55,493 nt of DNA, taken from positions 1 through 55,493 of IMG/VR virus record IMGVR_UViG_3300032266_000647; one strand, written 5' to 3'. This DNA is from a virus. Taxonomy: Duplodnaviria > Caudoviricetes. Within the stretch, counting starts at the first letter, position 1. Each line of letters starts with the position of its first letter. The notes beneath the pieces were generated by a model. The model had not been told where the DNA came from. It saw nothing but the letters and a program-made list of their open reading frames with translations, and made no database searches. Positions 1 through 55,493 of the stretch are shown here, piece after piece. The translations under genes were made by a program, and so were the position numbers.

Positions 1-56
1 CTTGAAAACCGGCGACGGGCAACCGTCCGTGAGTTCGAATCTCACCGCCTCCGCCA
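1..56 (+). mobile_element. attP core: 3' portion of tRNA-Ser(TGA), anticodon loop to CCA; not a complete tRNA
   Basis: CTTGAAAACCGG, long variable arm GACGGGCAACCGTC, T-loop GTTCGAATC, ends CCGCCA. The upstream sequence at 55361-55370 cannot form the anticodon stem. Lies adjacent to the integrase 3' end. Confidence 0.9.
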
Positions 57-58
57 TA

Positions 59-89
59 GGGAAAACGGGCCTACGCGGCTCGTTTTCCC
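59..89. terminator. Hairpin after the tRNA fragment and at the int stop (terminator-like)
   Basis: GGGAAAACGGGCC-TACGC-GGCTCGTTTTCCC. Confidence 0.6.
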
Positions 90-1072
90 GCCCCGCGCTT
101 TGTCCCCACCCTGACCCCAGCCAGCCGCGGTAGCGTGGACACGGCGCCGCGCAGGTGCGCGGGCGACAGGTGGGCGTAGCGGTTGGTCACAGCCAGCGAC
201 GAGTGCCCCATCAGATCGCGGATTGCGGTCAGCGCCTGGCCGCGCTGGGCCAGCCAGCTCGCGTAGGTGTGCCTCAGATCGTGCCAGCGGACGTGCGGCA
301 GGCCAGCGGCCAGCCGGGCGGCATCAAACCGCTTGCGCAGCTCCCAGTATTCGACGCCCCACGGCAGCCGCTTGCGGGCGATCGCCGCGGCCTCGGGCGG
401 CAGCGGCAATCCGCGCGGCCGGCCGCTCTTGGTGTTGGCGTCCAGCGCCAGCACCCGGCCGCGAAGCTGATCCGGTTGCAGGCGCAGTAACTCGGATCGG
501 CGCAAGCCGGTCAGGACGGCGAAGGCGATCATGTCGGCGGTCAGCGGATCCGTGGCAGCCTGGAGCGCCCGCACCTGGTCGGCAGTCAGGTAGACGTGCC
601 GCTGGCTGTTCTCCGGCAACAGGATCACGCGCCGGCCGAGCGGTGCGTCCGTCCATCCCCAGCGTTCGGCCAGGTTGCCGACGCGGCGGAGGAGGGCAAC
701 GTAGCGGTTGATCGCCGCCGGCGTCAGGCCGTTCGTCTGGCCAGCCGCCTTGATGCGGTCAGCGACATCCGGCAGATCCGCCAGCGGCCGGCCGGCGGTG
801 TACTCGCGCAGGATGCCGATGCGGTAGCGCAGATCGCGCTCCCAGGATTTCAGGGCTTTGGCGCCCGTCTCGATCCAGCGGTCGAGCGCGTCGTCGATCG
901 TGTGCTGCGCTAGGGCACCAGTCGCAGACGTGAGGAGCTGGTGCTTGATGCGAGTTTCGAGCGCCTGCGCGTCGGCGCGGGTTGCACCGACCGGAAGGCT
1001 GCGCTCAATGCGTCGGCCGCTTCCCAGGCGGAGGCGGACTTGCCAGCGGTTGCCGTGCTTTCTGATCGACAC
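71..1072 (-). CDS. int: Tyrosine integrase, phage type
   Basis: TGLRRSEL, TKSGRPR, HDLRHTYASWL, LMGHSS, RYAH catalytic motifs. Likely GTG start at 1072 with GGAG upstream (ORF open to 1132). No IntI-type insertion before the HxxRH box. Confidence 0.95.
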   Translation of the reverse strand: MSIRKHGNRWQVRLRLGSGRRIERSLPVGATRADAQALETRIKHQLLTSATGALAQHTIDDALDRWIETGAKALKSWERDLRYRIGILREYTAGRPLADLPDVADRIKAAGQTNGLTPAAINRYVALLRRVGNLAERWGWTDAPLGRRVILLPENSQRHVYLTADQVRALQAATDPLTADMIAFAVLTGLRRSELLRLQPDQLRGRVLALDANTKSGRPRGLPLPPEAAAIARKRLPWGVEYWELRKRFDAARLAAGLPHVRWHDLRHTYASWLAQRGQALTAIRDLMGHSSLAVTNRYAHLSPAHLRGAVSTLPRLAGVRVGTKRGAGKRAA

Positions 1073-1263
1073 TGGCGGAACTCCTGCTCCGAAATGTATC
1101 GCTCGATCTCGCTCGGGCGGATGCGCCGGCACGATCGAATCGGAACAATAGCAAGTCGGCCGGCGGCGATCTCGCGCTCGATGGTCTTCATCGACACGCC
1201 GAGCTGCGCCGCGGCGTCGCGCAGCGTCAGCAGCGTCAGCAGTTGTCGTTCAGCGGGTTTCAC
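910..1263 (-). CDS. xis: Excisionase-like HTH protein
   Basis: LLTLRDAAAQLGVSMKTIEREIAAGRL...RRIRPSEIERYI; overlaps the int 5' end. Confidence 0.8.
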   Translation of the reverse strand: MKPAERQLLTLLTLRDAAAQLGVSMKTIEREIAAGRLAIVPIRSCRRIRPSEIERYISEQEFRQCRSESTATAGKSASAWEAADALSAAFRSVQPAPTRRRSKLASSTSSSRLRLVP

Positions 1264-1278
1264 GGTTTTCGAGGTGGA

Positions 1279-1800
1279 TTATTCGGTGAGCGGTGCGGTC
1301 TGAATCAAGTTGTGCAGCATCTTGCCAGCCAGCCCTGAACACGCCAGCGCTTTGGCGTTGGCTTCGCCATAGGCCACCAGCACGCTTGGGGCGCCAGAAT
1401 TCGCGGCGGCGCGGCGGCCGTCGACAAAGTGAAAGTGCAGCCGGCCTTTCAGGAACAGCCAGGCCGTCGCGCGCTCCCACACCCACGGGAAGAAAATTGC
1501 CGTCTCGGTGCGCGCGAAGATCAGCGCCACGCCGTTGCTGTGGTCGGCCATGCGCTCCATCCACTTGGCTGTCTCCTGCCCGTATGGCGGGTTCAACCAC
1601 ACGCGGCCTGTCCAGGGCTTCGCCAGCCCGTTGTCGGCGGCGGTGTAGTGCGTGGCGGCCATCGGCCAGGGCCGCACAGCCGGCGCGCACGGATCCAGAT
1701 CGAACGGGCCAAGCGCTTGCAGCACATGCGGCGGCGTCAGCCACTCGTCGTTCTTCATGCGCGCGCTTTGGTGTGCACTCAGTCCCATCTTCCTTCGCAT
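1279..1800 (-). CDS. Phage N6-adenine DNA methyltransferase (Dam-like); cassette 1
   Basis: NDEWLTPP, FDLDPCA, VWLNPPYG, IFARTET, FLKGRLHF. Confidence 0.9.
   Translation of the reverse strand: MRRKMGLSAHQSARMKNDEWLTPPHVLQALGPFDLDPCAPAVRPWPMAATHYTAADNGLAKPWTGRVWLNPPYGQETAKWMERMADHSNGVALIFARTETAIFFPWVWERATAWLFLKGRLHFHFVDGRRAAANSGAPSVLVAYGEANAKALACSGLAGKMLHNLIQTAPLTE
1297..1315 (+). mobile_element. Left array boundary: core site GTTGTGC (attI-like or half site)
   Basis: GTTGTGC at 1309-1315 is the exact complement of R'' GCACAAC at 1814-1820, so the two bracket the MTase gene. Confidence 0.55.
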
Positions 1801-1813
1801 CCTCGGTGGTGTG

Positions 1814-1870
1814 GCACAACTATGTGGTCAAGCGGATGCCGTGCCGGCGCCGCTTACCTGGGCGTTAGGC
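1814..1870 (+). mobile_element. attC site 1 (57 bp)
   Basis: GCACAAC-TATGT-GGT[C]AAGCGG[A]TGCCG-TGC-CGGCGCCGCTTACC-TGGGC-GTTAGGC; R''/L''/L'/R' boxes with two extrahelical bases at canonical positions. Confidence 0.85.
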
Positions 1871-2344
1871 ACTTGTAGCGCGATTCTTCGCTTCGTGATT
1901 GGCAACGTCGTTTTGCACATGCCTATCAACCGCGCCCGGATCGTCGAATCGCGCCTGCGTCCGGTCACTACACAGGTAGTAGGTGCTGCGCTCCGGACTG
2001 CTGTGGTCGCGCAGCCAACGGTAATTCATGGCATGCGTCGCGGCATCGCGCACGTATTGCGCTTCCTCGCCCCTGCCGTCCTTCGCCAGTTCGTGCGCGA
2101 GCTTCATCAATCGCACATACCAACGGTTCTCGTCGTGCCATGCGCTCATTTCCATCCTCCGTTCCCGCGCAGCATGTTCCACAACATCCACGTCAGCACT
2201 CCCAGCGCCATCACTACCGGCACTGTTGCCAAGGCCAGCAGTATGTGCAGCAGGTTCCATTCGCAAACCATAAGTCACCTCGTCAGTCTGCGCACGGCTT
2301 GCGTGCGCCCATGTATCAAGTCGTGCTCTTGCCGTGAATCGCAT
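1865..2344 (-). CDS. Hypothetical protein; cassette 2
   Basis: ORF lies exactly between attC1 and attC2; GGAGG SD next to the core site; its TAA stop is inside the core site. Confidence 0.75.
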   Translation of the reverse strand: MRFTARARLDTWAHASRAQTDEVTYGLRMEPAAHTAGLGNSAGSDGAGSADVDVVEHAARERRMEMSAWHDENRWYVRLMKLAHELAKDGRGEEAQYVRDAATHAMNYRWLRDHSSPERSTYYLCSDRTQARFDDPGAVDRHVQNDVANHEAKNRATSA

Positions 2345-2356
2345 CGCCACCTCCGC

Positions 2357-2413
2357 GCCTAACTGGGCGCTGCATCGGACGCGCTACGCGCGCCGATGAT
2401 CTTCACGTTAGGC
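2357..2413 (+). mobile_element. attC site 2 (57 bp)
   Basis: GCCTAAC-TGGGC-GCT[G]CATCGG[A]CGCGC-TAC-GCGCGCCGATGATC-TTCAC-GTTAGGC. Confidence 0.85.
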
Positions 2414-2818
2414 GTCACAGAGGCGCACTCGCTCAATGTCCACTTCGTTCGCATGTATCAGCCCCTCGACCACCATGCGCTCAACGATGCGTCGGTCGAA
2501 GTGTCGGCCGTAGCATGTGTCGTTCACGCCACCGCGCCGGTATAGGCGATGGTCGCCGTGAATGGATGTGTATTCGTAGCCCTGTTGCCGCAGCCCCACG
2601 AACAGCGCGGACTGCTTCTCGTACTCTTCATCTGTCAGCGGGTTCTCGCCAAACCGGCCGCCGTTGCTGCCAAAGATGGCGACCACAGGCATCCAGCCAA
2701 TCTCTCGGTGTTCAATGGCAACGCCACCGCCGGCCGGCGTCGCTACTTTCACCGGCCAGTCTTCCGGGAAAGCGCTCAGTGCGCGGATGTAGTCACCAAC
2801 GGTTTTCAGTTTTGCCAT
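2408..2818 (-). CDS. Hypothetical protein; cassette 3
   Basis: AGGAG SD; TAA stop inside the attC2 core; flanked by a perfect 12-bp inverted repeat, GTTAGGCGTCAC (2407-2418) and GTGACGCCTAAC (2839-2850). Confidence 0.8.
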   Translation of the reverse strand: MAKLKTVGDYIRALSAFPEDWPVKVATPAGGGVAIEHREIGWMPVVAIFGSNGGRFGENPLTDEEYEKQSALFVGLRQQGYEYTSIHGDHRLYRRGGVNDTCYGRHFDRRIVERMVVEGLIHANEVDIERVRLCDA

Positions 2819-2838
2819 CTTTTCTCCTGTGGCGTGCA

Positions 2839-2864
2839 GTGACGCCTAACACGCCGGTTAAAAC
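2839..2864 (+). mobile_element. Right array boundary: R'' half site abutting the ssb stop codon
   Basis: GCCTAAC-ACGCC-GGTTAAAAC; no matching L'/R' arm found. Confidence 0.6.
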
Positions 2865-3301
2865 GGGATGTCATCGTCCAGATCCCCCATGCTGGCAGCC
2901 GCGGCCGGCCGGCTCGATGTGCGCGCGGGGGCGCGTGCCGGGGTGGGCGCACCGCCTTCTGCCGGTTTGCTGTCGCCCTCGGGCGCCGGGCCGACCAGTT
3001 CCAGCGACGCGACGCGGCCGACCAGCTTGTGCCCGATCGTCCCGTCCTTCTTCGTCCAGGTGTCGATACGCACGTCTTCCAGCACGACGTAGATCGCGCG
3101 GCCGCGCGGCAGCATGGGCGCCAGCGTCTCGGCGCGGCTGCCCCACAAGCCTGCCTCGACCCACTGCGTCGGCCGCTTACCGTCTTCGCCCTTCTTGCCG
3201 TAGTTGTAGGCCAGGCTGAGCGTTGCGACGGGATCGCCGCTCGGGAGATAGCGCACTTCGGCGCTGTGGCCGAGCCGGAAAACGCCGGTCATGATCGTCA
3301 T
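2858..3301 (-). CDS. ssb: Single-stranded DNA-binding protein
   Basis: OB-fold motifs (RLGHSAEVRY, TQWVEAGLWG) and C-terminal DDDIPF. Confidence 0.95.
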   Translation of the reverse strand: MTIMTGVFRLGHSAEVRYLPSGDPVATLSLAYNYGKKGEDGKRPTQWVEAGLWGSRAETLAPMLPRGRAIYVVLEDVRIDTWTKKDGTIGHKLVGRVASLELVGPAPEGDSKPAEGGAPTPARAPARTSSRPAAAASMGDLDDDIPF

Positions 3302-3302
3302 G

Positions 3303-3593
3303 TCAATCCTTTCGTACAAGTGCCCACAAGTTTCTCGGCTTGCCGCTGCGGCCGGCCTTCGGCGGCAGTTTGTCCGCGATGCGGATCAACTTTCGTTCGC
3401 TGAGCGTTGTCAGCGGTGTCTGTAGCTGCCGTGGAGTCAGGCCAACCAGCGGCGCCAAATCCTCGGTCGTGATGCCGTTCGGGTGATCCTTGATTCGCGC
3501 CAGGATGATCCCCTTCACATCTTCGGACGCCGCCGGATTGGTGTCCTCCTCGTCCCAGCAGAGACTGACTTTCCGGCCGGGTAGATCCTTCAT
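3303..3593 (-). CDS. Hypothetical, winged-HTH-like
   Basis: GITTEDLAPLVGLTPRQLQTPLTTLSERKLI...GKPRNLW. Confidence 0.55.
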   Translation of the reverse strand: MKDLPGRKVSLCWDEEDTNPAASEDVKGIILARIKDHPNGITTEDLAPLVGLTPRQLQTPLTTLSERKLIRIADKLPPKAGRSGKPRNLWALVRKD

Positions 3594-3600
3594 TCGCACG

Positions 3601-3888
3601 TCACGGCTCCTGCGTCGCGGCGAACAGGGTCGGCACTTCCTCGACGGTCGCGCGCACCGGCACGACAACCGGCCGGAAGCCAGCGCCATAGAACGAGCGG
3701 CGGATGCTGTCGCGGTGCGTCCGGGCCTTCTTGCGGGTCGGGAACAGCATCGGCTGCGACAAGGAGTCGACCACGGTCTGGCGGAAGACGGTGACGGCCT
3801 TGCGCGCCTTGATTCCTGGCAGCGGCTGCTGCGCGTCGATCAGCTTGATGGCCCAGGCGGCGCGGTGTTTGGTCAGGCGCTCGGTCAT
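3601..3888 (-). CDS. Hypothetical protein
   Basis: Packed into the leftward operon, ATGA overlap. Confidence 0.6.
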   Translation of the reverse strand: MTERLTKHRAAWAIKLIDAQQPLPGIKARKAVTVFRQTVVDSLSQPMLFPTRKKARTHRDSIRRSFYGAGFRPVVVPVRATVEEVPTLFAATQEP

Positions 3889-4298
3889 CGCTGGCGCTCC
3901 AAGTTCTTCTTCTTCAGCGCCGCCTCGATATCCTCAAAAACATTGAGGCCGATAAACGTTTCGCAGCCGTCCTCAATGTCTCGGCGTTCTTGATCCGTCA
4001 GCCCCTGCCACTCTCGGAGTGCCGGTGCGGCGTTTGTTGCCTCGACCTCCTCCAAGAACTTCTCGTCAGTCTCCTCGGCGGGGATCTGACCGAGGATTTT
4101 CCTGTAGCCAGCAGGCTCGGTCTGCACCGGCTCGGCCTGCTGCTCCAGCGCGGCGCGGAGGTTGTCGGTTGCTCGAATCATAAGACGCAGCATTTCCTGC
4201 CTGCTGCTCATTGAGTTGACCTCGCAGAGTCTTGCGGCACAGATGTCCGACAGCGCCTGCTGCACGACTGCTCGCGGCATGGTGATGGTGTCACTCAT
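3885..4298 (-). CDS. Hypothetical phage protein
   Basis: Operon packing; REWQGLTDQE...IEAALKKKN tail typical of phage early proteins. Confidence 0.7.
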   Translation of the reverse strand: MSDTITMPRAVVQQALSDICAARLCEVNSMSSRQEMLRLMIRATDNLRAALEQQAEPVQTEPAGYRKILGQIPAEETDEKFLEEVEATNAAPALREWQGLTDQERRDIEDGCETFIGLNVFEDIEAALKKKNLERQR

Positions 4299-4524
4299 CG
4301 CTGGCCCTCCGCTTGGCGACGGCGGCGCGGGCTACGTCTACGCATTCCAGCGCCATGTCATTTGGCCCCATGAATTGCGACAGCGTGAATCCGCTGATGC
4401 GTTCTAACGCCTCCAGCAGTTCAGCCTGCTGCGCCCGCAGCCGCTCGACCTCTTGCTCTAGCTCGGCCAGCCTGCGCTGGGTGCCGACTGGCAGCACCTC
4501 GAAATTCCCGCCGCCGGTGTTCAT
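4291..4524 (-). CDS. Hypothetical coiled-coil protein
   Basis: ATGA overlap with the upstream gene; ELLEALERI motif. Confidence 0.6.
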   Translation of the reverse strand: MNTGGGNFEVLPVGTQRRLAELEQEVERLRAQQAELLEALERISGFTLSQFMGPNDMALECVDVARAAVAKRRASDE

Positions 4525-4910
4525 TCGAGCGTTGCTCCGTCGTGCAGGCGCGACCGCAGCGCGTAGCCGAGCAGCGGCCAGACCTTCGCCACGGCAGCCT
4601 GCCGCGCGACCTTGCGGCCAATCTCGGCGTCGAAGTTTTCCGGGCTGACGCACGCGCTCTCGCCCGTGACGGTGAAGCCGTTGCGCAACACCAAGACGCA
4701 GAACGTCAGCAGGCCAAGCGGCAACAGGTCAGCATCGCAGTGCTGCGGCGCCTCCCGGCCGGCGTAGACGCCGGCATACATGGCCCCGTTGCGGCCGTCC
4801 TGGGCCGTAAAGTAGTGCTCGCTGGTGATCGCCGCCTCAATGTCGGCCTGCGTCACAAACGGCCCAACGCTGGCCCGCTCGTTGATCTGTTGCTCGATAG
4901 ATTGGTTCAT
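4521..4910 (-). CDS. Phage Gp49/Sf6 gp66 family protein (candidate nucleotide-signal sponge)
   Basis: LTFCVLVLRNGFTVTGESACVSPENFDAEIGRKVARQAAVAKVWPLLGY. Confidence 0.85.
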   Translation of the reverse strand: MNQSIEQQINERASVGPFVTQADIEAAITSEHYFTAQDGRNGAMYAGVYAGREAPQHCDADLLPLGLLTFCVLVLRNGFTVTGESACVSPENFDAEIGRKVARQAAVAKVWPLLGYALRSRLHDGATLE

Positions 4911-4935
4911 GGTGCCCTCGCGTGCTGTCTATCCG

Positions 4936-5769
4936 TTACTCCGGCGTACCAAGCAGCGGCGTCATACAGACGCCCTTGGCGATCGCGTCCCACACTTCCC
5001 GGAACGCGCTTTCGAGAACCTTGTGAGGACGCACCAGCTCGTACCGCATCGTCAGCTTGCCGTCGCTGATGCGATACCGGAATCGAGCATCGACGTTGTA
5101 GTTCTCGCCGTTCTCGAACACCGGGATGCTGAGTGCGATCGAGGCCGGGATGGTCGTGGAGCCGTTGCCCTTGACTTCATCCACCCACTGCACTTGCGCG
5201 CTGCCGTCTTGCAGTCGGTGGACGCCCTTAAACGCGGACGCCTTGGTCGCCTCGAAGTTCAGCACCATCTTCATGAGGGCGTCACCGCTCGGACTCACGA
5301 TGTCTGGCAGGTTGTCCTCGATGAACTCGGCAAACGCGATCTGGCCCACGTCTCTGCGGTCGCCCTTCGTCCACGTCTGCCACTCACGCGAGGCCGGCAG
5401 CGTGAAGTCGGCGCGCCAGTCGCGCCAGCCAGCCACTCCCTGTTCTGAGTCGTGGTCATTGAGGACGGCAACGAACCGCGCCGGATCCATCGTTGCGTAA
5501 ATTGTTGATGTGCCACAGCCATAGCGATTGACGTAGGCCACAAAACTCAGGGCGTCGCGCAACTTCACCGTTCCACGATGGCGATTCGGTATGTGGCCAA
5601 TCGGCACCGGCGCAATCGCATGGCCCTGCGGAACGATGACAAACGGCAATCCGTCCGGGTGCGGGTTGGCCTTCGGCGTGACCGCCAGTTGCGCCAGGTC
5701 GCGCACGATGGCGTTTTCTGCGTCTTTCGGTGACTGCATGGCGGTGATCGGCTGGTTAGGGGTGTTCAT
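4936..5769 (-). CDS. DUF2303 (YfdQ-like) protein
   Basis: SFVAYVNR, AVLNDH, SREWQTW, QIAFAEFIEDN, IPVFENG, ARFRYR. Confidence 0.85.
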   Translation of the reverse strand: MNTPNQPITAMQSPKDAENAIVRDLAQLAVTPKANPHPDGLPFVIVPQGHAIAPVPIGHIPNRHRGTVKLRDALSFVAYVNRYGCGTSTIYATMDPARFVAVLNDHDSEQGVAGWRDWRADFTLPASREWQTWTKGDRRDVGQIAFAEFIEDNLPDIVSPSGDALMKMVLNFEATKASAFKGVHRLQDGSAQVQWVDEVKGNGSTTIPASIALSIPVFENGENYNVDARFRYRISDGKLTMRYELVRPHKVLESAFREVWDAIAKGVCMTPLLGTPE

Positions 5770-6101
5770 GCTGCGTTCTCCCTTGCGGTGGGGGTTGCCA
5801 AGGTGATCCCCGGCAGATCCTTCTGCCGCGGGTTGTTGCGTTCGAGGTTGCCCTCCGGCGTCGGCCACATGAGCGTGCCGTCGCTCTTGATCTCGGGCAG
5901 CTTGACCTTCACGTCGTCGGTGATGACGACGGCGCCGTTGATGCGGTCAGCCGGTTTCACGTCGATCGTGATGGTCAGTCGGCCGGCCTTGTTGGTGGCC
6001 TGAACCTGCTGGACGAGGGTCTGCATGTTCACGCTCTGCTCGTCGAGGCAGACGCCTTGCCGCAGCTCGCGCAGCGTGTCGGTAAACGGTCGGGTGGACA
6101 T
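5766..6101 (-). CDS. DUF2303 partner protein (YfdP-like)
   Basis: FTDTLRELRQG...GRLTITIDVKP...TPEGNLERNNPRQ; sits immediately upstream of DUF2303. Confidence 0.75.
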   Translation of the reverse strand: MSTRPFTDTLRELRQGVCLDEQSVNMQTLVQQVQATNKAGRLTITIDVKPADRINGAVVITDDVKVKLPEIKSDGTLMWPTPEGNLERNNPRQKDLPGITLATPTARENAA

Positions 6102-6139
6102 CGGTTTCTCCGGGGGTGGGGTGGTTGGGTGGGGCCGGA

Positions 6140-7834
6140 CTACGCTGCGCGCGCCTGATTGCCCCACGCCTCGGAGCAACGGTTGATGTGCGCGCGCAGC
6201 GCCCAGCAGATAGCGGGAAAGTCGCTGGGCCGGTAGCACTTGGCCGCGCGAACCTGCACGAACGGAAAGCCCAGGTCGGCCAGCAACGAGGACGGCACCG
6301 TGAAGCCCAGGCAGTCGCTGATGGCGCCCAGGGTCAGCGTCGGCGGCTCGGCCGACGGCGTGACGGTTGCCTCGACTGCGGCGACGGCCGGCAGCGGCGC
6401 AACCCGGACGGGCGGCGGCGGTTCGACCGGGGCCGGCGGCGGTGCGACAGCAGCCAGCCGCGCCGCTTCTTCCGCTGCGATGCGCTGGCGCGCCTTGGCT
6501 TCTTCCTCGGCGCGGATCCGCTCGCGCTCCTCGGCGCGGCGCTGCTCCTCGCGGGCCTGGTGCTGCGCAATGCGCGCGGTTGTCAGGTTGGCGAAGTCTT
6601 CGATCGACTTGCTGGCGACGGCGTACAGGTCGGGGAACAGGAACGTCCAGTCGTGCGCCTCGCCGCGCAGGCTCTTGATGTTGGCCTCGATCCGATCGGC
6701 TTGCTCGCTGGCCGCGATCTTGGCTTGCATCAGCACAATGCCGACCGCCTCGCGGATGCTGGCGACGGTCTTCTTGCCCTTGATCGCGCCGGCGAAGTCG
6801 GCCGGGGTGTCGCGCACGCTGGCCTGCCCGCCGATCCGCTCGTTCAGCGCGCGGACGTGCGACGCCAGCGCGGCCTGCGCCTCGATCACGATCTCGATGC
6901 GGATCTGCTCCTTGCGTGCCTTGACCAGCCTTTCGAGTGCCAGCCGCGTGGTGCGCGCCAGGTTGGTGTAGTCGGCCACGGTGCGGCGCATCGCCTCGAT
7001 GTCGGTGGTCTGCGCCAGCGCCGCGGACTCGGCTTGTTCGAGCGCGTCCTGCGCCTTCTGGAGAACCTTGCAGGCTTGCTCGGCGTCGGCAAACTCCTGG
7101 TCGGTGCTGGGCTTCGCGGGCAGGCCGTCAATAAACCTGCGCAGGTGCGCGCCGAACAGATCCAGGTTGCTGATGACGGCGATCGCGCCCTCCATCCGCA
7201 CGGAGACGGCTGGCAGCGCCTCGACGGGCGACGCGGTGACGGGTTCCGCCACCGGCTCCGGCTGCCACGCGGCCAGGTCGAGGGCAAACCGCTCCCAGCC
7301 GGCCAGCAGCGCAAAGCGCCGCTCGGGCTGCGACGTGTAGTAGCAGGTGGAGCCATTAGACCCGTCGGTGTTGCAGAACAGAATCTGCTCGGCGCCGCTG
7401 ACAAGAAGCTGCTGCTCCATTTGCCAGACGTGGTGCATCGGCGGTTCGCCGTTCTCGCGGATAAACTGTTCGGTCGAGGCGTTGTAGAGCTTGTGTTCGT
7501 ACCCGGTTTTGCGGTTGAGCGTGAGTCCGTCGAAGCTCGCCAGCAGTTTCATGCCGCCGATCTCGACCGATCCGGTGACGGGGTACAGCTCGGCGCCGAT
7601 GATCGACTCGGCTACGGCCCGAAACTCCAGTTCGGTGGCGTGGCCGCCATCGAATCGGCGCTGCGTGGCAGCGTCGATTTCCGGCGCGATGCCGGTGGCC
7701 TTCTGTTGCAGCAGCGCGGTGCGCGTCTGATACGGAGAGACGCCCATCATGGCGGGCGCCTCGGACGCGCAGAAGTGGGCGGCGCGCAGTGCGTGCCACT
7801 CGGGCGAGCCTTGGACGACGTTGTGGATCTTCAT
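6140..7834 (-). CDS. YqaJ/lambda-exonuclease family recombination nuclease with long C-terminal extension
   Basis: QGSPEWHALR, ASEAPAMMG, LASFDG, YEHK, WQMEQQLLVSG. Confidence 0.9.
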   Translation of the reverse strand: MKIHNVVQGSPEWHALRAAHFCASEAPAMMGVSPYQTRTALLQQKATGIAPEIDAATQRRFDGGHATELEFRAVAESIIGAELYPVTGSVEIGGMKLLASFDGLTLNRKTGYEHKLYNASTEQFIRENGEPPMHHVWQMEQQLLVSGAEQILFCNTDGSNGSTCYYTSQPERRFALLAGWERFALDLAAWQPEPVAEPVTASPVEALPAVSVRMEGAIAVISNLDLFGAHLRRFIDGLPAKPSTDQEFADAEQACKVLQKAQDALEQAESAALAQTTDIEAMRRTVADYTNLARTTRLALERLVKARKEQIRIEIVIEAQAALASHVRALNERIGGQASVRDTPADFAGAIKGKKTVASIREAVGIVLMQAKIAASEQADRIEANIKSLRGEAHDWTFLFPDLYAVASKSIEDFANLTTARIAQHQAREEQRRAEERERIRAEEEAKARQRIAAEEAARLAAVAPPPAPVEPPPPVRVAPLPAVAAVEATVTPSAEPPTLTLGAISDCLGFTVPSSLLADLGFPFVQVRAAKCYRPSDFPAICWALRAHINRCSEAWGNQARAA

Positions 7835-7847
7835 GGCGGGTCGCTCC

Positions 7848-8798
7848 TTACTTGGCAAGCGCGTCGATCTGCGCGAGCTGGTCGGGGGACAGAGAGAACC
7901 GGCTGGCCAGCATGGCGCGCAGATCCTCGACAGTGATGTCGCCGTTGCTGATCTGCGACCGCGCCAGATCCAGGCGCTCCGCGAATTGCTCGGCCGACAC
8001 GGACGGCAGCGACTTGTCCGGCTGCGCAGGCGGCGGCGCGCCGGTGATTTCGCCGGTCGCGTTGTCGATGGTTAGCGGGTTGTCTTGTGACAGCCCGGCC
8101 TCCGCTTGCTCGTCCAGGCCGACCGCGGTCGCCAGCTCGATCGACACCGGCAGGTACTTGAAGACGCGCCGGATAACGGTCTTCTTGGCCATTTCCTCGA
8201 AGTGATCGACCCAGGGGCCGCTGTTGCCGGCCTTGCTCTTGGCGCGCACCCGCTCGATCTCGGCGCGCGACATGACCTCAAACTGCGTGCCGCCGTCTTT
8301 CATCTTGGCGACCGCGTAGACGAAGCGCAGCGGGCCGCGGTCTTCCGCTTCCCAGTTGGGTTCGTGCTGCAAATCGGGGTTGAGGCCGAGGGCGACGTGA
8401 AAGCGATCGGCCTGATAGACGGCGCGCGCTTCGATGCTGAGGATCTGCCCACTGCGGCGCGCCAGGTCGATCATGCCGCGGTAGCCGACGATGAACTGGA
8501 CTTCGGTGATTCCCTTCTTGCGGTTCTCGAACGGCAGCAGGTAAGCGTGGCCGAGGGCGCCGCCCGGCTCCAGCCCGAGCTGCGCGCACTGCATGATCGC
8601 GCCGAGGAAACTGGCCTGGTCGCACGACGCGAGTGCCGGCGATTTGCGCACTTCGGTCAGCGCAATGCGCGCGAGGCGGTCGGCCGTCATGTGCCGGGGC
8701 AGGGCCAGCGCCATCTGCTCCTTGATGCGGCGGTCGGCCAGTAGGGTGGTGATGGTGGCGGGCGCCTTGGCGCCGCTGGTGGTGGTGACGTTGCTCAT
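7848..8798 (-). CDS. recT: RecT single-strand annealing protein
   Basis: ALPRHMTADRLARIA, AQLGLEP, GHAYLLPF, GYRGMIDLARRSG, EMAKKTVIRR. Confidence 0.95.
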   Translation of the reverse strand: MSNVTTTSGAKAPATITTLLADRRIKEQMALALPRHMTADRLARIALTEVRKSPALASCDQASFLGAIMQCAQLGLEPGGALGHAYLLPFENRKKGITEVQFIVGYRGMIDLARRSGQILSIEARAVYQADRFHVALGLNPDLQHEPNWEAEDRGPLRFVYAVAKMKDGGTQFEVMSRAEIERVRAKSKAGNSGPWVDHFEEMAKKTVIRRVFKYLPVSIELATAVGLDEQAEAGLSQDNPLTIDNATGEITGAPPPAQPDKSLPSVSAEQFAERLDLARSQISNGDITVEDLRAMLASRFSLSPDQLAQIDALAK

Positions 8799-8814
8799 GG
8801 TGTCCTTGCGGTGA

Positions 8815-9093
8815 TTAAACGGATCGGAACGAGGCCGGCAGCGACACCGCCGGAACCTGCTCGATCAGAAAGCCCAGGCGCTCGGCCAGCGCCAGGGTGC
8901 TGTTGGTGAGGGTCTTGGTGCCGGCGATTTGCGCGAACAGCTCGGCGGTTTCGTTGGCCGGGTAGATCGTGTAGCGGCCGTACACGCGATCGACGCAAAC
9001 CTTGAGGGTCAGGCCGGGCGCGCCGATGTTGTTCAGGTACGCATTGGCCATCGCGCGGGACTCGGCTTTGGCTGACATTGCGGGGGCGTTCAT
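8815..9093 (-). CDS. Hypothetical protein
   Basis: AAGGAGG SD; VYGRYTIYPANETAELFAQIAGTKTLT. Confidence 0.7.
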   Translation of the reverse strand: MNAPAMSAKAESRAMANAYLNNIGAPGLTLKVCVDRVYGRYTIYPANETAELFAQIAGTKTLTNSTLALAERLGFLIEQVPAVSLPASFRSV

Positions 9094-9365
9094 GCCGCCT
9101 CCTTGGCGGCAGAGTTGTCGGAGACAAGTTGATCGGCGGCGGCGCGGATCATCGAGCGCATGGCCGAGGACTTGTAGGCGGCGAGGGCTGATGCGACATC
9201 GGGGAACGAGCGGCCGAGGCCACCCCATGCGCGGTTGCTGGCGTTGAGGCACAAAGCGCCGACGCCGTTCGGCCCGAAATTCACGCGCGCCTTCTGATTG
9301 CCGCAAGCCAGCTCGAAGCTGGCGTACTGATCGCTGCGGCTGCTGGAGAGAATCAAGACATTCAT
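9090..9365 (-). CDS. Hypothetical protein
   Basis: AGGAGG SD downstream of the promoter at 9402-9430. Confidence 0.7.
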   Translation of the reverse strand: MNVLILSSSRSDQYASFELACGNQKARVNFGPNGVGALCLNASNRAWGGLGRSFPDVASALAAYKSSAMRSMIRAAADQLVSDNSAAKEAA

Positions 9366-9401
9366 TCGCTGACCTCCTATGTAGTTGCTGACCACAGACG
9401 A

Positions 9402-9443
9402 AGCGTACCCGTATTCGGATCGCGTGTCAACCGAAAACGGATA
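9402..9443 (-). promoter_or_regulatory. Leftward sigma70 promoter with two operators
   Basis: TTGACA(9430-9425)-17-TACGCT(9407-9402); operators TACCCGTATTCGGATC 9406-9421 and CAACCGAAAACGGATA 9428-9443. Confidence 0.8.
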
Positions 9444-9451
9444 ACGCAGGC

Positions 9452-9640
9452 TCAGGGAAACATCCACCGGCCCAGCATGGCCACGACGTAGAGGCACAGC
9501 GCGCTGGTGCCGATCACGCCCCAGCCGGATCGGATCAGCCGCTCGCCGCGCGGGGGCGCCTCGATCGGGTTGGCGTATCTGGCGCTGCCGGGGAAGGCTT
9601 CATTGGTCGTTCGTGGAAAGCGGCGGGTGGTGGTGTTCAT
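9452..9640 (-). CDS. Small protein with C-terminal membrane segment
   Basis: RRFPRTTNEAFP...YANPIE followed by a hydrophobic tail. Confidence 0.65.
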   Translation of the reverse strand: MNTTTRRFPRTTNEAFPGSARYANPIEAPPRGERLIRSGWGVIGTSALCLYVVAMLGRWMFP

Positions 9641-9650
9641 GGGTTCAGAG

Positions 9651-9666
9651 TATCCGAAAAAGGATA
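9651..9666. promoter_or_regulatory. Operator
   Basis: TATCCGAAAAAGGATA. Confidence 0.7.
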
Positions 9667-9667
9667 T

Positions 9668-9775
9668 TTAACGGCACAGGTTTTCAATCACAAGCCAGCC
9701 GACCGCGACGCATCCGACAATGAACGCGATGGTCAGGACGGCTATCTCGATCTTCTCAGCTCGGGTCATGTACAT
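9668..9775 (-). CDS. 35-aa single-pass membrane peptide (not in ORF track)
   Basis: GGAG SD; MYMTRAEKIEIAVLTIAFIVGCVAVGWLVIENLCR. Confidence 0.55.
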   Translation of the reverse strand: MYMTRAEKIEIAVLTIAFIVGCVAVGWLVIENLCR

Positions 9776-9793
9776 GGTGCGCTCCGGTTGCGG

Positions 9794-9982
9794 TCAGTCG
9801 GCCGAGTACCACTTGACGGTGGCGACGACCTGGGTGGTTTCTTTGATGTTCGCGTGAGTTCCATACGCGATCGGCGGGTACGTGACCATCAGCGTGTCGA
9901 TCGCGGCATCGACCTCGGCGCGGTTGTCGCCGGTGATGACAACCTCGCGCGTCCCGTAGACGTGGTGCGTGCGGACGGTCAT
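9794..9982 (-). CDS. Hypothetical protein
   Basis: GGAGG SD, ATGA overlap. Confidence 0.6.
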   Translation of the reverse strand: MTVRTHHVYGTREVVITGDNRAEVDAAIDTLMVTYPPIAYGTHANIKETTQVVATVKWYSAD

Positions 9983-10266
9983 GCGGCCTCCGTTGCTTTG
10001 GCGAGGGCGGCGCGGGCGGCTTCTCGCGCCTGCCGATACCACGCGCCATCTTCGTTCGTGGCCGGGTCAAGCAAGCCACGCAACGCCTCCAACATTTCCG
10101 GCGCGGCGGCGATCAGGCGGGCGTTGGCTTCCTGTCTGGCAACCATCAATTCGCCGTTCTGTCGGAACGCTGCCATCCATTTGTCATCGGCGGTGAGCAA
10201 GCACCAATCGTTTGCGTCGCCTTGCGGCCGTGCGACCCACGGCCCAGGTGTGTACTGCGTGCTCAT
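9979..10266 (-). CDS. Hypothetical phage protein
   Basis: YTPGPW...ANARLIAAAPEMLEAL motif. Confidence 0.8.
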   Translation of the reverse strand: MSTQYTPGPWVARPQGDANDWCLLTADDKWMAAFRQNGELMVARQEANARLIAAAPEMLEALRGLLDPATNEDGAWYRQAREAARAALAKATEAA

Positions 10267-10281
10267 GCTGACCTCCTCCGG

Positions 10282-10551
10282 TTAGATGACACTGAACGGC
10301 GCGGCGTAGTGCTGGAAGGCGTCGGTGTCGCTGACGACGTGATCCTGCGGGACACCCCAGGCCGACCAATTCAGCGGTGCGGCGCCGCGCTTCTTCTGAA
10401 GGAACCGCTCGGCACGCTCGGCGCTGCGGAACACCGCGGCGTGCGCGATCGGCTCCCAAAGGCTGTCGCTGCAAGCGCGGATCAAGCCTCGGATCTGGAA
10501 GCCCCGCATCCCGCTGATGCAGACCTCGACGACGGTGAGATTGCGAATCAT
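10282..10551 (-). CDS. Hypothetical protein
   Basis: AGGAGG SD; operon packing. Confidence 0.65.
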   Translation of the reverse strand: MIRNLTVVEVCISGMRGFQIRGLIRACSDSLWEPIAHAAVFRSAERAERFLQKKRGAAPLNWSAWGVPQDHVVSDTDAFQHYAAPFSVI

Positions 10552-10560
10552 GTTGACCTC

Positions 10561-10968
10561 CTAGAAAGACGGGTCCAAGTAGCGTTCGCGCTCGCCGATC
10601 CGCAGCCCCTTGCCGCCGGACTTGTTGAACTTCAACGTCTCGCTGTTGATGTAGCCCTCAACCCACATGCCGGTTTTGAGGCTCTTGCGAAACATCGTCC
10701 GCTTGCCGACTAGGTTTGGTGTGAACTCATAAGACGCGCTGCCGTCCATCATTGAGCCGGAGATCACCTTGTCGTCGTCTCGCGTGACTTCGATCTCGTA
10801 CTTCCACCGCTTCCCGCACAGCTCCGACACCTTGACGATCGTGCCGGGGTAACGGTCTGTCCAGCCGAGCATCGTCACGCCCATGCCGACCACCGGCACC
10901 GGCTCACCGATGACTCCGCGCGACATCAGGTTGTTCACCACGCTGGCTGTTTCTGATCCGAGTCTCAT
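10561..10968 (-). CDS. Hypothetical protein, first gene of the PL operon
   Basis: PVVGMGVTMLGWTDRYPGTI...GERERYLDPSF. Confidence 0.75.
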   Translation of the reverse strand: MRLGSETASVVNNLMSRGVIGEPVPVVGMGVTMLGWTDRYPGTIVKVSELCGKRWKYEIEVTRDDDKVISGSMMDGSASYEFTPNLVGKRTMFRKSLKTGMWVEGYINSETLKFNKSGGKGLRIGERERYLDPSF

Positions 10969-11001
10969 TCCTGCTCTCCTATGGTCATCAGTACAGTCGG
11001 G

Positions 11002-11036
11002 ACAATAAACCGTTTATGAATATCCGTCAACGGATA
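11002..11036 (-). promoter_or_regulatory. PL-like promoter with two operators
   Basis: TTGACG(11030-11025)-17-TATTGT(11007-11002); operators 11007-11022 and the perfect-arm TATCCGTCAACGGATA 11021-11036. Confidence 0.85.
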
Positions 11037-11050
11037 TTTTCGGGCGTGCG

Positions 11051-11077
11051 AAAACGCCACGGGCGGGCGTGGCGTTT
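11051..11077 (-). terminator. Terminator-like hairpin ending the cI transcript
   Basis: AAACGCCACG-GGCGGG-CGTGGCGTTT. Confidence 0.6.
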
Positions 11078-11385
11078 CAGCGACGGTCGATAGGGATGAT
11101 CTGCGCGCAGCGCGACGCATCGGCCGTCATGTCGGCCAGGCGCGTAGTCACCGCATCGAGCGCGCCGAGGATGATCTGCGCGTGTTCCGGCTCAACCGCG
11201 ACGGCGCTGGTGCGCACCTGTAGATCGGCGCTTACTGCAATGTAAATGGCCGCGACCATCGGCGGATCCGATGCGGCCTGCTCGATGTGCCAGTGCCGGA
11301 TGCTGGCTATGCGATCGGGGTGGGGGCGCGGTGTCAGCGCGTCAAGCGCGCGGACGTTTGCGGGGGCGCTGGTGCGTTTTTTCAT
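11077..11385 (-). CDS. Hypothetical protein co-transcribed with the repressor
   Basis: ORF between cI and the terminator. Confidence 0.6.
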   Translation of the reverse strand: MKKRTSAPANVRALDALTPRPHPDRIASIRHWHIEQAASDPPMVAAIYIAVSADLQVRTSAVAVEPEHAQIILGALDAVTTRLADMTADASRCAQIIPIDRR

Positions 11386-11824
11386 GGCCGGTGGCGTTCT
11401 GCGTTGGGTCGGTCGTCGGCCGCCGGGCAGATGCGCGCGCCGCTGCCGCAGCCATTAACGTCGGCACCGGCTTGCGCTCCTCGAAGTCCAGCCGCTTGGG
11501 GGCGGGAGCATGACTCTTTGGGGCGGTGGCCGACAACTCAATGTAGTGCAGCACGCGGGCCTTGTCTTCCGGATCGAGCCGCGCCCAGGCCGACAGTAGC
11601 TGCGCGTCGCCGTCATCGAGTAGCAGCTCCACCGGGGAAACCCGGAAGGCCGCGGCCAGCGCATCTACGGAATCAACCGTCGCGCCTGCCTGCTGGGTGA
11701 GGATCCGCTGCACGGTCGCCTGGCCGACGCCGGCGCGGGAGGCCACTTTCGTCTGCGTGTTCAGGTCGATCCGATCGTCCATCAGCGCGCGTAGGCGGAT
11801 GGCAAGCGTAGCTCTGAGTTTCAT
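11342..11824 (-). CDS. cI: CI-like XRE HTH repressor without an S24 peptidase domain
   Basis: TQTKVASRAGVGQATVQRIL...TVDSVDALAAAFRVSPVELL; divergent from cro across an operator cluster. Confidence 0.85.
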   Translation of the reverse strand: MKLRATLAIRLRALMDDRIDLNTQTKVASRAGVGQATVQRILTQQAGATVDSVDALAAAFRVSPVELLLDDGDAQLLSAWARLDPEDKARVLHYIELSATAPKSHAPAPKRLDFEERKPVPTLMAAAAARASARRPTTDPTQNATGHEKTHQRPRKRPRA

Positions 11825-11857
11825 GAGGTTCTCCGGCGTTGCGGCCCGGCATTGATG

Positions 11858-11914
11858 TTCCCGGATACGGGTAACCAATTGTGGATTGACGATTAACCGT
11901 TTATGGATAACAAT
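11858..11914 (+). promoter_or_regulatory. OR region: three operators and PR promoter
   Basis: Operators 11858-11873, 11872-11887, 11894-11909; TTGACG(11886-11891)-17-AACAAT(11909-11914); ATG follows 7 nt later (leaderless-like). Confidence 0.85.
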
Positions 11915-11921
11915 GACGGCC

Positions 11922-12194
11922 ATGAACGAGACCATTCACGAATACCTGCGCCGCCGACTCAAGGAGTACCAGGGTCGGCACATGGAAATCTGCCGCGATA
12001 CCGGCGTGCCTCAGTCAACGATCAGCCGGATTCACGGCGGGGCGATGCCGACGCTGGCAACCGCTCAGCCGTTGCTGGATTGGTTCGAGGCTGACGACGC
12101 GCGCGAGCAGCGTGTGCCGCCGCCGCGCCGGCCCTCAGCAGTCGCGCGAGGTGGCCGGACAGGCGGCGGGCGCGTCCTCGGCCGTAGGAATTGA
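11922..12194 (+). CDS. cro: Cro-like HTH protein
   Basis: HMEICRDTGVPQSTISRIHGGAMPTLATAQPLLDWF. Confidence 0.8.
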   Translation: MNETIHEYLRRRLKEYQGRHMEICRDTGVPQSTISRIHGGAMPTLATAQPLLDWFEADDAREQRVPPPRRPSAVARGGRTGGGRVLGRRN

Positions 12195-12374
12195 CCGGCA
12201 GCCCCGTCCCTCGGTCAGCAGCCCAAACATGACGACGACGATCGCCGTGGCCTGCCCGATCTCGCCCCAGGTGCGCCAGGTGAGGGCGATGCCCTTGCTG
12301 CGCGCGCCGGCCGCGAAGAAGCAGGCCGCGATCCAGCCCAGCAGCGCGAATTGGTGCCACGCCCAGTCGTGCAT
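12135..12374 (-). CDS. 79-aa two-TM membrane protein, antisense within the PR operon
   Basis: MHDWAWHQFALLGWIAACFFAAG...TAIVVVMFGLL; third positions strongly G/C in this frame; fills the cro-RHH gap. Confidence 0.6.
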   Translation of the reverse strand: MHDWAWHQFALLGWIAACFFAAGARSKGIALTWRTWGEIGQATAIVVVMFGLLTEGRGCRSIPTAEDAPAACPATSRDC

Positions 12375-12388
12375 CCGAAAGCCCCGAT

Positions 12389-12643
12389 ATGAGTGAGTCG
12401 ATGTTATCGCGCTCGGGACGGACATCGCCCGACGGAAAGCTGACCCGGCGGCTGGACGTGCCGGTGTCCGAGGAGCTGGAGGAGGCGGTGATTGCGCTGG
12501 CCACGGTGGCGGCAGTGCCGAAGGCGGAGCTGGTGCGGTTCCTGTTGGAGCGCGCGATCTGGGGCGAGATGTCCATGCTGCGCAGTGTGAACGACCCGCT
12601 GGCCTGGAGTCGATTGGATGTTGCTCCGAGGAATGACCGATGA
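12389..12643 (+). CDS. Ribbon-helix-helix/CopG-like regulator in the CII position
   Basis: RRLDVPVSEELEEAVIALATVAAVPKAELVRFLLERAI. Confidence 0.7.
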   Translation: MSESMLSRSGRTSPDGKLTRRLDVPVSEELEEAVIALATVAAVPKAELVRFLLERAIWGEMSMLRSVNDPLAWSRLDVAPRNDR

Positions 12644-12963
12644 GCGGCGGGATCGCGTGGCTGGTGGCGCAAGCAGAAAGCGTCCAGGCCGCGCAGCCCG
12701 CGCGCCAGCAGTTCAACCCCCGGCCGCCCGGCGTGATCCGGGACGGCAGCACGACGCAGCTTGTTCTGGTGTTTCTGCGCGAGCGCCCGCACACATTGCA
12801 CCCGCACTGGCAGATCGTGGCCGGCGTGGGCCGCTCGAAGGTGGCGGTGGATTGGGCGCTGGCGTTCCTGCGCCAGCAGGGGATGGTCGATGCCGTGCCT
12901 GACCGCGGCCGCAACGCCAGGTACTTCAAGTACCGAATCAAGAAGGATGGAGCCAATGGATAG
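12640..12963 (+). CDS. Winged-HTH protein
   Basis: LVLVFLRER...WQIVAGVGRSKVAVDWALAFLRQQGMV...YFKY. Confidence 0.65.
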   Translation: MSGGIAWLVAQAESVQAAQPARQQFNPRPPGVIRDGSTTQLVLVFLRERPHTLHPHWQIVAGVGRSKVAVDWALAFLRQQGMVDAVPDRGRNARYFKYRIKKDGANG

Positions 12964-13342
12964 CCAGCTTGCGCTGTACCTGCCGGCGCCGCGCAACACG
13001 CCGCGGCGCTCAACCGTTGATCGAGCGCGCGTCGAGCGCGATGCCGCGATCGAGTCGGTTGCCGACAAGGCAGGCGCGGCCTGGACGGAATTGGCGTTTG
13101 AGTTCTTGAGGCGGTACGCCGTACGCAACGCACTGTTCACGCCGGAAGACGTGACCGATGCAATGGCTATTGAGGGCCAGCCTCAGCCGCACGATCTGCG
13201 CGCGTGGGGTGCGGTGTATCAGCGCGCCCGCCGCGCAAAGCTGATCGAGAAGTCGAAGACGGAGACGTATCAGCGCCGCTTCGGGCACGCAACGGTCAGC
13301 TTCAAGTGGCGGTCGCTGATCTGCGAAGGAGGGGCGACATGA
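12956..13342 (+). CDS. Hypothetical DNA-binding protein
   Basis: FTPEDV...PHDLRAWGAVYQRARRAKLIEK. Confidence 0.7.
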   Translation: MDSQLALYLPAPRNTPRRSTVDRARVERDAAIESVADKAGAAWTELAFEFLRRYAVRNALFTPEDVTDAMAIEGQPQPHDLRAWGAVYQRARRAKLIEKSKTETYQRRFGHATVSFKWRSLICEGGAT

Positions 13343-13518
13343 CTGTCACCGCGCAGCGGGCGGCGCCGCCGGCCTGCAACTTTGGGAGCAATGGCGATGA
13401 GCATCATCGAATTGATCGCGCTGGTGATCGGCATCTGGTTCTAGTTGCCAGCAAGGGGCGGGCAACCGAGACGACGCCTGCCCCGATTGAATCCATGTTC
13501 GGAGGGTCGCTGGTGTGA
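13339..13518 (+). CDS. Hypothetical protein
   Basis: AGGAGG SD; overlaps both neighbours by 4 nt. Confidence 0.45.
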   Translation: MTVTAQRAAPPACNFGSNGDEHHRIDRAGDRHLVLVASKGRATETTPAPIESMFGGSLV

Positions 13519-14480
13519 ATTTCTACCCGTTTCACCTGGGCGACTACGTTGCTCACACCGCACACCTGGATCCGCTGGAGGACATCGCGTACCGGCGCCT
13601 GCTGGATCTGTACTACCAGCGCGAGGCTGCGCTGGTGGGTAGTGCCGAGCAACTGGCGCGCATGATCCGGATGCGCGAGTACGAGGAGATCGTCGCGCGC
13701 GTGCTGACCGAGTTTTTTGAGGAGCATCCGAATGCACAGGGCGCGCTGCCCACGATGTGGCGCAACCGCCGCGCAGACATCGAGATTGACAAGTACCGGT
13801 CCATGAAGGCCGGTGGGAAGAAGGGCGCGGAGAAGCGCTGGGGGAAGAAGTCCGCCAATCCGCCGCCCGCTGGCTCCGCCGGTGGGCCGGGCGAAGACCC
13901 GCTGAAGGGTGGGGAAATACCCGGTCCGATACCCCCCCTATGCCCACCCCATAGCGGGGGCGAATCAGTCCCCAATGCTAACCAAGAACCAAGAACCAAG
14001 AACCAAGAAGACTCCGTAGACACTCTTTCCCAAGCTCCACCGCTACCGCGCGTGCGCGAGGCCGATCCGCGTCAACCCCTGTACGCGCCGTCGATTGCAG
14101 GCCGGGTGTGCTGGGCGATGAAGGCTGCCGGCGTGCGGGACGTGAACCCGAGCCATGCCGTGCTGCTGGAGCTGATCGACGTGGTGGATGTCGATGTCGC
14201 GGAGTTCGCATCAGCCGCGCAGGAAGCCGCCAGCCGTGGCAAAGGGTTTGCCTACGCACTCGGGATCGTCCAGGGCCGGCGCCGGGATTCGGTTAAAGCG
14301 GCCGGGCGCGCGCCGCTCGAAACGATTGAGTCCTTCCGAGAACGCGACCGCCGGCTGGCTGCCGAACGGGCCGCGCAGTTCGCGCCCGATGCGGTTGATC
14401 GCGCCGCACTGGTTGGCCGAGGGCCGGTGCCGCCGATCGTGATCGACGTTCCCGCTGACGAACATGTGAGGCTGTCATGA
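13515..14480 (+). CDS. YdaU/DUF1376 replication initiator
   Basis: NFYPFHLGDYVAHTAHLDPLEDIAYRRLLDLYYQRE; GKKGAEKRW. Confidence 0.85.
   Translation: MNFYPFHLGDYVAHTAHLDPLEDIAYRRLLDLYYQREAALVGSAEQLARMIRMREYEEIVARVLTEFFEEHPNAQGALPTMWRNRRADIEIDKYRSMKAGGKKGAEKRWGKKSANPPPAGSAGGPGEDPLKGGEIPGPIPPLCPPHSGGESVPNANQEPRTKNQEDSVDTLSQAPPLPRVREADPRQPLYAPSIAGRVCWAMKAAGVRDVNPSHAVLLELIDVVDVDVAEFASAAQEAASRGKGFAYALGIVQGRRRDSVKAAGRAPLETIESFRERDRRLAAERAAQFAPDAVDRAALVGRGPVPPIVIDVPADEHVRLS
13980..14007 (+). repeat. (AACCAAG)x4 tandem repeat; probable replication origin inside the initiator gene
   Basis: Purine-skewed tandem following GGTGGG/CCCACC-rich repeats at about 13810-13975; lambda-O-like position. Confidence 0.6.
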
Positions 14481-14842
14481 CCGAACCGTTGCCGATGCCG
14501 TGGGTGGATCGGATTTTCCTCAAGCTGTCGCTGGTCTACGGCCGCGCGTTCATGGCGAAGTGGGACGGCCTGGACACCGCGATGGTGAAGGGCGACTGGG
14601 CGCATGAGCTGGCGTCGTTCACGACCTGGCCGGAGGCGCTGGCCTATGCGCTGGCTCACCTGCCGCCCGACCGCCCGCCGACCGTGCTGGAGTTCCGGGC
14701 GCTGGCCAGGCGCGCGCCGCCCCGGCAGGGCGCCGTGACGCTGCCGCCGCCTAGTGCCGATCGCGCTGCCGCTGCTCGCCAGTTGAAGGATATGCTGGCT
14801 GCGCTGGCCGCGCGCCGGCCGCAGGCTCGGGAAGGGGCGTGA
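14477..14842 (+). CDS. Replication accessory protein (helicase-loader position)
   Basis: WVDRIFLKLSLVYGRAFMAKW...PPTVLEFRAL. Confidence 0.6.
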   Translation: MTEPLPMPWVDRIFLKLSLVYGRAFMAKWDGLDTAMVKGDWAHELASFTTWPEALAYALAHLPPDRPPTVLEFRALARRAPPRQGAVTLPPPSADRAAAARQLKDMLAALAARRPQAREGA

Positions 14843-15054
14843 CATGCGCGTACTGCGCGTACTGCACGGCTCCCCAGCCTACCGGCGTCGGCTCGTTCGC
14901 GTGCGTCGAGTGCTGCGCACGTCTGGTGCTGAGCGCGCACCCGAGCAAGGCCCGCGCGGCGGCGATGCTGGCGGCAATCGCTCGGCACCCCGATGCACCT
15001 GGCCGGGAGCTGATCTTGGAGTCCGTGCGCCGTACCCTGGAGAAACCGCCCTGA
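14839..15054 (+). CDS. Small Cys-rich (Zn-finger-like) protein
   Basis: CAYC and CVECC motifs. Confidence 0.6.
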   Translation: MTCAYCAYCTAPQPTGVGSFACVECCARLVLSAHPSKARAAAMLAAIARHPDAPGRELILESVRRTLEKPP

Positions 15055-15094
15055 CCTGGGCCGAGGTGCTGATCGGGCAGCGCGAGGGCGTGCT

Positions 15095-15490
15095 GTGAGG
15101 CTGACCCGTGCCCAGGCGTATGACGTTCGCCGCGCCGCGAAGGTGGTCAACGGCACAGGCCGGCAGAAGTACGCGAATCAGAAGACCGAGATCGACGGGA
15201 TCCTGTTCGACTCGAAGGCGGAGGCGCGCTACTACCGCGGCCTGCAACTGCGTGAGCGGGCGGGGGAGATCTCGAACCTGCGCCGTCAGGTGGTCTTCGA
15301 GCTGGCGCCGTCGGTGGTGATCGGGGGCCGCCGGCGCCCGCCGCTGCGCTACATCGCTGACTTCGTGTTCGACGAGGGCGACAAGACGGTCGTCGCGGAC
15401 TTGAAGGGCGCCGAGCCGGCCGCCTACAGGATCAAGCGCCACCTGATGAAAGCGGTGCATGACATCGACATTCTGGAGATCAGAGCGTGA
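15095..15490 (+). CDS. DUF1064 family PD-(D/E)xK nuclease
   Basis: KYANQKTEIDGILFDSKAEARYY, YIADFVF, DLKG. Confidence 0.85.
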   Translation: MRLTRAQAYDVRRAAKVVNGTGRQKYANQKTEIDGILFDSKAEARYYRGLQLRERAGEISNLRRQVVFELAPSVVIGGRRRPPLRYIADFVFDEGDKTVVADLKGAEPAAYRIKRHLMKAVHDIDILEIRA

Positions 15491-15924
15491 GCAGGTTCGA
15501 GGACAAGCGGGCCGCCTTCGTGCGCGAGTACCTGGTGGACTTCAATGCCACCCAGGCCGCCATCCGAGCGGGGTATTCCAAGAAGACGGCAGGCTCGCAG
15601 GCCCATGAACTCTTGAAAAGACCCGATATTCAGGCGCAACTCAAAACGATTCAGGAGCGCGCCGCCGAGCAGACGCAAACCGACATCAACTGGGTGCGCC
15701 AGCGGTTGAAGCAGGAGGCGACGGACTACTCCGAGTTCGCGTCGCACTCCGCGCGGATCAAGGCGGTCGAGCTGATCGCCAAGCTCAACGGCGACTTCGA
15801 GAGGGACAACGCGCAGAAGACCGACCCGTTGAAGACCTTGCTCAATTCGCTCAGCGGCAACGTGTTCGGCCCGGTGCCGGAAGCTGCGCGAGGCACGCGC
15901 GACGACGATGACAACGACGATTGA
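15487..15924 (+). CDS. terS: Terminase small subunit
   Basis: FVREYLVDFNATQAAIRAGYSKKTA. Confidence 0.92.
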   Translation: MSRFEDKRAAFVREYLVDFNATQAAIRAGYSKKTAGSQAHELLKRPDIQAQLKTIQERAAEQTQTDINWVRQRLKQEATDYSEFASHSARIKAVELIAKLNGDFERDNAQKTDPLKTLLNSLSGNVFGPVPEAARGTRDDDDNDD

Positions 15925-17494
15925 CCAGCAGATCGAGGCCAACCGGGCGCTGCTGGATGATCAGCAGTGGCGGCTGTCGAACCTCTACAGGATCGTTACG
16001 AAGGGCGACGATGACGGCGCCGACGGCCTGGTGGTGACGTTTCGGCCGAATCGTGCGCAGCGGCGGCTGATGGCGCGGATGCATCACCGCAACATCATCC
16101 TGAAAGCCCGACAGCTCGGATTTACGACGCTCGTCTCCGTGCTCTGGCTGGACACCGCGATGTTCTCCAAGGATCCAATCCGGTGCGGCATCATCGCCCA
16201 GGACAAGGAGGCGGCCGAGGCGATCTTTCGGGGCAAGGTGTTGTTTGCCTACGACCAGCTGCCCGAGCTGGTGCGCGCGATGATGCCGGTATCGAAGCGC
16301 ACGGCGTCGGAATTGGAGTTCGAGCACAACGGCGCCAGCATCCGCGTGGCCACGTCGATGCGGTCGGGCACGATTCACCGGCTGCACGTCTCGGAGTTCG
16401 GGAAGATCTGCGCGAAGTATCCGGACAAGGCCAAGGAGGTCGTTACCGGCTCGATTCCGACCGTTCCGAAGACCGGGCTGTGCGTGATCGAAAGCACGGC
16501 CGAGGGTCAGGACGGTTACTACTACGAAATGACGCAGCGCGCGCTGGCGTTGCAGCAGCAGGGATCCGACCTGACGCCGAAGGACTGGCGGCTGCACTTC
16601 TTTGCGTGGTGGATGGCGCCGGAGTACGCAATCGACCCGGATCGCGTGCGGCTGACCGAGGCCAACCTGCGGTACTTCAACGAGGTCGAGCCGAAGATTG
16701 GCCGGCGCCTGACCGATCGGCAACGTGCCTGGTACGTGGCGACCCTGCGGGCGGACTTCAACGACGACGCGCCGCTGATGTGGCAGGAGTTCCCGTCGTT
16801 CCCGGAGGAGGCTTTCCAGGTCTCGACGGAGGGCTGCTACTACGCGACGCCGCTGGCCAACGCGCGCAAGCAGGGGCGCGTGCTGCCGGTGCTGCCGATC
16901 GAGGCCGCGCCCGTCAACACGTTTTGGGATCTCGGCCGCGGCGACATGACGGCGATCTGGTGTCACCAGCGCGTCGGCCCGGAAAACCGATGGATCCGCT
17001 ACTACGAGGCCAGCGGCGAGGATCTGGCGCACTACGTCCAGTGGCTGCAACGGCTGGGCCTGACGTTCGGCATCCACTACCTGCCGCACGATGCGGCGTA
17101 CAAGCGGCTGGGCGCGACGCCGGACACGAATTACAGCCTCCAGGAAATGCTGGAGCGCCTGATGCCCGGCCAGCGGTTCGAGATCGTGCCGCGCGTCTCG
17201 ACCACGGCGGCCGGCATCCAGGCAACCCGCAATCAGTTCGCGTCCTGCTGGTTCTCCGAGGAGGGCTGCAAGGACGGGCTGGCGCGCCTGGCCAACTACC
17301 GGAAGCAGTGGGACAAGACGCGCGGATGCTGGCGCGACGAGCCGCTGCACGACGACAACAGTCACGGCGCCGATGCGTTCCGCCAGTTCGGCCAGGTGGC
17401 CGAGGCCGGCGCGGTGTTCCGGACGGCGGCGGCAGGCAGCCGACCGCCTGGTGCCGGCGCATTCAAGCGTCGCGGGTCGCCGATGGCAGTCTGA
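15908..17494 (+). CDS. terL: Terminase large subunit
   Basis: ILKARQLGFTT, LHVSEFG, IESTAEG, FWDLG, YLPHD, HGADAFR. Confidence 0.95.
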   Translation: MTTTIDQQIEANRALLDDQQWRLSNLYRIVTKGDDDGADGLVVTFRPNRAQRRLMARMHHRNIILKARQLGFTTLVSVLWLDTAMFSKDPIRCGIIAQDKEAAEAIFRGKVLFAYDQLPELVRAMMPVSKRTASELEFEHNGASIRVATSMRSGTIHRLHVSEFGKICAKYPDKAKEVVTGSIPTVPKTGLCVIESTAEGQDGYYYEMTQRALALQQQGSDLTPKDWRLHFFAWWMAPEYAIDPDRVRLTEANLRYFNEVEPKIGRRLTDRQRAWYVATLRADFNDDAPLMWQEFPSFPEEAFQVSTEGCYYATPLANARKQGRVLPVLPIEAAPVNTFWDLGRGDMTAIWCHQRVGPENRWIRYYEASGEDLAHYVQWLQRLGLTFGIHYLPHDAAYKRLGATPDTNYSLQEMLERLMPGQRFEIVPRVSTTAAGIQATRNQFASCWFSEEGCKDGLARLANYRKQWDKTRGCWRDEPLHDDNSHGADAFRQFGQVAEAGAVFRTAAAGSRPPGAGAFKRRGSPMAV

Positions 17495-17508
17495 TGCCGT
17501 AGGGGTTG

Positions 17509-17527
17509 GTGCCAAGCATGGCAGGCT
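17509..17527 (+). promoter_or_regulatory. Late promoter motif, copy 1
   Basis: GTGCCAAGCATGGCAGGCT. Confidence 0.7.
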
Positions 17528-17558
17528 CGCCCGAGTCATTTTCGGGCGAGTCATCGGC

Positions 17559-17993
17559 ATGGGCGTTTCCCTCGATCTACGAAAAGCGCACGCCAGCCGC
17601 CAGCACGGCGATCTGCTGGTGATTTTTACTTGGGTCAACGACGAGCGCGCGATGGTGCTGCTGCCCCATCGCCGGCCCGGCGCGCCCTGGTACGTCGTGA
17701 TGGAGTCGGCCAGCTACACCTGGGACGACTCGGATCCGCGCAACGTCGGCCAGGTGGTGCGCAAGACAATGAAAGCGTGCGAGGTGCTGGGCATGGAGCC
17801 GACGCCGATCAACTGCCGGCGTGTGGCCGGCATCGTGATCGACGCGCTGCCGGAGCTGATCCGGATGCCGTCTGCGCCACCGGCCGAGTTCCATGCCGCG
17901 AGCTTCGGCCGGCTGGAGTTGCGCGCCGACGGCAAGCCGATGGCCGGAGAGGATTTGCGCATCGAGAAAGAGGGGGTGACATATGCCAACTGA
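17559..17993 (+). CDS. Hypothetical protein upstream of portal
   Basis: ORF following the late motif; overlaps the portal start. Confidence 0.75.
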   Translation: MGVSLDLRKAHASRQHGDLLVIFTWVNDERAMVLLPHRRPGAPWYVVMESASYTWDDSDPRNVGQVVRKTMKACEVLGMEPTPINCRRVAGIVIDALPELIRMPSAPPAEFHAASFGRLELRADGKPMAGEDLRIEKEGVTYAN

Positions 17994-20391
17994 CCCTCTT
18001 GAAGCGCGCGTTGTACGTGGACGCGCGCCGGGCGACGACTACTTCAGGCGCCAGGATCAGGCACTGGCGCAATCCACTGACCAGGAAACGCAGTTTGCCG
18101 GTCATCCGCTCGACAACGAAGCCTCGAAGCGAGAGCTGAGACAACTGCTGGAGTGGTACTACTACGAGAAGGAGCGGCAGGCACTCAATCGCCTCGACAT
18201 GGCGATGGATGCCGACTTCTACGACTCAATGCAGTGGGATCCTGACGATGCCAGCGATGTTCGATCGCGCGGGCAGATGCCGCTGGTCTACAACGAAGTC
18301 GCGCCGATGGCGGACTGGGTGATCGGCACTGAGCGACGCAGCCGCGTCGATTGGCGGGTGCTGCCGCGCACAGAAGATGATGTGGAGCTGGCCGACACCA
18401 AGACCAAGGTGTTGAAGTACGTCAGCGACATCAACCGCGTCACGTTCAACCGCTCGCGGGCGTTTGCCGATGCGATTAAGAGCGGTGTCGGTTGGGTCGA
18501 TGACGGCGTGCGCGACGATCCGACGCAGGACATCATCTACTCGAAGTACGAGGACTGGCGCAACGTGTTGTGGGACTCGTCCGCATATGAACTTGATCTG
18601 AGCGACGCGCGGTATCTGTTCCGGTGGCGCTGGGTCGATGAGGATGTCGCCAAGATGACGTTCCCTGACAGGCTGAAAGAGGTAGCCGAAGGCGTCGAGG
18701 AGGCAACGCATCGAAAGACCGACGGCTGGGAGGAAGAGACCTGGTACACGGCGGCCGATCTTCTGAATGTTCGCCACGGAACGATCTACGCGACCGGCGT
18801 GGGCACGATTGCCGACGCAAGTCGGCGCCGAATCAAGTTGATTGAAGCGCAGTACCGGAAACCTGCGCGCGTGCGCATCGTGGCCGACGGCCCGCTGCGC
18901 GGAAACATCATTGGGCAGCACGATGCCGCGCTGCGCGACGCCGTGCAGCGCGCCGGCAGCGAGATCGTGGACAAAGTGATGATGCGCGTTCACATCGCGG
19001 TTTTCACTCAGTCTGCGCTGCTGGCGATGGGGCCGAGCGGATTCCGGCACAACCGTTTCAGCCTGACGCCGATTTGGTGCTACCGCCGCGGCCGCGATCG
19101 GATGCCCTACGGAATCATCCGCCGCGTGCGTGACATCCAGCAGGATCTGAACAAGCGCGCCTCCAAGGCGCTGTTCCTGCTGAACACGAATCAGGTGATT
19201 GCGGACGAGGGCGCGGTCGAAGACTGGAACGTGCTGCGCGACGAGGCCGACCGGCCCGACGGCTTGATTGTCAAGAAGGCGGGCAAGTCTCTGGAGATCC
19301 GCCGCGACAACGGCGCCGCGACCGGACAGATCGAAATGATGACGCTGGACGCGCAGAGCATCCAGAAGAGCGCCGGCGTCAGCCAGGAAAACCTGGGCCG
19401 GCAGACCAACGCGGTCAGCGGCGAGGCGATCAAGGCGCGCCAGCTCCAGGGCAGCGTGGTGACGACCGAGCCGTTCGACAACCTGCGTCTGGCAACCCAG
19501 GTGCAGGGCGAGAAGCAGGTTTCGCTGATCGAGCAGTTCTACACGCAGGAAAAAGTGATCCGTTTGACCGGCACGCGCGGCGCGATGGAGTGGGTGCGGA
19601 TCAATCAGCCGGAAGTCCAGGTCGATGGATCGGTGCGATTCATCAACGACGTGACGGCGACCGCCGGCGATTTTGTCGTGTCTGAACAGGACTACGCCGG
19701 AACGATGCGCCAAGTGATGTTCGAGAGCCTCAATCAGCTTGCGAGCCGACTGCCTCCCGAAATCAGCTTGCGCATCATGACGATTGCGATGGAGTTCTCC
19801 GATCTGCCGAACAAGGACGACATTTCCGAGGCGCTGCGGCAGATGACGGGAGAGCGTGACCCCAACAAGCCGATGACGCCAGAAGAGGCGCAGCAGGCCG
19901 AGGAGCAGATGCGCCAGCAGGCCGAAGCGTTGCAGTTGCAGCGCGAGCAGGCAATGGCTGCGCTTGCCGAGCAGCAGGCCAAGGTGCGCCAGCTCAACGC
20001 GCAGGCCGCGAAGCTGGAGGCCGAGGTGGAGGCTGCCGCGCAGGCCGGTGGCGCGCCGCAGGCGCAGGCCGGTCAGGATATTCAGGCCGAGCTCATGCAG
20101 GTGCGCGCGCAGGCGGCGGAGAAAATGGATCGGATGGCCGAGCAACTGCGCAAGGCGCAGTCGGAGCTGGCGAACCGCACCATGCAGATCCGCACCGAGG
20201 CCGACAGCCGGCTCGAAGCGGCGCGCATCGACGCCGACGCCACGACGCGCGTGGCCGAGATCCAGGCCGCCAACGACAAGAACCTGATGGCACTGGAGCG
20301 GCGGCTGACGGATCTAGCCAAGACGATCCAGGAACGCTCCGCCGAGCCTGCCTCGGCACCTGCGCCCGGCGACAGCGGGAAGGGCGGCTGA
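17983..20391 (+). CDS. Portal protein (P22-like, long C-terminal coiled coil)
   Basis: DFYDSMQW, RGQMPLVYN, YGIIRRVRDIQQDLNKR, NAVSGEAIKARQ. Confidence 0.9.
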   Translation: MPTDPLEARVVRGRAPGDDYFRRQDQALAQSTDQETQFAGHPLDNEASKRELRQLLEWYYYEKERQALNRLDMAMDADFYDSMQWDPDDASDVRSRGQMPLVYNEVAPMADWVIGTERRSRVDWRVLPRTEDDVELADTKTKVLKYVSDINRVTFNRSRAFADAIKSGVGWVDDGVRDDPTQDIIYSKYEDWRNVLWDSSAYELDLSDARYLFRWRWVDEDVAKMTFPDRLKEVAEGVEEATHRKTDGWEEETWYTAADLLNVRHGTIYATGVGTIADASRRRIKLIEAQYRKPARVRIVADGPLRGNIIGQHDAALRDAVQRAGSEIVDKVMMRVHIAVFTQSALLAMGPSGFRHNRFSLTPIWCYRRGRDRMPYGIIRRVRDIQQDLNKRASKALFLLNTNQVIADEGAVEDWNVLRDEADRPDGLIVKKAGKSLEIRRDNGAATGQIEMMTLDAQSIQKSAGVSQENLGRQTNAVSGEAIKARQLQGSVVTTEPFDNLRLATQVQGEKQVSLIEQFYTQEKVIRLTGTRGAMEWVRINQPEVQVDGSVRFINDVTATAGDFVVSEQDYAGTMRQVMFESLNQLASRLPPEISLRIMTIAMEFSDLPNKDDISEALRQMTGERDPNKPMTPEEAQQAEEQMRQQAEALQLQREQAMAALAEQQAKVRQLNAQAAKLEAEVEAAAQAGGAPQAQAGQDIQAELMQVRAQAAEKMDRMAEQLRKAQSELANRTMQIRTEADSRLEAARIDADATTRVAEIQAANDKNLMALERRLTDLAKTIQERSAEPASAPAPGDSGKGG

Positions 20392-20393
20392 GC

Positions 20394-20699
20394 ATGGATT
20401 CGTTCGACGCTTTGGTGACGAAGCTGGCCGGTGTGGCGGGTGCCGCGGCCTCGCTCGCGTTCATCAAGGGCAAGCTGATCGAGCGCGTGGTCATGGCCGT
20501 AGGCGGCGCGGTGTTGAGCCTGTACGCAACGCCGTGGATGTCGGCCAAGACCGGCCTGCCGCCGGGGCTGTGCGGGTTCCTGCTGGGCCTGTTCGGTATG
20601 GCGATCTGCGCAAAGGTGTGGGAGGTTATCGCCACGCTGCCGACCGGCGAGCTGTGGACGCACGCGATTGACCTGATTCGCAAGCGGCTCGGAGGCTGA
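20394..20699 (+). CDS. Putative holin
   Basis: Three hydrophobic segments, GFLLGLFGM, basic C-terminus; upstream of endolysin. Confidence 0.7.
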   Translation: MDSFDALVTKLAGVAGAAASLAFIKGKLIERVVMAVGGAVLSLYATPWMSAKTGLPPGLCGFLLGLFGMAICAKVWEVIATLPTGELWTHAIDLIRKRLGG

Positions 20700-20702
20700 G
20701 TT

Positions 20703-20981
20703 ATGTCCGGGGATGTGGTGGTGACGGTGTTTGCGCTCGCTGTCCTGTCAGCAAGTTGTGGTGCTGCCGTGTTTTCAAATCGGTTCGATGACACGCTGAT
20801 CCAGCGCGTTGCGCTGGCGGGCATGTGCATCGGTGCGATGTCGTGCGCCGTGTGGGCGTGGAATACCAACTACGTGCCGGAGGGTGGCGTGATGCTGGCG
20901 CTCAGCGGCGCCGTGTTCGCGCTGGAAACCGTGCGCAAGATCATCAAGCGCGTTTGCCGGGGAGTGTGGCGTGAATACTGA
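20703..20981 (+). CDS. Membrane protein (holin/antiholin-like)
   Basis: Three hydrophobic segments in the lysis cassette. Confidence 0.6.
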   Translation: MSGDVVVTVFALAVLSASCGAAVFSNRFDDTLIQRVALAGMCIGAMSCAVWAWNTNYVPEGGVMLALSGAVFALETVRKIIKRVCRGVWREY

Positions 20982-21606
20982 TGCCTGGGCCGACATCCTG
21001 CGCGCCTGCGGCGTGCGCCCGATCACGATCGCCCGCTGGGCGCCGGTTTTCGCGGAGGAGATCCCGTCGCCCGATCGGTTCTCGCGCGGACGCGAGGAGC
21101 TGGACGACTTTCTCGGCCAGGTGCTGCATGAGTCCGGCAAGCTGGAGTTGACCGAGGAGAACCTGAATTACGGCTCGCCCGAGCGCCTGATGGCGGTTTG
21201 GCCGGCGCGGTTCCCGACCGTGGACTCGGCCCGCCCGTTCGTGCGCAACCCCCGCGCGCTGGCCAATCACGTCTACGGTGGCCGGATGGGCAACGTCGGC
21301 CCGGACGATGGCTGGGTGTTTCGCGGCTCCGGCCTGGTGCAGATCACCGGCCGCATGAACACGGAGAAGCTGGCGAAGGCGCTGGGCTGGATGACGCCGG
21401 AAGTGCTGGCTGAATCGCTGCGCACCGATGCGCATACCGCGCTGCGCGCCTCGATTGCCTGGTGGGAGGGCAACGTCCCGGACGGGATCATGGGCGACGT
21501 GCTGGGCGTCACGCGGCGCGTCAACGGCGGCACGCACGGCCTGGACGATCGGCGCCGGCTGACCGAGGTCGCGGATGCTGCGCTCGATCGCGGCGGGGTG
21601 GCCTGA
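20971..21606 (+). CDS. Endolysin, glycoside hydrolase family 19
   Basis: FLGQVLHES, EENLNY, FRGSGLVQITGR, TRRVNGG. Confidence 0.9.
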   Translation: MNTDAWADILRACGVRPITIARWAPVFAEEIPSPDRFSRGREELDDFLGQVLHESGKLELTEENLNYGSPERLMAVWPARFPTVDSARPFVRNPRALANHVYGGRMGNVGPDDGWVFRGSGLVQITGRMNTEKLAKALGWMTPEVLAESLRTDAHTALRASIAWWEGNVPDGIMGDVLGVTRRVNGGTHGLDDRRRLTEVADAALDRGGVA

Positions 21607-22163
21607 TGTTCCCGTTGCTGCCGATGTTCTCGCGCGCCCAGGTGCGCCTGGCGCTGTGGGTGCTGGCCGGCCTGCTGCTGGCGGTTGGCGTGGCGCTGGC
21701 TTGCAACGCGATCAACGACTGGATGGATGGCATCGAGCAGCGCGGATACGACCGCGCCCGCGCCGAGACAACCGCGGCCGCGCTGGTGGCATCGGAACAG
21801 GCCCGCGCCCGCGAGGCCGATATGGCGCGCAGCGTCGCGCAACTGGAGGAGCGACACCGTGCAATTCAATCTGACATGGCGCGTGCTGGCGCTTCTGCTC
21901 GCGCTGAGCTTGACCGGCTGCGCGGCCTGCTCGCCGCCCATAACGATCCCCGGCCTGGTAGATCCGCCCAGGATCCCGCCGCCGCCGGCCGAGCTGATGC
22001 TGCCGCCGCCGCCGCAGTCGTGGCTGGAGAGTGTGCAGCGCAGCTTGTCGAAGTGGCAGAAGCAACTGACGCCATAGCCGCGCGCCTGCGCTCACTGCAA
22101 AGTTGGGCGACCGTGGTGGCGCAGTCGTCGTGCGTGACAAGCATGACAGCATCAAGCGACTAG
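21606..22163 (+). CDS. Rz-like i-spanin
   Basis: N-terminal TM segment plus coiled coil, after the endolysin. Confidence 0.75.
   Translation: MFPLLPMFSRAQVRLALWVLAGLLLAVGVALACNAINDWMDGIEQRGYDRARAETTAAALVASEQARAREADMARSVAQLEERHRAIQSDMARAGASARAELDRLRGLLAAHNDPRPGRSAQDPAAAGRADAAAAAAVVAGECAAQLVEVAEATDAIAARLRSLQSWATVVAQSSCVTSMTASSD
21859..22077 (+). CDS. Rz1-like o-spanin lipoprotein embedded in Rz
   Basis: GGAGGA SD, GTG start, LALLLALSLTGC lipobox, Pro-rich mature part. Confidence 0.8.
   Translation: MQFNLTWRVLALLLALSLTGCAACSPPITIPGLVDPPRIPPPPAELMLPPPPQSWLESVQRSLSKWQKQLTP
22134..22152 (+). promoter_or_regulatory. Late promoter motif, copy 2
   Basis: GTGACAAGCATGACAGCAT. Confidence 0.65.
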
Positions 22164-22176
22164 CAAAGGAAACCCC

Positions 22177-23724
22177 GTGCCAGACAAGATCCAGGCCGGC
22201 CTCGACGGCGTTTTGCGTCGCTTCACCGATATGTTTGACGGGTCGTTCACCGAAGCCGTGGAGGCCCGCGTCCCCAAGAATGCACGCGATGTCATGGGGC
22301 GCGCGAAGATCAGCATTCACCAGAACATCTACGACGCCGATTTTGAGTATTCGACCCAGGCCCTGCGCTGGGAAGTTCTGAATTCTGGCGGTGGATCTGT
22401 TGCGCACGTTCCCGGAGAGGGCGGAGTGCGCATGTCGATCGGCACGGCCGCCAATGCGGCCACGATTCGCCAGAGCAGACCGTATCACCGCTACCAGCCC
22501 GGCAAGGCAATGTTCATGGCGACTGCCGTGAATTTCGGGGCGAACAACGTCAACCAGGTGCAGCGCGTTGGCTACTTCGATGACAACAACGGCATCTTTT
22601 TCGAGCAGGGCGCAAACCCGCTCGATCCGGCCAACCCGTCCGGGATGTTTGCTGTCGTGCGCACCGATGTCCAGTCGGCACTGACGCAAGGGCGGCCGAC
22701 CGACGTAAAGATCCCCGCCTATATGTGGAGCGATCCGCGCGGTGTATTGCCTCGGCTCAACTGGAGCCGCCTGCAAATGCTGTGGCTGGAATACGCCTGG
22801 TACGGCGGCGGATCGCTGCGCTGGGGGGTGCTGCTCGACGGAGAGCCGTACATCCTGCATGAGATTGGATCGGGCAACAACGAGCCGAGCGCGACGCAAT
22901 CGTCACAGCCTCCGCTGGGGGGGCCATCGACCGCATCGAGCACGACCTCGCTGACGGTTTCGACGGCAAACTGGATTGCAAATCAGTGGGCGTCGCGCAC
23001 GCTGCAAATCACGCCCAGCACAACCGTCGCCGCGTCGTCTGCCGGCCAGACGCTTCCGCAAGCGACGATCAACGTCGCCTCGACAACCGGCTTCCCGTCG
23101 TCGGGTCAGGTGTTTGTCGGGAATCAACTCGTCAACTACACCGGCATCACAGGCACGTCGTTGACGGGTTGCAGCGGCGGCAATCTGACGCTGACTGCTG
23201 GGCTGAGCGTTCAGTCTCTGACCACCACGCTGGCGCGCATCACGTCGAACACGGCCAACACGCTGACGCTGGTTGACAGCGTGACCGGCCAGGCGCTTAC
23301 AAACGCGCCGGTGGCGGGCGGCAACTACACGATCGGCCTGGTGGATCGCGGCCAGCTTCTGCCGCGTCAGCTCATTGTGAGCTGCGATGCCGTGGCCATC
23401 ATCGAGATCGTTTCCGGAACGCCGACACTGCCCGTGACGTTGACCGGCGCATCGTTCCAAGCCGTTGCTGCGCTGGGAAGCGGCGGATCGTTCGCGGAAC
23501 GCGATGTCTCGGCTACCGCCTTGTCGGGTGGCGAGGTCGTCATGGCGTTTACCTCGATTGCAGGCTCCGGCGTACAGCAGATTGACCTGGCCAACCTGTT
23601 CCCGCTGTTCTCGAACATTCGCGGTGACTCGCCAGATACCTTGACGGTAGCGGTCAGCACCCCGAGCACCGGCGGGCCGTGGAGCGTCGGGGCACACGTT
23701 ATTTGCCAAGAGGCAATGTCTTAG
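22177..23724 (+). CDS. Ser/Thr/Gly-rich beta-structured putative virion protein
   Basis: Composition; TINVASTTGFPSSG module; late-motif promoter. Confidence 0.6.
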   Translation: MPDKIQAGLDGVLRRFTDMFDGSFTEAVEARVPKNARDVMGRAKISIHQNIYDADFEYSTQALRWEVLNSGGGSVAHVPGEGGVRMSIGTAANAATIRQSRPYHRYQPGKAMFMATAVNFGANNVNQVQRVGYFDDNNGIFFEQGANPLDPANPSGMFAVVRTDVQSALTQGRPTDVKIPAYMWSDPRGVLPRLNWSRLQMLWLEYAWYGGGSLRWGVLLDGEPYILHEIGSGNNEPSATQSSQPPLGGPSTASSTTSLTVSTANWIANQWASRTLQITPSTTVAASSAGQTLPQATINVASTTGFPSSGQVFVGNQLVNYTGITGTSLTGCSGGNLTLTAGLSVQSLTTTLARITSNTANTLTLVDSVTGQALTNAPVAGGNYTIGLVDRGQLLPRQLIVSCDAVAIIEIVSGTPTLPVTLTGASFQAVAALGSGGSFAERDVSATALSGGEVVMAFTSIAGSGVQQIDLANLFPLFSNIRGDSPDTLTVAVSTPSTGGPWSVGAHVICQEAMS

Positions 23725-23733
23725 GAGCAGGCC

Positions 23734-23928
23734 ATGAAACGCAAGTCGCACGCAAACATTGTCACCCTCGCAGGTGATGACCGCTGGATGGTCGAGCGTG
23801 ATCTGGAGACCATGATCGAGTGCAAAAAGATCGAGGCTGACCCGAAGCGGTTGGCCAAGGTGCGCGCGCTGGCGAAGGAAAAGATGATGGCCGTCGCCAA
23901 GGTGGCGGCCGAGGGATCCGACGATTAA
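23734..23928 (+). CDS. Hypothetical protein
   Basis: AGGAG SD; WMVERDLETMIECKKIEADPKRL. Confidence 0.7.
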   Translation: MKRKSHANIVTLAGDDRWMVERDLETMIECKKIEADPKRLAKVRALAKEKMMAVAKVAAEGSDD

Positions 23929-23962
23929 CTGAAGTACCCACCCACCCCAAGGAGAAGCGCGC

Positions 23963-24868
23963 ATGAGTACGCTTGACGCGGACACCCTCGCCACCCTGAC
24001 GCCCGAAGAGCGGGCCGCAGTCGAAAACCCCGACCCAGACGAAACCGCCGCGCTGGCGCGCATTGCCGCCGGCGGCGACGACGACGACGAAGACGATGAC
24101 GCACCGGCGCCGGCTGCTGCTCCGGCTCCCGCCCCGGCAAGCGATACGCCGGCTGCCGCTCCGGCCCCCGCTGCTGCCGCGCCCGAGCCGACCGAGCCAC
24201 CGCCGCCGACCGGCGATGCTGCGCTGCCCGGCTACCAGGCAAAGCTGCCGGATGACTACGATGGTCAGATCAAGTCGCTGAAAGACCGCGACGCGGCGTT
24301 GCGCCAGCGGTTCAAGGATGGCGAGATCGACATCGACGAGCGCGATACCGGACTGGCCGATCTGTCGGAGCAGCGCGAGCAACTGCTGGTGGCACGCGCG
24401 AAGGCCGAAATCTCGAAGGAAATGCAGCAGCAGACGGCCGAACAGCAGTGGACGGCGACCGTCAACCGCTTCATGGGCGAGACCGCGAAAAGCGGTGGCA
24501 TCGACTACCGGGCCGACGCCGAGAAGGCTGGCGACCTGGATTCGTTTGTGAAGATGCTGGCAAACAATCCGGCCAATGCGCAGCGGACGATGGACTGGTT
24601 CTTGTCCGAGGCGCATCGGCGCGTCCAGGCGCTGCACGGCGTTGCGGCACCGGCACCCGCACCGGCGCCCGCGGACAATGGCAAGCGCAACGGCCGCAAG
24701 CCGGCGCTCGATGCGATGCCCAAGACGCTGGCGCAGGTGCCGGGCGGCGACGGGCCGGGCGACGTGGGCAGCGAGTTTGCCGACCTGGATTCGCTTCCCG
24801 GCGATGACCTGGAGGCGGCAATCGCACGCATGACACCTGCGCAACGGGAGCGGTACGCCAGGTCATGA
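23963..24868 (+). CDS. Putative capsid scaffolding protein
   Basis: Acidic/Pro-Ala N-terminus, helical core, position before the major capsid gene. Confidence 0.7.
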   Translation: MSTLDADTLATLTPEERAAVENPDPDETAALARIAAGGDDDDEDDDAPAPAAAPAPAPASDTPAAAPAPAAAAPEPTEPPPPTGDAALPGYQAKLPDDYDGQIKSLKDRDAALRQRFKDGEIDIDERDTGLADLSEQREQLLVARAKAEISKEMQQQTAEQQWTATVNRFMGETAKSGGIDYRADAEKAGDLDSFVKMLANNPANAQRTMDWFLSEAHRRVQALHGVAAPAPAPAPADNGKRNGRKPALDAMPKTLAQVPGGDGPGDVGSEFADLDSLPGDDLEAAIARMTPAQRERYARS

Positions 24869-25071
24869 AGCGCGCCGTCACCACTCTGGACATCGACGTG
24901 CGGCCCGGCGAGCGTATTGACGTGTCGGGCTGCGCCTCCGTGGAGCTGATCCGCAAGAGCGGCCAACTGGCCCGCTTGCGCGTGACGGCTCCGCGCGACG
25001 TGCGCATCGAAAAAATCGGCGGCGCTCAGATTGCTGGCGTGCCAAGCATGGAAGTATCGCAGTCAGGCTGA
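24865..25071 (+). CDS. CsrA/RsmA-like small protein
   Basis: LDIDVRPGERIDVSG...VELIRKSGQLARLRVTAPRDVRIEK parallels the CsrA pattern LILTRRVGETLMIG...[25 protein letters not shown]. Confidence 0.65.
   Translation: MKRAVTTLDIDVRPGERIDVSGCASVELIRKSGQLARLRVTAPRDVRIEKIGGAQIAGVPSMEVSQSG
25039..25057 (+). promoter_or_regulatory. Late promoter motif, copy 3
   Basis: GTGCCAAGCATGGAAGTAT. Confidence 0.7.
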
Positions 25072-25134
25072 CATCAGCCACCCGCGAGCGCAGGAGTGCT
25101 CTTCGAGGTTTTTAACACTTGAAGGAGTGCCTAC

Positions 25135-26250
25135 ATGGCTCGCACGATCATCGGCGTCAACGACGCCAAGGCAGTAAAGCGGTGGGCGGGGCTTCTGGCC
25201 TACGACACGTCGCAGAAGTCGTATTTCAATCAGCGGTTCATGGCGCGTGGCAACGATGCCGAAGTGCCTATCCAGATCCTGACCGATCTGGAGTCGGATG
25301 CCGGTGAGCAGATCAACTATGACCTGCTGGCCGAGCTGCGCATGGCGCCGGTTGAGGGCGAGGATGTTCTCGAAGGCAAGGAAGAGGCGCAGCGGTTCTA
25401 CACCGACTCCATCTACATCGACCAGGCGCGCTGCGGCGTGAACACCGGCGGGCGCATGACCCGCAAGCGCACCCTGCACGATCTGCGCGAGAAGGCCAAG
25501 CGCCAGCAGTCGAGCTGGTGGGCGCGTCTGATGGACGAGCTGATGTTCATCTACCTGTCGGGCTCGCGCGGTGTCAACGCCAACTTCCTGGTGCCAGCCG
25601 GCTACAGCGGACGCGCCAACAACTCGCTGACCGCGCCGGACAGCAACCACATCCTGTACGGCAACGACGCGACCGCGTTCAACAACATCGACGCGAACGA
25701 CAAGTTCGATCTGCGCCTGGTCGATCGCGCGAAGACCAAAGCGGATGCGCAAGGTGGCGGTGCGACCAACATCCCGGTCTTGCAGCCGTGCAAGATCGAC
25801 GGCAACGAGACGTTCGTGTGCGTGATGCACACGTTCCAGGAGGATGACCTTCGCTCCAACACGGCCACCGGCCAGTGGATCGACATCCAGAAGGCGTCGG
25901 CTGCCGCCGAAGGTCGCAACAACCCGCTGTTCAAGGGCAGCCTGGGTATGTACCGGGGTGTGATCCTGCACTCGCACCGCAACGTGATTCGCTTCAACAA
26001 CGCAGGCGCTGGCGCCAACGTCGAGGCGGCGCGCGCGCTGTTCCTTGGCTCGCAGGCCGCCGTGTGCGCGTTCGGCTCGCCGGGCACGAACCTGCGTTTC
26101 GACTGGAACGAAGAGACCAGGGATAACGGGGACAAGGTGGTCATCACGACCAGCTCGATCTTCGGCATCAAGAAGGTCACGTTCACCACTGAAATCGGGG
26201 CACAAGACTTCGGTCTGTTCAGCCTCGACACTGCCGCCGCGTCGCGGTAA
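25135..26250 (+). CDS. Major capsid protein, N4-gp56/DUF4043 family
   Basis: LTDLESDAGEQINYDL, VEGEDVLEGKEE, GRMTRKRTLHDLR, NPLFKGSLGMYRGVILH. Confidence 0.92.
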   Translation: MARTIIGVNDAKAVKRWAGLLAYDTSQKSYFNQRFMARGNDAEVPIQILTDLESDAGEQINYDLLAELRMAPVEGEDVLEGKEEAQRFYTDSIYIDQARCGVNTGGRMTRKRTLHDLREKAKRQQSSWWARLMDELMFIYLSGSRGVNANFLVPAGYSGRANNSLTAPDSNHILYGNDATAFNNIDANDKFDLRLVDRAKTKADAQGGGATNIPVLQPCKIDGNETFVCVMHTFQEDDLRSNTATGQWIDIQKASAAAEGRNNPLFKGSLGMYRGVILHSHRNVIRFNNAGAGANVEAARALFLGSQAAVCAFGSPGTNLRFDWNEETRDNGDKVVITTSSIFGIKKVTFTTEIGAQDFGLFSLDTAAASR

Positions 26251-26261
26251 GGAGATCAGAC

Positions 26262-26750
26262 ATGCCGTTTTCCGCTGCTGCTCAAGCGAGCAACGACTTT
26301 TTCACGGGCCGCGCCCAGGCTCCGACCACGTTCGACGGTTCAGTCATGGCGGTGCGCTCGGCCGTGTCGCTGGCGACGGCCGACCTTGCCAACGGCACCG
26401 TCGGCGGCTTGGCGATCCTGCCGGCCGGCGCAATTCCGGTGGCCTTTGAGCTGGATGCGACGCAACTTGACTCCAACGGCACGCCGACCCTGGCGTACTC
26501 CGTGGGTGTTCTGAACGCTGCGCAGACCGCAATCTCGACGGCAACCGCCGACGGTGGCGCTGCCTGGGCGACCGGCCAGACGACCGGCCGCACGAGCGGC
26601 GGTTCTGCCTCGGGCATTGTGGCCAGCCGCCCGGCAAAGCTGGTCACGCCGTCCACGTCGGATCGCACGATCGGCGTGTCACTGACCGCCGCTGCCGCAA
26701 CGGCCGTGGCGGGCACGCTCGCCATGACGCTGTGGTATCGCTTCCCGTAA
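26262..26750 (+). CDS. Putative capsid decoration protein
   Basis: Ala/Thr/Gly-rich; directly after the major capsid gene and before a terminator. Confidence 0.65.
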   Translation: MPFSAAAQASNDFFTGRAQAPTTFDGSVMAVRSAVSLATADLANGTVGGLAILPAGAIPVAFELDATQLDSNGTPTLAYSVGVLNAAQTAISTATADGGAAWATGQTTGRTSGGSASGIVASRPAKLVTPSTSDRTIGVSLTAAAATAVAGTLAMTLWYRFP

Positions 26751-26815
26751 CGAGTGACCGGGAGCTGTAAGCGCGAACGAGTTGTCTCCCTATGGCGCGC
26801 TCGTTGCGCGCTTTG

Positions 26816-26840
26816 AAGGGGGGGCCAACCCCCCTTTTTT
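26816..26840 (+). terminator. Rho-independent terminator after the capsid genes
   Basis: AAGGGGGGG-CCAA-CCCCCC-TTTTTT. Confidence 0.8.
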
Positions 26841-26854
26841 CTTGGAGGAAATTC

Positions 26855-27259
26855 ATGAGGCTGCAAACCGCAATTCAACCGCGTCGCGACGGCACGGTGC
26901 GCGTCTCTGGCGAAGCGGGCCAGACGTTCATTTTCAGTGCCGATCAGGACGGCGATCTGACGTGCGACGTGGACTGCGAGGCGACCGTGGCGCGCCTGCT
27001 GGCCGGCGGTCAGTTCTACCCGGCCAACCCGGAAGACTTCGACGCGGCGCTGGCGCTGAGCGAGAAGGCGGCGGCAGAGAAGGCGGCGGCCGAGCGGGCG
27101 CTGTCCGGCGCGAATCCGGTCGATCCCGACGACGACGACGACGACGACGACGATGATCCGGTCGATCCGCAGGCGCTGCCGGTGGAGGCCAACACGCCGC
27201 CGGTGCCGGCGCGCGCGACCAAGAACAAGAAGGCGGCGGCGCAAGCTGCCGCGCACTGA
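26855..27259 (+). CDS. Hypothetical head-associated protein
   Basis: GGAGG SD; poly-Asp tract. Confidence 0.7.
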   Translation: MRLQTAIQPRRDGTVRVSGEAGQTFIFSADQDGDLTCDVDCEATVARLLAGGQFYPANPEDFDAALALSEKAAAEKAAAERALSGANPVDPDDDDDDDDDDPVDPQALPVEANTPPVPARATKNKKAAAQAAAH

Positions 27260-27271
27260 GCGGGGGGCGGT

Positions 27272-27424
27272 ATGGAAACCTGGGTGTACGTGCTGATGGC
27301 CGTGATCGTGATTGCGGCCGTGATCTACGCGACCAAGGGGCGCCGCTCGGGCGGATCCGGTGCGGGCGGCAATCCGCGGCCGCGCTCGGAAGCTGAACCG
27401 CGGGAGCCTTCGTCGGAGCAGTAG
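27272..27424 (+). CDS. 50-aa single-pass membrane protein (not in ORF track)
   Basis: METWVYVLMAVIVIAAVIYATKGRR...; fills the intergenic gap. Confidence 0.6.
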   Translation: METWVYVLMAVIVIAAVIYATKGRRSGGSGAGGNPRPRSEAEPREPSSEQ

Positions 27425-27425
27425 T

Positions 27426-28040
27426 GTGGCTGCACTGAGCGCACTGTATCCGGACATCCTGCCCTACGTGCCGGGGTGTCCTGACCCGATGCTGGATCAG
27501 GAAATTCGGCGCGCGGCGCGCGAGTTCTGTCACCGCGCGCGCCCCTGGGTGACGTGGCTGACTGACATCACCACGTCGGCCGCGGTGCGTTCCTACGCGA
27601 TCACGCTGCCGGCCGACTCGGAGATCTTCCGAATCGAGCGGGCGACGCTGGACGATCAGCCGCTGGACGTGCTGGTGTACCGCGAGCAGGAAGCGGATCC
27701 GGCAACCGTGGCCGGGCAGTGGCCCGGCGTGGTCTCGCGCGATCGGCAGAACGTGGTGCTGATACGCGATCCGGCGGCCGGTCAGAAGCTGAAACTCCAG
27801 GCGGTGCTGGCGCCCAGCGCGACGGCGGCAACGCTCGATGACACGCTGGTCGCGCAGTTCGGTGCGGCCATTGCCGAGGGCGCGAAGTACCGCCTGATGC
27901 GCGTGCCCGGCCCGCTGCACAAGCCCCAGTCGGCCGAGGAGGCGCGGCTGCTGTTCGAGATGGCGATTGCTGCCGCCAGCCACGCCGCGTACCGCAGCCA
28001 GACGAACACGACGCCACGCGCCTCGGTGAAGTGGTGCTGA
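27426..28040 (+). CDS. Head-tail adaptor-like protein
   Basis: LYPDILPYVPGCPDPMLDQEIRRAAREFC; AIAEGAKYRLMRVPG. Confidence 0.7.
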   Translation: MAALSALYPDILPYVPGCPDPMLDQEIRRAAREFCHRARPWVTWLTDITTSAAVRSYAITLPADSEIFRIERATLDDQPLDVLVYREQEADPATVAGQWPGVVSRDRQNVVLIRDPAAGQKLKLQAVLAPSATAATLDDTLVAQFGAAIAEGAKYRLMRVPGPLHKPQSAEEARLLFEMAIAAASHAAYRSQTNTTPRASVKWC

Positions 28041-28057
28041 TCTTGTAGGAGAACGAC

Positions 28058-28771
28058 ATGCCGATTGCTGCCCAGTCCATCATCCGCCGCTGCGTCGAGA
28101 CGCTGCAAGACAACAGCTCGATCCGCTGGCCGGTGGCCGAGCTGGTGCGCTACCTGAACGACGGCCAGCGGGAGATCATCGTCCACCGTCCGGATGCGAT
28201 GGTGACGAACGCCACGCAGGCGCTGGCGGCAGGCTCGCGCCAGACGCTGCCTGCGGCCGGCGCAAAGCTGATCGACGTGATCCGCAACACCAGCGGCAAC
28301 AAGCGCGCGGTTCGCATGTGCGCGCGGGAGATCCTGGACGCGCAAAGCCCGAATTGGCACAACCTGGCCGGGGCGACCGAGATCGTGCATTTCATGTTCG
28401 ATCCGCGCGATCCGCGCACTTTCTACGTCTACCCGCCGGCCGCGGCCTCGGGCGCCTCGCTCGAGATCGTCTACTCGGCGCTGCCGACCGACATCACCGA
28501 GCCGGCTGCCGGCACGGACTACACGGCGGTATCGGGCAACATCAGCGTGCCGGACATCCACGGCAACGTGTTGCAGGACTACATCCTGTACCGGGCCTAC
28601 ACGAAGGACGCCGGCTACGCGGGCAATGATGCGCGTGCCGCGGCGCGCTACGCCGCCTTTGCGAACGGCCTGGGGATGGAGATCAAGGCGACGCTGGGCG
28701 TTTCCCCGACTTCGCTGGGCAATCCGGCGGCGCCGCAGGCAGCCGCCGCGGTGGCCGGCGGCGCGGTCTGA
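28058..28771 (+). CDS. Head-tail adaptor (DUF6682-like)
   Basis: LQD...RWPVAELVRYLNDGQREI...FYVYPP...DYILYRAYTKD. Confidence 0.75.
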   Translation: MPIAAQSIIRRCVETLQDNSSIRWPVAELVRYLNDGQREIIVHRPDAMVTNATQALAAGSRQTLPAAGAKLIDVIRNTSGNKRAVRMCAREILDAQSPNWHNLAGATEIVHFMFDPRDPRTFYVYPPAAASGASLEIVYSALPTDITEPAAGTDYTAVSGNISVPDIHGNVLQDYILYRAYTKDAGYAGNDARAAARYAAFANGLGMEIKATLGVSPTSLGNPAAPQAAAAVAGGAV

Positions 28772-28782
28772 TGCGGTGAGCC

Positions 28783-30504
28783 GTGTCTGTCCTGCGCCTG
28801 GCCGGCTTTGCCGGCGAAAACCGCGCCCTGCATCCGACGCTGCTGCCTGATCCGGTCGGGACGGTCAGCCGCAATCAGAAGCCCGGCCGGGGCGATCTGC
28901 GCGCCTGGTTGCAGCCGCTGAACGTGGCGACCGTGCCCTCGGGGCGCACGTCGATCTACCGGATGGGCCGCGACGTGGCCAGCGATAGCCAGTATTGGCT
29001 GTCCTGGACGACGGTCGTCCATGCGGTGCGCGGGTTCGATCCCGATGACACCACGGAGCGCACCTACTACACCGGCGACGGCGCGCCGAAGGTGACGGAC
29101 AACACGATCGGCCTGGCGACCGCGCCGTACCCTACGGCAAGCCGGCCGCTGGGCATCCCGGCGCCCGTTGCGGCGCCGACTCTGACGGCCGCCGGCGGCG
29201 GCGTGGGGCAACTGGCCACGGCGTTCTACGTCTACACCTACGTCAACGACTGGGGCTGGGAGTCGGCGCCGAGTCCGGTCAGCGCGGCCAACACGCGCAA
29301 GTCGGACGACACGGCGACCCTTAGCGCCTTCTCGGCGGTGCCGTCCGGCAACTACGGGATCACGGCCATCCGGATCTACCGGACGGCCACCGGCGCCAGC
29401 GGCGCGACGGAGTTCTTTTACCTGCGCGAGATCGCCATCGGCACGGCCAGCACGACCGATGACAACCGCTCGCTCGGGGAAGTGCTGGAAACGACGACCT
29501 GGCTGCCGGCGCCGGGCGTGCCGCGCGGTGGCGCGGCTGGCGGATCCGAGGCAAACCTGTCGAACCTGACGGCGCTGTGGAACGGGATGCTGGCGGGCAT
29601 CGTCAACAACCGCGTGCGGTTCTGCGAGCCGTATATCGCCTACGCCTGGCCGGACGAGTACGACGTGGTGCCGCCGGATTCCAAGGCGGTCGCGCTCGGG
29701 GTGTTCGGCCAGCAACTGCTGGTACTGACAACCGGCCGGCCGCTGATCGTGGCCGGCTCCGGCCCGGACAGCCTGGATCATCGTCCGCTGGAGATCCCGC
29801 AGGGCTGCGTGGCGTCGCGCTCGGTGGTGAGCATGGGCAACGGCGTGGCTTGGGCGAGCGAGGACGGGCTGTGCTGGTTCGGCGCTGGCGGCGGCTCGAT
29901 CCTGACGGCCGGCACGATGACGCGCACGGACTGGCGGGCGCTGGTGCCCAGCTCGATCATCGGCCGCATGTACGAGGGGCTGTATTTCGGCAGCTACTCG
30001 ACCGACGGCGGCACGACGCGGCAGGGATTCATGATCGACCCGTCGAACCCGACGGGGATCTACTTCCTCGACTCCGGCTACGCGGGGACGCACTTCGACG
30101 AGCTGCAAGACCAGCTCTACGTGCTGTCCGGCACGAACGTGCAGCGGTGGGATGCCGGCGCGTCGTCGATGACGTACCGCTTCCGCAGCAAGGTGTTCGA
30201 GCTGCCGAAGCCCGAAAACCTGGCCGCGCTGGAAGTGAAGGCCGACAGCTACCCGGTGACGGTGCGGATCGACGCGCTGAACCTGTCGGCGACGGCGGTG
30301 TCCGCGCTGGTGGCGCAGCGGCCGGCGGTGTTCTCGGCGCCGACTTCGACCACGTTCCGCTACACCGTGAGCGTGACCAGCGGCGACGCGGTGCCGCTGC
30401 CCGGTGGATTCCTGACCGATAAGTGGCAAATCGAGCTCGAGGGGACGGGCGCGGTGCAGTCGGCCGCGATGGCGTCAAGCGTTGACGAGCTGAAACAGGT
30501 GTGA
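28783..30504 (+). CDS. Tail tubular/nozzle protein
   Basis: YVYTYVNDWGWESAPSP, FCEPYIAYAWP, QGCVASRSVV; position. Confidence 0.7.
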   Translation: MSVLRLAGFAGENRALHPTLLPDPVGTVSRNQKPGRGDLRAWLQPLNVATVPSGRTSIYRMGRDVASDSQYWLSWTTVVHAVRGFDPDDTTERTYYTGDGAPKVTDNTIGLATAPYPTASRPLGIPAPVAAPTLTAAGGGVGQLATAFYVYTYVNDWGWESAPSPVSAANTRKSDDTATLSAFSAVPSGNYGITAIRIYRTATGASGATEFFYLREIAIGTASTTDDNRSLGEVLETTTWLPAPGVPRGGAAGGSEANLSNLTALWNGMLAGIVNNRVRFCEPYIAYAWPDEYDVVPPDSKAVALGVFGQQLLVLTTGRPLIVAGSGPDSLDHRPLEIPQGCVASRSVVSMGNGVAWASEDGLCWFGAGGGSILTAGTMTRTDWRALVPSSIIGRMYEGLYFGSYSTDGGTTRQGFMIDPSNPTGIYFLDSGYAGTHFDELQDQLYVLSGTNVQRWDAGASSMTYRFRSKVFELPKPENLAALEVKADSYPVTVRIDALNLSATAVSALVAQRPAVFSAPTSTTFRYTVSVTSGDAVPLPGGFLTDKWQIELEGTGAVQSAAMASSVDELKQV

Positions 30505-33500
30505 CGGTGGCCGATCGTCCTGACTTGCCAGGCCCGCGGGCGCAGAATTTCGAGCAGCGCGTCCATGAGACGCTGATGGTCTACCTGGGCCGGCAGGGCA
30601 ACCCGCTGGATCGCGGCCTGACGCTGCGCGACCTGGCGGACTGCGGTATGGTCGAGCTGCGCGACGGGTTCAGCCTGCGCAACTCCGCCGCGTCGCTGCC
30701 GATCCAGCCTGGGCCGTCCGTGGGCGGAGACGCGACGCCGGACTACACGCCGCCGCCGACACCGACCGGCTTTGCGGCCACGGCCGGCCTGACCACGGTG
30801 ATCGTGACGCACGACGCGCCGACCTACACGCAGGGCCACGGCCACCTGCGCACCCGGCTGTTCGGCGCGCAGTGGGTCAGCGGCCCGCTGCCGACCATCA
30901 GCAACGCGGTGGAGCTGGCGCAGTTCACCGGCCAGGTCTTCGTGCTGTCAACGCCGATCGGCACCACCTGGCGGCTGTGGATACGCTGGGAGACAAATGA
31001 CGGCGTGATCGGCCAGCCTGCCGGCGGAACCAACGGCCTGGAAGTGACGACCGGGAAGATCGGCAACGTCGATCTCGGCCCGCTGATCGTTGAGGCCGGC
31101 AACATCGCCAACAACGCGGTGGTGACGACCAAGCTGGCCGACGCGGCGGTGACAGCCGCGAAGCTGATCGACAACGCGGTCTCGGCGCAAAAGATCGTCG
31201 ATGGCGCGATCGTCACCGCAAAGCTGGCCGATGCGGGCGTGACCTCCGGCAAGCTGGTCGATGGGGCGGTCGTGACGAACAAGCTGGCCGATGCATCGGT
31301 GCAGGCCGCCAAGATCGTCGATGGTGCCGTCGTGGCGTCCAAGGTCGCGGCAAAGTCGATCTCCGCTGAAAAGCTGATTCTGACCACCCTCGACAACCTC
31401 GCACCTAACGGCAACCTTGCCACCGGCGATCTGACCGACTGGCGGGCGTGGGTTGGCTCGATTGCGGCTGTGTCGCGCGGTACGGCCGGTGTGCCGGCTG
31501 GCGCTCCGGCGAACAACGTGCTGCGCCTGATCGAAACCGGCGGGTCAACGGTTGCCGCGGCGTTCAACTGCGCCCGTGCGTACAGCGACACCGATGCATG
31601 GAAGTACGGGATTGGCTGCCGCGAGGGGGAGCAATTCCGGGTGGCGATCGACGCGGCGCGAGGAGCGACGACCGGGACGTTGATTGTCTACCTGTACTGG
31701 GCGCTCACCGACGGCAGCTACACAAGCAGCACGCTCGTCATTTCCAGCGGCGGCGTGACGACGACATGGGCCGAGTATTCCGGGATGGTCACGGTGCCTG
31801 CCAATGCCGTCTCCTGCTGGCCCTACGTGTACTGGGTGCCGAACACCACCGGCGTCAGCGCCACGCTGTACACCGCCAACCTGCGCGTCATCCGCGCAGC
31901 CAGCGCAGAGCTGGTCGTCGATGGTGCGATCACGGCTGCGAAGGTGGCGACCAACGCGATCACGGCCGACAAAATCGCCGCGAACGCAGTGGCTGCGGGC
32001 AAGATCGCTGCGAACGCTGTCACCGCGAACGAGCTGGCGGCCAACTCGGTTGTTGCCGGCAAGATCGCCGCGAACGCTGTCACTGCCGACGCGATTCAGG
32101 CCAGCGCGATCACCACGGCGAAGCTGCTGGTGGTCGACCAAGGGCTGTGCCTGAACGCTGACCCGAATACGCGCGACCTGAGCGCGTGGATCTACGCCGG
32201 CACGATGGCGGTGGTCAACGACACCACTTCGCCCACCGGCGGCACCGTGATCGAGGCGACGAACAACGGCCAACTGCTGTCGCGGGCGGCGGCCATCGAC
32301 CCGACGCGCAACTACGAGTTCCGAATCTGGATCAAGCAGCAGACTGGTTCGTCTCCGACATACCTGACCGTGGCGTTTCAAGACGCGGCGGGCACGAACA
32401 TCAGTGGCGGCGCGTCAGGCTGGCCGGGCGCCGGCACGTACTTCTACTTCGGCCTCGTCAATCAGACGCCCTCCGGGATATGGTCGGAGTACCGCATCAG
32501 CTTCGGGCCGAACGAAGCTGCTGGGATTCCCTCCGGGGCGCGCTTCTGCAACGTCGGCTTCCTCGCCAACTACGCGACGACGGGCACCCAGCGCGTGACC
32601 GGCATCCGCCTGATGCAGAAGGCCGATGCCGAGCTGATCGTAGACGGCGCGATCACGGCCAACAAGGTTGCGGCCAACGCGATCGTCGCGGGCAAGATCG
32701 CAGCCAACGCGATCGGCGCGTCCAACATCATCGCGGGCACGATCACCGGCGACCGCCTGGCGGCGGCCACCATCACCGCAGGAAACATCGCCTCGGCAAC
32801 GATTACCGCCACACAGATCGCATCGGCAACAATCACCGGCGACCGCATTGCCGGCACCACGATCACCGCCGGCAACATCGCCGCAGGGGCGATCTCGGCC
32901 GACAAGATTTCGTCCGGTACGGGCGGCAAGAACCTGCTGCAAAACTCCGGGCCGAACCTCGAAAACTCGACGATCCAGTGGCTGAAAACGTCGGACGGCA
33001 ACGCGGGCGCTGGCACGCGGACGTTCGGCGCGTCTTGGTCGGACTGGCGCCCGCGGGGCGTCGGCGGCATCTTTGTCCGAGCAGAGAATTGGACGCCCGC
33101 CAACGGAACAGTCTTTGCGGACATCACGAACACACACCACAACAACGGCGTCTTTGTGACGACTGACGCGGTGCCGTGCATTCCGGGTCGCAGGTATGAG
33201 CTTCACGCTTGGATTTCGGCGCATCGAGCGGCTGGGGAGCCTCGCATCTTTTTCTACGACGCGGCCGGTGTCTCCATCTCCGAAACGCCGGGGTTTGGCG
33301 CATCGAATCTGGCCGGAAACATCAACGACCAGAACGCGCAGAACTACACCGGCACGGCGCGATACGGCGGGTTTTTCACCGCGCCCGCCGGCGCGACAAC
33401 GATGGCTTTCTGCATTCGGTGCTACGGGCGCGGGTTGACCGACCCCTACGTGTTCATCTCGCAAGCCTACTTGGGCGAGGCGACAGCCAATCAGACCGAG

Positions 33501-33731
33501 GCGTCGCCGTGGTCTGCGGGCGCCTCAAGCACGACCATCATCGGGGACAACATCAAGAGCGGCACGATTCAGGCCAACCGTCTGAGCGTCAGCCAGCTCT
33601 CGGCCATCGCCGCCGATGTGGGCCTGCTGCGCACCGCGTCCAGCGGCGGCCGGATGGAGATTCAGGCCAACCAGCAGCGGGTCTACGACACCAGCGGCGT
33701 CGAGCGCCTGCGCATCGGATACCTGCTGTGA
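30501..33731 (+). CDS. Tail fibre with 10-aa repeats and three globular beta modules
   Basis: Repeats of the AVTAAKLADA type in three blocks, alternating with carbohydrate-binding-like domains. Confidence 0.8.
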   Translation: MTVADRPDLPGPRAQNFEQRVHETLMVYLGRQGNPLDRGLTLRDLADCGMVELRDGFSLRNSAASLPIQPGPSVGGDATPDYTPPPTPTGFAATAGLTTVIVTHDAPTYTQGHGHLRTRLFGAQWVSGPLPTISNAVELAQFTGQVFVLSTPIGTTWRLWIRWETNDGVIGQPAGGTNGLEVTTGKIGNVDLGPLIVEAGNIANNAVVTTKLADAAVTAAKLIDNAVSAQKIVDGAIVTAKLADAGVTSGKLVDGAVVTNKLADASVQAAKIVDGAVVASKVAAKSISAEKLILTTLDNLAPNGNLATGDLTDWRAWVGSIAAVSRGTAGVPAGAPANNVLRLIETGGSTVAAAFNCARAYSDTDAWKYGIGCREGEQFRVAIDAARGATTGTLIVYLYWALTDGSYTSSTLVISSGGVTTTWAEYSGMVTVPANAVSCWPYVYWVPNTTGVSATLYTANLRVIRAASAELVVDGAITAAKVATNAITADKIAANAVAAGKIAANAVTANELAANSVVAGKIAANAVTADAIQASAITTAKLLVVDQGLCLNADPNTRDLSAWIYAGTMAVVNDTTSPTGGTVIEATNNGQLLSRAAAIDPTRNYEFRIWIKQQTGSSPTYLTVAFQDAAGTNISGGASGWPGAGTYFYFGLVNQTPSGIWSEYRISFGPNEAAGIPSGARFCNVGFLANYATTGTQRVTGIRLMQKADAELIVDGAITANKVAANAIVAGKIAANAIGASNIIAGTITGDRLAAATITAGNIASATITATQIASATITGDRIAGTTITAGNIAAGAISADKISSGTGGKNLLQNSGPNLENSTIQWLKTSDGNAGAGTRTFGASWSDWRPRGVGGIFVRAENWTPANGTVFADITNTHHNNGVFVTTDAVPCIPGRRYELHAWISAHRAAGEPRIFFYDAAGVSISETPGFGASNLAGNINDQNAQNYTGTARYGGFFTAPAGATTMAFCIRCYGRGLTDPYVFISQAYLGEATANQTEASPWSAGASSTTIIGDNIKSGTIQANRLSVSQLSAIAADVGLLRTASSGGRMEIQANQQRVYDTSGVERLRIGYLL

Positions 33732-34012
33732 GCTACGGAATCTCGATCCGCAACGCCTCGGGCGTGGAGACGTTCAACTCACAGCGCCGGGGGGCGGTGT
33801 TTGTTGAGTTCGTGGACGTGCCGAACAACACGGCCGTGACCAAGACCTACAGCAGCCTGACAGGCCGCACGGTGTTCGTGATGGGGCGGCGCTACCAAGG
33901 CGTCAACGGCAACTACGCGCAGCCGTTCACGATCACTTACCCGTCTGGCGTGCCGACGGTGACATTCTCTGCGGTGCTGGGCGCTGCGAGCTGGTGGGTG
34001 TTTGCGCAATGA
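33728..34012 (+). CDS. Tail tip protein
   Basis: (M)SYGISIRNASG N-terminus; GTGA overlap. Confidence 0.65.
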   Translation: MSYGISIRNASGVETFNSQRRGAVFVEFVDVPNNTAVTKTYSSLTGRTVFVMGRRYQGVNGNYAQPFTITYPSGVPTVTFSAVLGAASWWVFAQ

Positions 34013-34725
34013 GCTACGGCCTGCGTTCGTTCACGTCCGGCGGCGAGTGGGTCATCAACGAGACTCAGCCGATCCTGCACTACGTTGCGTCAGCGACCTA
34101 CTACACGACCAACGGCGACGGGGTGTCGGCCGAGCTGGTGGACATCTACCGCGTGACGGCGGCCCGACAGCCGTTCGTGCTGCTGCGGATTGCGTCTGGC
34201 AACTCGGCCGGGGTGGGCCGGGTGTACCTCGTATCCGGCACGACATGGGAGATCGAGGTCGTGGGCACACCGGCGGCGGTGCTGTGCTACATGCAGCTCG
34301 ACACCGAGGCGCCGCTGTCGTCCTACGGGGTTCGTGTGCTGAGCGGGTCGAGCAAGGTGCTGTTCGACTCGACGCGCGCGCCGTTGTGGGCCTCGGAGCT
34401 GTTCAGCATCGCTGGATCAAACGCGGCATCGCCGAACGTGGCCGCGCTGCCCGGTGCGATCACGCTGGCAAACACATACTCTTCGCCGGCGATCACCGCG
34501 TTTTCTGCCGGCAATCACTTTCGGTCGATCGGCCAGCTTGGCAACCCCGGCACGATCACCAACGACTTCCGCCGGCTGGGCTGGCAGCGGACGACGACGG
34601 GCTACACCCCTGTCTGGATCGTGACCGCGGCCGGAGATTATGAGGTAGTCACGGTCAACTACAACCATCACGCGAGCGGCGTCTCCGCTCACACGGTCAT
34701 GGTGGCCGAAACCGCAGGAGTCTGA
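34009..34725 (+). CDS. Tail tip/receptor-binding accessory protein
   Basis: MSYGLRSF and internal SYGVRVL...VLFDS repeat. Confidence 0.65.
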   Translation: MSYGLRSFTSGGEWVINETQPILHYVASATYYTTNGDGVSAELVDIYRVTAARQPFVLLRIASGNSAGVGRVYLVSGTTWEIEVVGTPAAVLCYMQLDTEAPLSSYGVRVLSGSSKVLFDSTRAPLWASELFSIAGSNAASPNVAALPGAITLANTYSSPAITAFSAGNHFRSIGQLGNPGTITNDFRRLGWQRTTTGYTPVWIVTAAGDYEVVTVNYNHHASGVSAHTVMVAETAGV

Positions 34726-34726
34726 C

Positions 34727-35092
34727 ATGGCAATGCACAAACCCATTGAGTTCCCGTCTGGCGTGGTGGCCGATTACCACCGCATCCTGCGGGCCAACGC
34801 CGATTTCGTGTCCCACCCCGGCAAGACGCTGGTGACGGTGGAAATCGGCTGCTACCTGAACCGCGAGGCGCGCGACGCCGGCCGCCCGCCGGTGATGACT
34901 GAGATTCGCACCGCGCTGATCGAGGGGCAGGAGCCGTCCCGCGAGGCGGTCTACGGCTGGCTGTCCCAGCCAGTGCGCAAGGTGCATTCGGTTACCCCGG
35001 TGCCGCGCGGCGAAGGCATTGTGGAAAACGTGCCGATCGAGGTCGAAGACCCGACTTCCCGGACAGGGTTCAACGGCGCCGAGCTGGCGTAG
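34727..35092 (+). CDS. Tail-fibre associated protein
   Basis: SGVVADYHRI...VYGWL...FNGAELA. Confidence 0.6.
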   Translation: MAMHKPIEFPSGVVADYHRILRANADFVSHPGKTLVTVEIGCYLNREARDAGRPPVMTEIRTALIEGQEPSREAVYGWLSQPVRKVHSVTPVPRGEGIVENVPIEVEDPTSRTGFNGAELA

Positions 35093-35098
35093 AGCAGC

Positions 35099-35117
35099 GT
35101 GGCAAGCATGGCAGGCT
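35099..35117 (+). promoter_or_regulatory. Late promoter motif, copy 4
   Basis: GTGGCAAGCATGGCAGGCT; ATG at 35124 with no SD (leaderless). Confidence 0.75.
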
Positions 35118-35123
35118 GGTCCG

Positions 35124-35543
35124 ATGTTCCATGTGTTCGACTACGACCTGTTGCGCGTGACCACGTTCATGCGCCGCTATCTGCCGTCCCTCAAGGTGTG
35201 CGAGGGCGCGGTGGCTATCGGCTTGCCGCGTGATGGCGCGCTGGTCGCGGGCGTGCTGTTCGACAACTTCAACGGCCCGAACATCTGGATGCACGTTGCC
35301 GCGGTGCCGGGCCGGCGCTGGCTGGTGCGCGACTACCTGAAAGCCTGCTTCCTGTACCCGTTTTCCGTGTGTGGCGTCGAACGGCTATGGGGCTACGTCA
35401 ACGCCTCGAACCTGGAGGCTCGGCGGTTCGATGAACACCTGGGATTCAGGCCGCAGGCCGAGCTGCGCGGCGCTGCCGCCGATGGCGGCGATTTGATCGT
35501 CTACATGATGCGGCGCGAGTGGTGCCGCTACCTGGGAGCCTGA
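35124..35543 (+). CDS. GNAT-family N-acetyltransferase
   Basis: NLEARRFDEHLGFRPQAELRGA; IWMHVA. Confidence 0.75.
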   Translation: MFHVFDYDLLRVTTFMRRYLPSLKVCEGAVAIGLPRDGALVAGVLFDNFNGPNIWMHVAAVPGRRWLVRDYLKACFLYPFSVCGVERLWGYVNASNLEARRFDEHLGFRPQAELRGAAADGGDLIVYMMRREWCRYLGA

Positions 35544-35544
35544 C

Positions 35545-36333
35545 ATGGGAAGCAAGGGAGGTTCCGCTCCGCCGCCGGATCCGCGCCTGGTCGAAGCGCA
35601 GATTCGCTCGATGGGCGTGCAGGACGACATGATCCGGCGCATCGTCGATAACAGTGAGTCGATGATGCCGCTCCAGCGCGAGCAGGCGCAGTTTGCGCTG
35701 GACACCGGCCGGCGCGCGGTGGCCGATGCCGCGGCTGACCGGGAGTGGATGCTGACGCGGCGGGGCATGTTGTCCGGCACCCAGGATCGGCTGGTCAATC
35801 AGGCCAACGAGTTTGATGCGCGCGTGCGCAATGACGAGCTGGCCAGCGAAGCCAACGCCGACGCTCAGACGGCGATTTCAAGCGCGCGGGCCTCGTCCGG
35901 CCGCGAGCTGGCGCGCCGCGGCGTGATGCCGTTTTCCGGTCGCATGGCGGGCACGGATGCCCGGATGGCGCTGGGTGGCGCGGCAATGCTGGCCGGCGCG
36001 CAGAACAACGCGCGGCGCGCGGCGCGTCAGGAAAACTACGCGCTGACCGACAGGGCAGCCAACGCGCTGGCCGGCTACCCGGCGATGTCTGCCGCCGCCT
36101 CGAATCAGGGCGCCGGCATCGCGGCCAACGGCGTCAACGTGGTCAACGCCGGCGCGGCTGGCATGAACGCGGGATTCGGCCAGGCTGCCGGGGTCGCCGG
36201 TCAGATGGGCAGCAACGCGACAAGCATGTGGGGCGCGCAAGCCAACTACAACGCGAATATGGCCGGCCAACAGGCGCAGGGCGCCGGCGCGCTGGTCGGT
36301 GGCCTAAGTACGCTGGGCGCGGCGTTCCTCTGA
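35545..36333 (+). CDS. Putative ejection (pilot) protein
   Basis: MGSKGGSAPPPDP start; Gly/Ala/Asn/Gln-rich; hydrophobic C-terminus. Confidence 0.65.
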   Translation: MGSKGGSAPPPDPRLVEAQIRSMGVQDDMIRRIVDNSESMMPLQREQAQFALDTGRRAVADAAADREWMLTRRGMLSGTQDRLVNQANEFDARVRNDELASEANADAQTAISSARASSGRELARRGVMPFSGRMAGTDARMALGGAAMLAGAQNNARRAARQENYALTDRAANALAGYPAMSAAASNQGAGIAANGVNVVNAGAAGMNAGFGQAAGVAGQMGSNATSMWGAQANYNANMAGQQAQGAGALVGGLSTLGAAFL

Positions 36334-37046
36334 TGGAGGCGCTGTTCGACCGCCACAAGAACGTGGCGCTGTCGTTCTCCGGCGGCAAGGATTCGCTCGC
36401 CCTGCTGCACCTGATGCGGCCTTGGTGGGATCGGTTGACCGTTTACTGGCTGAATCCGGGCAACCCGTTGCCCGAGACGGTCGAGCAGATGGCGCAGGTG
36501 CGCGAGCGGGTGCCGCACTTCAAGGAGGTCGCCGGACTCCAGCGCGAGATCATCGCGGCCGACGGCTGGCCCTCGGACGTGGTGCCGCACCGATACACCA
36601 GCGACAGCAATGCGATCTTCGGGCCGACGCCGTTCAAGGTGCAGGCGCGCCTGCAATGCTGCATCCGCTCGATGATGGTGCCGCTGTGGCGCGCGCTGCG
36701 CGCCGATGGCGTTACCTGCGTGCTGCGCGGCAAGCGGCGAACCGAGGCCGACCGCACCGGGATCGAGAGCGGCCACGTTGCCGAAGGCATCGAGGTCGTG
36801 TTCCCGCTGCTGGACTGGCGTGCCAGCGACGTGTTCCGGTTCCTGGAGGAGCGCGACGTGGATCTGCCGGCGACCTACCGGCACGCATCGCACTCGCTTG
36901 ACTGCATGGACTGTACGGCGTGGTGGGGCGAAGGACAGGGCGCCTACCTGAAAGCGGCGCACCCGGCGATGTTCCGGCAGTACGCGCGCCGGATCTGGCT
37001 TATCAAGCGGGCCGTGGCCGATCAACTGGACGAATGCGAGGTGTGA
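36333..37046 (+). CDS. PAPS/APS reductase-family (PP-loop) protein
   Basis: LSFSGGKDS, GKRRTE, PLLDW, QCC...SLDCMDC. Confidence 0.85.
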   Translation: MEALFDRHKNVALSFSGGKDSLALLHLMRPWWDRLTVYWLNPGNPLPETVEQMAQVRERVPHFKEVAGLQREIIAADGWPSDVVPHRYTSDSNAIFGPTPFKVQARLQCCIRSMMVPLWRALRADGVTCVLRGKRRTEADRTGIESGHVAEGIEVVFPLLDWRASDVFRFLEERDVDLPATYRHASHSLDCMDCTAWWGEGQGAYLKAAHPAMFRQYARRIWLIKRAVADQLDECEV

Positions 37047-37047
37047 C

Positions 37048-38655
37048 ATGGCAAGGGGTGGATTCGGTCAAGGGTTCCTGATGGGCGCGCAGGCCGCGAA
37101 GATGGGCCTCGACATCTACAACCAGGCCAAGACGCAGGGTGAGCTGGAAAAGATCGCGGACGCAAAGCCGGAAGCGACGACCGGCTACACGGCCGAACAG
37201 GGCACCGATCTGAGCGCGGCGGCGGCTTCGGGCCAGTACGACATCGGCGTCAAGACGCGGGACGACGGCACGTTCGACTCGTACACGGTGACGCCGAAGG
37301 CCGACCAGACGCAGACGGGCGTGATCGCTCAGCAAGACGTGACCGACTTCATGGGCAAGCGCACCGCCGGCACGATGACCGACGACCAGGTGGCGCGCGC
37401 CCGGACAATGGCGATGGCCGGCGTGGTGTCGAAGACGAACCCGATCGAGGGGCTGCGGATGCAGCAGGCAGTGACGGCCGGCGAGCGCGACGATCAGCGG
37501 TTCAAGTGGGAGACTGACCGCGCTGACCGCGACAAGCGCAAGGCCGACGACAAGGAGGCGTACACCGCCGCGCGGCAAGACGCCTACAAAAATTCGATTC
37601 ACGGCCGCAACATGACGCAGTACGTCCAGGCGTACAAGACGTGGGAGGAGGGCGGCAAGCAGGGCGAGGCGCCGGCCATGCCGACCTACTCGCTGGCGCA
37701 GTCGCTGGCCGACACTGGGGCGCTGCTGGCGGTTGACGCCGAGCGCGGCCGGGCCGACCCGAAGGCGTTGCAGCAATACGCGGCCACGATGAAGCAGGTG
37801 CGCGACGAGGGCTATGTGTCCGCGTTGCGGGTCGCCCAGTCGGGCGGATCTGCCGCGCAGATTGCCGAGGCGTTCAACAAGGCCGGCACGATGAAGGTCG
37901 AGCCGGGCGCCATTCAGGTTGGCAAGGGCAAAGGCCCGGATGGGATGCCGACGACCATGCTGACCCTCCGCGACGGACAGGGCAAGGTGCAAACCCTCAA
38001 CGTGGTGGCCGAGCTGGATGCGCTGGGCCAGGCCGACAAGTATTTCAACCGCTTCTACAAGGCCGAGGACAACAAGCGCGGCAACGCGCAGCTTGAGCTG
38101 GCGCGGAGCCGCGACGTGCGCGATGCGGCGTCGTCCGCGATCACGAACCGGCTGCACGGCGCTCAGGCCGACGAGGCGGAAGCAAGGGCGACGGCGCGCA
38201 AGGATCTGACCGCGGCGCAGACCGAGCTGAACGCGGCGATCGAGGCCGGCAACGCGCAGGCCGAGGCGGCGGCGCGCAAAAAATTGTCTACCTTCGCGCT
38301 GGGTGCCAAGGGCAGCCAGATGGATCCGCTGGAGCGCAAGGCGGCGCTGTACCTGGGCAGCGGGCGCGCGAAGACGATGGCCGAGGCGCTGGATCTGGCG
38401 CATCAGAAGGTGCAATCGTCGCCGCGCGACGATTACATGAAGTTGACGACCGGGCCGATGCCGAAGGGCGACAAGGAGCTGGACGCGCACATGCGCGTGC
38501 TGCACGGCGACACTTGGAAAGAGAAGGTCAACAGCGAGGGCGGCGGCGGCGGGCAGTCGATGGAAACCGATCCGCGCGCCAAGGCGATCCGCGACGATCC
38601 GAAGCTGACGCGCGAGCAGAAGCTCGCCAAGCTGCGCGAGCTGGGCTACAAGTAG
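37048..38655 (+). CDS. Putative ejection/internal virion protein
   Basis: MARGGFGQGFLMG start; helical; position. Confidence 0.6.
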   Translation: MARGGFGQGFLMGAQAAKMGLDIYNQAKTQGELEKIADAKPEATTGYTAEQGTDLSAAAASGQYDIGVKTRDDGTFDSYTVTPKADQTQTGVIAQQDVTDFMGKRTAGTMTDDQVARARTMAMAGVVSKTNPIEGLRMQQAVTAGERDDQRFKWETDRADRDKRKADDKEAYTAARQDAYKNSIHGRNMTQYVQAYKTWEEGGKQGEAPAMPTYSLAQSLADTGALLAVDAERGRADPKALQQYAATMKQVRDEGYVSALRVAQSGGSAAQIAEAFNKAGTMKVEPGAIQVGKGKGPDGMPTTMLTLRDGQGKVQTLNVVAELDALGQADKYFNRFYKAEDNKRGNAQLELARSRDVRDAASSAITNRLHGAQADEAEARATARKDLTAAQTELNAAIEAGNAQAEAAARKKLSTFALGAKGSQMDPLERKAALYLGSGRAKTMAEALDLAHQKVQSSPRDDYMKLTTGPMPKGDKELDAHMRVLHGDTWKEKVNSEGGGGGQSMETDPRAKAIRDDPKLTREQKLAKLRELGYK

Positions 38656-38664
38656 CCGCCTCGC

Positions 38665-38683
38665 GTGGCAAGCATGGCAGCCT
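38665..38683 (+). promoter_or_regulatory. Late promoter motif, copy 5
   Basis: GTGGCAAGCATGGCAGCCT. Confidence 0.7.
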
Positions 38684-38712
38684 GACCGGCGTTTCGTTCG
38701 GTCAGGGTGGCC

Positions 38713-41700
38713 ATGAGCAAGCTCGAAGACTTCTTGGACGGCAAGCTGCCGTCTGCCGGCTCGTCGCAAATCGAAGACTTCCTGGCCGGTCGGCCGATCA
38801 AGCCGACAAAGCCGGCCGCGCCATCAAGCGGTGCGACGGCGGGCGACTGGCTGCACGCCGGATCGCAGGCGGTCGGCGAGGGCATTCTGGCCGCGCAGGG
38901 CGGCATCGGCACGTTCATCCAGGCGCCGGGCGCCTATCTGGAATCGGCGCTGCAAGGCGGCGCGGCCGCGCTTAATCGCGGCGTCTCCAAGCTGACCGGC
39001 GGCATCGTTCCGATCGACGAGGACGTGCAGAAGACCGCGCGGGACTTCTCGCGCATGGCGGCGGCAACGCGCAAGGAGAACGTCGCGGCCGAGGATGGCA
39101 CCTGGCTGAACCCGGCCACGACGGCGGCGCGCATGGGCCTCGGGCTGCAACTGGACGCGAATCAGCGCATTTCGCAGATCGAGGCAGAGAACCGCGAGCG
39201 CAACCCGGAGCTGGTGCGCCAGCAGCAAGCGATCTCGGACGCCGAGGGCTTCGTCGGGACGCTGAGCGCGCTGAAAGACAACCCGCTGGGGTTCGGCTAC
39301 ACGCTGGCGCGATCTGCGCCGGACATGATCGCCGGCCTGGGCATTGCGCGTGGCGCGGCATCGGCAACGATGCGCGAGGGCGCGGTGGCTGCGGAGAAGG
39401 CGGCGGCCAGCGTGGCGGCAGCGGGCGGCAGCGCCGCGGCACAGAAGGCCGCGGCCGACGCGGCGATGCAGCAGGCCCAGCGCAGCGCGGTCGGAAGCGC
39501 AAGCGTGGCTGGCACTGCGGCCGAGGGCGTCTCGTCGTCGTACAACGGCCGCGAGGGTGTCTACCGCGAGGTCATGAACCTGCCAGAGAAGACGCTGGAG
39601 ACGGCGCCGCGCTTCCGGGAAGTGCTGGCCGAGGCCGGCGGCGATCGTGCGCGGGCGCGCGAGATCCTGGCCAACGAGCTGGCCGATCAGGCGACGCTGC
39701 TGTCCGGTGCAAGCACGATGGCCGGTTCGATGCTGACGCGCCGGCTGTTCAAGGGCGACACGACGGCCGAGGCGGTGGCCGGCGTCAAGCCGCTGACGCT
39801 GCGGCAGGTGGGCCGCAACGTGCTGGAAGAAGGCTTCGAGGAGGGCGCGCAGGGGCTGGGCGAGGACGCGGCGCAGTTCGTTGCCGCTTCGCAGGCGGAT
39901 CCATCCAAGAAGTTCGACGTGGGCGGCACGCTGGCGCAGAACATCGCGGCCGGCGCCGTCATGGGCGCGGGCGGGACGGGCGGCAAGTATGCCTACGAGC
40001 GGGCGCGCGACCTGAGTCAACCGACGCCGCCGGGCGCTGCACCGACGCCGACCAGCGCGCCGGACATTTCGCCGACGGCGCCTGCCGCACCGCCGGCTGC
40101 TGCCGCACCGCCGGCCGCGCCGATGGCGACCGCCGGGGCCGACGACGAGGCCGCGCGCAAGCTGATGGCGCCGGTCAACATGACGGCGCTCGACCGCGTG
40201 CCGGAGATCGACACCGAGGCGGGGCAACTGACCGCGCGGCTGGCCGAGCTGAACGATCCGGCCGGCACCTATGGCCAGATGTTCGACCAAGAGCGCGCGG
40301 AGATTGCCAGCCGGCGCACTGCACTCCAGCAGGAGCGCGATGCGATCACGGCGGGCTGGCCGAAGGCGACGCCGGGGGCGCCGGCCTCGTTCTCGACGGA
40401 GACGGGCGCGCGCCTGGCGGGTCAGTACGCGCTGATGGACGCCGACGAGCTGACCACTTCCCATGACGTGAATTTGCGCGAGGATCCGCGCTACCCGAAG
40501 GATCTGCAACCGCGCGACCGCACGCGCGCCGCCTCGGAGATCCAGGTGTCGGGCATCGTCTCGAAGCTGGATCCTGCCCGGCTGGGCGTCTCCGCGGATT
40601 CGGCCAACGGCGCGCCGATCGTGGGCGCCGACGGCCTGGTGGAGTCGGGCAACGCGCGCACGATCGCCCTGAAACGGGTGTACCAGGCCAACGGCCAGAA
40701 GGCCGAGGACTACAAGGCGTTCCTGCGCGCCAATGCCAGCCAGTTCGGGCTGACGCCGGAGGCGGTGGACGGCATGGCCAAGCCGGTGCTGGTGCGCGTG
40801 CGCCAGACGCCGGTGAACCGCGCCGAGTTTGCGCGCCAGGCCAACGTGACGACGGTGCAGCGGATGTCGCCGTCCGAGCAGGCGCTGTCGGATGCGAAGC
40901 GGCTGACCACGCTGGAGGGGCTGAACCCGGACGACGAAGGCAACTTCACGTCGTCGAGCGACTTCATTCGGCAGTTCATGTCGATCCTGCCGGCGACCGA
41001 GCAGTCGGACATGCTGGAGGCCGACGGCAAGCTGTCTACGGCGGGCTACCGGCGGATCCAGAACGCGGTGCTGGCGAAAGCCTACGGCGACTCCCCGACG
41101 CTGCGGCGGATGACGGAGAGCCTGGACGACAACCTGCGCAACGTCTCGAAGGCGCTGGTGCGTGTGGCGCCGATGATCGCGGATGCACGCGAGCGCATGG
41201 GCGTGGGCACGCTGCACCAGGCTGACATCGCGCCCGATCTCGTTTCGGCGGTCGAGGGGCTGTCGGCATTGAAGGACAAGGGCTGGCGCGTGGCCGACGA
41301 GCTGGCGCAGGGCGACCTGACCGGGCCGAAGTATTCTGCCGAGGCAGGCGAGCTGCTGACGTTCCTGTCGGACAACATTCGTAGCCCGCGGCGCATGGCC
41401 GAGTTCGTCCAGCGGTACTACGAGGCGCTGGCGGCATCGGGCGACCCGAGCCAGGCGTCGATGTTCGGAGACGCGCCGGCGCCCAGCAGAATGAGCCTGA
41501 TTGAGCAGGCGCGAGGAGGCATCAATGCAGGACAAGCAGATCGAGGCGGTGCGCAAGCTGCTGCGCCAGGTGGACAGCAATCCGAAGGTGCGCAACGCGG
41601 TGGCGATGGCGCTCGCGGCGATGCCGGAGGCAGCACCGGAGACACCCGACTCAGCCGCGCCGCCAATCGCGGCGCCGAAGATGCCGACTGGGTAGCCTTC

Positions 41701-44700
41701 CCGGAGTCGTCCGGCACGCTGGGCATTCCGCGCGCGCAGATGCCCCAGGTAAAGGTGAGCGATCGGCTGGAGCTGCTGCGCTGGCTGGGCGAGCGAGGTA
41801 TTACGAACGAGCGCGCCGAGGTGGCGGCCGACACGTTGCGGCCGACGCAAGCGGAGTTCTCGCCGGCCAAGGTGGCGCGCTGGAACAACAGCGGGTCGGG
41901 CGATCGCTCCGTGCTGGTGTCGTCCGACGGTTACATCCTCGATGGGCACCACCAATGGCTTGCCGCGCGTGCCGCTGACGAGCCTGTGTCTGTCGTGCGG
42001 CTTGATGCGCCGATTCGCGGCCTGCTCGATGCCGTCAACAAGTTCCCGAAGACGCAGCGCTCGCCCGGCGCCAACGTGATCGACCTGGCGCAACTTCGCG
42101 CCGCCGCAGCGCAGGACTTCAACGACGCGCTGGCCGATCTGGCGGCGATCGCCTCCACGAACACGCGCGCGGCGCTGATGCCGGAGGACACGCCGAACCT
42201 GATGCCGACGCTGGTCAAGCTGTTCGGCGCGGCAATCCGCATGGTGGGCACGGACTTGAAGCGGGCAACCCGCTGGGTGAAGGATCAACTGAAGGCCGAC
42301 CCGCAGTTCAAGAAGGTCTGGAACCGGATCGCGGACGAGACGTATCGCAAGGCGGCGATGCAGGCGCTCGAAGGGATGGACGCGCCGGCCCAGGGCGGCC
42401 TGTTCGATTCGCCGGCCGTCGCGACTCAGGCTGTGCAGGGCGGGCTGTTCGACGCCGTGCCGGAGCAACCCGCGAAGGCGGCCGACGGCAAGCGGGCGAC
42501 GGTGGTTGCAAGGACGCTGGAAAAGGCGCCGGCTGTCGCCACGATCGTCATCGACGGTCAGACCCACGACCTGGACGCGCCTGACTTTGGCGCGGATCCC
42601 TGGCCGCGCACGCTGCCGGACGACTCGCCGCTGCTGCGCGAAACGAACAACCTGGCCGACGACTCGGATGTGACTTATGGCGGCGAAACGATGACCCGTG
42701 CTCAAATGCGCGCCCGCATCGTTGACGCACATTTCGAGGGGCTGCGGCCGGCGCCAGCGAGTCGCAAGCCGATCGTCTACATCATGGGGGGCGGTGGCGC
42801 GAGCGGCAAGGGCACGATCAAAAAGCGCCTGATTGCCGAGGGGCGCATGGACGCATCGGGCGCCGTGAACCTCGATCCCGACGAGATCAAGGTCGAGCAC
42901 ATTCCAGAGTACAAACAGATCGTTGCGGCGGGCGATTCGCGTGCCGCCGCGGTCGTGCATGAGGAAAGTTCCGGCATTGCCGCAACCGTGCGGTCGCGCG
43001 CGATCGTGGATCGCTTTGACCTGGTGCTGGACGTGACCCTGGGCGATCAGGGCAAGGGCGAAAAGCTGCTGCGCACCCTGAAGGATGCGGGCTACGAGGT
43101 TCGGCTGTACGGCGTGACGACGAACCCGCTGGTGTCGATTGTGCGGGCCATCAAGCGCGCCAAGGGTTCGGGCCGCTACGTGCCGATCAACCATCTGCTG
43201 CAAGCGCACAAGGGATTCAATGCCGCCTTTGAAAGCTACGCGGCCATTGCCGACGAGGCGCTGCTGTTTGAAAACAGCGGAGAATCCCCGCAGATGCTCG
43301 CCAGCGCAAGCGCAGGCGTTGCACTGAAAACCGAAAACGGATACAATATTGTTGCCGAAAGGAGCAAACTCAATGAACGTGCGAAAACTCTGCGCGATGT
43401 CAGCCGTGGAGAGGAACAAGGCGCTCGCCGCGATGAGTCTGGCCGAGGCAATGGAGTACCAGGCGGGGATCGAGGCGCTGGCCAACGAGCTGATGGACAA
43501 GGCCAAGAAGACCCCGGCCGAGCGGGAGATGCTGGACTTCTGCAACGAGGACGGCGCCTGGGAGGCGAACCGGACGGTGCGCGAGGCGCGGGCCAAGGAA
43601 CGCAAGGCAGCGAGCAAGGCGGCGTAAATGCAAACGCACAACCTGGTCAAAGCGGCAATCAAGGACAAGGCGCCGGCCCTGTATCGGCAACTCAGCGCAA
43701 GCGGCGAGCTGAATCAGTACGCAACGGATCTCGCGGACGAGATCAACGCGCAGGTGGTGACGCTGACGCAGGAACAGCGGACCAGGGAGGGCTGGGACAA
43801 GCTCGGCCCGATGGCGTGCGCGGCCAGAATGAAAACGGCAATGAGCCTGAACAACGAGCTGGTGCTGGCGCAGATGCTGGAGTTCCCGCAGGACGAGACA
43901 TCCCCGTCAAGTCCGGACGCAACTACCGATTCGGCCCCGATGACCTGACCTACGCGGGGACGTGGCTCCAGAAAGCCACGGCCAACGTCGAGGCCGTCGA
44001 GCTGCTCAAAGCGCTCGAAAAGGAAGGCCGCCAGGCCACGCGCGAGGAACAGCAAAAACTCGCGCAGTTCATCGGCTGGGGCGCATCCGAGATCGCCAAT
44101 TCGATCTTTGGCGACAAAATCAAGAAGAAAGAGGCGGCGGTGCGCGCATGGCAGCGCGTGCTGGCGGCGCGCGCCGAGGGCTTGACGCGCCTCGATCGCC
44201 GCGCAAACGACTACTGGACGATCGCTCAACCGCTGATCGAGGCCAAGTCGATGCGCTACGGCGACGATCTGTACCTGACCGACCTGACTGCCTCGAAGTT
44301 CAATGTGTCCGGCTCCGATGTGAAGTACCTGGAGCTGCGCGATCGGCTGGCGGGCGCGCTGACCAAGGAGGAGTTTGCCGAGGCGTCGCGCTCGACCCAG
44401 TACGCGCACTACACCAGCAGGGCGATCGTGCGCGCGATGTGGGCGGCGATGGAGCGCATGGGCTTCAAGGGCGGCACGGTGCTGGAGCCGGGCGCCGGCA
44501 TTGGCATCTTCCAGGGGTTGATGCCCGAGGCGATCGCGGCCAACAGCGCATACACCGGCATCGAGTTCGATTCGGTGACGGGCGGCATCCTGAAACAGTT
44601 GATGCCCGACGAGCGGATCCTGGTGGAGTCGTTCGTCGATTCGCGGCTGCCCAAGGGCTTCTACGACGTGGCCATCGGCAATCCGCCGTTCTCGGGCACG

Positions 44701-47700
44701 AAGATCCTCGGAGATCCGGAGTACGCGAAGCGGGCATTCAGCCTGCACGACTACTTCTTTGCCAAGTCGATCGACCGCGTGAAGCCGGGCGGCCTGGTGA
44801 TGTACGTGACCAGCCGCTACACGATGGACAAGCTGGACGACAAGGCGCGCGCTTACCTGAACGAGCGCGCCGACCTGGTGGGCGCGATCCGGCTGCCGCA
44901 AACGGCGTTCCAGGAAAACGCCGGCACCGAGGTCGTGACCGATGTCATCTTCCTGCGCAAGAAAGTCGCGGGCGAGACGTGGGACGGCGGCCAGGCATGG
45001 GCAAAATCGGTGCCGATGACGGTCGGCGGCGCCTCGTTCCCGATCAACGAGTATTTCCACGCGCACCCGGACATGGTGCTGGGGTCGCACTCCGACACCG
45101 GCAAGATGCACGCCACCGCGGAGCCGCAATACACGGTGATCCCGCGCAAGGGCGACATCGAGGCGCACTTTGCCGCCGCCGTGGCCACGCTGCCCGAGGG
45201 GATCTACAAGGCTGCGCGCGGATCGGCCGCCGAGGCCGCGAAGGTGCGCGAGATTGATTTCAACCCGAAGGCGAAGAAGGAGGGTAACTACTACGTCACG
45301 GACGCTGGCGTGCTGATGGTGCGCGAGGGCGGGGTGGGCCAGCGCGTCGAGTTGCGCAACCCGAAGGACGTGGAGCTGATTAAGGACTTCGTGCCGCTGC
45401 GCGATGCGTTGAAGCAGGCGCACTACGACCAGCTCAACAACCTGGACTGGCGCACCAGCCTGACGGCGCTGGGCACGGCCTATGAGAAGTTCGTCAAGAA
45501 GCATGGCCAGGTCAATCAGTTCACCTTGCGGGTCAAGAAGACGCAGGAGGTTGACCCGGACACCGGCGAGAAGTTCGTCGATGAGTCGATGGTGCGCAAC
45601 TTCACGCTGCTGTCCAAGCTGAAAGACGACCCGGACGTGACGCTGGTCGCCGCACTGGAGGAGATCAACGACGACACCGGCCAGATCAAGCCCAGCGCAT
45701 TCCTGAGCGAGCGCGTGCTGGGCAAGCCGGCCGATGCGCGCGTCAACAGCCCGATGGACGCGCTGCTGTCGTCGCTGAACGACATTGGTCATGTGGACAT
45801 CGACCTGATTGCGCAGCGCGTGGGCCTGGCGCCGGCCGAGACGATTGCCGAGCTGGGCACGGCGATCTATGACGACCCGGAGGCCGGCTGGGTGATGGCC
45901 GACGAGTACATGTCGGGCAACGTCAAGCGCAAGCTGAACCTGGCGCGCGAGTCCGCAAAGTCGGACAAGCGCTACGAGCGCAACGTGATCGCGCTGGAGG
46001 CGGTGCAGCCGGCGGCGCGGCAACCGTCGCAGATCAACATCGGCCTGGGCATGAACTGGATCCCCGGCGAGGTCTATGCCGACTTCGTGCGCGAGCTGGC
46101 TGGCGTGCGCGCGACGGTGGCGTGGAATCAGGCGACGAAGCAGTGGATCGTGACCGAACAGGCGGGCGGCAGCACGTTGCGGGCCACGGCTGACTGGGGC
46201 ACGAACCGGCGCAACATCACGGAGCTGCTGGAGCATGGTCTGACGGGCCGGCCGATCCAGATTACCGAGAAGACGAGCGACGGCAAGACGATCACGGCCA
46301 CGGCCGCGATCGAGGCGGCCAACCTGAAACTGGAAGCGATCAAAGAGCGGTTCAAGGCGTGGGTGTGGGAGAACCCCGAGCGCACCGACAAGCTGGTCAA
46401 GCTGTTCAACGATCAGTTCAACACCACGGTTCCGCGGTCGTTCGACGGTCGGCACCTGACGCTGCCCGGCACGTCCAAGACGTTTGACGTGTTCCCGCAC
46501 GTCAAGCGCGGCGCCTGGCGGATCATCCAGAAGGGCAACACCTACCTGGCGCACGCCGTCGGATCGGGCAAGACGTTCCAGATGGTCATCAGCGCGATGG
46601 AGCAGAAGCGGCTGGGCTTGATTAAGAAGCCGATGGTGGTCGTGCCGAACCACATGCTTCAGCAATTCGCGCATGAGTGGCAGATGCTTTACCCGGCCGC
46701 GCGCCTGATGGTGGCCGACGAAAACAACTTCCACACCGACAACCGCCGCCGCTTTGTCTCGCGCGTGGCGCTGTCCGACCTGGATGGCGTGGTCATCACG
46801 CACAGCGCGTTCAAGCTGCTCGACCTGGATCCGGCGTTCAAGCGCGGGGCGATCGAGCAACAACTGGAGGTGATGCGCGCCTCGCTGGAGCAGGCCGAGG
46901 AGGCGGACGGCAAGGGCGGTCGCAAGTCGCCGCGCATCAAGCAGATCGAGAAGCAGATCGAGAACATGGAGCAAAAGCTGGAGGAGGCCATGTCCTCGGA
47001 GGGCAAGGATCGCAACGTGCGATTCGACGAGCTGGGCGTCGATTTCCTGTACGTTGATGAGGCGCACGCTTACCGCAAGCTGGATTTCATCACCACGCGC
47101 CAGGTCAAGGGACTGTCGCCGGCCGGATCGGCGATGTCGTTCGATCTGTGGATGAAGGCGCGCTACCTGGACGAGAAGAAGCCGGGCCGATCGCTGGTGA
47201 TGGCCAGCGGCACGCCGGTCACGAACACGCTGGCCGAGCTGTATACGGTGCAGAAGTTCATGGCGCCGCAGACCCTCGAAGACCGGAACATCAGCGACTT
47301 TGACTCCTGGGCGGCGATGTTCGGCCGCGAGCGCACCGAGCTGGAGCCAAACGCCGCCGGCAAGTACGAGCCGGTGACGCGGTTCTCGAAGTTCGTCAAC
47401 GTGCCGGAGCTGATTCAGTCCTTCCGCGACTTTGCCGACGTGCTGACAGCCGACAACCTGGCCGCGCTGCTGGGCGACGCGCGGCCGAAGGTCGAGGGCG
47501 GCCAGCGCCAGATGATCGTGACGCCGAAGACCGATGAGTACAAGGTCTACCAGCGCGAGCTGGCCCAGCGCGTGAAGATCTCGAAGGCATGGAAGCCGAG
47601 CAAGGATCAGCCAAACAATCCCGACCCGATGATCCGCATCATTGGCGACGGCCGACTGGCCGCGATCGACATGCGGTTCGTGGATCCGAAGGCCGAACGC

Positions 47701-50700
47701 GACCCGGACTCGAAGCTGAACAAGATGATCGACGACGTGATCCGCGTCTTCAAAGAGACGGCGGACATGGAGTTCCGTGGGCCGGATAAGAAGGGGCCGG
47801 ACGGCAAGAAGATCAAGGGTTCTGGCGACATTGAGCCGAACAAAGGCGCGGCCATGATGGTCTTCTCCGACCTGGGGTTCGGTGCCGGTGTTACGGAAAG
47901 CCGGGGGTTCAACGCGCGCGCCTGGTTCACCAAGCGCCTGCGCGATGCGGGCGTGCCGGCCGATCAGGTGGCTTTCATGTCGGACTACAAGAAGTCGGCC
48001 GACAAGCTCAAGCTGTTCAAGGATGTCAACGCGGGCCGCGTGCGGATCCTGATTGGCAGCTCGAAGAACATGGGCACCGGCGTCAACGCGCAGCAACGCC
48101 TGAAAGCGCTGTTCCACCTGGATAGCCCCTGGTTCCCGGCGGATCTGGAGCAGCGCGAGGGCCGCATCGTGCGGCAGGGCAACAAGAACCTGCTGGTGCA
48201 GATCTTTGCCTACGCGACCAAGGGCACCTACGACGAAAACATGTGGAAGATGCTCGCCACGAAGCAGTATTTCATCGACCAGGCGATGAGTGGCGACGAC
48301 AACCTGCGCGAGATCGAGGATCTGGACAGTCAAAGCCAGTTCGACATCGCCGCCGGCCTGGTGGCCGAGGATCCGCGCATCTTGCAACTGGCGGGCGTGC
48401 GCGCCGAGATCGACAAGCTGAACCGGTTGTACCAGGCGCACGAAGATCAGCGCGCGCGCTTTCGCCAGCAGTATCAGATGGCGCAGATGGTGGTGGAGTC
48501 CACCGAGCGGCGACTGCCTGAGGCGGTGCAGGCGGCCGAGAAGGTGGTCGATCTGTCCGGAGACAAGTTCCGCGCGAAGGCGATGGGGCGGTCGTTCGAC
48601 GAGCGCGCGAAGTGGGGCGAGTCGTTGATCGCCGCGCTGAAAGACCTGACCGCGAAAGTCGAGACGAAGAAGACCAAGGTCGGAGAGATTTCGGGGTTCC
48701 CGGTCTACTTCATTGGTGAGAACGTGGCCGGCACGTACAGCGGGCGCATTGTGCTGGATGTGCCTAGCCCGGCAACGCTGGTGCTGTCCACCGAGACGGA
48801 TCTGTTCAGCGCGATGGGCCTGGCGATGCGTGCGCAAAATGCCGTGGCCGACGTGGGGCGCCAGCCGGCGCGGATGCGCGAGCGGATGGTCGAGTCACGC
48901 GCGCAGATGGATGCCGTGGCAACGCGCCTGGAGGCGGTATTCCCGATGGCGGGGATGCTGGCCGACAAGCGCAAGGAGGCGACCGAGCTGGAGGCGGCGA
49001 TCGAGGCCGACTCGAAGGAGCGCGACTTCTGGGTCGAGCGCAAGGACACTCGCACCGGCCATACGGTGAAGGCGACCAGCGCGGCCGATGCGATCGAGCG
49101 CGCGGTGAAGACCAACGGCGGAACGCCTGACGACTGGACGGCGATCGAGGGAGGCAAGCCGGAAATCCGGCTGTCGCGGCGCGGGATGGTGGCGGCCGAG
49201 CCGGGCGCCGCCTACAATGCGGGGTATGAAAACGACCTTTTCGGCAACCCGGTACAAGCCCCGCCCGTCGAGCTTGCACGCGCAAAGCGACCTGGTGCCG
49301 CCGGAAACCGGGACGTTCAGCCCGCGCCCGCCGTACTTGGCGATACGCAAGCCCCAGCCGGCGACTACTACGTCCGAACCGTCGTCGGAAAAGTCAGCGA
49401 CCGAAAACTCGGCGCCCCCCGGATCCTGAATGCCGAGGACGCGGCCCAGGCGACCGCGTACCTGTACAAGTCCGCGGTCGAGCGCTTCGACGCGATCGTC
49501 ACCGACAAAGACGGCAAGCCGCTGGCCGTCGTCGGCGGCTTCCGGGGCGCGCTGACGCAAACGTCCGTCTATCCGGCCACCGTGATGGGCGAGGCGATTC
49601 GTGTGCCGGGCGCCGCGAAGATCTGGTTCAGCCACAATCACCCGTCGGGCCTGGCCGTGTTGTCGCGTGCCGACGAGATGCTTTACCAGGCGATGGCCGA
49701 CGTGTTTAACGGCAGCGGCATCGAGCCGATGGGGATCCTGGTTGTTGCTGGACGTCGCTACGAGGCCGCCTTTTCAAATGGGGATCGGGTATCGGGGGGT
49801 GTGAAGGCGCCCGATGCCGCGGGCGCGACCGTGCCCGTCATCGAGCGCAACCTGGAAGACAACCGCGACGATGCCGCCCGGCTCGGCTCGCAGATCAGCA
49901 GCCCGCAGACCGCCAAGAAAACCGCCAAGACGATGTATGACGGCGCCAAAGCGCCGGGGCTGATGCTGCTGGACGCGCAAAATGTTCCGGCGGCGTGGGT
50001 GCCGTTGCCGACGAACACCCTGGGCCGGCTGCGCAACACCGGCGGCCTGGCCGCGCTGTATCGCGCGGTCAGTGAAAGCAACGCGGGGGCGGCGATCATC
50101 GTTCACGCCGGCGAGATGGATGCGCCCGTCGAGCAGAACATCGCAGCCGCGCTGAACAAGCTGGACGTGCGCACGCTGGACGCGATCAACGTCAAGACCG
50201 GCAAGTCGGCCGCCGAGAGCGGGCTGCACCTTGGTCAAGGCCCGGTGCTGTCGCGCGGCACCGCGCCGTCGGCCGGCGGCATGGACATCAAGGCGCTGCA
50301 AGCGGTGCGCGACCGGGTGGCGGCGAAGATGCCGAACATGCCGCGCGTGCATGTGCTGGCCGATCCCGGCAAGGCACCGAAGGCGCTGCGCGAATACATC
50401 ATCCGGCAAGACGCCTGGGGCGATGTCGAGGGCGCAATGCACAACGGCGAGCTGTACCTGTTCGCCTCTGGCCTGTCCGACGCGCTGCGCGCCGAGCATG
50501 TGCTGGCCGAGCATGAGGCCGCGCACGTCGGCCTGCGCGCGGTGCTGGGCGACAAGCTGGGCACCGCGATGAATTTGATCTACGCGCAGAACCCGAAGGT
50601 TCGCGCGGCGGTGTCCGACCTCCAGCGGCGCGGCAAGCTGTCGCGCGCCGAAGCGGTGGAGGAGGCGATCGTGGACATCCCAAGCGCCGAGCTTGCGAAG

Positions 50701-53700
50701 CTGGCAGGCTGGCGCCAGGTGGTCGTGATGGCGCGCGACTGGCTGGCCGACCACGGTTTCACGCGCATGGCGCAGAAGCTGACCGATTGGCTGGATGGCT
50801 CGCTGAGCGACATCGAGCGCGCGGATCTGTTCGTCGCGGAGCTGGTGCGCGCTGCGCGGGACTACGTGGCCGGTCAGCGCGCGGGCCGCCCGGCCAGCGT
50901 GCCGAGCGACATTCGACTGTCAACAACGCTGGCCGATGACATCGACAAGCAAGAGCGTTGGTTGCAGTCCGAGGCGCGCGCCCGCGGGTTCAAGGACATC
51001 GAGGATCTGCTGGCGAAGGACTACCCGCTGTTCGAGAAGCTGGCGGCGCTGTGGCGCAAGAAGAACCCGGCCGAGTCGCTGCTGTCGCGCAATTTCGGGC
51101 TGCCGCTGGTGTCGGCGCAGAGCGAGCTGGACGCGGCGATTGCGGAGGCTGGCGCACAGTTGCAGTCGGCTATGGATGCAAAGCGAGCGGGCCAGCGTGT
51201 CGTGCTTGGGCGGTCGCCTCATGTCCTGAGCATGGTGGCCAGCGCTTCGATGGGGAACCCGCGCCCAATGATGATCGAGCCGCAACTGTTGAACAAGATC
51301 GTTGCGCCACCAGGAACCCGCGTGTCAGAGGACGCGGGCAAGCACTACGGGGATTTGGCCGGCGTCTCTGGCGAGGAATTGGCGCGTGCCATGTATCGCC
51401 CGGCTGCGGTTATCGAAGATACGTCTCAGCAGGGCAACCTGATGATCGTCACCAACATCCTGACGCCCAGTGGGCCGATTGTTGTTTTCGTAGACGTGAA
51501 TGCTCGCGCGTTGGTCAACGGACTGGAAACGCCCGTCGTCATGGCAAAGTCGATCTATGCGCGCAGGGGCGCTCAAATCGCAGACTGGATCAACGGGAAA
51601 ACCCCGGATCGCGTGACGCACTACATCGACCAGGCGCAGATCGGTGAGTCAGTTACGGGACGACCAAACCCTGAAAACGCAAACCCCGCCTTTAAGGGGC
51701 GGGGTTCCGTGCCAGCCTTGGGGACTCTCAACGCCTCCCGGCTCAATGCCGTTTCAGCTACTTTCCCGATCTCCGACAACGCAAATGTACCCGGATTCGG
51801 ATCTGCTGTCAACAGCAACTATCGCGGACTGGCAACGATCGAAGCTGGATTGCAGAAGCTGTTGACTGGCCGCGGACTCAAGCCGGGACTGCGGCCCGCA
51901 AAGACGTATCAGCACCTTCTGGCCTGGATTGGCAAGCACTACAAGGGGGATGTTGCCGATCGGCCGATGTTCTCTCGCGCACCGGCCGTATCGTCCGAGG
52001 CGTTCCGCAAGTGGTTCGGTGACAGCAAGGTGGTCGATGCCGAGGGCAAGCCGCTGGTGGTCTATCACGGCACTGGTGCGACCTTCAACGCCTTCAGCCT
52101 TGACAAGGCCAAAGACGGTGCGCATTGGTTCACGCCGAACGAGCAGCACGCCGGCAGCTTCGGCGCCAACATCAAGACCGTCTATCTGAGGATCGAGAAC
52201 CCGCTGGAAATATCGCAGGACGATCTCGATGCGGAGTGGGACAAGGCGCACCCGGACGGCGAGCAGGATGACCGAAATCTGTTGCCGCGCGACTTTGTTG
52301 AAGTGTTTGTCAAGCGAGCGCGAGCGCAAGGCAAGGACGGCCTAATCATCCGGGACATGGGCGACCGCGATATTCAGTCCGATATGTACCTGCCGCTGCG
52401 CCCCGAGCAGATCAAGTCGGCCATCGGTAACGACGGCACGTTCGACCCGACGAACCCCGACATCCGCATGAGCCGGGCGCCGGCCGCACCGGCACGGAAG
52501 ACCGCGGCCGAGCGCGCCGACGAGATCATCAGCCGTCCGGCCGGCAGCCGGGCGCCGCTGGACGCGATGGCGCGCGGCCTGGCGCGCGTGACCGGAATCG
52601 ACCGCCTGACGGGCGCGATCTACCGGCGTGCGGGCTACCTGCTGGATCGGTACACGCCCGAGCAGGTGAAGGCCGGCGTGATCTCCGACTACGGCGTGCC
52701 CGAGGCGGTGATCGACCAGCGCGCGATGCTCCAGGGCCGTCAGCGCGTGCAGCTCCGGAAGGCCGGCCAGTTGGTCGAGAAGCTGTCCACCCTGACGCGC
52801 GCCGAAAGCCGCGTGGCCTACGAGTGGATGAACATGACCGGCGACGAGGATCCGAGCGCCTACGTGTCGATGATGCAGGGGCTTCCCGAGGAATCGGTGA
52901 AGGTGCTGCAAGACGTTCAGAAGATGATCGACCAGCTCTCGCAAGAAGCGGTGGCACTCGGCCAGCTCGACCCGGACACGTTCAAGCGCAACCGATTTGC
53001 CTACCTGCGTCGCAGCTACGCAAAGCATGTGCTGGAGCAGACGGCGGGCGAGAAGGCAAAGCGCCAGCGCGTGATCTCGATCCTGGGCGATCAGTACCGG
53101 GGCCGCGGCATCAGCGAGTCGGCAGCGATGAAGCAGATGCGCGCGATCGCGCCGGCGTGGTGGAACCGCAAGCTGGTCGCCGGCAAGGCCGACACCGCGC
53201 TGAAAGGCGAGAAGTTCGTGCGGTTGGAGCGGCGCGCCGCCACCGGCGCCGGTACGGCGCCCCTGCCTGGCGTGCAGTCGCAGCGCCCGCAGGGCAAGCT
53301 GCTGGAAGTGGCGTACTGGCCGGCGGCTGATGTTGCCAACATGCCCGCGAAGTATCGGACGGAGTGGGCGCAGGCCGGCACCTTCGAGGTGCGCGACGTG
53401 AAGGGTGAGAACGTCATCCTGTGGCGCGACTACACGAAGGACGAGCGCGAGTCGATGGGCGAGATCGACGAGGCGCGCTTTGCGATCGCCCGCACGCTGC
53501 ACGGCATGATTCACGATGTCGAAGTCGGCCGCTATCTGGACTGGCTGGCGCGCACGCAGGCGAAGCTGGAGGGCCAGTCGATCCCCGGCACCGTGGTCGA
53601 GGCGTCCGAGCGTTACCGCGACACGTTCAAGCCCGACGAGTGGGTCAAGGTGCCCGACACCAAGATCCCCGGTACGTCGGTGCCCAAGTACGGCAAGCTG

Positions 53701-55254
53701 GCGGGCCGCTACCTGCCGGGGCCGATCTGGAACGATCTGCGCCAGGTCGTCAACGGGCAATTCAAGCCGCTGGGCGAGACGTACTCGAAGATCCTGAGCG
53801 CCTGGAAGACTTCCAAGACCGCGCTGTCGCCGGCCGTCCACATGAACAACGTCATGAGCAACTTCGTGATGGCGGATTGGCACGACGTAGGTGCGACGCA
53901 CATTGCGAAGGCGCTGCGGATCCTGCTGGCGGCCAACGAGGGCAAGGGCGCGGGCGTGCTGGCCGCGGCGGGCCGCGCAGCCGGCCGGGCGGGCATTGCC
54001 GACCGTGATGCCGCGCAAGCGATCGTCAACCGCTACAAGGACAGCGGCGGCGACATCGGCGCCTGGGCGACGCAAGAGATCTCGCGCGACCAGCTCGATC
54101 CGCTGCTGGCGTCGCTGGAGGCCGAGCTGGCGGTCAGCGCCGGCCAGTCGGTGCAGGCTCAGGTGGGCGTGATGTCCGCGCTCCAGCACGCGCTGATGCT
54201 GCGCTTCCCGTCGGCCTGGGAAGCGTTCAAGGGGTCGAAGCCTGGCAAGGTGGTGGTCAACGAGGCGACCTCGATGATCGACCTGTATCAATCCGAGGAC
54301 GACGTGTTCCGGCTGGCGGCGTGGCTGAAAGCGAAGGAGGAGGGCCGCAACGACCTGGAGGCCGGCAAGGTGTCGCGCAAGTCGTTCCTGGACTACCACG
54401 TCAACGCGCCGTGGATTCAGGCGATGCGCCAGACGGGTTGGCCGTTCATCGCCTTCACGTACCGGGCCGTGCCGATGTTCCTGCACACGCTGGGCAACAA
54501 GCCGCACAAGGTCTTTAAGCTGATGGCCGTGGCTGGCGCGCTCAACGCCCTGGGCGGGCTGCTGGCCGGCGGGGGCGACGACGAGCGCGCACTGCTGCCG
54601 GAGGAGAAGGCCGGTCGGATTTGGGGCATGGTGCCGAAGCTGATCCGGATGCCGTGGAACGACGCCAACGGCTCGCCGGTGTACCTGGACATCCGCCGGT
54701 TCATCCCGGTGGGCGACGTGCTGGACGTGGGGCAGGGGCACTCGGCAATCCCGGTGCTGCCTGGCCTGCAACCGGGCGGCCCGCTGGCGCTGATTGCCGA
54801 GCTGGTGGTCAACCGCTCGATGTTCACCGGCAAGGCAATCACGCTCGAGACCGACACGGCGACCGAGAAGGCCGGCAAGGTGATCGACTACCTCTACAAA
54901 GCCTTCGCGCCGAACCTGCTGGGTTTGCCCGGCACCTACGCGACGACAGCGACGTTCGATTCGGCGCAAGGAAAGACCGATGCCTTTGGCCGCGAGCAGT
55001 CGGTCGCCCAGGCGGTCGCCTCATCGTTCGGCATCAAGGTCGGCAGCTACCCGGCCGACGTGCTGCGTCTGAATCTCCAGCGCAAGGCCCAGTCCGAGAT
55101 CATGGAGATCGACCGCGTGATTACCGGCCTGAAGCGCCAGCATCAGACCAACAGGATCGACGCCGACGAGCTGGCCGAGAAAGTGCGCGACCAGCAGGTG
55201 AAGAAGACGAAGGTGATGAAGGAGCTGAACGACAAGCTGAACGCCGCGCGGTGA
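38713..55254 (+). CDS. Giant polyvalent DarB-like internal virion protein: DdrB-like ParB, ParB-like, Zeta-like P-loop kinase, N6-adenine MTase, SNF2 helicase, JAB/RadC, HExxH peptidase, MuF-C-like nuclease, ADP-ribosyltransferase-like and C-terminal LPD-type region
   Basis: LQPRDR/VESGNAR ~40500-40660; ILDGHHQW ~41935; GGGASGKGT 42790-42816; LEPGAGIG ~44482; GNPPF ~44677; HAVGSGKT ~46552; VDEAH ~47053; QREGRIVRQGN ~48151; HNHPSG 49633-49650; HEAAH 50512-50526; LGRSP..KH..P..SIY 51205-51560; FRKWFGDSKVVD...YHGT 52003-52074. Confidence 0.92.
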   Translation: MSKLEDFLDGKLPSAGSSQIEDFLAGRPIKPTKPAAPSSGATAGDWLHAGSQAVGEGILAAQGGIGTFIQAPGAYLESALQGGAAALNRGVSKLTGGIVPIDEDVQKTARDFSRMAAATRKENVAAEDGTWLNPATTAARMGLGLQLDANQRISQIEAENRERNPELVRQQQAISDAEGFVGTLSALKDNPLGFGYTLARSAPDMIAGLGIARGAASATMREGAVAAEKAAASVAAAGGSAAAQKAAADAAMQQAQRSAVGSASVAGTAAEGVSSSYNGREGVYREVMNLPEKTLETAPRFREVLAEAGGDRARAREILANELADQATLLSGASTMAGSMLTRRLFKGDTTAEAVAGVKPLTLRQVGRNVLEEGFEEGAQGLGEDAAQFVAASQADPSKKFDVGGTLAQNIAAGAVMGAGGTGGKYAYERARDLSQPTPPGAAPTPTSAPDISPTAPAAPPAAAAPPAAPMATAGADDEAARKLMAPVNMTALDRVPEIDTEAGQLTARLAELNDPAGTYGQMFDQERAEIASRRTALQQERDAITAGWPKATPGAPASFSTETGARLAGQYALMDADELTTSHDVNLREDPRYPKDLQPRDRTRAASEIQVSGIVSKLDPARLGVSADSANGAPIVGADGLVESGNARTIALKRVYQANGQKAEDYKAFLRANASQFGLTPEAVDGMAKPVLVRVRQTPVNRAEFARQANVTTVQRMSPSEQALSDAKRLTTLEGLNPDDEGNFTSSSDFIRQFMSILPATEQSDMLEADGKLSTAGYRRIQNAVLAKAYGDSPTLRRMTESLDDNLRNVSKALVRVAPMIADARERMGVGTLHQADIAPDLVSAVEGLSALKDKGWRVADELAQGDLTGPKYSAEAGELLTFLSDNIRSPRRMAEFVQRYYEALAASGDPSQASMFGDAPAPSRMSLIEQARGGINAGQADRGGAQAAAPGGQQSEGAQRGGDGARGDAGGSTGDTRLSRAANRGAEDADWVAFPESSGTLGIPRAQMPQVKVSDRLELLRWLGERGITNERAEVAADTLRPTQAEFSPAKVARWNNSGSGDRSVLVSSDGYILDGHHQWLAARAADEPVSVVRLDAPIRGLLDAVNKFPKTQRSPGANVIDLAQLRAAAAQDFNDALADLAAIASTNTRAALMPEDTPNLMPTLVKLFGAAIRMVGTDLKRATRWVKDQLKADPQFKKVWNRIADETYRKAAMQALEGMDAPAQGGLFDSPAVATQAVQGGLFDAVPEQPAKAADGKRATVVARTLEKAPAVATIVIDGQTHDLDAPDFGADPWPRTLPDDSPLLRETNNLADDSDVTYGGETMTRAQMRARIVDAHFEGLRPAPASRKPIVYIMGGGGASGKGTIKKRLIAEGRMDASGAVNLDPDEIKVEHIPEYKQIVAAGDSRAAAVVHEESSGIAATVRSRAIVDRFDLVLDVTLGDQGKGEKLLRTLKDAGYEVRLYGVTTNPLVSIVRAIKRAKGSGRYVPINHLLQAHKGFNAAFESYAAIADEALLFENSGESPQMLASASAGVALKTENGYNIVAERSKLNERAKTLRDVSRGEEQGARRDESGRGNGVPGGDRGAGQRADGQGQEDPGRAGDAGLLQRGRRLGGEPDGARGAGQGTQGSEQGGVNANAQPGQSGNQGQGAGPVSATQRKRRAESVRNGSRGRDQRAGGDADAGTADQGGLGQARPDGVRGQNENGNEPEQRAGAGADAGVPAGRDIPVKSGRNYRFGPDDLTYAGTWLQKATANVEAVELLKALEKEGRQATREEQQKLAQFIGWGASEIANSIFGDKIKKKEAAVRAWQRVLAARAEGLTRLDRRANDYWTIAQPLIEAKSMRYGDDLYLTDLTASKFNVSGSDVKYLELRDRLAGALTKEEFAEASRSTQYAHYTSRAIVRAMWAAMERMGFKGGTVLEPGAGIGIFQGLMPEAIAANSAYTGIEFDSVTGGILKQLMPDERILVESFVDSRLPKGFYDVAIGNPPFSGTKILGDPEYAKRAFSLHDYFFAKSIDRVKPGGLVMYVTSRYTMDKLDDKARAYLNERADLVGAIRLPQTAFQENAGTEVVTDVIFLRKKVAGETWDGGQAWAKSVPMTVGGASFPINEYFHAHPDMVLGSHSDTGKMHATAEPQYTVIPRKGDIEAHFAAAVATLPEGIYKAARGSAAEAAKVREIDFNPKAKKEGNYYVTDAGVLMVREGGVGQRVELRNPKDVELIKDFVPLRDALKQAHYDQLNNLDWRTSLTALGTAYEKFVKKHGQVNQFTLRVKKTQEVDPDTGEKFVDESMVRNFTLLSKLKDDPDVTLVAALEEINDDTGQIKPSAFLSERVLGKPADARVNSPMDALLSSLNDIGHVDIDLIAQRVGLAPAETIAELGTAIYDDPEAGWVMADEYMSGNVKRKLNLARESAKSDKRYERNVIALEAVQPAARQPSQINIGLGMNWIPGEVYADFVRELAGVRATVAWNQATKQWIVTEQAGGSTLRATADWGTNRRNITELLEHGLTGRPIQITEKTSDGKTITATAAIEAANLKLEAIKERFKAWVWENPERTDKLVKLFNDQFNTTVPRSFDGRHLTLPGTSKTFDVFPHVKRGAWRIIQKGNTYLAHAVGSGKTFQMVISAMEQKRLGLIKKPMVVVPNHMLQQFAHEWQMLYPAARLMVADENNFHTDNRRRFVSRVALSDLDGVVITHSAFKLLDLDPAFKRGAIEQQLEVMRASLEQAEEADGKGGRKSPRIKQIEKQIENMEQKLEEAMSSEGKDRNVRFDELGVDFLYVDEAHAYRKLDFITTRQVKGLSPAGSAMSFDLWMKARYLDEKKPGRSLVMASGTPVTNTLAELYTVQKFMAPQTLEDRNISDFDSWAAMFGRERTELEPNAAGKYEPVTRFSKFVNVPELIQSFRDFADVLTADNLAALLGDARPKVEGGQRQMIVTPKTDEYKVYQRELAQRVKISKAWKPSKDQPNNPDPMIRIIGDGRLAAIDMRFVDPKAERDPDSKLNKMIDDVIRVFKETADMEFRGPDKKGPDGKKIKGSGDIEPNKGAAMMVFSDLGFGAGVTESRGFNARAWFTKRLRDAGVPADQVAFMSDYKKSADKLKLFKDVNAGRVRILIGSSKNMGTGVNAQQRLKALFHLDSPWFPADLEQREGRIVRQGNKNLLVQIFAYATKGTYDENMWKMLATKQYFIDQAMSGDDNLREIEDLDSQSQFDIAAGLVAEDPRILQLAGVRAEIDKLNRLYQAHEDQRARFRQQYQMAQMVVESTERRLPEAVQAAEKVVDLSGDKFRAKAMGRSFDERAKWGESLIAALKDLTAKVETKKTKVGEISGFPVYFIGENVAGTYSGRIVLDVPSPATLVLSTETDLFSAMGLAMRAQNAVADVGRQPARMRERMVESRAQMDAVATRLEAVFPMAGMLADKRKEATELEAAIEADSKERDFWVERKDTRTGHTVKATSAADAIERAVKTNGGTPDDWTAIEGGKPEIRLSRRGMVAAEPGAAYNAGYENDLFGNPVQAPPVELARAKRPGAAGNRDVQPAPAVLGDTQAPAGDYYVRTVVGKVSDRKLGAPRILNAEDAAQATAYLYKSAVERFDAIVTDKDGKPLAVVGGFRGALTQTSVYPATVMGEAIRVPGAAKIWFSHNHPSGLAVLSRADEMLYQAMADVFNGSGIEPMGILVVAGRRYEAAFSNGDRVSGGVKAPDAAGATVPVIERNLEDNRDDAARLGSQISSPQTAKKTAKTMYDGAKAPGLMLLDAQNVPAAWVPLPTNTLGRLRNTGGLAALYRAVSESNAGAAIIVHAGEMDAPVEQNIAAALNKLDVRTLDAINVKTGKSAAESGLHLGQGPVLSRGTAPSAGGMDIKALQAVRDRVAAKMPNMPRVHVLADPGKAPKALREYIIRQDAWGDVEGAMHNGELYLFASGLSDALRAEHVLAEHEAAHVGLRAVLGDKLGTAMNLIYAQNPKVRAAVSDLQRRGKLSRAEAVEEAIVDIPSAELAKLAGWRQVVVMARDWLADHGFTRMAQKLTDWLDGSLSDIERADLFVAELVRAARDYVAGQRAGRPASVPSDIRLSTTLADDIDKQERWLQSEARARGFKDIEDLLAKDYPLFEKLAALWRKKNPAESLLSRNFGLPLVSAQSELDAAIAEAGAQLQSAMDAKRAGQRVVLGRSPHVLSMVASASMGNPRPMMIEPQLLNKIVAPPGTRVSEDAGKHYGDLAGVSGEELARAMYRPAAVIEDTSQQGNLMIVTNILTPSGPIVVFVDVNARALVNGLETPVVMAKSIYARRGAQIADWINGKTPDRVTHYIDQAQIGESVTGRPNPENANPAFKGRGSVPALGTLNASRLNAVSATFPISDNANVPGFGSAVNSNYRGLATIEAGLQKLLTGRGLKPGLRPAKTYQHLLAWIGKHYKGDVADRPMFSRAPAVSSEAFRKWFGDSKVVDAEGKPLVVYHGTGATFNAFSLDKAKDGAHWFTPNEQHAGSFGANIKTVYLRIENPLEISQDDLDAEWDKAHPDGEQDDRNLLPRDFVEVFVKRARAQGKDGLIIRDMGDRDIQSDMYLPLRPEQIKSAIGNDGTFDPTNPDIRMSRAPAAPARKTAAERADEIISRPAGSRAPLDAMARGLARVTGIDRLTGAIYRRAGYLLDRYTPEQVKAGVISDYGVPEAVIDQRAMLQGRQRVQLRKAGQLVEKLSTLTRAESRVAYEWMNMTGDEDPSAYVSMMQGLPEESVKVLQDVQKMIDQLSQEAVALGQLDPDTFKRNRFAYLRRSYAKHVLEQTAGEKAKRQRVISILGDQYRGRGISESAAMKQMRAIAPAWWNRKLVAGKADTALKGEKFVRLERRAATGAGTAPLPGVQSQRPQGKLLEVAYWPAADVANMPAKYRTEWAQAGTFEVRDVKGENVILWRDYTKDERESMGEIDEARFAIARTLHGMIHDVEVGRYLDWLARTQAKLEGQSIPGTVVEASERYRDTFKPDEWVKVPDTKIPGTSVPKYGKLAGRYLPGPIWNDLRQVVNGQFKPLGETYSKILSAWKTSKTALSPAVHMNNVMSNFVMADWHDVGATHIAKALRILLAANEGKGAGVLAAAGRAAGRAGIADRDAAQAIVNRYKDSGGDIGAWATQEISRDQLDPLLASLEAELAVSAGQSVQAQVGVMSALQHALMLRFPSAWEAFKGSKPGKVVVNEATSMIDLYQSEDDVFRLAAWLKAKEEGRNDLEAGKVSRKSFLDYHVNAPWIQAMRQTGWPFIAFTYRAVPMFLHTLGNKPHKVFKLMAVAGALNALGGLLAGGGDDERALLPEEKAGRIWGMVPKLIRMPWNDANGSPVYLDIRRFIPVGDVLDVGQGHSAIPVLPGLQPGGPLALIAELVVNRSMFTGKAITLETDTATEKAGKVIDYLYKAFAPNLLGLPGTYATTATFDSAQGKTDAFGREQSVAQAVASSFGIKVGSYPADVLRLNLQRKAQSEIMEIDRVITGLKRQHQTNRIDADELAEKVRDQQVKKTKVMKELNDKLNAAR
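41525..41695 (+). CDS. Nested +1-frame ORF (56 aa) within the giant gene
   Basis: GAGGAGG SD at 41513-41519; G/C third-position bias moves to this frame while the giant frame becomes low-complexity G/A/R/Q. Confidence 0.6.
   Translation: MQDKQIEAVRKLLRQVDSNPKVRNAVAMALAAMPEAAPETPDSAAPPIAAPKMPTG
43319..43347 (+). promoter_or_regulatory. Intragenic sigma70 promoter with repressor-type operator
   Basis: TTGCAC-17-TACAAT; operator AAACCGAAAACGGATA 43328-43343, 15 nt identical to 9429-9443. Confidence 0.8.
43373..43627 (+). CDS. Nested +1-frame ORF (84 aa, helical); candidate Zeta antitoxin
   Basis: AAAGGAG SD at 43358-43364; codon bias in this frame; own promoter. Confidence 0.8.
   Translation: MNVRKLCAMSAVERNKALAAMSLAEAMEYQAGIEALANELMDKAKKTPAEREMLDFCNEDGAWEANRTVREARAKERKAASKAA
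43628..43948 (+). CDS. Nested +1-frame ORF (106 aa), TnpV-like
   Basis: TAA-ATG coupled to the previous ORF; AIKDKAPALYRQLSASGELNQY...ELVLAQML resembles the TnpV pattern. Confidence 0.75.
   Translation: MQTHNLVKAAIKDKAPALYRQLSASGELNQYATDLADEINAQVVTLTQEQRTREGWDKLGPMACAARMKTAMSLNNELVLAQMLEFPQDETSPSSPDATTDSAPMT
49226..49429 (+). CDS. Possible nested +1-frame ORF (67 aa)
   Basis: TACAAT 49213-49218 then ATG 7 nt later; local shift in codon bias. Confidence 0.4.
   Translation: MKTTFSATRYKPRPSSLHAQSDLVPPETGTFSPRPPYLAIRKPQPATTTSEPSSEKSATENSAPPGS
51674..51706 (-). terminator. Intrinsic terminator of the antisense RNA
   Basis: Minus strand AACCCCGCC-CCTTAAA-GGCGGGGTT-TGCGTTTT. Confidence 0.7.
51674..51777 (-). 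ncRNA. Putative ~100-nt antisense small RNA inside the giant gene
   Basis: Bounded by a consensus promoter and a terminator; no ORF on this strand. Confidence 0.65.
51784..51812 (-). promoter_or_regulatory. Antisense intragenic promoter with operator
   Basis: TTGACA(51812-51807)-17-TACATT(51789-51784); operator TACCCGGATTCGGATC 51788-51803, 15/16 identical to 9406-9421. Confidence 0.8.
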
Positions 55255-55276
55255 CGCTGGTATTCTGGATTCAGCT

Positions 55277-55306
55277 TGTCCCCAGCCTGACCCCAGGCGG
55301 GGACAA
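55277..55306. repeat. Probable integrase arm-type sites of attP
   Basis: TGTCCCAGCCTGACCCCAG resembles TGTCCCCACCCTGACCCCAG at 101-120 on the other side of the core; inverted GGGGACA follows. Confidence 0.55.
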
Positions 55307-55370
55307 TTCGGGGGTGATCCGGGCCGGCGCTGAGAGGGAAAGCCTACATGCGACCCACGGGGGCACCTGA

Positions 55371-55493
55371 CTTGAAAACCGGCGACGGGCAACCGTCCGT
55401 GAGTTCGAATCTCACCGCCTCCGCCATAGGGAAAACGGGCCTACGCGGCTCGTTTTCCCGCCCCGCGCTTTGTCCCCACCCTGACCCCAGCCA
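55371..55493. repeat. Terminal direct repeat, right copy
   Basis: Identical to 1-123. Confidence 0.95.

Follow-up and report, generated by a model that had tools for sequence, protein, structure and literature searches.

Backward-facing integron cassettes without an integrase gene in the early operon of a temperate phage

Analysis of a viral record of 55,493 nucleotides (IMG/VR IMGVR_UViG_3300032266_000647; the whole stretch is called the window here) revealed an array of integron cassettes between the xis and ssb genes of a temperate phage. The array is a CALIN, a term defined in the available text of PMC9892861 as a close grouping of two or more attC sites without a neighboring intI, because the window contains two attC matches and encodes no IntI. 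Our preferred reading, to which we give a probability of roughly 60%, is that positions 1249-2863 correspond to the cassette-bearing end of an integron carried by the phage lineage, now devoid of its integrase gene, and that the cassettes were captured by an IntI acting in trans. Integron cassettes in phages are rare, yet have been described before; here the genes that they carry unusually face backwards. The features of the region are listed in Table 1.

Table 1. Elements of the cassette array and of the adjoining phage genes, in window coordinates.
Feature	Position	Strand	Remarks
Phage tyrosine integrase (int), not IntI	71..1132	-	PF00589 1.8e-20
Excisionase (xis), 117-aa frame	910..1263	-	HTH_17 in first 61 aa, PF12728 5e-10
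attI-like remnant	1249..1309	+	ends at first crossover G/TT; part now xis coding sequence
Cassette 1 gene, N6-adenine DNA methyltransferase (Dam type)	1279..1800	-	PF05869 1.7e-11, phrog_111 3e-44
Core GTTGTGC, start of cassette 1	1309..1315	+	complementary to R'' of attC1; sole + strand copy in the 55,493 bases of the window
attC1	1814-1870	+	R1 42.5 bits, E 1.2e-7, full model, filters off; - strand 9.2 bits
Cassette 2 gene, ORF94/97	1865..2158	-	stop codon inside G/TTAGGC; no family match
Putative 41-aa membrane ORF, cassette 2	2146..2271	-	open frame alone, no family match
attC2	2357-2413	+	R1 39.6 bits, E 5.6e-7, filters off; - strand 9.9 bits
Cassette 3 gene, ORF136, conserved protein	2408..2818	-	stop codon inside G/TTAGGC
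Remnant of last attC	2839..2863	+	GTGAC-GCCTAAC, 6 nt, GTTAAAA overlapping ssb stop codon
Phage ssb, upstream neighbour, same operon	2858..3319	-	PF00436 1.3e-9

The outer inverse cores of attC sites follow the patterns R'' = RYYYAAC and R' = GTTRRRY, and recombination is expected to be carried out by IntI on the folded single strand, at G/TT. As read from the sequence, attC1 runs GCACAAC-TATGT-GGTCAAGCGG...CCGCTTACC-TGGGC-GTTAGGC and attC2 GCCTAAC-TGGGC-GCTGCATCGG...CCGATGATC-TTCAC-GTTAGGC, both with the + strand order R''-5 nt-L''...L'-5 nt-R' and with a spacing of 487 nt between them. Their outer cores agree with the patterns except for a single purine/pyrimidine departure in the R'' of attC1, and both sites possess the imperfect inner L''/L' repeat, the unpaired 5-nt spacers and the variable central stem. 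On the - strand, each displays a bulged G within the L box, in the registers CCGCTT-G-ACC and CCGATG-C-AGC, as well as a bulged T immediately 5' of it (CAT/CCGCTT and GCGT/CCGATG), at positions that agree with the GTCC...TTGA pattern of IntI-adjacent sites. These are the two extrahelical bases per site that a preliminary description of the window had reported. The - strand of the window would then be the recombining (bottom) strand of attC sites of the ordinary type.

Both strands were searched with a covariance model, R1, which we built ourselves (it is not the attc_4 model of IntegronFinder) from 25 attC sites adjoining IntI in 10 genomes. The training sites were first chosen by a core-plus-hairpin screen whose grammar is common to the preliminary description, while their position beside IntI and the matches in held-out arrays are independent of that screen. 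R1 returned two + strand matches, with 42.5 and 39.6 bits, at exactly the coordinates of the two 57-bp palindromes to which attC anatomy had been ascribed. The alignments, in which the L helix is paired, span model positions 1-78, and the third-best match anywhere in the 55 kb scores 11.3 bits. On seven held-out IntI arrays the model produced 47 matches of 16.4-54.3 bits, a range that includes both sites, and on about 78 kb of control loci a single partial match of 16.1 bits. We regard attC1 and attC2 as genuine attC sites of cassettes with near certainty. Typing them taxonomically by arm identity does not discriminate, with 32-33 of 48 positions matching several loci.

That the hairpins are not integron sites at all, but REP elements of host type, transcription terminators, chance hairpins or the product of a chimeric assembly, is very improbable. 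In favor of such an origin, 11 of 200 shuffles fold at least as well as attC1 on its own (z = -1.7, as compared to -3.8 for attC2), and only one sequencing run (X1, the probable source) has both sites in one contig. Against it stand the R1 scores with their strong strand preference and the near-empty controls, the lack of any T-tract terminator among the features found, and the clustering of the core heptamers: all four copies of GCCTAAC/GTTAGGC lie in 1864-2850, for 2.0 expected across the whole window. In addition, identical pieces occur in run X4, which belongs to another study, and the ORF136/ssb junction is crossed by one of them. A reading of the hairpins as promoter or terminator signals was likewise rejected, a consensus scan of 1100-3500 having returned no promoter-like and no terminator-like sites.

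A cassette opens with a TTRRRY complementary to its own R'', and all three units show this complementarity. GTTGTGC at 1309 pairs with GCACAAC at 1814 (7/7 nt), GTTAGGC at 1864 with GCCTAAC at 2357 (7/7), and the 12-nt sequences at 2407-2418 and 2839-2850 are fully complementary (12/12), supporting the earlier proposal that each unit is bracketed by its own core pair. With the first crossover between 1309 and 1310, the cassettes extend over 1310-1864, 1865-2407 and 2408 to about 2857. Complete attC sites number two and not three, the segment 2844-2863 keeping only the R'' core and a short remnant; the whole-window R1 search found no third full site at the ssb end. Searching a cut-out of this end brought no gain and is uninformative, because a true half-site cut in the same way also went unrecognized. 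The array would then comprise three cassettes preceded by an attI-like remnant, with attC1 and attC2 intact and the last attC collapsed.

The Dam gene of the first cassette, classified as an orphan methyltransferase by PADLOC, shares 64% identity with gp44 of Bcep176 and gp33 of KL4, two phages in which it occurs without attC. The C-terminus diverges shortly before the core GTTGTGC, which lies within the frame, 30 nt from its 3' end; the frame overruns the cassette boundary by 10 codons. When the window was searched against a phage collection, the Dam gene alone gave a match, covering 9% of the query.

The two other genes encode conserved proteins. ORF94 has 49 homologous clusters at 52-80% identity, every full-length member ending in Ser-Ala-stop, with no match in Pfam, PHROG, PADLOC or NCBIfam; the longer frame, ORF97, has no relative in viral_contigs. 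ORF136 has 217 homologous clusters, the best 120 of which are 61-86% identical. Its invariant residues are H37 R38 E39, N52 G53 G54, H87 G88 D89, R91, C102 Y103 G104, D108, R110, E113 and R114, and H90 is nearly invariant. ORF136 gave no match in Pfam, PHROG, PADLOC or NCBIfam, nothing below E 0.59 in a profile search of the PDB and no usable match in the ESM Atlas. Its AlphaFold2 model has a pLDDT of 76 with a weak N-terminal half, and yielded no Foldseek match against the PDB at E <= 0.001 and a top Z of 3.6 in a wide VIA-align search. A tblastn search of 50,697 phage records matched neither ORF136 nor ORF97. Most likely, the cargo of the Dam methylase and the two conserved proteins consists of counter-defence or other accessory genes.

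Taking the attC top strand as +, all supported cassette genes are on the - strand, and thus run in the same direction as ssb, xis and int, co-oriented with the early operon of the phage. The genes of ordinary cassettes, promoterless and read from Pc, follow the attC top strand instead. With orientation called by an ORF-length rule, the 33 intervals of held-out chromosomal arrays comprise 25 with a top-strand ORF, 3 with a bottom-strand ORF and 5 unclear cases, while in seven phage-associated IntI arrays (19 intervals) the counts are 2, 11 and 6 (Fisher P = 7e-6). All three cassettes of the window are of the bottom-strand kind, as compared to 3 of 33 intervals in the held-out arrays. Pfam matches were obtained for 5 of 12 bottom-strand ORFs and for none of 7 top-strand ORFs. 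The cassette genes are most likely read through from the early leftward phage promoter, rather than from an integron Pc.

The preliminary description had stated that the array comes with no IntI and that the phage integrase lacks the IntI insertion. Profile scores agree that no IntI is encoded and that this integrase is not one. The phage integrase reaches 29.9-32.1 bits with TIGR02249, for a cut-off of 265, and the top match of the entire 55-kb record (29.9 bits) falls within this same gene.

An IntI is, in contrast, encoded by related viral contigs. In L066/G407, a viral contig of IMG/VR whose int and xis are 46% and 50% identical to those of the window, an IntI of 468.3 bits has its stop codon overlapping the xis start, and three attC sites lie on the strand opposite to intI, xis and int, matching the array of the window in both location and polarity. 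A second IMG/VR contig, L084, also has the order IntI-xis-int (xis 55%, int 51% identical). These two share with the window the int and xis families, a consensus between attI and the attI-like stretch, an array upstream of xis with the same polarity, and antisense cassette genes, one of them a methylase; they differ from it by the encoded IntI, by the cassette contents and by the rest of the backbone, which is unshared. The 60 nt ending at the first G/TT of the window match the intI-proximal attI region of L066 at 31 positions when anchored at G/TT, against a background of 16.0 +/- 3.6 in which a fraction of 1e-4 of random pairs reaches 31, and a consensus is common to this stretch and five IntI-bearing loci. 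Since a related viral contig has its own IntI at the same place, the array has, by sequence comparison, less the look of a free-standing one than of an integron carried by a phage from which intI was lost. It is likely that it descends from a phage integron with IntI, or has exchanged with one, and the combination of backward cassettes with IntI-xis-int relatives is a new variation on phage integrons.

Other relatives have the phage genes without the array. A search with xis gave 8 loci at 39-54% identity, 6 of which have no attC match, including L067 and L068, whose int is nearest to that of the window (58%); the backbone relatives L005 and L006 (RecT 81%) also have none. SSB retrieved two loci at 44% identity and a 277-aa early protein two loci at 28-38%. 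Among the SSB, early-protein, xis and phage-collection matches, no empty-site or near-identical relative of the xis-ssb interval was found.

The cassettes could alternatively have been captured directly from a chromosomal integron of the host, with no phage-borne integron in their ancestry, either by IntI-mediated insertion at a GWT site (attG) between ssb and xis or by illegitimate recombination during lysogeny. According to the available text of 10.1101/2022.09.11.507474, IntI is able to place cassettes at GWT sites beyond integrons, and excision is sometimes imprecise. The junctions of the window would fit such an event, the left one being a bare G/TT and the right one falling on a GTT with which the ssb stop codon overlaps, and IntI is common in the order that contains the nearest chromosomal int relative, 164 of the 401 genomes sampled there having a match above the cut-off (162 of 399 when the unpublished genomes G299 and G031 are left aside). 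However, after a plain attG insertion the right end should still carry a complete attC, which is absent, and both the attI resemblance of the 60 nt to the left of G/TT and the place and polarity shared with L066 count against this route. We consider direct capture improbable. As in attC x attG insertion, the cassettes of the window lie outside a complete integron and would be expressed from a promoter in the neighborhood, and loss of attC by slippage is expected; they differ from what is described there by an attI-like site, instead of a bare GWT, before the first cassette, and by coming as three in series.

Under the favored reading, in which a phage-borne integron lacks its integrase gene, an IntI of the host chromosome or of a co-resident IntI-bearing phage would have captured the cassettes, which may still be excised and exchanged at G/TT. 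Capture would probably take place during SOS induction, when single-stranded DNA and IntI coincide. The frequency of IntI in the order sampled above is in favor of this reading; against it, the MAG bearing the nearest int relative (G004) has no IntI, and the same 401 genomes yielded no ORF136, hence no tie to a chromosomal integron of this order. The recurrence of the ORF136 cassette in other contigs bears on this transfer by a borrowed IntI, which we infer. An attC adjoins ORF136 homologues in 5 of 8 metagenome loci scanned and in two phage contigs, L002 and G003 (loci L003/L004), and in every such array the ORF136 homologue is antisense to the neighboring attC. Recurrence as a cassette is thereby found for ORF136; ORF94 shows the conserved Ser-Ala-stop end alone, and the Dam relatives in Bcep176 and KL4 are not accompanied by attC. 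The alignment of the ORF136 cassette between arrays stops at GCCTAAC. A 99%-identical contig of run X2 leaves the window sequence at 2405, and contigs of runs X2 and X3 leave it at 2843. It had been proposed that relatives should vary at the core sites, and the homology break and these departures are located there. A change of neighbors exactly at the cores in near-identical DNA points to recent exchange. Cassette joints or circles were not seen in contigs matching the region, which cannot reveal rare forms.

The collapsed last attC, the diverged attI-like stretch and the Dam frame running 10 codons over its boundary are points against a live array and fit a frozen, domesticated one. The attC sites would in that case be real, but stem from a single capture, and the array would have become fixed phage DNA and never moved. 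The window without intI, a terminal attC reduced to R'' + 6 nt + GTT, and the match of the attI-like stretch at only 31 of 60 nt are consistent with such a relic, as is the account in the available text of 10.1101/2022.09.11.507474 that attC hairpins are easily lost through replication slippage, leading to domestication. However, attC1 and attC2 retain both bulged bases and have scores in the mid-range of sites in a functional context, and the neighbor switches at the cores in other runs speak for recent exchange. We judge a frozen array rather unlikely, and put the chances that the array is mobilizable even now at about even.

CALINs and integrons in phage genomes were described in 2023 (Qi et al., Front Microbiol, PMC9892861). 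In the available text of that study, they comprise clusters of at least two attC sites without IntI in temperate and virulent phages, and include DNA methyltransferase cassettes, as in the window. Five of six phage attC sites assayed there recombined with IntI1, and the cassettes were proposed to aid phage escape from restriction. The examples given are described with cassettes oriented as usual or with attC sites that diverge, whereas the cassette genes of the window all run antisense to attC, and its xis is adjoined by an attI-like remnant. The hosts named include no Burkholderia, Ralstonia or Acidovorax, and just three phage integrons are complete, none being described as fused to xis-int.

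With chromosomal and mobile integrons, the window shares the attC anatomy, the G/TT boundaries, the own-core complementarity, stop codons inside the core site and the range of R1 scores; it differs by the lack of intI and of a Pc-like promoter, and by its platform, which is the early operon of a phage. Phage morons are small accessory genes found in a variable region beside the integration module, with their own promoter and terminator. The small accessory genes next to int and xis resemble such slots, but they are bounded by attC sites, with no promoter or terminator found.

A wider reading, tentative and with the odds somewhat against it, is that a temperate phage lineage has its own integron in the early leftward operon, carries inverted counter-defence cassettes and trades them. 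Cassettes, attI, intI, xis and int would follow each other in one direction, with cassette genes systematically inverted relative to attC and expressed by the phage promoter instead of Pc. The cargo would include Dam and Dcm methylases, Mom, and perhaps nucleotide-signal sponges or phosphoesterases, with ORF136 and ORF94 as new counter-defence members. Such a phage integron would be the counterpart of those bacterial integrons in which anti-phage defence genes are stockpiled. The window would be an intI-less member of this lineage, trading cassettes with IntI-bearing relatives or hosts at induction, when single-stranded DNA and IntI are available.

For annotation, phage genomes should be searched on both strands with attC models, and CALINs adjoining int/xis may be remnants of phage-borne integrons. 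Methylases, Mom and possible signal-sponge proteins together suggest a counter-defence toolbox, for which the widespread conserved proteins ORF136 and ORF94 are flagged as candidates. The backward orientation points to transcription from the platform and not from Pc, a layout for which we found no description in the accessible parts of the integron literature. If integron arrays are maintained in the early operons of phages, accessory genes could be swapped site-specifically, cassette by cassette, in addition to mosaic recombination. Phage gene pools would then be directly linked with bacterial integron pools.

Reading of the sequence confirmed the two 57-base palindromes that the preliminary description had taken for attC sites, attC1 (1814-1870) and attC2 (2357-2413), with the anatomy it ascribed to them. 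Both lie on the plus strand and consist of an outer core, 5 bases, an inner repeat, a variable stem, an inner repeat, 5 bases, and an outer core. Read on the minus strand, each displays a bulged G within the L box and a bulged T preceding it, the same pattern as in attC sites adjacent to integron integrases (IntI). Folding energy (z = -3.8 for attC2 and -1.7 for attC1) is, by this measure alone, convincing for attC2 only.

Both sites were also matched in the covariance-model search that the preliminary description had set as its refuting check, run here with a model (R1) built independently of the window. IntI proteins, considered bona fide above the 265-bit cut-off of TIGR02249, came from one Agrilutibacter genome and from genomes sampled from the order of the phage integrase's nearest chromosomal relative. 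Cassette-side DNA was taken for 17 IntI, core-plus-hairpin candidates were listed from it, and R1 was trained on 25 aligned sites from 10 genomes, the top strand being the one reading away from intI. The R and L helices of this alignment are 90.5% paired, more than in any of 500 shuffles or in any slid control. With filters off, R1 scored 42.5 bits at attC1 and 39.6 bits at attC2, both full-length and on the plus strand, while the third-ranked of the 19 matches listed in the window reached 11.3 bits and the minus strand of the same two sites 9.2 and 9.9 bits, respectively. The 47 matches in seven held-out arrays beside IntI scored 16.4-54.3 bits and were without exception on the expected strand, and ten control loci (about 78 kb) gave a single partial match of 16.1 bits. 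The training sites were first chosen by a screen with the same grammar as the preliminary description; their IntI-adjacent position and the held-out results are independent of that screen. Owing to these R1 results, attC1 and attC2 are ordinary-type attC sites.

The complementary core pairs reported to bracket the cassettes proved genuine. GTTGTGC at 1309 is the sole plus-strand copy in the whole window, the 12-base pair (2407-2418 and 2839-2850) is complementary throughout, and all four window copies of GCCTAAC/GTTAGGC fall inside 1864-2850. Every unit opens with TT-core bases complementary to its following R''. The array contains two complete attC sites, not three: at the ssb end, all that is left in 2844-2863 is an R'' core followed by six bases and by a GTT that overlaps the stop codon of ssb, and this stretch looks like a collapsed attC. 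The available text of one study expects hairpin loss by slippage in attC sites outside integrons (10.1101/2022.09.11.507474). On the minus strand, the last codons of ssb (Asp-Ile-Pro-Phe-stop, window 2846-2870) resemble the L'' box that attC sites beside IntI carry on their bottom strand (ATCCCGTTTTAAC versus GTCCCGCTTGAGC), a likeness that may be due to chance or may have aided recombination here. As previously noted, the record holds no IntI and the phage integrase is not one, the top TIGR02249 score (29.9 bits against the 265-bit cut-off) falling within the phage integrase. Since the record has no integron integrase, the element is by definition a CALIN, a cluster of attC sites without integrase.

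Judging from its PHROG matches, which include integrase, excisionase, SSB, a RecT-like protein, a primosomal protein, portal, endolysin, tail fibre and virion proteins, the window is a temperate tailed phage. The 55,493-base record, the whole IMG/VR virus record, ends in direct terminal repeats of 123 bases (1-123 and 55371-55493). Because the repeat includes a tRNA 3' end (bases 1-55) adjoining int, the record ends are probably an att site rather than packaging ends; no whole tRNA was found by ARAGORN. At the left end, all genes lie on the minus strand. The right end is occupied by one open frame with 5,515 codons (38707-55254, plus strand), which resembles the giant virion protein found in Bcep22-like phages of Burkholderia; shortly before it lies a PAPS-reductase-like gene (phrog_424, 36228-37046).

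Genes at the left end of the window
Feature	Position	Strand	Remark
int	71-1132	-	phage integrase
xis	910-1263	-	excisionase
Dam-type methylase	1279-1800	-	cassette 1
ORF94/97	1865-2158	-	cassette 2
41-aa ORF (possible)	2146-2271	-	open frame
ORF136	2408-2818	-	cassette 3
ssb	2858-3319	-	more early genes beyond

The top strand of attC1 and attC2 is the plus strand, and all supported cassette genes are on the minus strand. Of 33 inter-attC intervals in held-out chromosomal arrays, 25 have their longest ORF on the top strand and three on the bottom strand, and five are unclear. A consensus scan of 1100-3500 revealed no promoter-like or terminator-like site. The simplest reading is that the cassettes are read through from the early leftward phage transcript, in the order ssb, cassettes, xis, int.

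No attC match was detected in the backbone relatives L005 and L006 (RecT 81%, portal about 70%) or in the loci with the closest int, L067 and L068 (58%). The RecT-like gene of the window lies at 7848-8798 on the minus strand; the L005 and L006 contigs carry ssb, without int, xis or attC nearby, and thus the int-xis-array block acts as a separate module. Among the eight loci from the xis search, L066 was considered decisive. Its source record (G407; 9,733 bases, with holin-like genes) encodes an int and a xis 46% and 50% identical to those of the window, and a true IntI (468.3 bits) directly upstream of xis. Three attC matches lie on the strand opposite to intI, and the cassette genes, one of them a C5 methylase (phrog_363, 5.5e-71), face intI. 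By its gene order, L066 is the window's layout with intI retained. In L066 (2991-4357) and L084 (198-2494), the last base of intI is the first of the xis start codon (TAATG) and the phage integrase gene comes next, so that one transcript would carry intI along with the genes for excision and integration. When the 60 bases from the first G|TT toward xis in the window are compared with the 60 toward intI in L066, 31 positions are identical, against 16.0 +/- 3.6 for random pairs (fraction with at least 31 = 1e-4). A consensus at this attI region is common to five IntI-bearing loci and partly retained in the window, which further speaks for a shared attI-like stretch.

Using the G407 IntI as query, 35 IMG/VR loci were found, G407 itself included. 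L084 has the order IntI-xis-int (xis 55%, int 51% identical to the window), and in L096 and L091/L092 IntI is followed by ssb. R1 matches at E <= 0.01 occur in 11 of the 34 IntI-bearing loci scanned. In seven such viral loci including L066 (19 intervals), the ORF-length rule gave two top, 11 bottom and six unclear, a reversal of the chromosomal orientation (Fisher P = 7e-6). Pfam matches were obtained for 5/12 bottom-strand ORFs and 0/7 top-strand ORFs; Mom, a PAPS-reductase domain and C5 methylase are above the cut-offs, DHH/DHHA1 and a weak Acb2/Tad1 hairpin below. Those cassette genes (L096 3230-4611, L089 2562-4542, L110 2724-3512) are all on the IntI strand. Such matches suggest a counter-defence cargo. 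Prophage calls that extend into host DNA may be present among these contigs; for the nearest relative, G407, the fusion of intI to xis argues against it.

ORF136 is a conserved protein (217 clusters, the best 120 of them at 61-86% identity) matching no known family in profile searches that included PHROG, PADLOC and NCBIfam, and nothing among 50,697 deposited phage genomes. Ten metagenome loci carry it, two being contigs already among the viral loci; in five of the other eight, all scanned, R1 matches directly adjoin ORF136, and L059, L060 and L062 have none. Adjacent R1 matches also occur in three IMG/VR loci that come from two contigs, L002, L003 and L004. Wherever attC-flanked in other arrays, ORF136 is antisense, with mostly sense neighbours. 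The alignment of its copies ends exactly after GCCTAAC, which also provides the stop codon, and all ORF94 homologues (49 clusters) terminate in Ser-Ala-stop, the same core. Public sequencing runs support the cassettes directly: an X2 contig 99% identical to the ORF136 cassette diverges at 2405, two bases off the attC2 G|TT, and X2 and X3 contigs 90-95% identical to the ssb end diverge at 2843, one base ahead of the R'' core. Both attC sites are spanned in one run only, X1, which is probably the source of the record. An assembly chimera at the ORF136/ssb junction is unlikely because one of the identical pieces in X4, from a different study, crosses it. The X2 DNA in place of attC2 (from 2405) has GCCTAAC, then a GTTAGGC core about 18 bases on (30/155 letters visible), and looks like another collapsed attC. 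The ORF136 cassette is shared with an unrelated phage, the IMG/VR fragment G003 (L007+L008; 23,987 bases, 44% GC; replication initiator, TerL, portal and major head protein genes), whose 11 attC matches form two clusters lying a short way upstream of TerL. In G003, ORF136 is fused to what remains of the 3' part of a methyltransferase gene.

Integron components have already been reported from phages. In the available text of their screen of 10,705 phage genomes, Qi et al. 2023 (PMC9892861) count three complete integrons, one In0, 17 CALINs and five methylase cassettes, with 5/6 phage attC sites recombined by IntI1, and name no Burkholderia, Ralstonia or Acidovorax phage. The arrays described there have usual or divergent orientations, whereas the window genes are antisense to attC. 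We found no open-access paper describing an intI-xis-int fusion or a systematic inversion of phage cassettes, which does not prove absence. The original observation is thus confirmed and its interpretation partly supported: the kind is known, the variant new.

The element has an attI-like remnant (1249-1309), three cassettes, two intact attC sites and no intI; its genes are co-directional with the phage operon, one cassette is reused elsewhere, and an IntI-bearing relative has the same layout. The attC cassettes without IntI stand, and their movement by IntI supplied in trans is something we only infer. IntI above the cut-off is common, with 164/401 sampled genomes (162/399 minus two unpublished ones), in the order of the nearest chromosomal int relative, which may not be the host's; none was found in the MAG carrying the nearest integrase relative. 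There is real room for the array to be a frozen relic, as its last attC has collapsed, its attI-like stretch has diverged, and the Dam frame extends across the cassette boundary. In the mobile-array reading, which is the most likely one, the array would have arisen from a phage-borne integron or by exchange with one; its genes would be expressed by phage read-through, and its cassettes may still be excisable or addable at G|TT by an IntI acting in trans.

Follow-up and report, generated by a model that had tools for sequence, protein, structure and literature searches.

Introduction

Genes embedded in other genes are known from phages: lambda Rz1 lies inside Rz in the +1 frame, and in phiX174 gene B lies inside A and gene E inside D. 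Zeta toxins, for their part, are normally paired with a small helical antitoxin, whose gene precedes the toxin gene in the Epsilon-Zeta system. Polyvalent proteins have been described by Iyer et al. (2017, PMC5512222), in the accessible part of which TnpV, overlapping genes, frameshift and linker are not mentioned. An embedded Rz1 has been described in related Lessieviruses (PMC9144972); in the accessible part of that paper, the word "embedded" refers to Rz1 only and TnpV is not mentioned. For TnpV itself a role is only postulated, namely in excision by likeness to lambda Xis, according to the available part of PMC3158075. The mostly open-access main texts that we searched hold no description of genes such as those reported here inside a giant phage gene.

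Layout of the locus

We analysed a stretch of 55,493 nucleotides of phage DNA, hereafter called the window. Its giant gene is the final gene of a + strand virion block (head/tail), and the genes lying 5' of it encode terminase, portal, head, internal virion and tail fibre proteins. By searching Pfam, we found ddrB-ParB, Zeta_toxin, Eco57I-type methylase, SNF2/helicase, RadC, MuF_C and ART-PolyVal domains in the giant ORF; as in polyvalent proteins, many unrelated conflict-type domains, MuF_C included, are gathered within one ORF of 5,515 codons. The phage head protein is 48–49% identical to its counterparts in DC1, Bcep22 and JC1. The genome also carries an integrase, a repressor-like gene and RecET, and judged from these genes the phage looks temperate; the ORFs that we scanned include one recombinase only, an integrase-family protein (71-1132). 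The features that matter here are the following.

38707..55254, + strand: giant polyvalent (DarB-like) gene, 5,515 codons (ORF listing, translation, Pfam domains)
41525..41695, + strand: second embedded gene, 56 aa, +1 frame, just before the ParB-like module (ORF; homologs)
42745..43407, + strand: Zeta-toxin-like kinase module in the giant frame (Pfam PF06414, E 2.4e-35, giant residues 1347-1512)
43319..43347, + strand: promoter-like site, TTGCAC at 43319-43324, a 17-nt spacer and TACAAT at 43342-43347 (sequence)
43338..43357, no strand: imperfect 20-nt palindrome over the -10-like box, the claimed "operator" (82% complementary 11-nt arms)
43358..43364, + strand: Shine-Dalgarno-like AAAGGAG, 8 nt 5' of the ATG at 43373 (sequence)
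43373..43627, + strand: nested ORF 1, 84 aa, +1 frame, all-helical orphan (translation; codon-position G+C)
43408..43880, + strand: giant-frame spacer, G/R/Q/A/D-rich (translation; composition; identity between relatives)
43628..43948, + strand: nested ORF 2, 106 aa, +1 frame, TnpV-like (translation; TnpV match)
43890..44100, + strand: start of the methylase-helicase (DarB-like) module in the giant frame (conserved segment)

Both nested ORFs are thus on the same strand as the giant gene, in its +1 frame and wholly inside it. The TAA of nested ORF 1 abuts the ATG of nested ORF 2, so that stop and start are coupled, and the tail of nested ORF 2 overlaps the true start of the methylase-helicase module. 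On the 5' side, the C-terminal tail of the Zeta module is conserved to ~43407 (48% identity over 67 aa with the Zeta-bearing relative L023) and shares its DNA with the first ~11 codons of the 84-aa ORF. On the 3' side, the conserved methylase-helicase segment, which opens with GVPAGR in 16 of the 17 loci compared and with AIPAGR in L027, aligns with stand-alone plasmid methylase-helicase genes at their N-terminal region. The layout given in the original prediction (TTGCAC-17-TACAAT, AAAGGAG, 84-aa ORF, TAA-ATG, 106-aa ORF) is exact in the sequence, and the giant frame is linker-like as claimed, a G/R/Q/A/D-rich stretch serving as spacer only.

A further embedded gene of 56 aa was found upstream, with GAGGAGG 7 nt 5' of its ATG. 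Its homologs are likewise in the +1 frame and precede the same ParB-like module in five relatives (L002, L003, L005, L012 and L015).

Codon signal and the open giant frame

By measuring G+C at codon positions 1/2/3, we found values of 0.85/0.61/0.45 for the giant frame over 43373-43948; the giant ORF as a whole gives 0.67/0.47/0.85. In the nested frame, the values are 0.62/0.45/0.91 for ORF 1 and 0.60/0.45/0.81 for ORF 2. The codon-bias switch that had been claimed is therefore real: between the Zeta and methylase-helicase modules, over 43373-43948, the codon signal moves to the +1 frame. A third stretch of shifted G+C, at 49207-49416, has no protein-like +1 ORF.

We also shuffled the codons of the nested ORFs, and the giant frame stayed open in 3–66% of trials per ORF. 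Chance alone kept it open over the 84-aa ORF in 66% of shuffles; over the TnpV-like ORF, for which seven loci were shuffled, it was open in 8–37% of trials per locus. These values agree with the earlier proposal that the nested frame keeps stops out of the host frame, since G/C-rich third positions in the nested frame make the giant frame easy to hold open.

Conservation and selection across relatives

The comparison set consisted of 17 distinct metagenomic loci, the window included. Conservation of the +1 frame across homologs had been proposed as a check, and the frame is kept throughout: in 17/17 loci the giant gene contains the TnpV-like ORF at +1, and no stop codon interrupts the giant frame across it in any of them. 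Compared with the 8–37% open in shuffles, the latter count points to selection. Among nine loci, dN/dS, which is only a rough measure in overlapping frames and here covers the TnpV-like ORF and not the 84-aa ORF, ranged from 0.23 to 0.82 in the nested frame and from 1.04 to 2.45 in the giant frame, with the nested value lower in 36/36 pairs. Amino acid identity was also lower in the giant frame than in the nested frame in 13 of 15 pairs. For the window and L002, identities were 0.49 and 0.75, respectively, and changes at nested codon positions 1/2/3 amounted to 0.17/0.17/0.41. Together, these comparisons indicate that the TnpV-like frame is under purifying selection.

The original prediction had tied the nested ORFs to the two flanking modules. 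For the TnpV-like ORF, the tie to Zeta did not survive the comparison: the module 5' of the gene is not Zeta in 13/17 loci, and the gene is also embedded in the cultured phages JC1, Bcep22 and Gerry. On this comparison, the TnpV-like protein is not Zeta-specific. A fixed pairing with the methylase-helicase was not upheld either, since the module 3' of the gene is a methylase-helicase in 15/17 loci but ParB-like in the other two (L016 and L017). Around three stand-alone plasmid methylase-helicase genes, a search of all frames out to 3.5 kb found no TnpV-like gene.

It took the JC1 copy as query to bring up homologs in cultured phages. JC1 gp69 carries a 112-aa +1 ORF (JC1 record 49303-49641) that is not annotated, preceded by TACAAT at -31 and by GAAGGAG, and located directly 5' of the methylase-helicase module; in a single-sequence search it matches the TnpV-like profile at E 7.8e-14. 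Using this copy in tblastn, we obtained 23 phage records, from Burkholderia and Ralstonia phages, in all of which the match falls within the annotated giant gene and has no gene annotation of its own. In JC1, Bcep22 and Gerry, we confirmed that the homolog is in the +1 frame. Since the homolog is unannotated in all 23 records, a conserved protein family seems to have been overlooked; gene callers never report these ORFs. The arrangement is also apparently old: wherever we looked among the relatives, cultured Lessievirus-type phages among them, the TnpV-like gene occupies this kind of junction.

Family and fold of the TnpV-like protein

The claimed likeness to TnpV holds for the family more clearly than for the window protein. 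Fourteen of 19 aligned family members match PF14198 at E <= 0.01 (best E 3.7e-8), but the window protein itself scores 22.6 bits (E 1e-4), under the Pfam cut-off of 27, and its match covers profile positions 32-110 only. For the JC1 homolog, there was no Pfam hit. A profile search of the family returned 278 proteins at E <= 0.001; among the 150 matches listed, 138 are of at most 150 aa, which indicates a small stand-alone protein rather than a usual domain of giant proteins. Several searches yielded nothing: tblastn of the window protein against plasmids and phages gave no match, the same protein as single query against genome contigs found none, and the distant homologs P0140 and P0109 had no loci among viral contigs, nor P0140 any in plasmids.

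The structure model of the TnpV-like protein has four helices and a disordered tail (pLDDT 82.7), the folded part corresponding to residues 1-83 (43628-43876). With this model, Foldseek against the PDB gave no match at E <= 0.001, and a wide VIA fold search gave a best Z of 6.0, to generic helical chains. Sequence searches of the nested proteins against solved structures gave nothing below E 0.4.

The 84-aa ORF and the Zeta module

A word search for the 84-aa ORF returned one homolog only, which is near-identical. In PHROGs nothing was found below E 0.08, and the protein atlas gave no usable hit. The lone viral "hit", in L009, was rejected as an in-frame stretch of a large unrelated protein. 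Solved antitoxins of the Epsilon/PezA type are three-helix bundles. The single-sequence model of the 84-aa ORF has five helices (pLDDT 76); Foldseek of this model against the PDB found no match at E <= 0.001, and phmmer against the PDB nothing below E 1.

We then considered whether this ORF co-occurs with the Zeta domain, as a built-in antitoxin should. A separate +1 ORF of 73–84 aa directly before the TnpV-like start is present in 3/4 Zeta-bearing loci (the window, L023 and L027), each time with its own Shine-Dalgarno site, and in 0/13 of the others. In the fourth, L028, Zeta is present with an ORF of only 19 codons at this position. The three ORFs, however, are mutually dissimilar: BLASTP found nothing between them, and 207, 495 and 18 of 500 shuffles reached the observed scores. 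In two low-G+C phages with a related Zeta domain (L020 and L021), no nested ORF was seen. Nor does the ORF lie upstream of Zeta as a small gene of the Epsilon/PezA type does; it starts at the end of the Zeta module, within the same giant gene.

Start signals

The nested ATG is present in 17/17 loci, and GGAG or GAGG precedes the first nested ATG in 15/17. A -10-like hexamer is found 25–37 nt 5' of the first nested ATG in 15/17 loci, as well as in JC1, the exceptions being L027 and L028. Such hexamers are rare: the + strand of the 55.5-kb genome has only 7 TAnAnT hexamers, the window's -10-like box included, and there are just 1–3 -10-like hexamers per 5–16 kb of giant ORF. The second codon of the box is always a rare T-ending synonym, with a usage of 0.05–0.18 (0.45 in one short contig). 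The -10-like hexamer is conserved well beyond chance. The -35 part of the claimed promoter fared less well, since its hexamer matches the consensus at 3/6 positions (8/12 in total) and a consensus promoter scan does not call the 43319-43347 site. The repressor control that had been claimed was not borne out: it rests on a palindrome seen in this window only, and an alignment of upstream regions from 10 relatives does not show the 43338-43357 sequence. As to the early expression that had been proposed, the nested genes lie where the + strand head/tail block ends.

Explanation and alternatives

We consider it quite probable that two small genes in this region are genuine and that both are embedded, on the same strand and in the +1 frame, in an inter-module spacer of a giant virion gene. 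Ribosomes coming from the giant gene's own start would read through in frame 0 and produce a low-complexity spacer, whose sole constraint would be to contain no stop codon. Other ribosomes would start at the internal Shine-Dalgarno site and ATG at 43373 to yield the 84-aa protein, then initiate again at the abutting ATG (43628) to yield the TnpV-like four-helix protein. The conserved -10-like box would probably also give the nested genes their own transcript. As to origin, neighbouring virion genes were most likely fused across small intervening genes, whose -1 reading would be nearly stop-free in G+C-rich genomes.

Two readings would deny that these are separate working genes. The +1 ORFs could be dead remnants of genes trapped by fusion, or else the giant ORF could be an artefact and the true genes separate, as long spurious ORFs are common at 66% G+C and ORF 1 is an orphan. 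Yet the nested frame shows the signs of purifying selection in 36/36 pairs, its start signals are conserved, independent assemblies and finished cultured-phage genomes show the same arrangement, the giant frame has no stop in 17/17 loci, and, according to the accessible part of PMC9144972, the JC1 giant protein was detected in virions by mass spectrometry; we regard this reading as the least credible of all. Barely more credible is a ribosome shift to +1 that would join the TnpV-like segment to the giant protein or give a truncated product with this segment as its C-terminus. The +1 ORFs are on the same strand and the giant frame is non-coding-like there by composition, but the window and several relatives have a +1-frame stop shortly 5' of where the nested ORF starts, another stop separates the two nested ORFs, and the ATG with its Shine-Dalgarno-like site is conserved. 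In addition, the homologs are mostly free small proteins, two opposite shifts would be required, and Rfam over 41000-44500 found no element.

If the embedded genes are genuine, what they do is a separate matter. That they encode small helpers made alongside the giant protein, binding or holding one of its modules, is our tentative proposal, which we hold as possible but short of probable. A more specific version, built-in immunity, appears unlikely: the 84-aa protein would be an Epsilon-like inhibitor of the Zeta kinase, and the TnpV-like protein would neutralise the methylase-helicase until the giant protein is packaged. Such a role would fit two small proteins that are both predicted to be helical, the habitual company of Zeta toxins, the extra ORF ending at the TnpV-like ATG in 3/4 Zeta loci and 0/13 others, and a TnpV-like gene directly 5' of the methylase-helicase in 15/17 loci and JC1. 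It fits poorly with the dissimilarity of the three Zeta-adjacent ORFs, the 19-codon ORF of L028, the low-G+C phages whose related Zeta domain has no such ORF, a gene order opposite to that of Epsilon-Zeta, the ParB-like module that follows the TnpV-like gene in L016 and L017, and the stand-alone plasmid methylase-helicase genes with no TnpV-like gene nearby. Somewhat less likely still, the nested genes could be a "moron" that the prophage expresses from the -10-like box without need of the late operon; one use might be to weaken the giant protein that a superinfecting relative injects. The phage looks temperate, and the box is kept, through rare codons, inside a late gene; against this, the -35 is poor and L027 and L028 have no -10-like box. 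A weak hint came from three RNA libraries (X15-X17) with contigs of a 95–97% relative, in which the deepest contig over the 5-kb stretch begins at 43628, 43628 and 43684, that is at or near the TnpV-like ATG. However, sequencing-adapter letters adjoin this start in two of the three, a DNA contig is also broken close to this point, the RNA libraries may contain DNA, and assembled contigs cannot show starts, strand or level, so that we counted them as no evidence.

Beyond the two genuine small genes favoured here, a broader and speculative picture, which we think improbable, is that Bcep22-like and related phages eject giant proteins whose genes amount to "operons inside one reading frame". Each enzymatic module would have a conserved small gene overprinted on the spacer before it, equipped with a separate ribosome site and often a separate promoter, and the products would be module-specific keepers (inhibitors or packaging chaperones, possibly prophage-made immunity against incoming relatives). 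If true, a toxin-immunity or cargo-chaperone system would here have its partner gene physically enclosed by the gene that it serves, and the partner would accompany its module in swaps.

These genes matter for several reasons. The overlooked family sits in phages explored for Burkholderia phage therapy. The locus also suggests a simple route to giant multi-module proteins in G+C-rich genomes, by read-through of small genes in a nearly stop-free frame with the genes kept. Finally, JC1 and Bcep22 offer a testable system for out-of-frame initiation inside a heavily translated gene, and allow asking whether injected "weapon" proteins carry their own keepers.

Comparison with known systems

The giant gene itself has close counterparts. 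With polyvalent proteins it shares MuF_C, ART-PolyVal, Zeta, ParB, methylase-helicase and RadC domains (Iyer et al. 2017, PMC5512222, as far as the accessible part goes), and with the DarB-like giants JC1 gp69 and Bcep22 gp75 the same place of the gene in the genome (accessible part of PMC9144972). Nested ORF 2 has in common with TnpV of Tn4451-type transposons (PF14198) its sequence family (14/19 matching) and its small size. Unlike in Tn4451-type elements, there is no adjoining large serine recombinase in the window, and the setting is a phage virion gene.

As in Epsilon-Zeta and PezA-PezT, a Zeta-type kinase stands beside a small helical ORF. Unlike in those systems, the ORF of the window comes after the toxin and not before it, is embedded in the toxin's own gene, and showed, in the phmmer and Foldseek searches above, neither sequence nor fold likeness to solved antitoxins.

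The nearest parallels are lambda Rz1/Rz and phiX174 B/A and E/D, where, as here, one gene encloses a whole second one that has its own start and reads in another frame of the same strand; in our case both products are presumed to be made. In contrast to these cases, the host here is a multi-module virion gene of 4,000–5,500 codons, and the embedded genes are found only in inter-module spacers, at two or more sites per gene. The host frame would be constrained only to stay open, and one of the embedded genes belongs to a family known from transposons.

Nested ORFs in the giant gene

The window is a complete virus record (55,493 bp) with terminal repeats. Its minus strand encodes a repressor-like protein, an integrase-family protein and RecE/RecT-like proteins; on its plus strand, the genes for terminase, portal, major head protein, internal virion proteins and tail fibre form a block. 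The last member of this block is a giant ORF in which Pfam identified ddrB-ParB, Zeta_toxin (residues 1347-1512), Eco57I-type methylase, SNF2/helicase, RadC, MuF_C and ART-PolyVal domains. With this domain set, its product qualifies as a polyvalent protein as described by Iyer et al. 2017 (PMC5512222). The giant ORF contains two embedded ORFs, or three if the one starting at 41525 is counted:

38707-55254 (+), giant ORF, 5,515 codons
41525-41695 (+), +1 frame, 56-aa ORF, GAGGAGG 7 nt upstream, directly before the ParB-like module
43319-43347 (+), promoter-like TTGCAC-17-TACAAT
43373-43627 (+), +1 frame, first ORF, 84 aa
43628-43948 (+), +1 frame, TnpV-like ORF, 106 aa

The promoter-like hexamers, the Shine-Dalgarno (SD) site, both ORFs of the pair and their TAA-ATG coupling were found where the original prediction had placed them, and the codon bias indeed switches to the +1 frame. 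Between 43373 and 43948, the G+C peak shifts from position 3 to position 1 of the giant codons (0.85/0.61/0.45 at positions 1/2/3, vs 0.67/0.47/0.85 for the whole gene), while the +1 frame displays a normal gene signature (0.62/0.45/0.91 in the first ORF and 0.60/0.45/0.81 in the second). Scanning the whole giant ORF revealed only three stretches with such a shifted peak. Both ORFs are probably translated separately from the giant frame, and the arrangement may have arisen by fusion across small genes.

For the 56-aa ORF, homologs were found at the same junction and in the +1 frame in L002, L003, L005, L012 and L015 (relative loci). This ORF, whose GAGGAGG site is strong, gave only weak HEAT-repeat-like Pfam matches under the cut-off.

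Selection acts on the nested frame

Searching viral and metagenome contigs with the TnpV-like protein yielded 7, 10 and 11 loci. Once same-contig re-fetches and loci duplicating a nested protein were dropped (L007, L010, L011, L013, L014, L018, L019, L024 and L029-L032), 17 distinct loci were compared, window included; as these are related, counts are not independent events. The +1 placement is conserved, the homolog lying in the +1 frame of a spanning long open frame in 17/17 loci. Among the 16 relative loci, this open frame starts within the locus in L008 and L027 and exceeds the fetched DNA at both ends in the other 14. Shuffling the nested codons in seven loci preserved an open giant frame in 8-37% of the trials for each locus, whereas it is open in all loci, which indicates that it is genuinely read through. 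In all 36 pairs from nine loci, dN/dS (approximate for overlapping frames) was 0.23-0.82 for the nested frame and apparently 1.04-2.45 for the giant frame. Likewise, amino-acid identity between the window and L002 is 0.75 in the nested frame and 0.49 in the giant frame, with changes concentrated at the third codon position of the nested frame. Selection acts on the nested frame of the TnpV-like gene, and the giant frame is a read-through spacer kept open. The nested ATG is present in 17/17 loci, and the first nested ATG is preceded by GGAG or GAGG in 15 of them and by GGGGAA in the remaining two. Hence, conservation, selection and start signals are all demonstrated for the TnpV-like ORF.

A conserved -10-like hexamer precedes the nested genes

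The predicted promoter stood in part: the site as a whole scored under the promoter-scan threshold and its -35 is unconvincing, but the -10-like hexamer is conserved. The supposed operator overlapping it is a single imperfect palindrome. A TAnAnT hexamer (AATACT in one locus) lies 25-37 nt 5' of the first nested ATG in 15/17 loci, L027 and L028 being the two without it. Hexamers of this type are rare, with only 1-3 instances per 5-16 kb of giant ORF and only 7 on the plus strand of the whole window. In the giant frame, the hexamer comprises two codons, the first for Tyr (or Asn) and the second for Thr, Ser or Asn; this second codon is the rare T-ending synonym in 15/15 cases (usage 0.05-0.18; 0.45 in one short contig). 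The conservation of a rare hexamer with a rare codon points to a constraint on the nucleotide sequence itself, the simplest reading being a putative -10 element, and an internal promoter may serve the nested genes.

One of the seven hexamers, TACAAT at 49213, falls within a third shifted-G+C spacer (49207-49416), in a G-Y-x-x-D-L-F-G type peptide resembling what precedes the nested gene in relatives. Since the +1 frame of this spacer is not protein-like, the box may serve something other than a nested gene.

The TnpV-like gene occupies a junction between variable modules

Four loci have Zeta as the module 5' of the TnpV-like gene: the window, L027 and L028 by Pfam match, and L023 by 48% identity to the tail of the window's Zeta. 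This module is RadC in L008 and gave a weak RelA/SpoT-like match in L002, whereas the other ten loci had none in Pfam (nine scanned; L003, L025 and L026 left out). On the 3' side, L016 and L017 have a ParB-like module, and the other 15 of the 17 loci the methylase-helicase N-terminus. Such variable neighbours make the TnpV-like gene a junction gene, and not a Zeta partner. No TnpV-like sequence was detected in any frame within 3.5 kb of three stand-alone plasmid methylase-helicase genes. Comparing L002-L028 with window positions 42600-44100, we see the same junction gene between differing module pairs (5': Zeta, RadC, unnamed; 3': methylase-helicase, ParB-like). Module exchange seems to have taken place around this constant junction, which might be a recombination point. 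The DNA and RNA contigs of a close relative part from the window at 42485 and continue into a stretch with a strong ribosome site and an ATG, which suggests another small gene or a different module there.

The expected co-occurrence with Zeta, absent for the TnpV-like gene, was found for the first ORF. A separate +1 ORF with its own SD site, ending at the TnpV-like ATG, exists only in Zeta-bearing loci (84 aa in the window, 73 aa in L023, 77 aa in L027, just 19 codons in L028) and at 0/13 loci without Zeta. The 84-aa ORF has only one homolog, near-identical.

Any function of the nested genes is something we infer, and our tentative best guess is a helper role, with binding to one of the giant protein's modules. 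The original prediction was more specific, with nested products made early as immunity against the Zeta and methylase-helicase modules. The co-occurrence of the first ORF with Zeta speaks for it, and hints weakly that this ORF may encode a Zeta inhibitor. However, the first ORFs of the window, L023 and L027 share no detectable similarity, L028 bears Zeta yet only its 19-codon ORF, and the TnpV-like gene is not tied to Zeta. We therefore consider this immunity model unlikely, and less so a helper of the giant protein.

The TnpV-like protein belongs to a family of small proteins

The TnpV likeness is more evident across the family, where 14/19 aligned relatives match Pfam TnpV (best E 3.7e-8), than in the window protein alone, which matches weakly (22.6 bits vs a cut-off of 27). 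A profile search of 1.84 billion representatives gave 278 relatives at E <= 0.001; 138 of the 150 listed are <=150 aa long, indicating that members of this family are usually small, free-standing proteins. In a few database proteins (P0109, P0134 and P0067), the TnpV-like segment is in frame with other sequence, followed in one by a P-loop NTPase-like stretch, so that the family may at times form a segment of larger proteins, or these gene calls may have run on. Four helices are confidently predicted (residues 2-83, pLDDT 82.7), followed by a predicted disordered tail (residues 84-106), and it is this tail that overlaps the start of the methylase-helicase module, where the giant frame genuinely codes. 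At 43880-43910 of the window and in all loci, the nested C-terminal L-E-F-P-Q-D-E and the giant-frame G-V-P-A-G-R share the same nearly invariant bases, whichever module comes next; distant free-standing homologs retain an L/T-E-F motif. No solved structure resembling the TnpV-like or the 84-aa protein was found, and the account in PMC3158075 treats the role of TnpV in Tn4451 as postulated.

Cultured phages carry the same nested gene

The window's major head protein shares 48-49% identity with its counterparts in Burkholderia phages DC1, Bcep22, CSP3 and JC1. According to the text of PMC9144972, these phages encode a "DarB-like" giant protein at the same genome position, which was detected by mass spectrometry in JC1 virions. 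A PAPS-reductase-like gene (36228-37046) lies shortly 5' of the giant gene, with a 535-aa ORF (37048-38655) between the two. JC1 likewise encodes a PAPS reductase a few genes 5' of its giant gene, and this synteny supports kinship with that phage group. The frame switch recurs in JC1 gp69 (4,515 aa), directly 5' of its methylase-helicase module:

49303-49641 of the JC1 record, +1 frame, 112-aa nested ORF, TACAAT at -31, GAAGGAG

This ORF has G+C of 0.59/0.43/0.88 at its codon positions and matches the TnpV-like family profile with E 7.8e-14 (one-sequence search), while the record annotates only the giant CDS over it. A further shifted-G+C spacer of gp69 (record 47583-47822; 2584-2823 of L036, the JC1 locus) contains no convincing +1 ORF. 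By tblastn, the JC1 nested ORF matched 23 records, from Burkholderia phages JC1, DC1, CSP3, Bcep22, BcepIL02 and BcepMigl, and Ralstonia phages Gerry, GP4, Claudette, Alix, Darius, Gervaise, YL1, QkW1 and UAM5. At the matched position, 13 records name the annotated feature DarB-like, 8 call it a hypothetical protein and 2 a multidomain transglycosylase/helicase/methylase. In Bcep22 and Gerry, the two records examined for frame besides JC1, the homolog lies, as in the window, in the +1 frame.

Follow-up and report, generated by a model that had tools for sequence, protein, structure and literature searches.

Giant polyvalent proteins are regarded as multi-tool weapons that phages inject. For such a protein it has to be asked how the phage prevents damage to its own factory cell and how the timing of the giant protein's action is set, and the genome studied here suggests one answer. 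The window, i.e. the whole stretch of DNA that was analysed (55,493 nt), is a complete temperate phage genome of 55.4 kb. Opposite one linker of its giant gene lies a stretch that resembles a complete small-RNA gene, raising the question whether this unit is real and what it might do. The features at the locus are as follows.

38707..55254, plus strand: giant polyvalent protein gene, an open frame of 5515 codons
51376..51636, plus strand: MuF_C-like (PBECR) predicted RNase domain (about residues 4200-4320 of the giant protein), based on sub-threshold Pfam matches, invariant residues and weak fold matches
51679..51792, plus strand: protein linker, residues 126-163 of a modelled 233-residue segment, with pLDDT <50
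52036..52443, plus strand: ART-PolyVal domain, the next domain after the linker
51807..51812, minus strand: -35 hexamer TTGACA; on the plus strand the codons GCT GTC AAC (A-V-N), a conserved protein motif
51787..51803, minus strand: operator GATCCGAATCCGGGTAC in the promoter spacer, core ATCCGAATCCGGGT at 51802-51789, with a twin at 9405-9421
51784..51789, minus strand: -10 hexamer TACATT; read on the plus strand as AAT GTA, both of them rare codons
51674..51777, minus strand: predicted small RNA of about 104 nt, its start placed 7 nt after the -10 hexamer and its end likewise inferred
51672..51706, minus strand: intrinsic-terminator-like hairpin, AACCCCGCC, loop CCTTAAA, GGCGGGGTT, then TGCGTTTTCA
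51668..51813, either strand: island of 97% identity to a 3238-nt contig of run X7

The preliminary description had placed a TTGACA-17-TACATT promoter with an operator in its spacer on the minus strand, within the giant frame. This promoter is present, and the whole unit lies inside 38707-55254. It agrees with the sigma-70 consensus at 10 of 12 positions, including all six of the -35 hexamer, and 51812(-) is the best sigma-70-like site of the genome. When a spacer of 17 and the A2/T6 rule are required, no other site among the 110,926 window positions reaches 10/12. Scanning 50500-53000 for promoters yielded one site compared to 0.3 +/- 0.6 in shuffles, while a generic scan of the whole window returned three promoter-like sites (11030-, 11886+ and 51812-), each of which overlaps a member of the operator family described below.

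The 9-bp terminator proposed for the unit was found as well. Its stem is perfect (51706-51698 with 51690-51682), encloses a 7-nt loop, is followed by the tail TGCGTTTTC and folds with -20.8 kcal/mol, flanking pairs included. Only two strict intrinsic terminators occur in the window, this hairpin among them, and simulated genomes average 0.5. It is located on the same strand as the promoter, 71 nt downstream of the inferred start. The U-tract is broken (TTTGCGTTTT) by a GCG interruption, with 5 T in the 9 nt after the stem.

The predicted small RNA contains no convincing open reading frame. Its body structure is not significant, with a fold z-score of -1.76 and equally good folding in 8 of 200 shuffles; the AGCC/GGCU stem noted earlier appears in the centroid fold only. 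The suggested comparison with known RNA families gave no Rfam match at gathering score in the whole window, and the best matches of a lax search of 50500-53000 had E values of 3.1-4.2. Tandem Repeats Finder returned zero rows for 51000-52500 at score 30, hence no ToxI-like tandem repeats.

All of these elements share their nucleotides with codons of the giant gene. Among 20,000 synonymous recodings, a promoter of at least 10/12 arose in 4, a terminator in 98 and an operator with at most two mismatches in 802 (4%). Moreover, in codon typicality the unit falls into the bottom 1.5% of all 49-codon windows (z about -3.4). Given the rarity of promoter and terminator among the recodings and this low typicality, the sequence of the unit is not accounted for by protein coding together with codon usage. 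The RNA body is located within the segment of the modelled giant protein that has a pLDDT <50, where, judging from the model, protein constraint is weakest. Codon usage is atypical across the entire 51.3-52.0 kb module, and GC3 is low over the whole 51382-51981 stretch; the rare codons may therefore in part be a signal of foreign origin.

The spacer operator connects the unit to other sites of the genome.

9402..9430, minus strand: twin early promoter TTGACA-17-TACGCT with the identical operator, upstream of an unknown gene and of RecT and RecE-like genes
43319..43347, plus strand: third promoter, TTGCAC, 4 nt, AACCGAAAACGGAT, TACAAT, ahead of two +1-frame nested genes that it presumably drives
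43370-43627, plus strand: nested +1-frame gene that follows a Zeta-toxin domain and has the same operator type
11342..11824, minus strand: cI-like HTH repressor gene
11922-12194, plus strand: cro-like gene

The sequence GATCCGAATNCGGGTAC has two exact occurrences, at 9405-9421(-) and 51787-51803(-). In register, 51812-51784 and the early promoter at 9430-9405 have 22 of 26 bases in common, operator included, and local alignment of the two regions gave a 27-nt match with a score of 37 (500 shuffles: mean 16.3, sd 2.2, max 24). The likeness to the 9402-9430 promoter that had been pointed out before is supported. The palindrome family ATCCG-N4-CGGAT counts seven sites against 0.69 expected, a number reached by none of 100 shuffles, and it is also enriched in the related phages G002 and G003 (10 versus 0-1 in the reversed control). 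The sites at 9430(-), 43319(+) and 51812(-) follow a common layout, consisting of the -35 hexamer, 4 nt and a 14-mer whose final T opens the -10 hexamer. Two of the operators, at 43329 and 51789, lie within the giant gene. The cI-like protein encoded at 11342-11824 is likely the operator-binding protein.

The unit was then compared with other sequences. For 51300-52200 no RNA run was listed as a match, and the four runs aligned there consist of DNA contigs. In the X7 contig, which comes from an independent metagenome, the unit is matched with four differences and no gaps, whereas the flanks are unlike the window; the edges of the island coincide with the -35 hexamer and the end of the T-tract. 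The X7 contig is a single one, and a recent recombination patch would look identical. Exact-pattern scans with pieces of the unit (five overall) found no copy in viral contigs (chance 17-mer matches only), no copy in metagenome contigs (nine unrelated hairpins) and nothing in genome contigs.

Among the homologous lineages for which DNA is at hand, two of three others carry an antisense promoter at the same codon register, defined by a -35 hexamer on V-N or F-N codons and a spacer of 17. The conserved V-N codons supply the -35 hexamer for free. In L022 the site reads TTGACA-17-GATACT and is the sole one of at least 8/12 in 7338 positions; in L023 and L025 it reads TTGAAC-17-TAACAT, being the sole such site in 7290 positions of L025 and one of three in L023. 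A -10-like hexamer has a background frequency of 0.0018-0.0035. At that register the promoter is missing from L026 and L027, and the residues of the protein-only homologs P0054, P0016 and P0076 cannot encode a -10 hexamer there; in total it is absent or impossible in four of eight lineages. A terminator-like hairpin is lacking in L023 and is weak, with 6 bp only, in L022, whose spacer sequence occurs just once in its partial record of 32 kb. The search for equivalent promoter-terminator units after MuF-C homologs, as proposed initially, recovered the promoter in two of three other lineages. The RNA body and any terminator are unconserved between lineages. A conserved promoter in combination with a freely diverging RNA body is the pattern that a cis-antisense RNA predicts.

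At E<=1e-3 the surrounding module had no match in any of seven related phage loci, where the downstream flanks extend no more than 2.9-10 kb beyond the nested gene and the module would be expected about 7.7 kb past it; if it is indeed absent from these relatives, it is dispensable for this phage type. Searching phages and plasmids by tblastn gave zero matches and blastn against GenBank phages just short ART-domain matches, while the 9-10 kb region was unmatched by blastn against GenBank phages. A single-protein scan of viral contigs was empty, and a scan of genome contigs with alignment A2 gave one weak partial match that was left out of the analysis.

The explanation we consider best is that the giant gene harbours a genuine small RNA gene that is cis-antisense and gated by the repressor; to this explanation we assign about an even chance. 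At the level of sequence, it is backed by the promoter, operator and terminator, their rarity, the nucleotide-level constraint and the promoter recurrence in homologous modules. The stretch 51812-51674(-) would then be a self-contained small-RNA gene lodged in a disordered linker of a giant virion-protein gene, in which a strong host-type promoter and an intrinsic terminator would delimit an RNA of about 104 nt. With the immunity operator of the phage itself in its spacer, the promoter is expected to be silent in the lysogen; it may fire together with the other early promoters upon infection or induction. The RNA would be perfectly complementary to the giant mRNA directly past the codons of the predicted RNase domain. 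Most likely it would act in cis, by pairing with sense transcripts or by transcription against them, and untimely early expression from the distal, toxin-laden portion of the gene would be cut or silenced. These sense transcripts may include read-through from the co-regulated internal promoter at 43319. Transcription, timing and the cis-antisense effect of the unit are what we infer from this arrangement. Cis-antisense action, listed among the alternatives in the preliminary description, fits the cross-lineage pattern best.

Of the competing explanations, the one that holds up best, though still improbable in our view, assigns no nucleotide-level function to the unit. It would be a by-product of the P-G..A-V-N motif, of a recent lower-GC module with rare codons and of an mRNA hairpin. 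This agrees with the V-N codons dictating the -35 hexamer, with a GC3 of 0.62-0.70 across the 600-nt module and with the lineages in which the promoter is absent or impossible. It leaves unaddressed the joint rarity of promoter and terminator among the recodings, the 27-nt match with the 9430 promoter, the sole 10/12 site adjoining one of two strict terminators in the correct order, and the island edges in X7 that fall at the -35 hexamer and at the T-tract end.

The reading originally put forward was that of an RNA antitoxin or guide for the RNase domain. As an antidote, the small RNA would attach to the neighbouring MuF-C/PBECR RNase domain or act as its decoy, rendering it harmless in the producer or soon after injection. 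MuF-C/PBECR are predicted BECR-fold RNase domains of polyvalent proteins (Iyer et al. 2017, PMC5512222). As in that description, the domain here is a putative BECR RNase domain of a giant protein that is probably packaged in the virion and injected, and its invariant His and Thr may correspond to the active-site layout given there (PMC5512222). Linker-nested genes or RNAs, as predicted here, are not described in the main text of that article, which does not contain the words 'antisense', 'internal promoter' or 'linker' (PMC5512222). The nuclease-like domain noted initially lies just upstream of the unit and has K13-H14 and T118-G119 invariant in its alignment; its matches to Pfam PF18819 (MuF_C), with 21.6 and 25.9 bits, stay below the gathering cut-off of 27.6. 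Three of six aligned homologs match MuF_C at E<=0.01. The domain model consists of helices followed by strands; Foldseek gave no match at E<=0.001, and the top five of VIA-align contained four RNase toxins (a CDI toxin, colicin D twice and BrnT) with weak Z values of 3.5-3.8.

An antidote would be in keeping with the start of the unit about 10 codons past the invariant T-G of the domain, with the antisense promoter accompanying homologous modules in two of three other lineages with DNA and with a parallel in the same gene. The product of the +1-frame gene at 43370-43627 is predicted to bind the preceding Zeta-toxin domain: the modelled complex scored 0.73, the best of three controls 0.00, and the runs had a contact agreement of at least 97% and a partner pLDDT of at least 90. 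The mark used for this binding score is attained in 51 of 78 solved complexes and in 2 of 108 mismatched pairs. The Zeta domain and the nested gene are both missing from all seven relatives. The idea of an RNA antitoxin gains plausibility because a nested protein gene with the same operator type follows Zeta and its product is predicted to bind it. On the other side stand the lack of ToxI-like repeats and an RNA body and terminator that differ between lineages, hard to reconcile with a structured protein-binding RNA. Furthermore, the BECR toxins from the fold search come from entries named as complexes with immunity or inhibitor proteins. In X7 the RNA is 97% identical, yet the flank on the MuF-C side is unlike the window, disfavouring strict co-inheritance of the RNA with the domain sequence. 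A link of the unit to the MuF-C-like module, as proposed in the preliminary description, is supported by the recurring promoter and the atypical codons. Altogether we regard an RNA antidote as unlikely, and we are just as doubtful about the wider notion that every added toxin domain brings a linker-lodged, repressor-switched antidote gene, a +1-frame protein for Zeta and an opposite-strand RNA for the BECR-type RNase.

Two further readings appear still less probable, and we rate them alike. In one, the unit encodes an early small RNA that acts in trans on host (or phage) mRNAs, the tolerant linker merely being a safe lodging. The unit owns a promoter and a terminator, and a 97% island with unlike flanks suggests a constraint on the RNA sequence itself that a pure cis-antisense RNA does not need. 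However, among 44 phage translation-start regions the best duplex had -48.9 kcal/mol versus a shuffle mean minimum of -49.3, and it is left unexplained why other lineages have the promoter at the identical codon register. In the other, 51789 is solely a repressor-binding site, an auxiliary operator for looping with 43329 or for blocking transcription from there, and the likeness to promoter and terminator is incidental. Two operators in the giant gene and the ease with which recodings reach an operator with at most two mismatches would suit this. It does not account for the 6/6 -35 hexamer, the 17-nt spacing, the rare-codon -10 hexamer and the terminator 71 nt downstream, nor for the promoter-like sites of L022 and L023, with a spacer sequence in L022 that does not recur in its partial genome. 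A Csr/Rsm sponge, offered earlier as an alternative and expected to carry numerous GGA motifs largely in the loops of hairpins, was rejected with just four GGA in 104 nt and no CsrA (PF02599) found in the phage, as was an antisense protein gene, with no open frame common to four lineages in the three minus-strand frames past the promoter.

Internal signals in a related type of gene have been predicted before. In the DarB-like giant gene of the Bcep22-like phage JC1, ARNold predicted two terminators, both oriented opposite to the gene (PMC9144972, Table 4). According to the parts of that report available to us, JC1 resembles the phage studied here in being a temperate podovirus with a PAPS reductase, an acetyltransferase and a giant late gene; its terminators are uninterpreted computational matches with no promoter or operator reported, and their sequences are unrelated to the unit (PMC9144972). 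Judged by title and beginning of the abstract, none of the literature matches listed dealt with an antisense RNA in a DarB-like phage gene.

The answer suggested by the genome would consist of regulated genes in the linkers of the giant gene under the immunity repressor, one for an opposite-strand small RNA and two for other-frame proteins. A 'single ORF' of 16.5 kb can conceal several genes that standard gene callers miss, and the sequence of hypervariable linkers may in part be due to what the opposite strand or another frame encodes. Should the reading of one antidote per toxin be true, this would be the first case of a BECR-fold RNase with an RNA as its antitoxin, the RNA gene being embedded in the frame of the toxin itself, and an RNA fired right after injection would serve as a timer that ends toxin action.

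In type III toxin-antitoxin systems (ToxIN), an RNA is the antitoxin of an endoRNase, and ToxI consists of same-strand tandem repeats processed by the toxin. The antidote reading shares with ToxIN an RNA encoded beside the RNase that it neutralises; in contrast, the unit here has no repeats, lies on the opposite strand and neighbours a predicted RNase of BECR-like fold. The sar RNA of P22, c4 of P1 and type I antisense RNAs (sok) are small RNAs restraining harmful or untimely gene products, and the proposed role of the unit, a small phage or plasmid antisense RNA holding back a product, is alike. Unlike here, their targets are short mRNAs or leaders, and type I toxins are small membrane peptides; to our knowledge, none of these RNAs is nested in a giant multidomain gene. 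A comparable layout is that of OOP RNA of phage lambda, a small cis-antisense RNA against cII with its own promoter and terminator. Like OOP, the unit would specify a short RNA of a temperate phage that has a host-type promoter and a terminator to itself, runs antisense to part of a coding gene and affects the product of that gene; at the sequence level both signals were indeed found opposite the coding gene. While OOP opposes a small regulator gene, the unit lies where a virion-protein gene of 5515 codons encodes a disordered linker, beside a predicted RNase domain, and, unlike OOP, it carries an immunity operator in its promoter spacer.

The sequence at 51812-51674 on the minus strand opens with TTGACA (51812-51807), a 17-nt spacer and TACATT (51789-51784), the sole spacer-17 site scoring at least 10/12 among 110,926 genome positions. 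Across the entire window, a generic promoter scan returned three promoter-like sites, 11030(-), 11886(+) and 51812(-). A hairpin 71 nt past the inferred RNA start consists of a perfect 9-bp GC-rich stem and a 7-nt loop followed by TGCGTTTTC (-20.8 kcal/mol). Under a strict terminator rule (8 bp or more of perfect stem, then five or more T within 10 nt) two terminators are present in the genome, compared with a mean of 0.5 over 30 simulated genomes; the second lies directly after the major head gene. The fold of the RNA body is not unusual (z -1.76; 8/200 shuffles were equally stable) and an Rfam search yielded no family match for the predicted RNA. The elements listed in the preliminary description, i.e. 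promoter, spacer operator, a layout like that of the promoter at 9430 and the 9-bp terminator, were confirmed in the sequence and exceed chance expectation by far. The unit very probably has a function at the DNA or RNA level, with a putative transcript and role.

The window ends in 123 terminal bases that are identical at both extremities, and its IMG/VR entry records direct terminal repeats and a completeness rating of complete. Besides the features below, the gene layout comprises RecT and RecE-like genes, terminase, portal, major head protein, internal virion proteins, tail fibre, an acyltransferase and a PAPS reductase.

74-1132, minus strand: integrase
11342-11824, minus strand: cI-like HTH repressor, facing the cro-like gene
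11922-12194, plus strand: cro-like gene, facing the cI-like repressor
38707-55254: giant gene, an uninterrupted frame of 5515 codons
43370-43627, plus strand: first nested gene, in the +1 frame, behind a ribosome-binding site and promoter 43319
43628-43948, plus strand: second nested gene, in the +1 frame, behind a ribosome-binding site and promoter 43319

The giant frame carries the Pfam domains ddrB-ParB, Zeta toxin, Eco57I-type methylase, helicase, RadC, a weak MuF_C and ART-PolyVal, and its product is a polyvalent protein as defined by Iyer et al. 2017 (PMC5512222). That paper names MuF-C 'PBECR' and describes it as a predicted BECR-fold RNase.

There are exactly two copies of the 17-mer GATCCGAATNCGGGTAC, one in the unit and the other in promoter 9430-9402, which occupies the intergenic space ahead of the recombination genes. 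A 27-nt alignment of these regions, extending across the -35 element, scores 37 (maximum 24 in 500 shuffles), and both 17-mer copies are variants of the palindrome ATCCG-N4-CGGAT. This family has seven sites in the window (9407, 9429, 9652, 11022, 11895, 43329 and 51789) against 0.69 expected, a number attained in 0/100 shuffles. Since the sites at 11022 and 11895 coincide with the two divergent promoters on either side of the repressor region and that at 51789 lies in the unit, all three scanned promoter-like sites overlap an operator. The promoters 9430(-), 43319(+) and 51812(-) share one architecture: -35, 4 nt, and a 14-mer whose final T opens the -10. Two related phages, G002 and G003, are enriched for this palindrome family as well (10 sites versus 0-1 for a reversed control). 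The operator is genuine and this phage's own. Its position between -35 and -10 implies repression, and promoter 51812(-) would be expected to stay off in the lysogen and to become active together with the early promoters.

The immunity region itself is legible from the operator sites at 9400-9670 and 11000-11920. An 18-bp perfect palindrome, ATATCCGTCAACGGATAT, sits on the leftward promoter 11030, the rightward promoter 11886 has one site in its spacer, the 9430 promoter has two sites 22 bp apart, and one site precedes a small membrane-protein gene at 9640.

The unit covers the codons for residues 4321-4369 in the giant protein. In a modelled segment of 233 residues, pLDDT falls below 50 at residues 126-163, corresponding to nt 51679-51792 and nearly coincident with the RNA body. 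Three features recur in distant homologs (27-33% identity): a MuF_C-like domain in which K-H and T-G are invariant, a linker whose length varies, and a P-G..[PA]-[VLI]-N motif with W-I-G after it. Read on the opposite strand, the A-V-N codons spell the -35, which therefore comes partly at no cost. The codons under promoter and operator are nearly all rare (GCA, AAT, GTA, CCC, GGA, GGA, TCT, GCT; relative use 0.02-0.15), placing the unit in the bottom 1.5% of the giant gene's 49-codon windows for codon typicality. Among 20,000 synonymous versions of the unit's peptide drawn from genome codon usage, an antisense promoter of at least 10/12 arose in 4 and of at least 9/12 in 62, an operator with at most two mismatches in 802 and a terminator in 98. 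Protein coding does not account for the unit's sequence. The rare-codon signal may partly reflect a foreign origin of the module, because GC3 is flat and low (0.62-0.70 versus 0.85 gene-wide) throughout 51382-51981, which spans the MuF_C-like domain, linker and W-I-G motif and appears to be a cassette gained recently. An exact 19-nt inverted match (51625-51643(+) versus 25707-25725(-); E 3.2e-4 for a 301-nt query) links the coding end of the MuF_C-like domain, outside the predicted RNA, to the major head protein gene.

Positions 49500-53500 of the window were compared with contigs from four DNA runs. A single contig of the DNA metagenome run X7 (3238 nt, depth 8.9) matches exactly 51668-51813 with four differences and no gaps, its edges lying 1 base outside the -35 and about 6 bases beyond the T-tract. 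On the side seen, the contig is unlike the window beyond the match; 20/20 X7 records fall only partly within 49500-53500. With the match so confined, DNA conservation is best where the protein is least conserved; in this one contig, that pattern fits selection acting on the DNA or RNA, or a patch exchanged very recently by recombination. Visual inspection of the 30 letters preceding the island shows no stop in the window's frame and a faint resemblance to the RNase domain's end, which hints weakly at a homologous gene in X7.

DNA of three further lineages of the module was taken from IMG/VR and aligned with the motif's N codon as the anchor. Lineage L022 has TTGACA-17-GATACT (10/12) and L023/L025 has TTGAAC-17-TAACAT (8/12), both with offset and spacer identical to the window's; L026/L027, which is without the long linker, has no promoter at the aligned register. 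These are the sole sites of at least 8/12 in L022 (7338 positions) and L025 (7290 positions), and one of three in L023. As -10-like hexamers occur at 0.0018-0.0035 per position, a match in two of three lineages at a fixed register has a chance of about 1e-5. The residues beneath the -10 differ by lineage (N-V, S-I, M-L), so the shared site is not inherited protein sequence. Judging from their residues, the protein-only homologs P0054, P0016 and P0076 would be unable to place a -10 at that register. Of the equivalent promoter-terminator units sought behind MuF-C homologs, the promoter recurred in two of the three lineages with DNA and the terminator did not (no terminator-like hairpin in L023, a weak 6-bp one in L022). 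Conservation of the promoter alongside a freely varying RNA body is expected of a cis-antisense RNA, whose target is encoded by the very same DNA. The module had no match at E<=1e-3 in 7/7 loci of the most similar phages; these end 2.9-10 kb past the nested gene and the module is located some 7.7 kb beyond that gene, so its absence is firm only where the downstream flank is sufficiently long.

At 43357-43956 the codon-position GC pattern (GC3 periodicity) switches to the +1 frame. The two genes here, whose promoter 43319 bears an operator, are real genes nested in the giant ORF. The second has 28 homologs (48-96% identity), 17 of the same 106-residue length, and in all seven related loci its homolog lies inside a larger open frame, in the +1 register; the enclosing frame spans 13.5-15 kb in five and is ended by the locus edge in L031 (9.7 kb) and L035 (6.4 kb). 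A like palindrome and -10 precede the homolog in L029, L030, L031 and L032. The giant frame stayed open across the cassette in only 0.9% of 5,000 synonymous recodings, hence both frames look selected.

The first nested gene comes after the Zeta-toxin domain, and both are absent from 7/7 relatives. Its product is predicted to bind this domain like an epsilon-type antitoxin: the binding score was 0.73 (best of three controls 0.00), against a mark attained by 51/78 solved complexes and 2/108 mismatched pairs, with runs agreeing in at least 97% of contacts and a partner pLDDT of at least 90. As epsilon/zeta complexes have already been solved, this pass may show likeness only; the first nested gene had no sequence match in the PDB. 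The nested pair under an operator promoter indicates that the phage lodges repressor-gated genes in linkers of its giant gene, at least one directly behind a toxin domain.

The seven related loci, L029-L035 (IMG/VR records G002-G006 and two more), belong to a phage family with genomes of some 57-60 kb and giant open frames, sharing ParB (5/7), the nested gene (7/7) and the methylase (7/7) and differing in inserted toxin domains. Elsewhere in the window's giant frame, phase-1 GC exceeds phase-3 GC at 49207-49431 and 49732-49881(+); both stretches fall in the interval from helicase to RadC and rank with the most atypical windows for codon usage. Besides the one at 43357-43956, a second shift of the codon-position GC pattern out of the giant frame, at 41482-41706(+), overlaps a low-complexity protein stretch and a 64-codon ORF, 41501-41695 (GC3 0.86), which gave nothing beyond weak HEAT-repeat matches in Pfam and may be a third nested gene.

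We give about even chances to the unit being a repressor-gated, early, cis-antisense small RNA. The RNA would pair with sense transcripts of the giant gene, or its transcription would run against them, including read-through from the co-regulated sense promoter 43319, 8.4 kb upstream; untimely expression of the distal toxin-laden part would thereby be restrained. That the unit is a by-product without function appears unlikely. Somewhat less likely still, the RNA could be an antidote of the RNase domain, as the preliminary description had proposed: the parallel of Zeta and its nested gene and the linkage of unit to module speak for this, but repeats are lacking, the RNA body is unconserved and the domain-side flank differs in X7. 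A trans-acting RNA, for which no phage target stands out, is improbable, and an operator only is equally so.

The nearest known counterparts of a cis-antisense RNA of this kind are the OOP RNA of phage lambda and similar phage antisense RNAs. Unlike these, the unit lies within a giant polyvalent gene, in the part that codes for a disordered linker, carries the immunity operator in its promoter spacer and is placed behind a predicted RNase domain. The terms 'antisense', 'internal promoter' and 'linker' are absent from the main text of the polyvalent-protein paper (PMC5512222), and among the papers listed on antisense RNA, DarB and phage none was on point. For the Bcep22-like phage JC1, a paper (PMC9144972) gives two predicted opposite-direction terminators inside a DarB-like giant gene, without comment.
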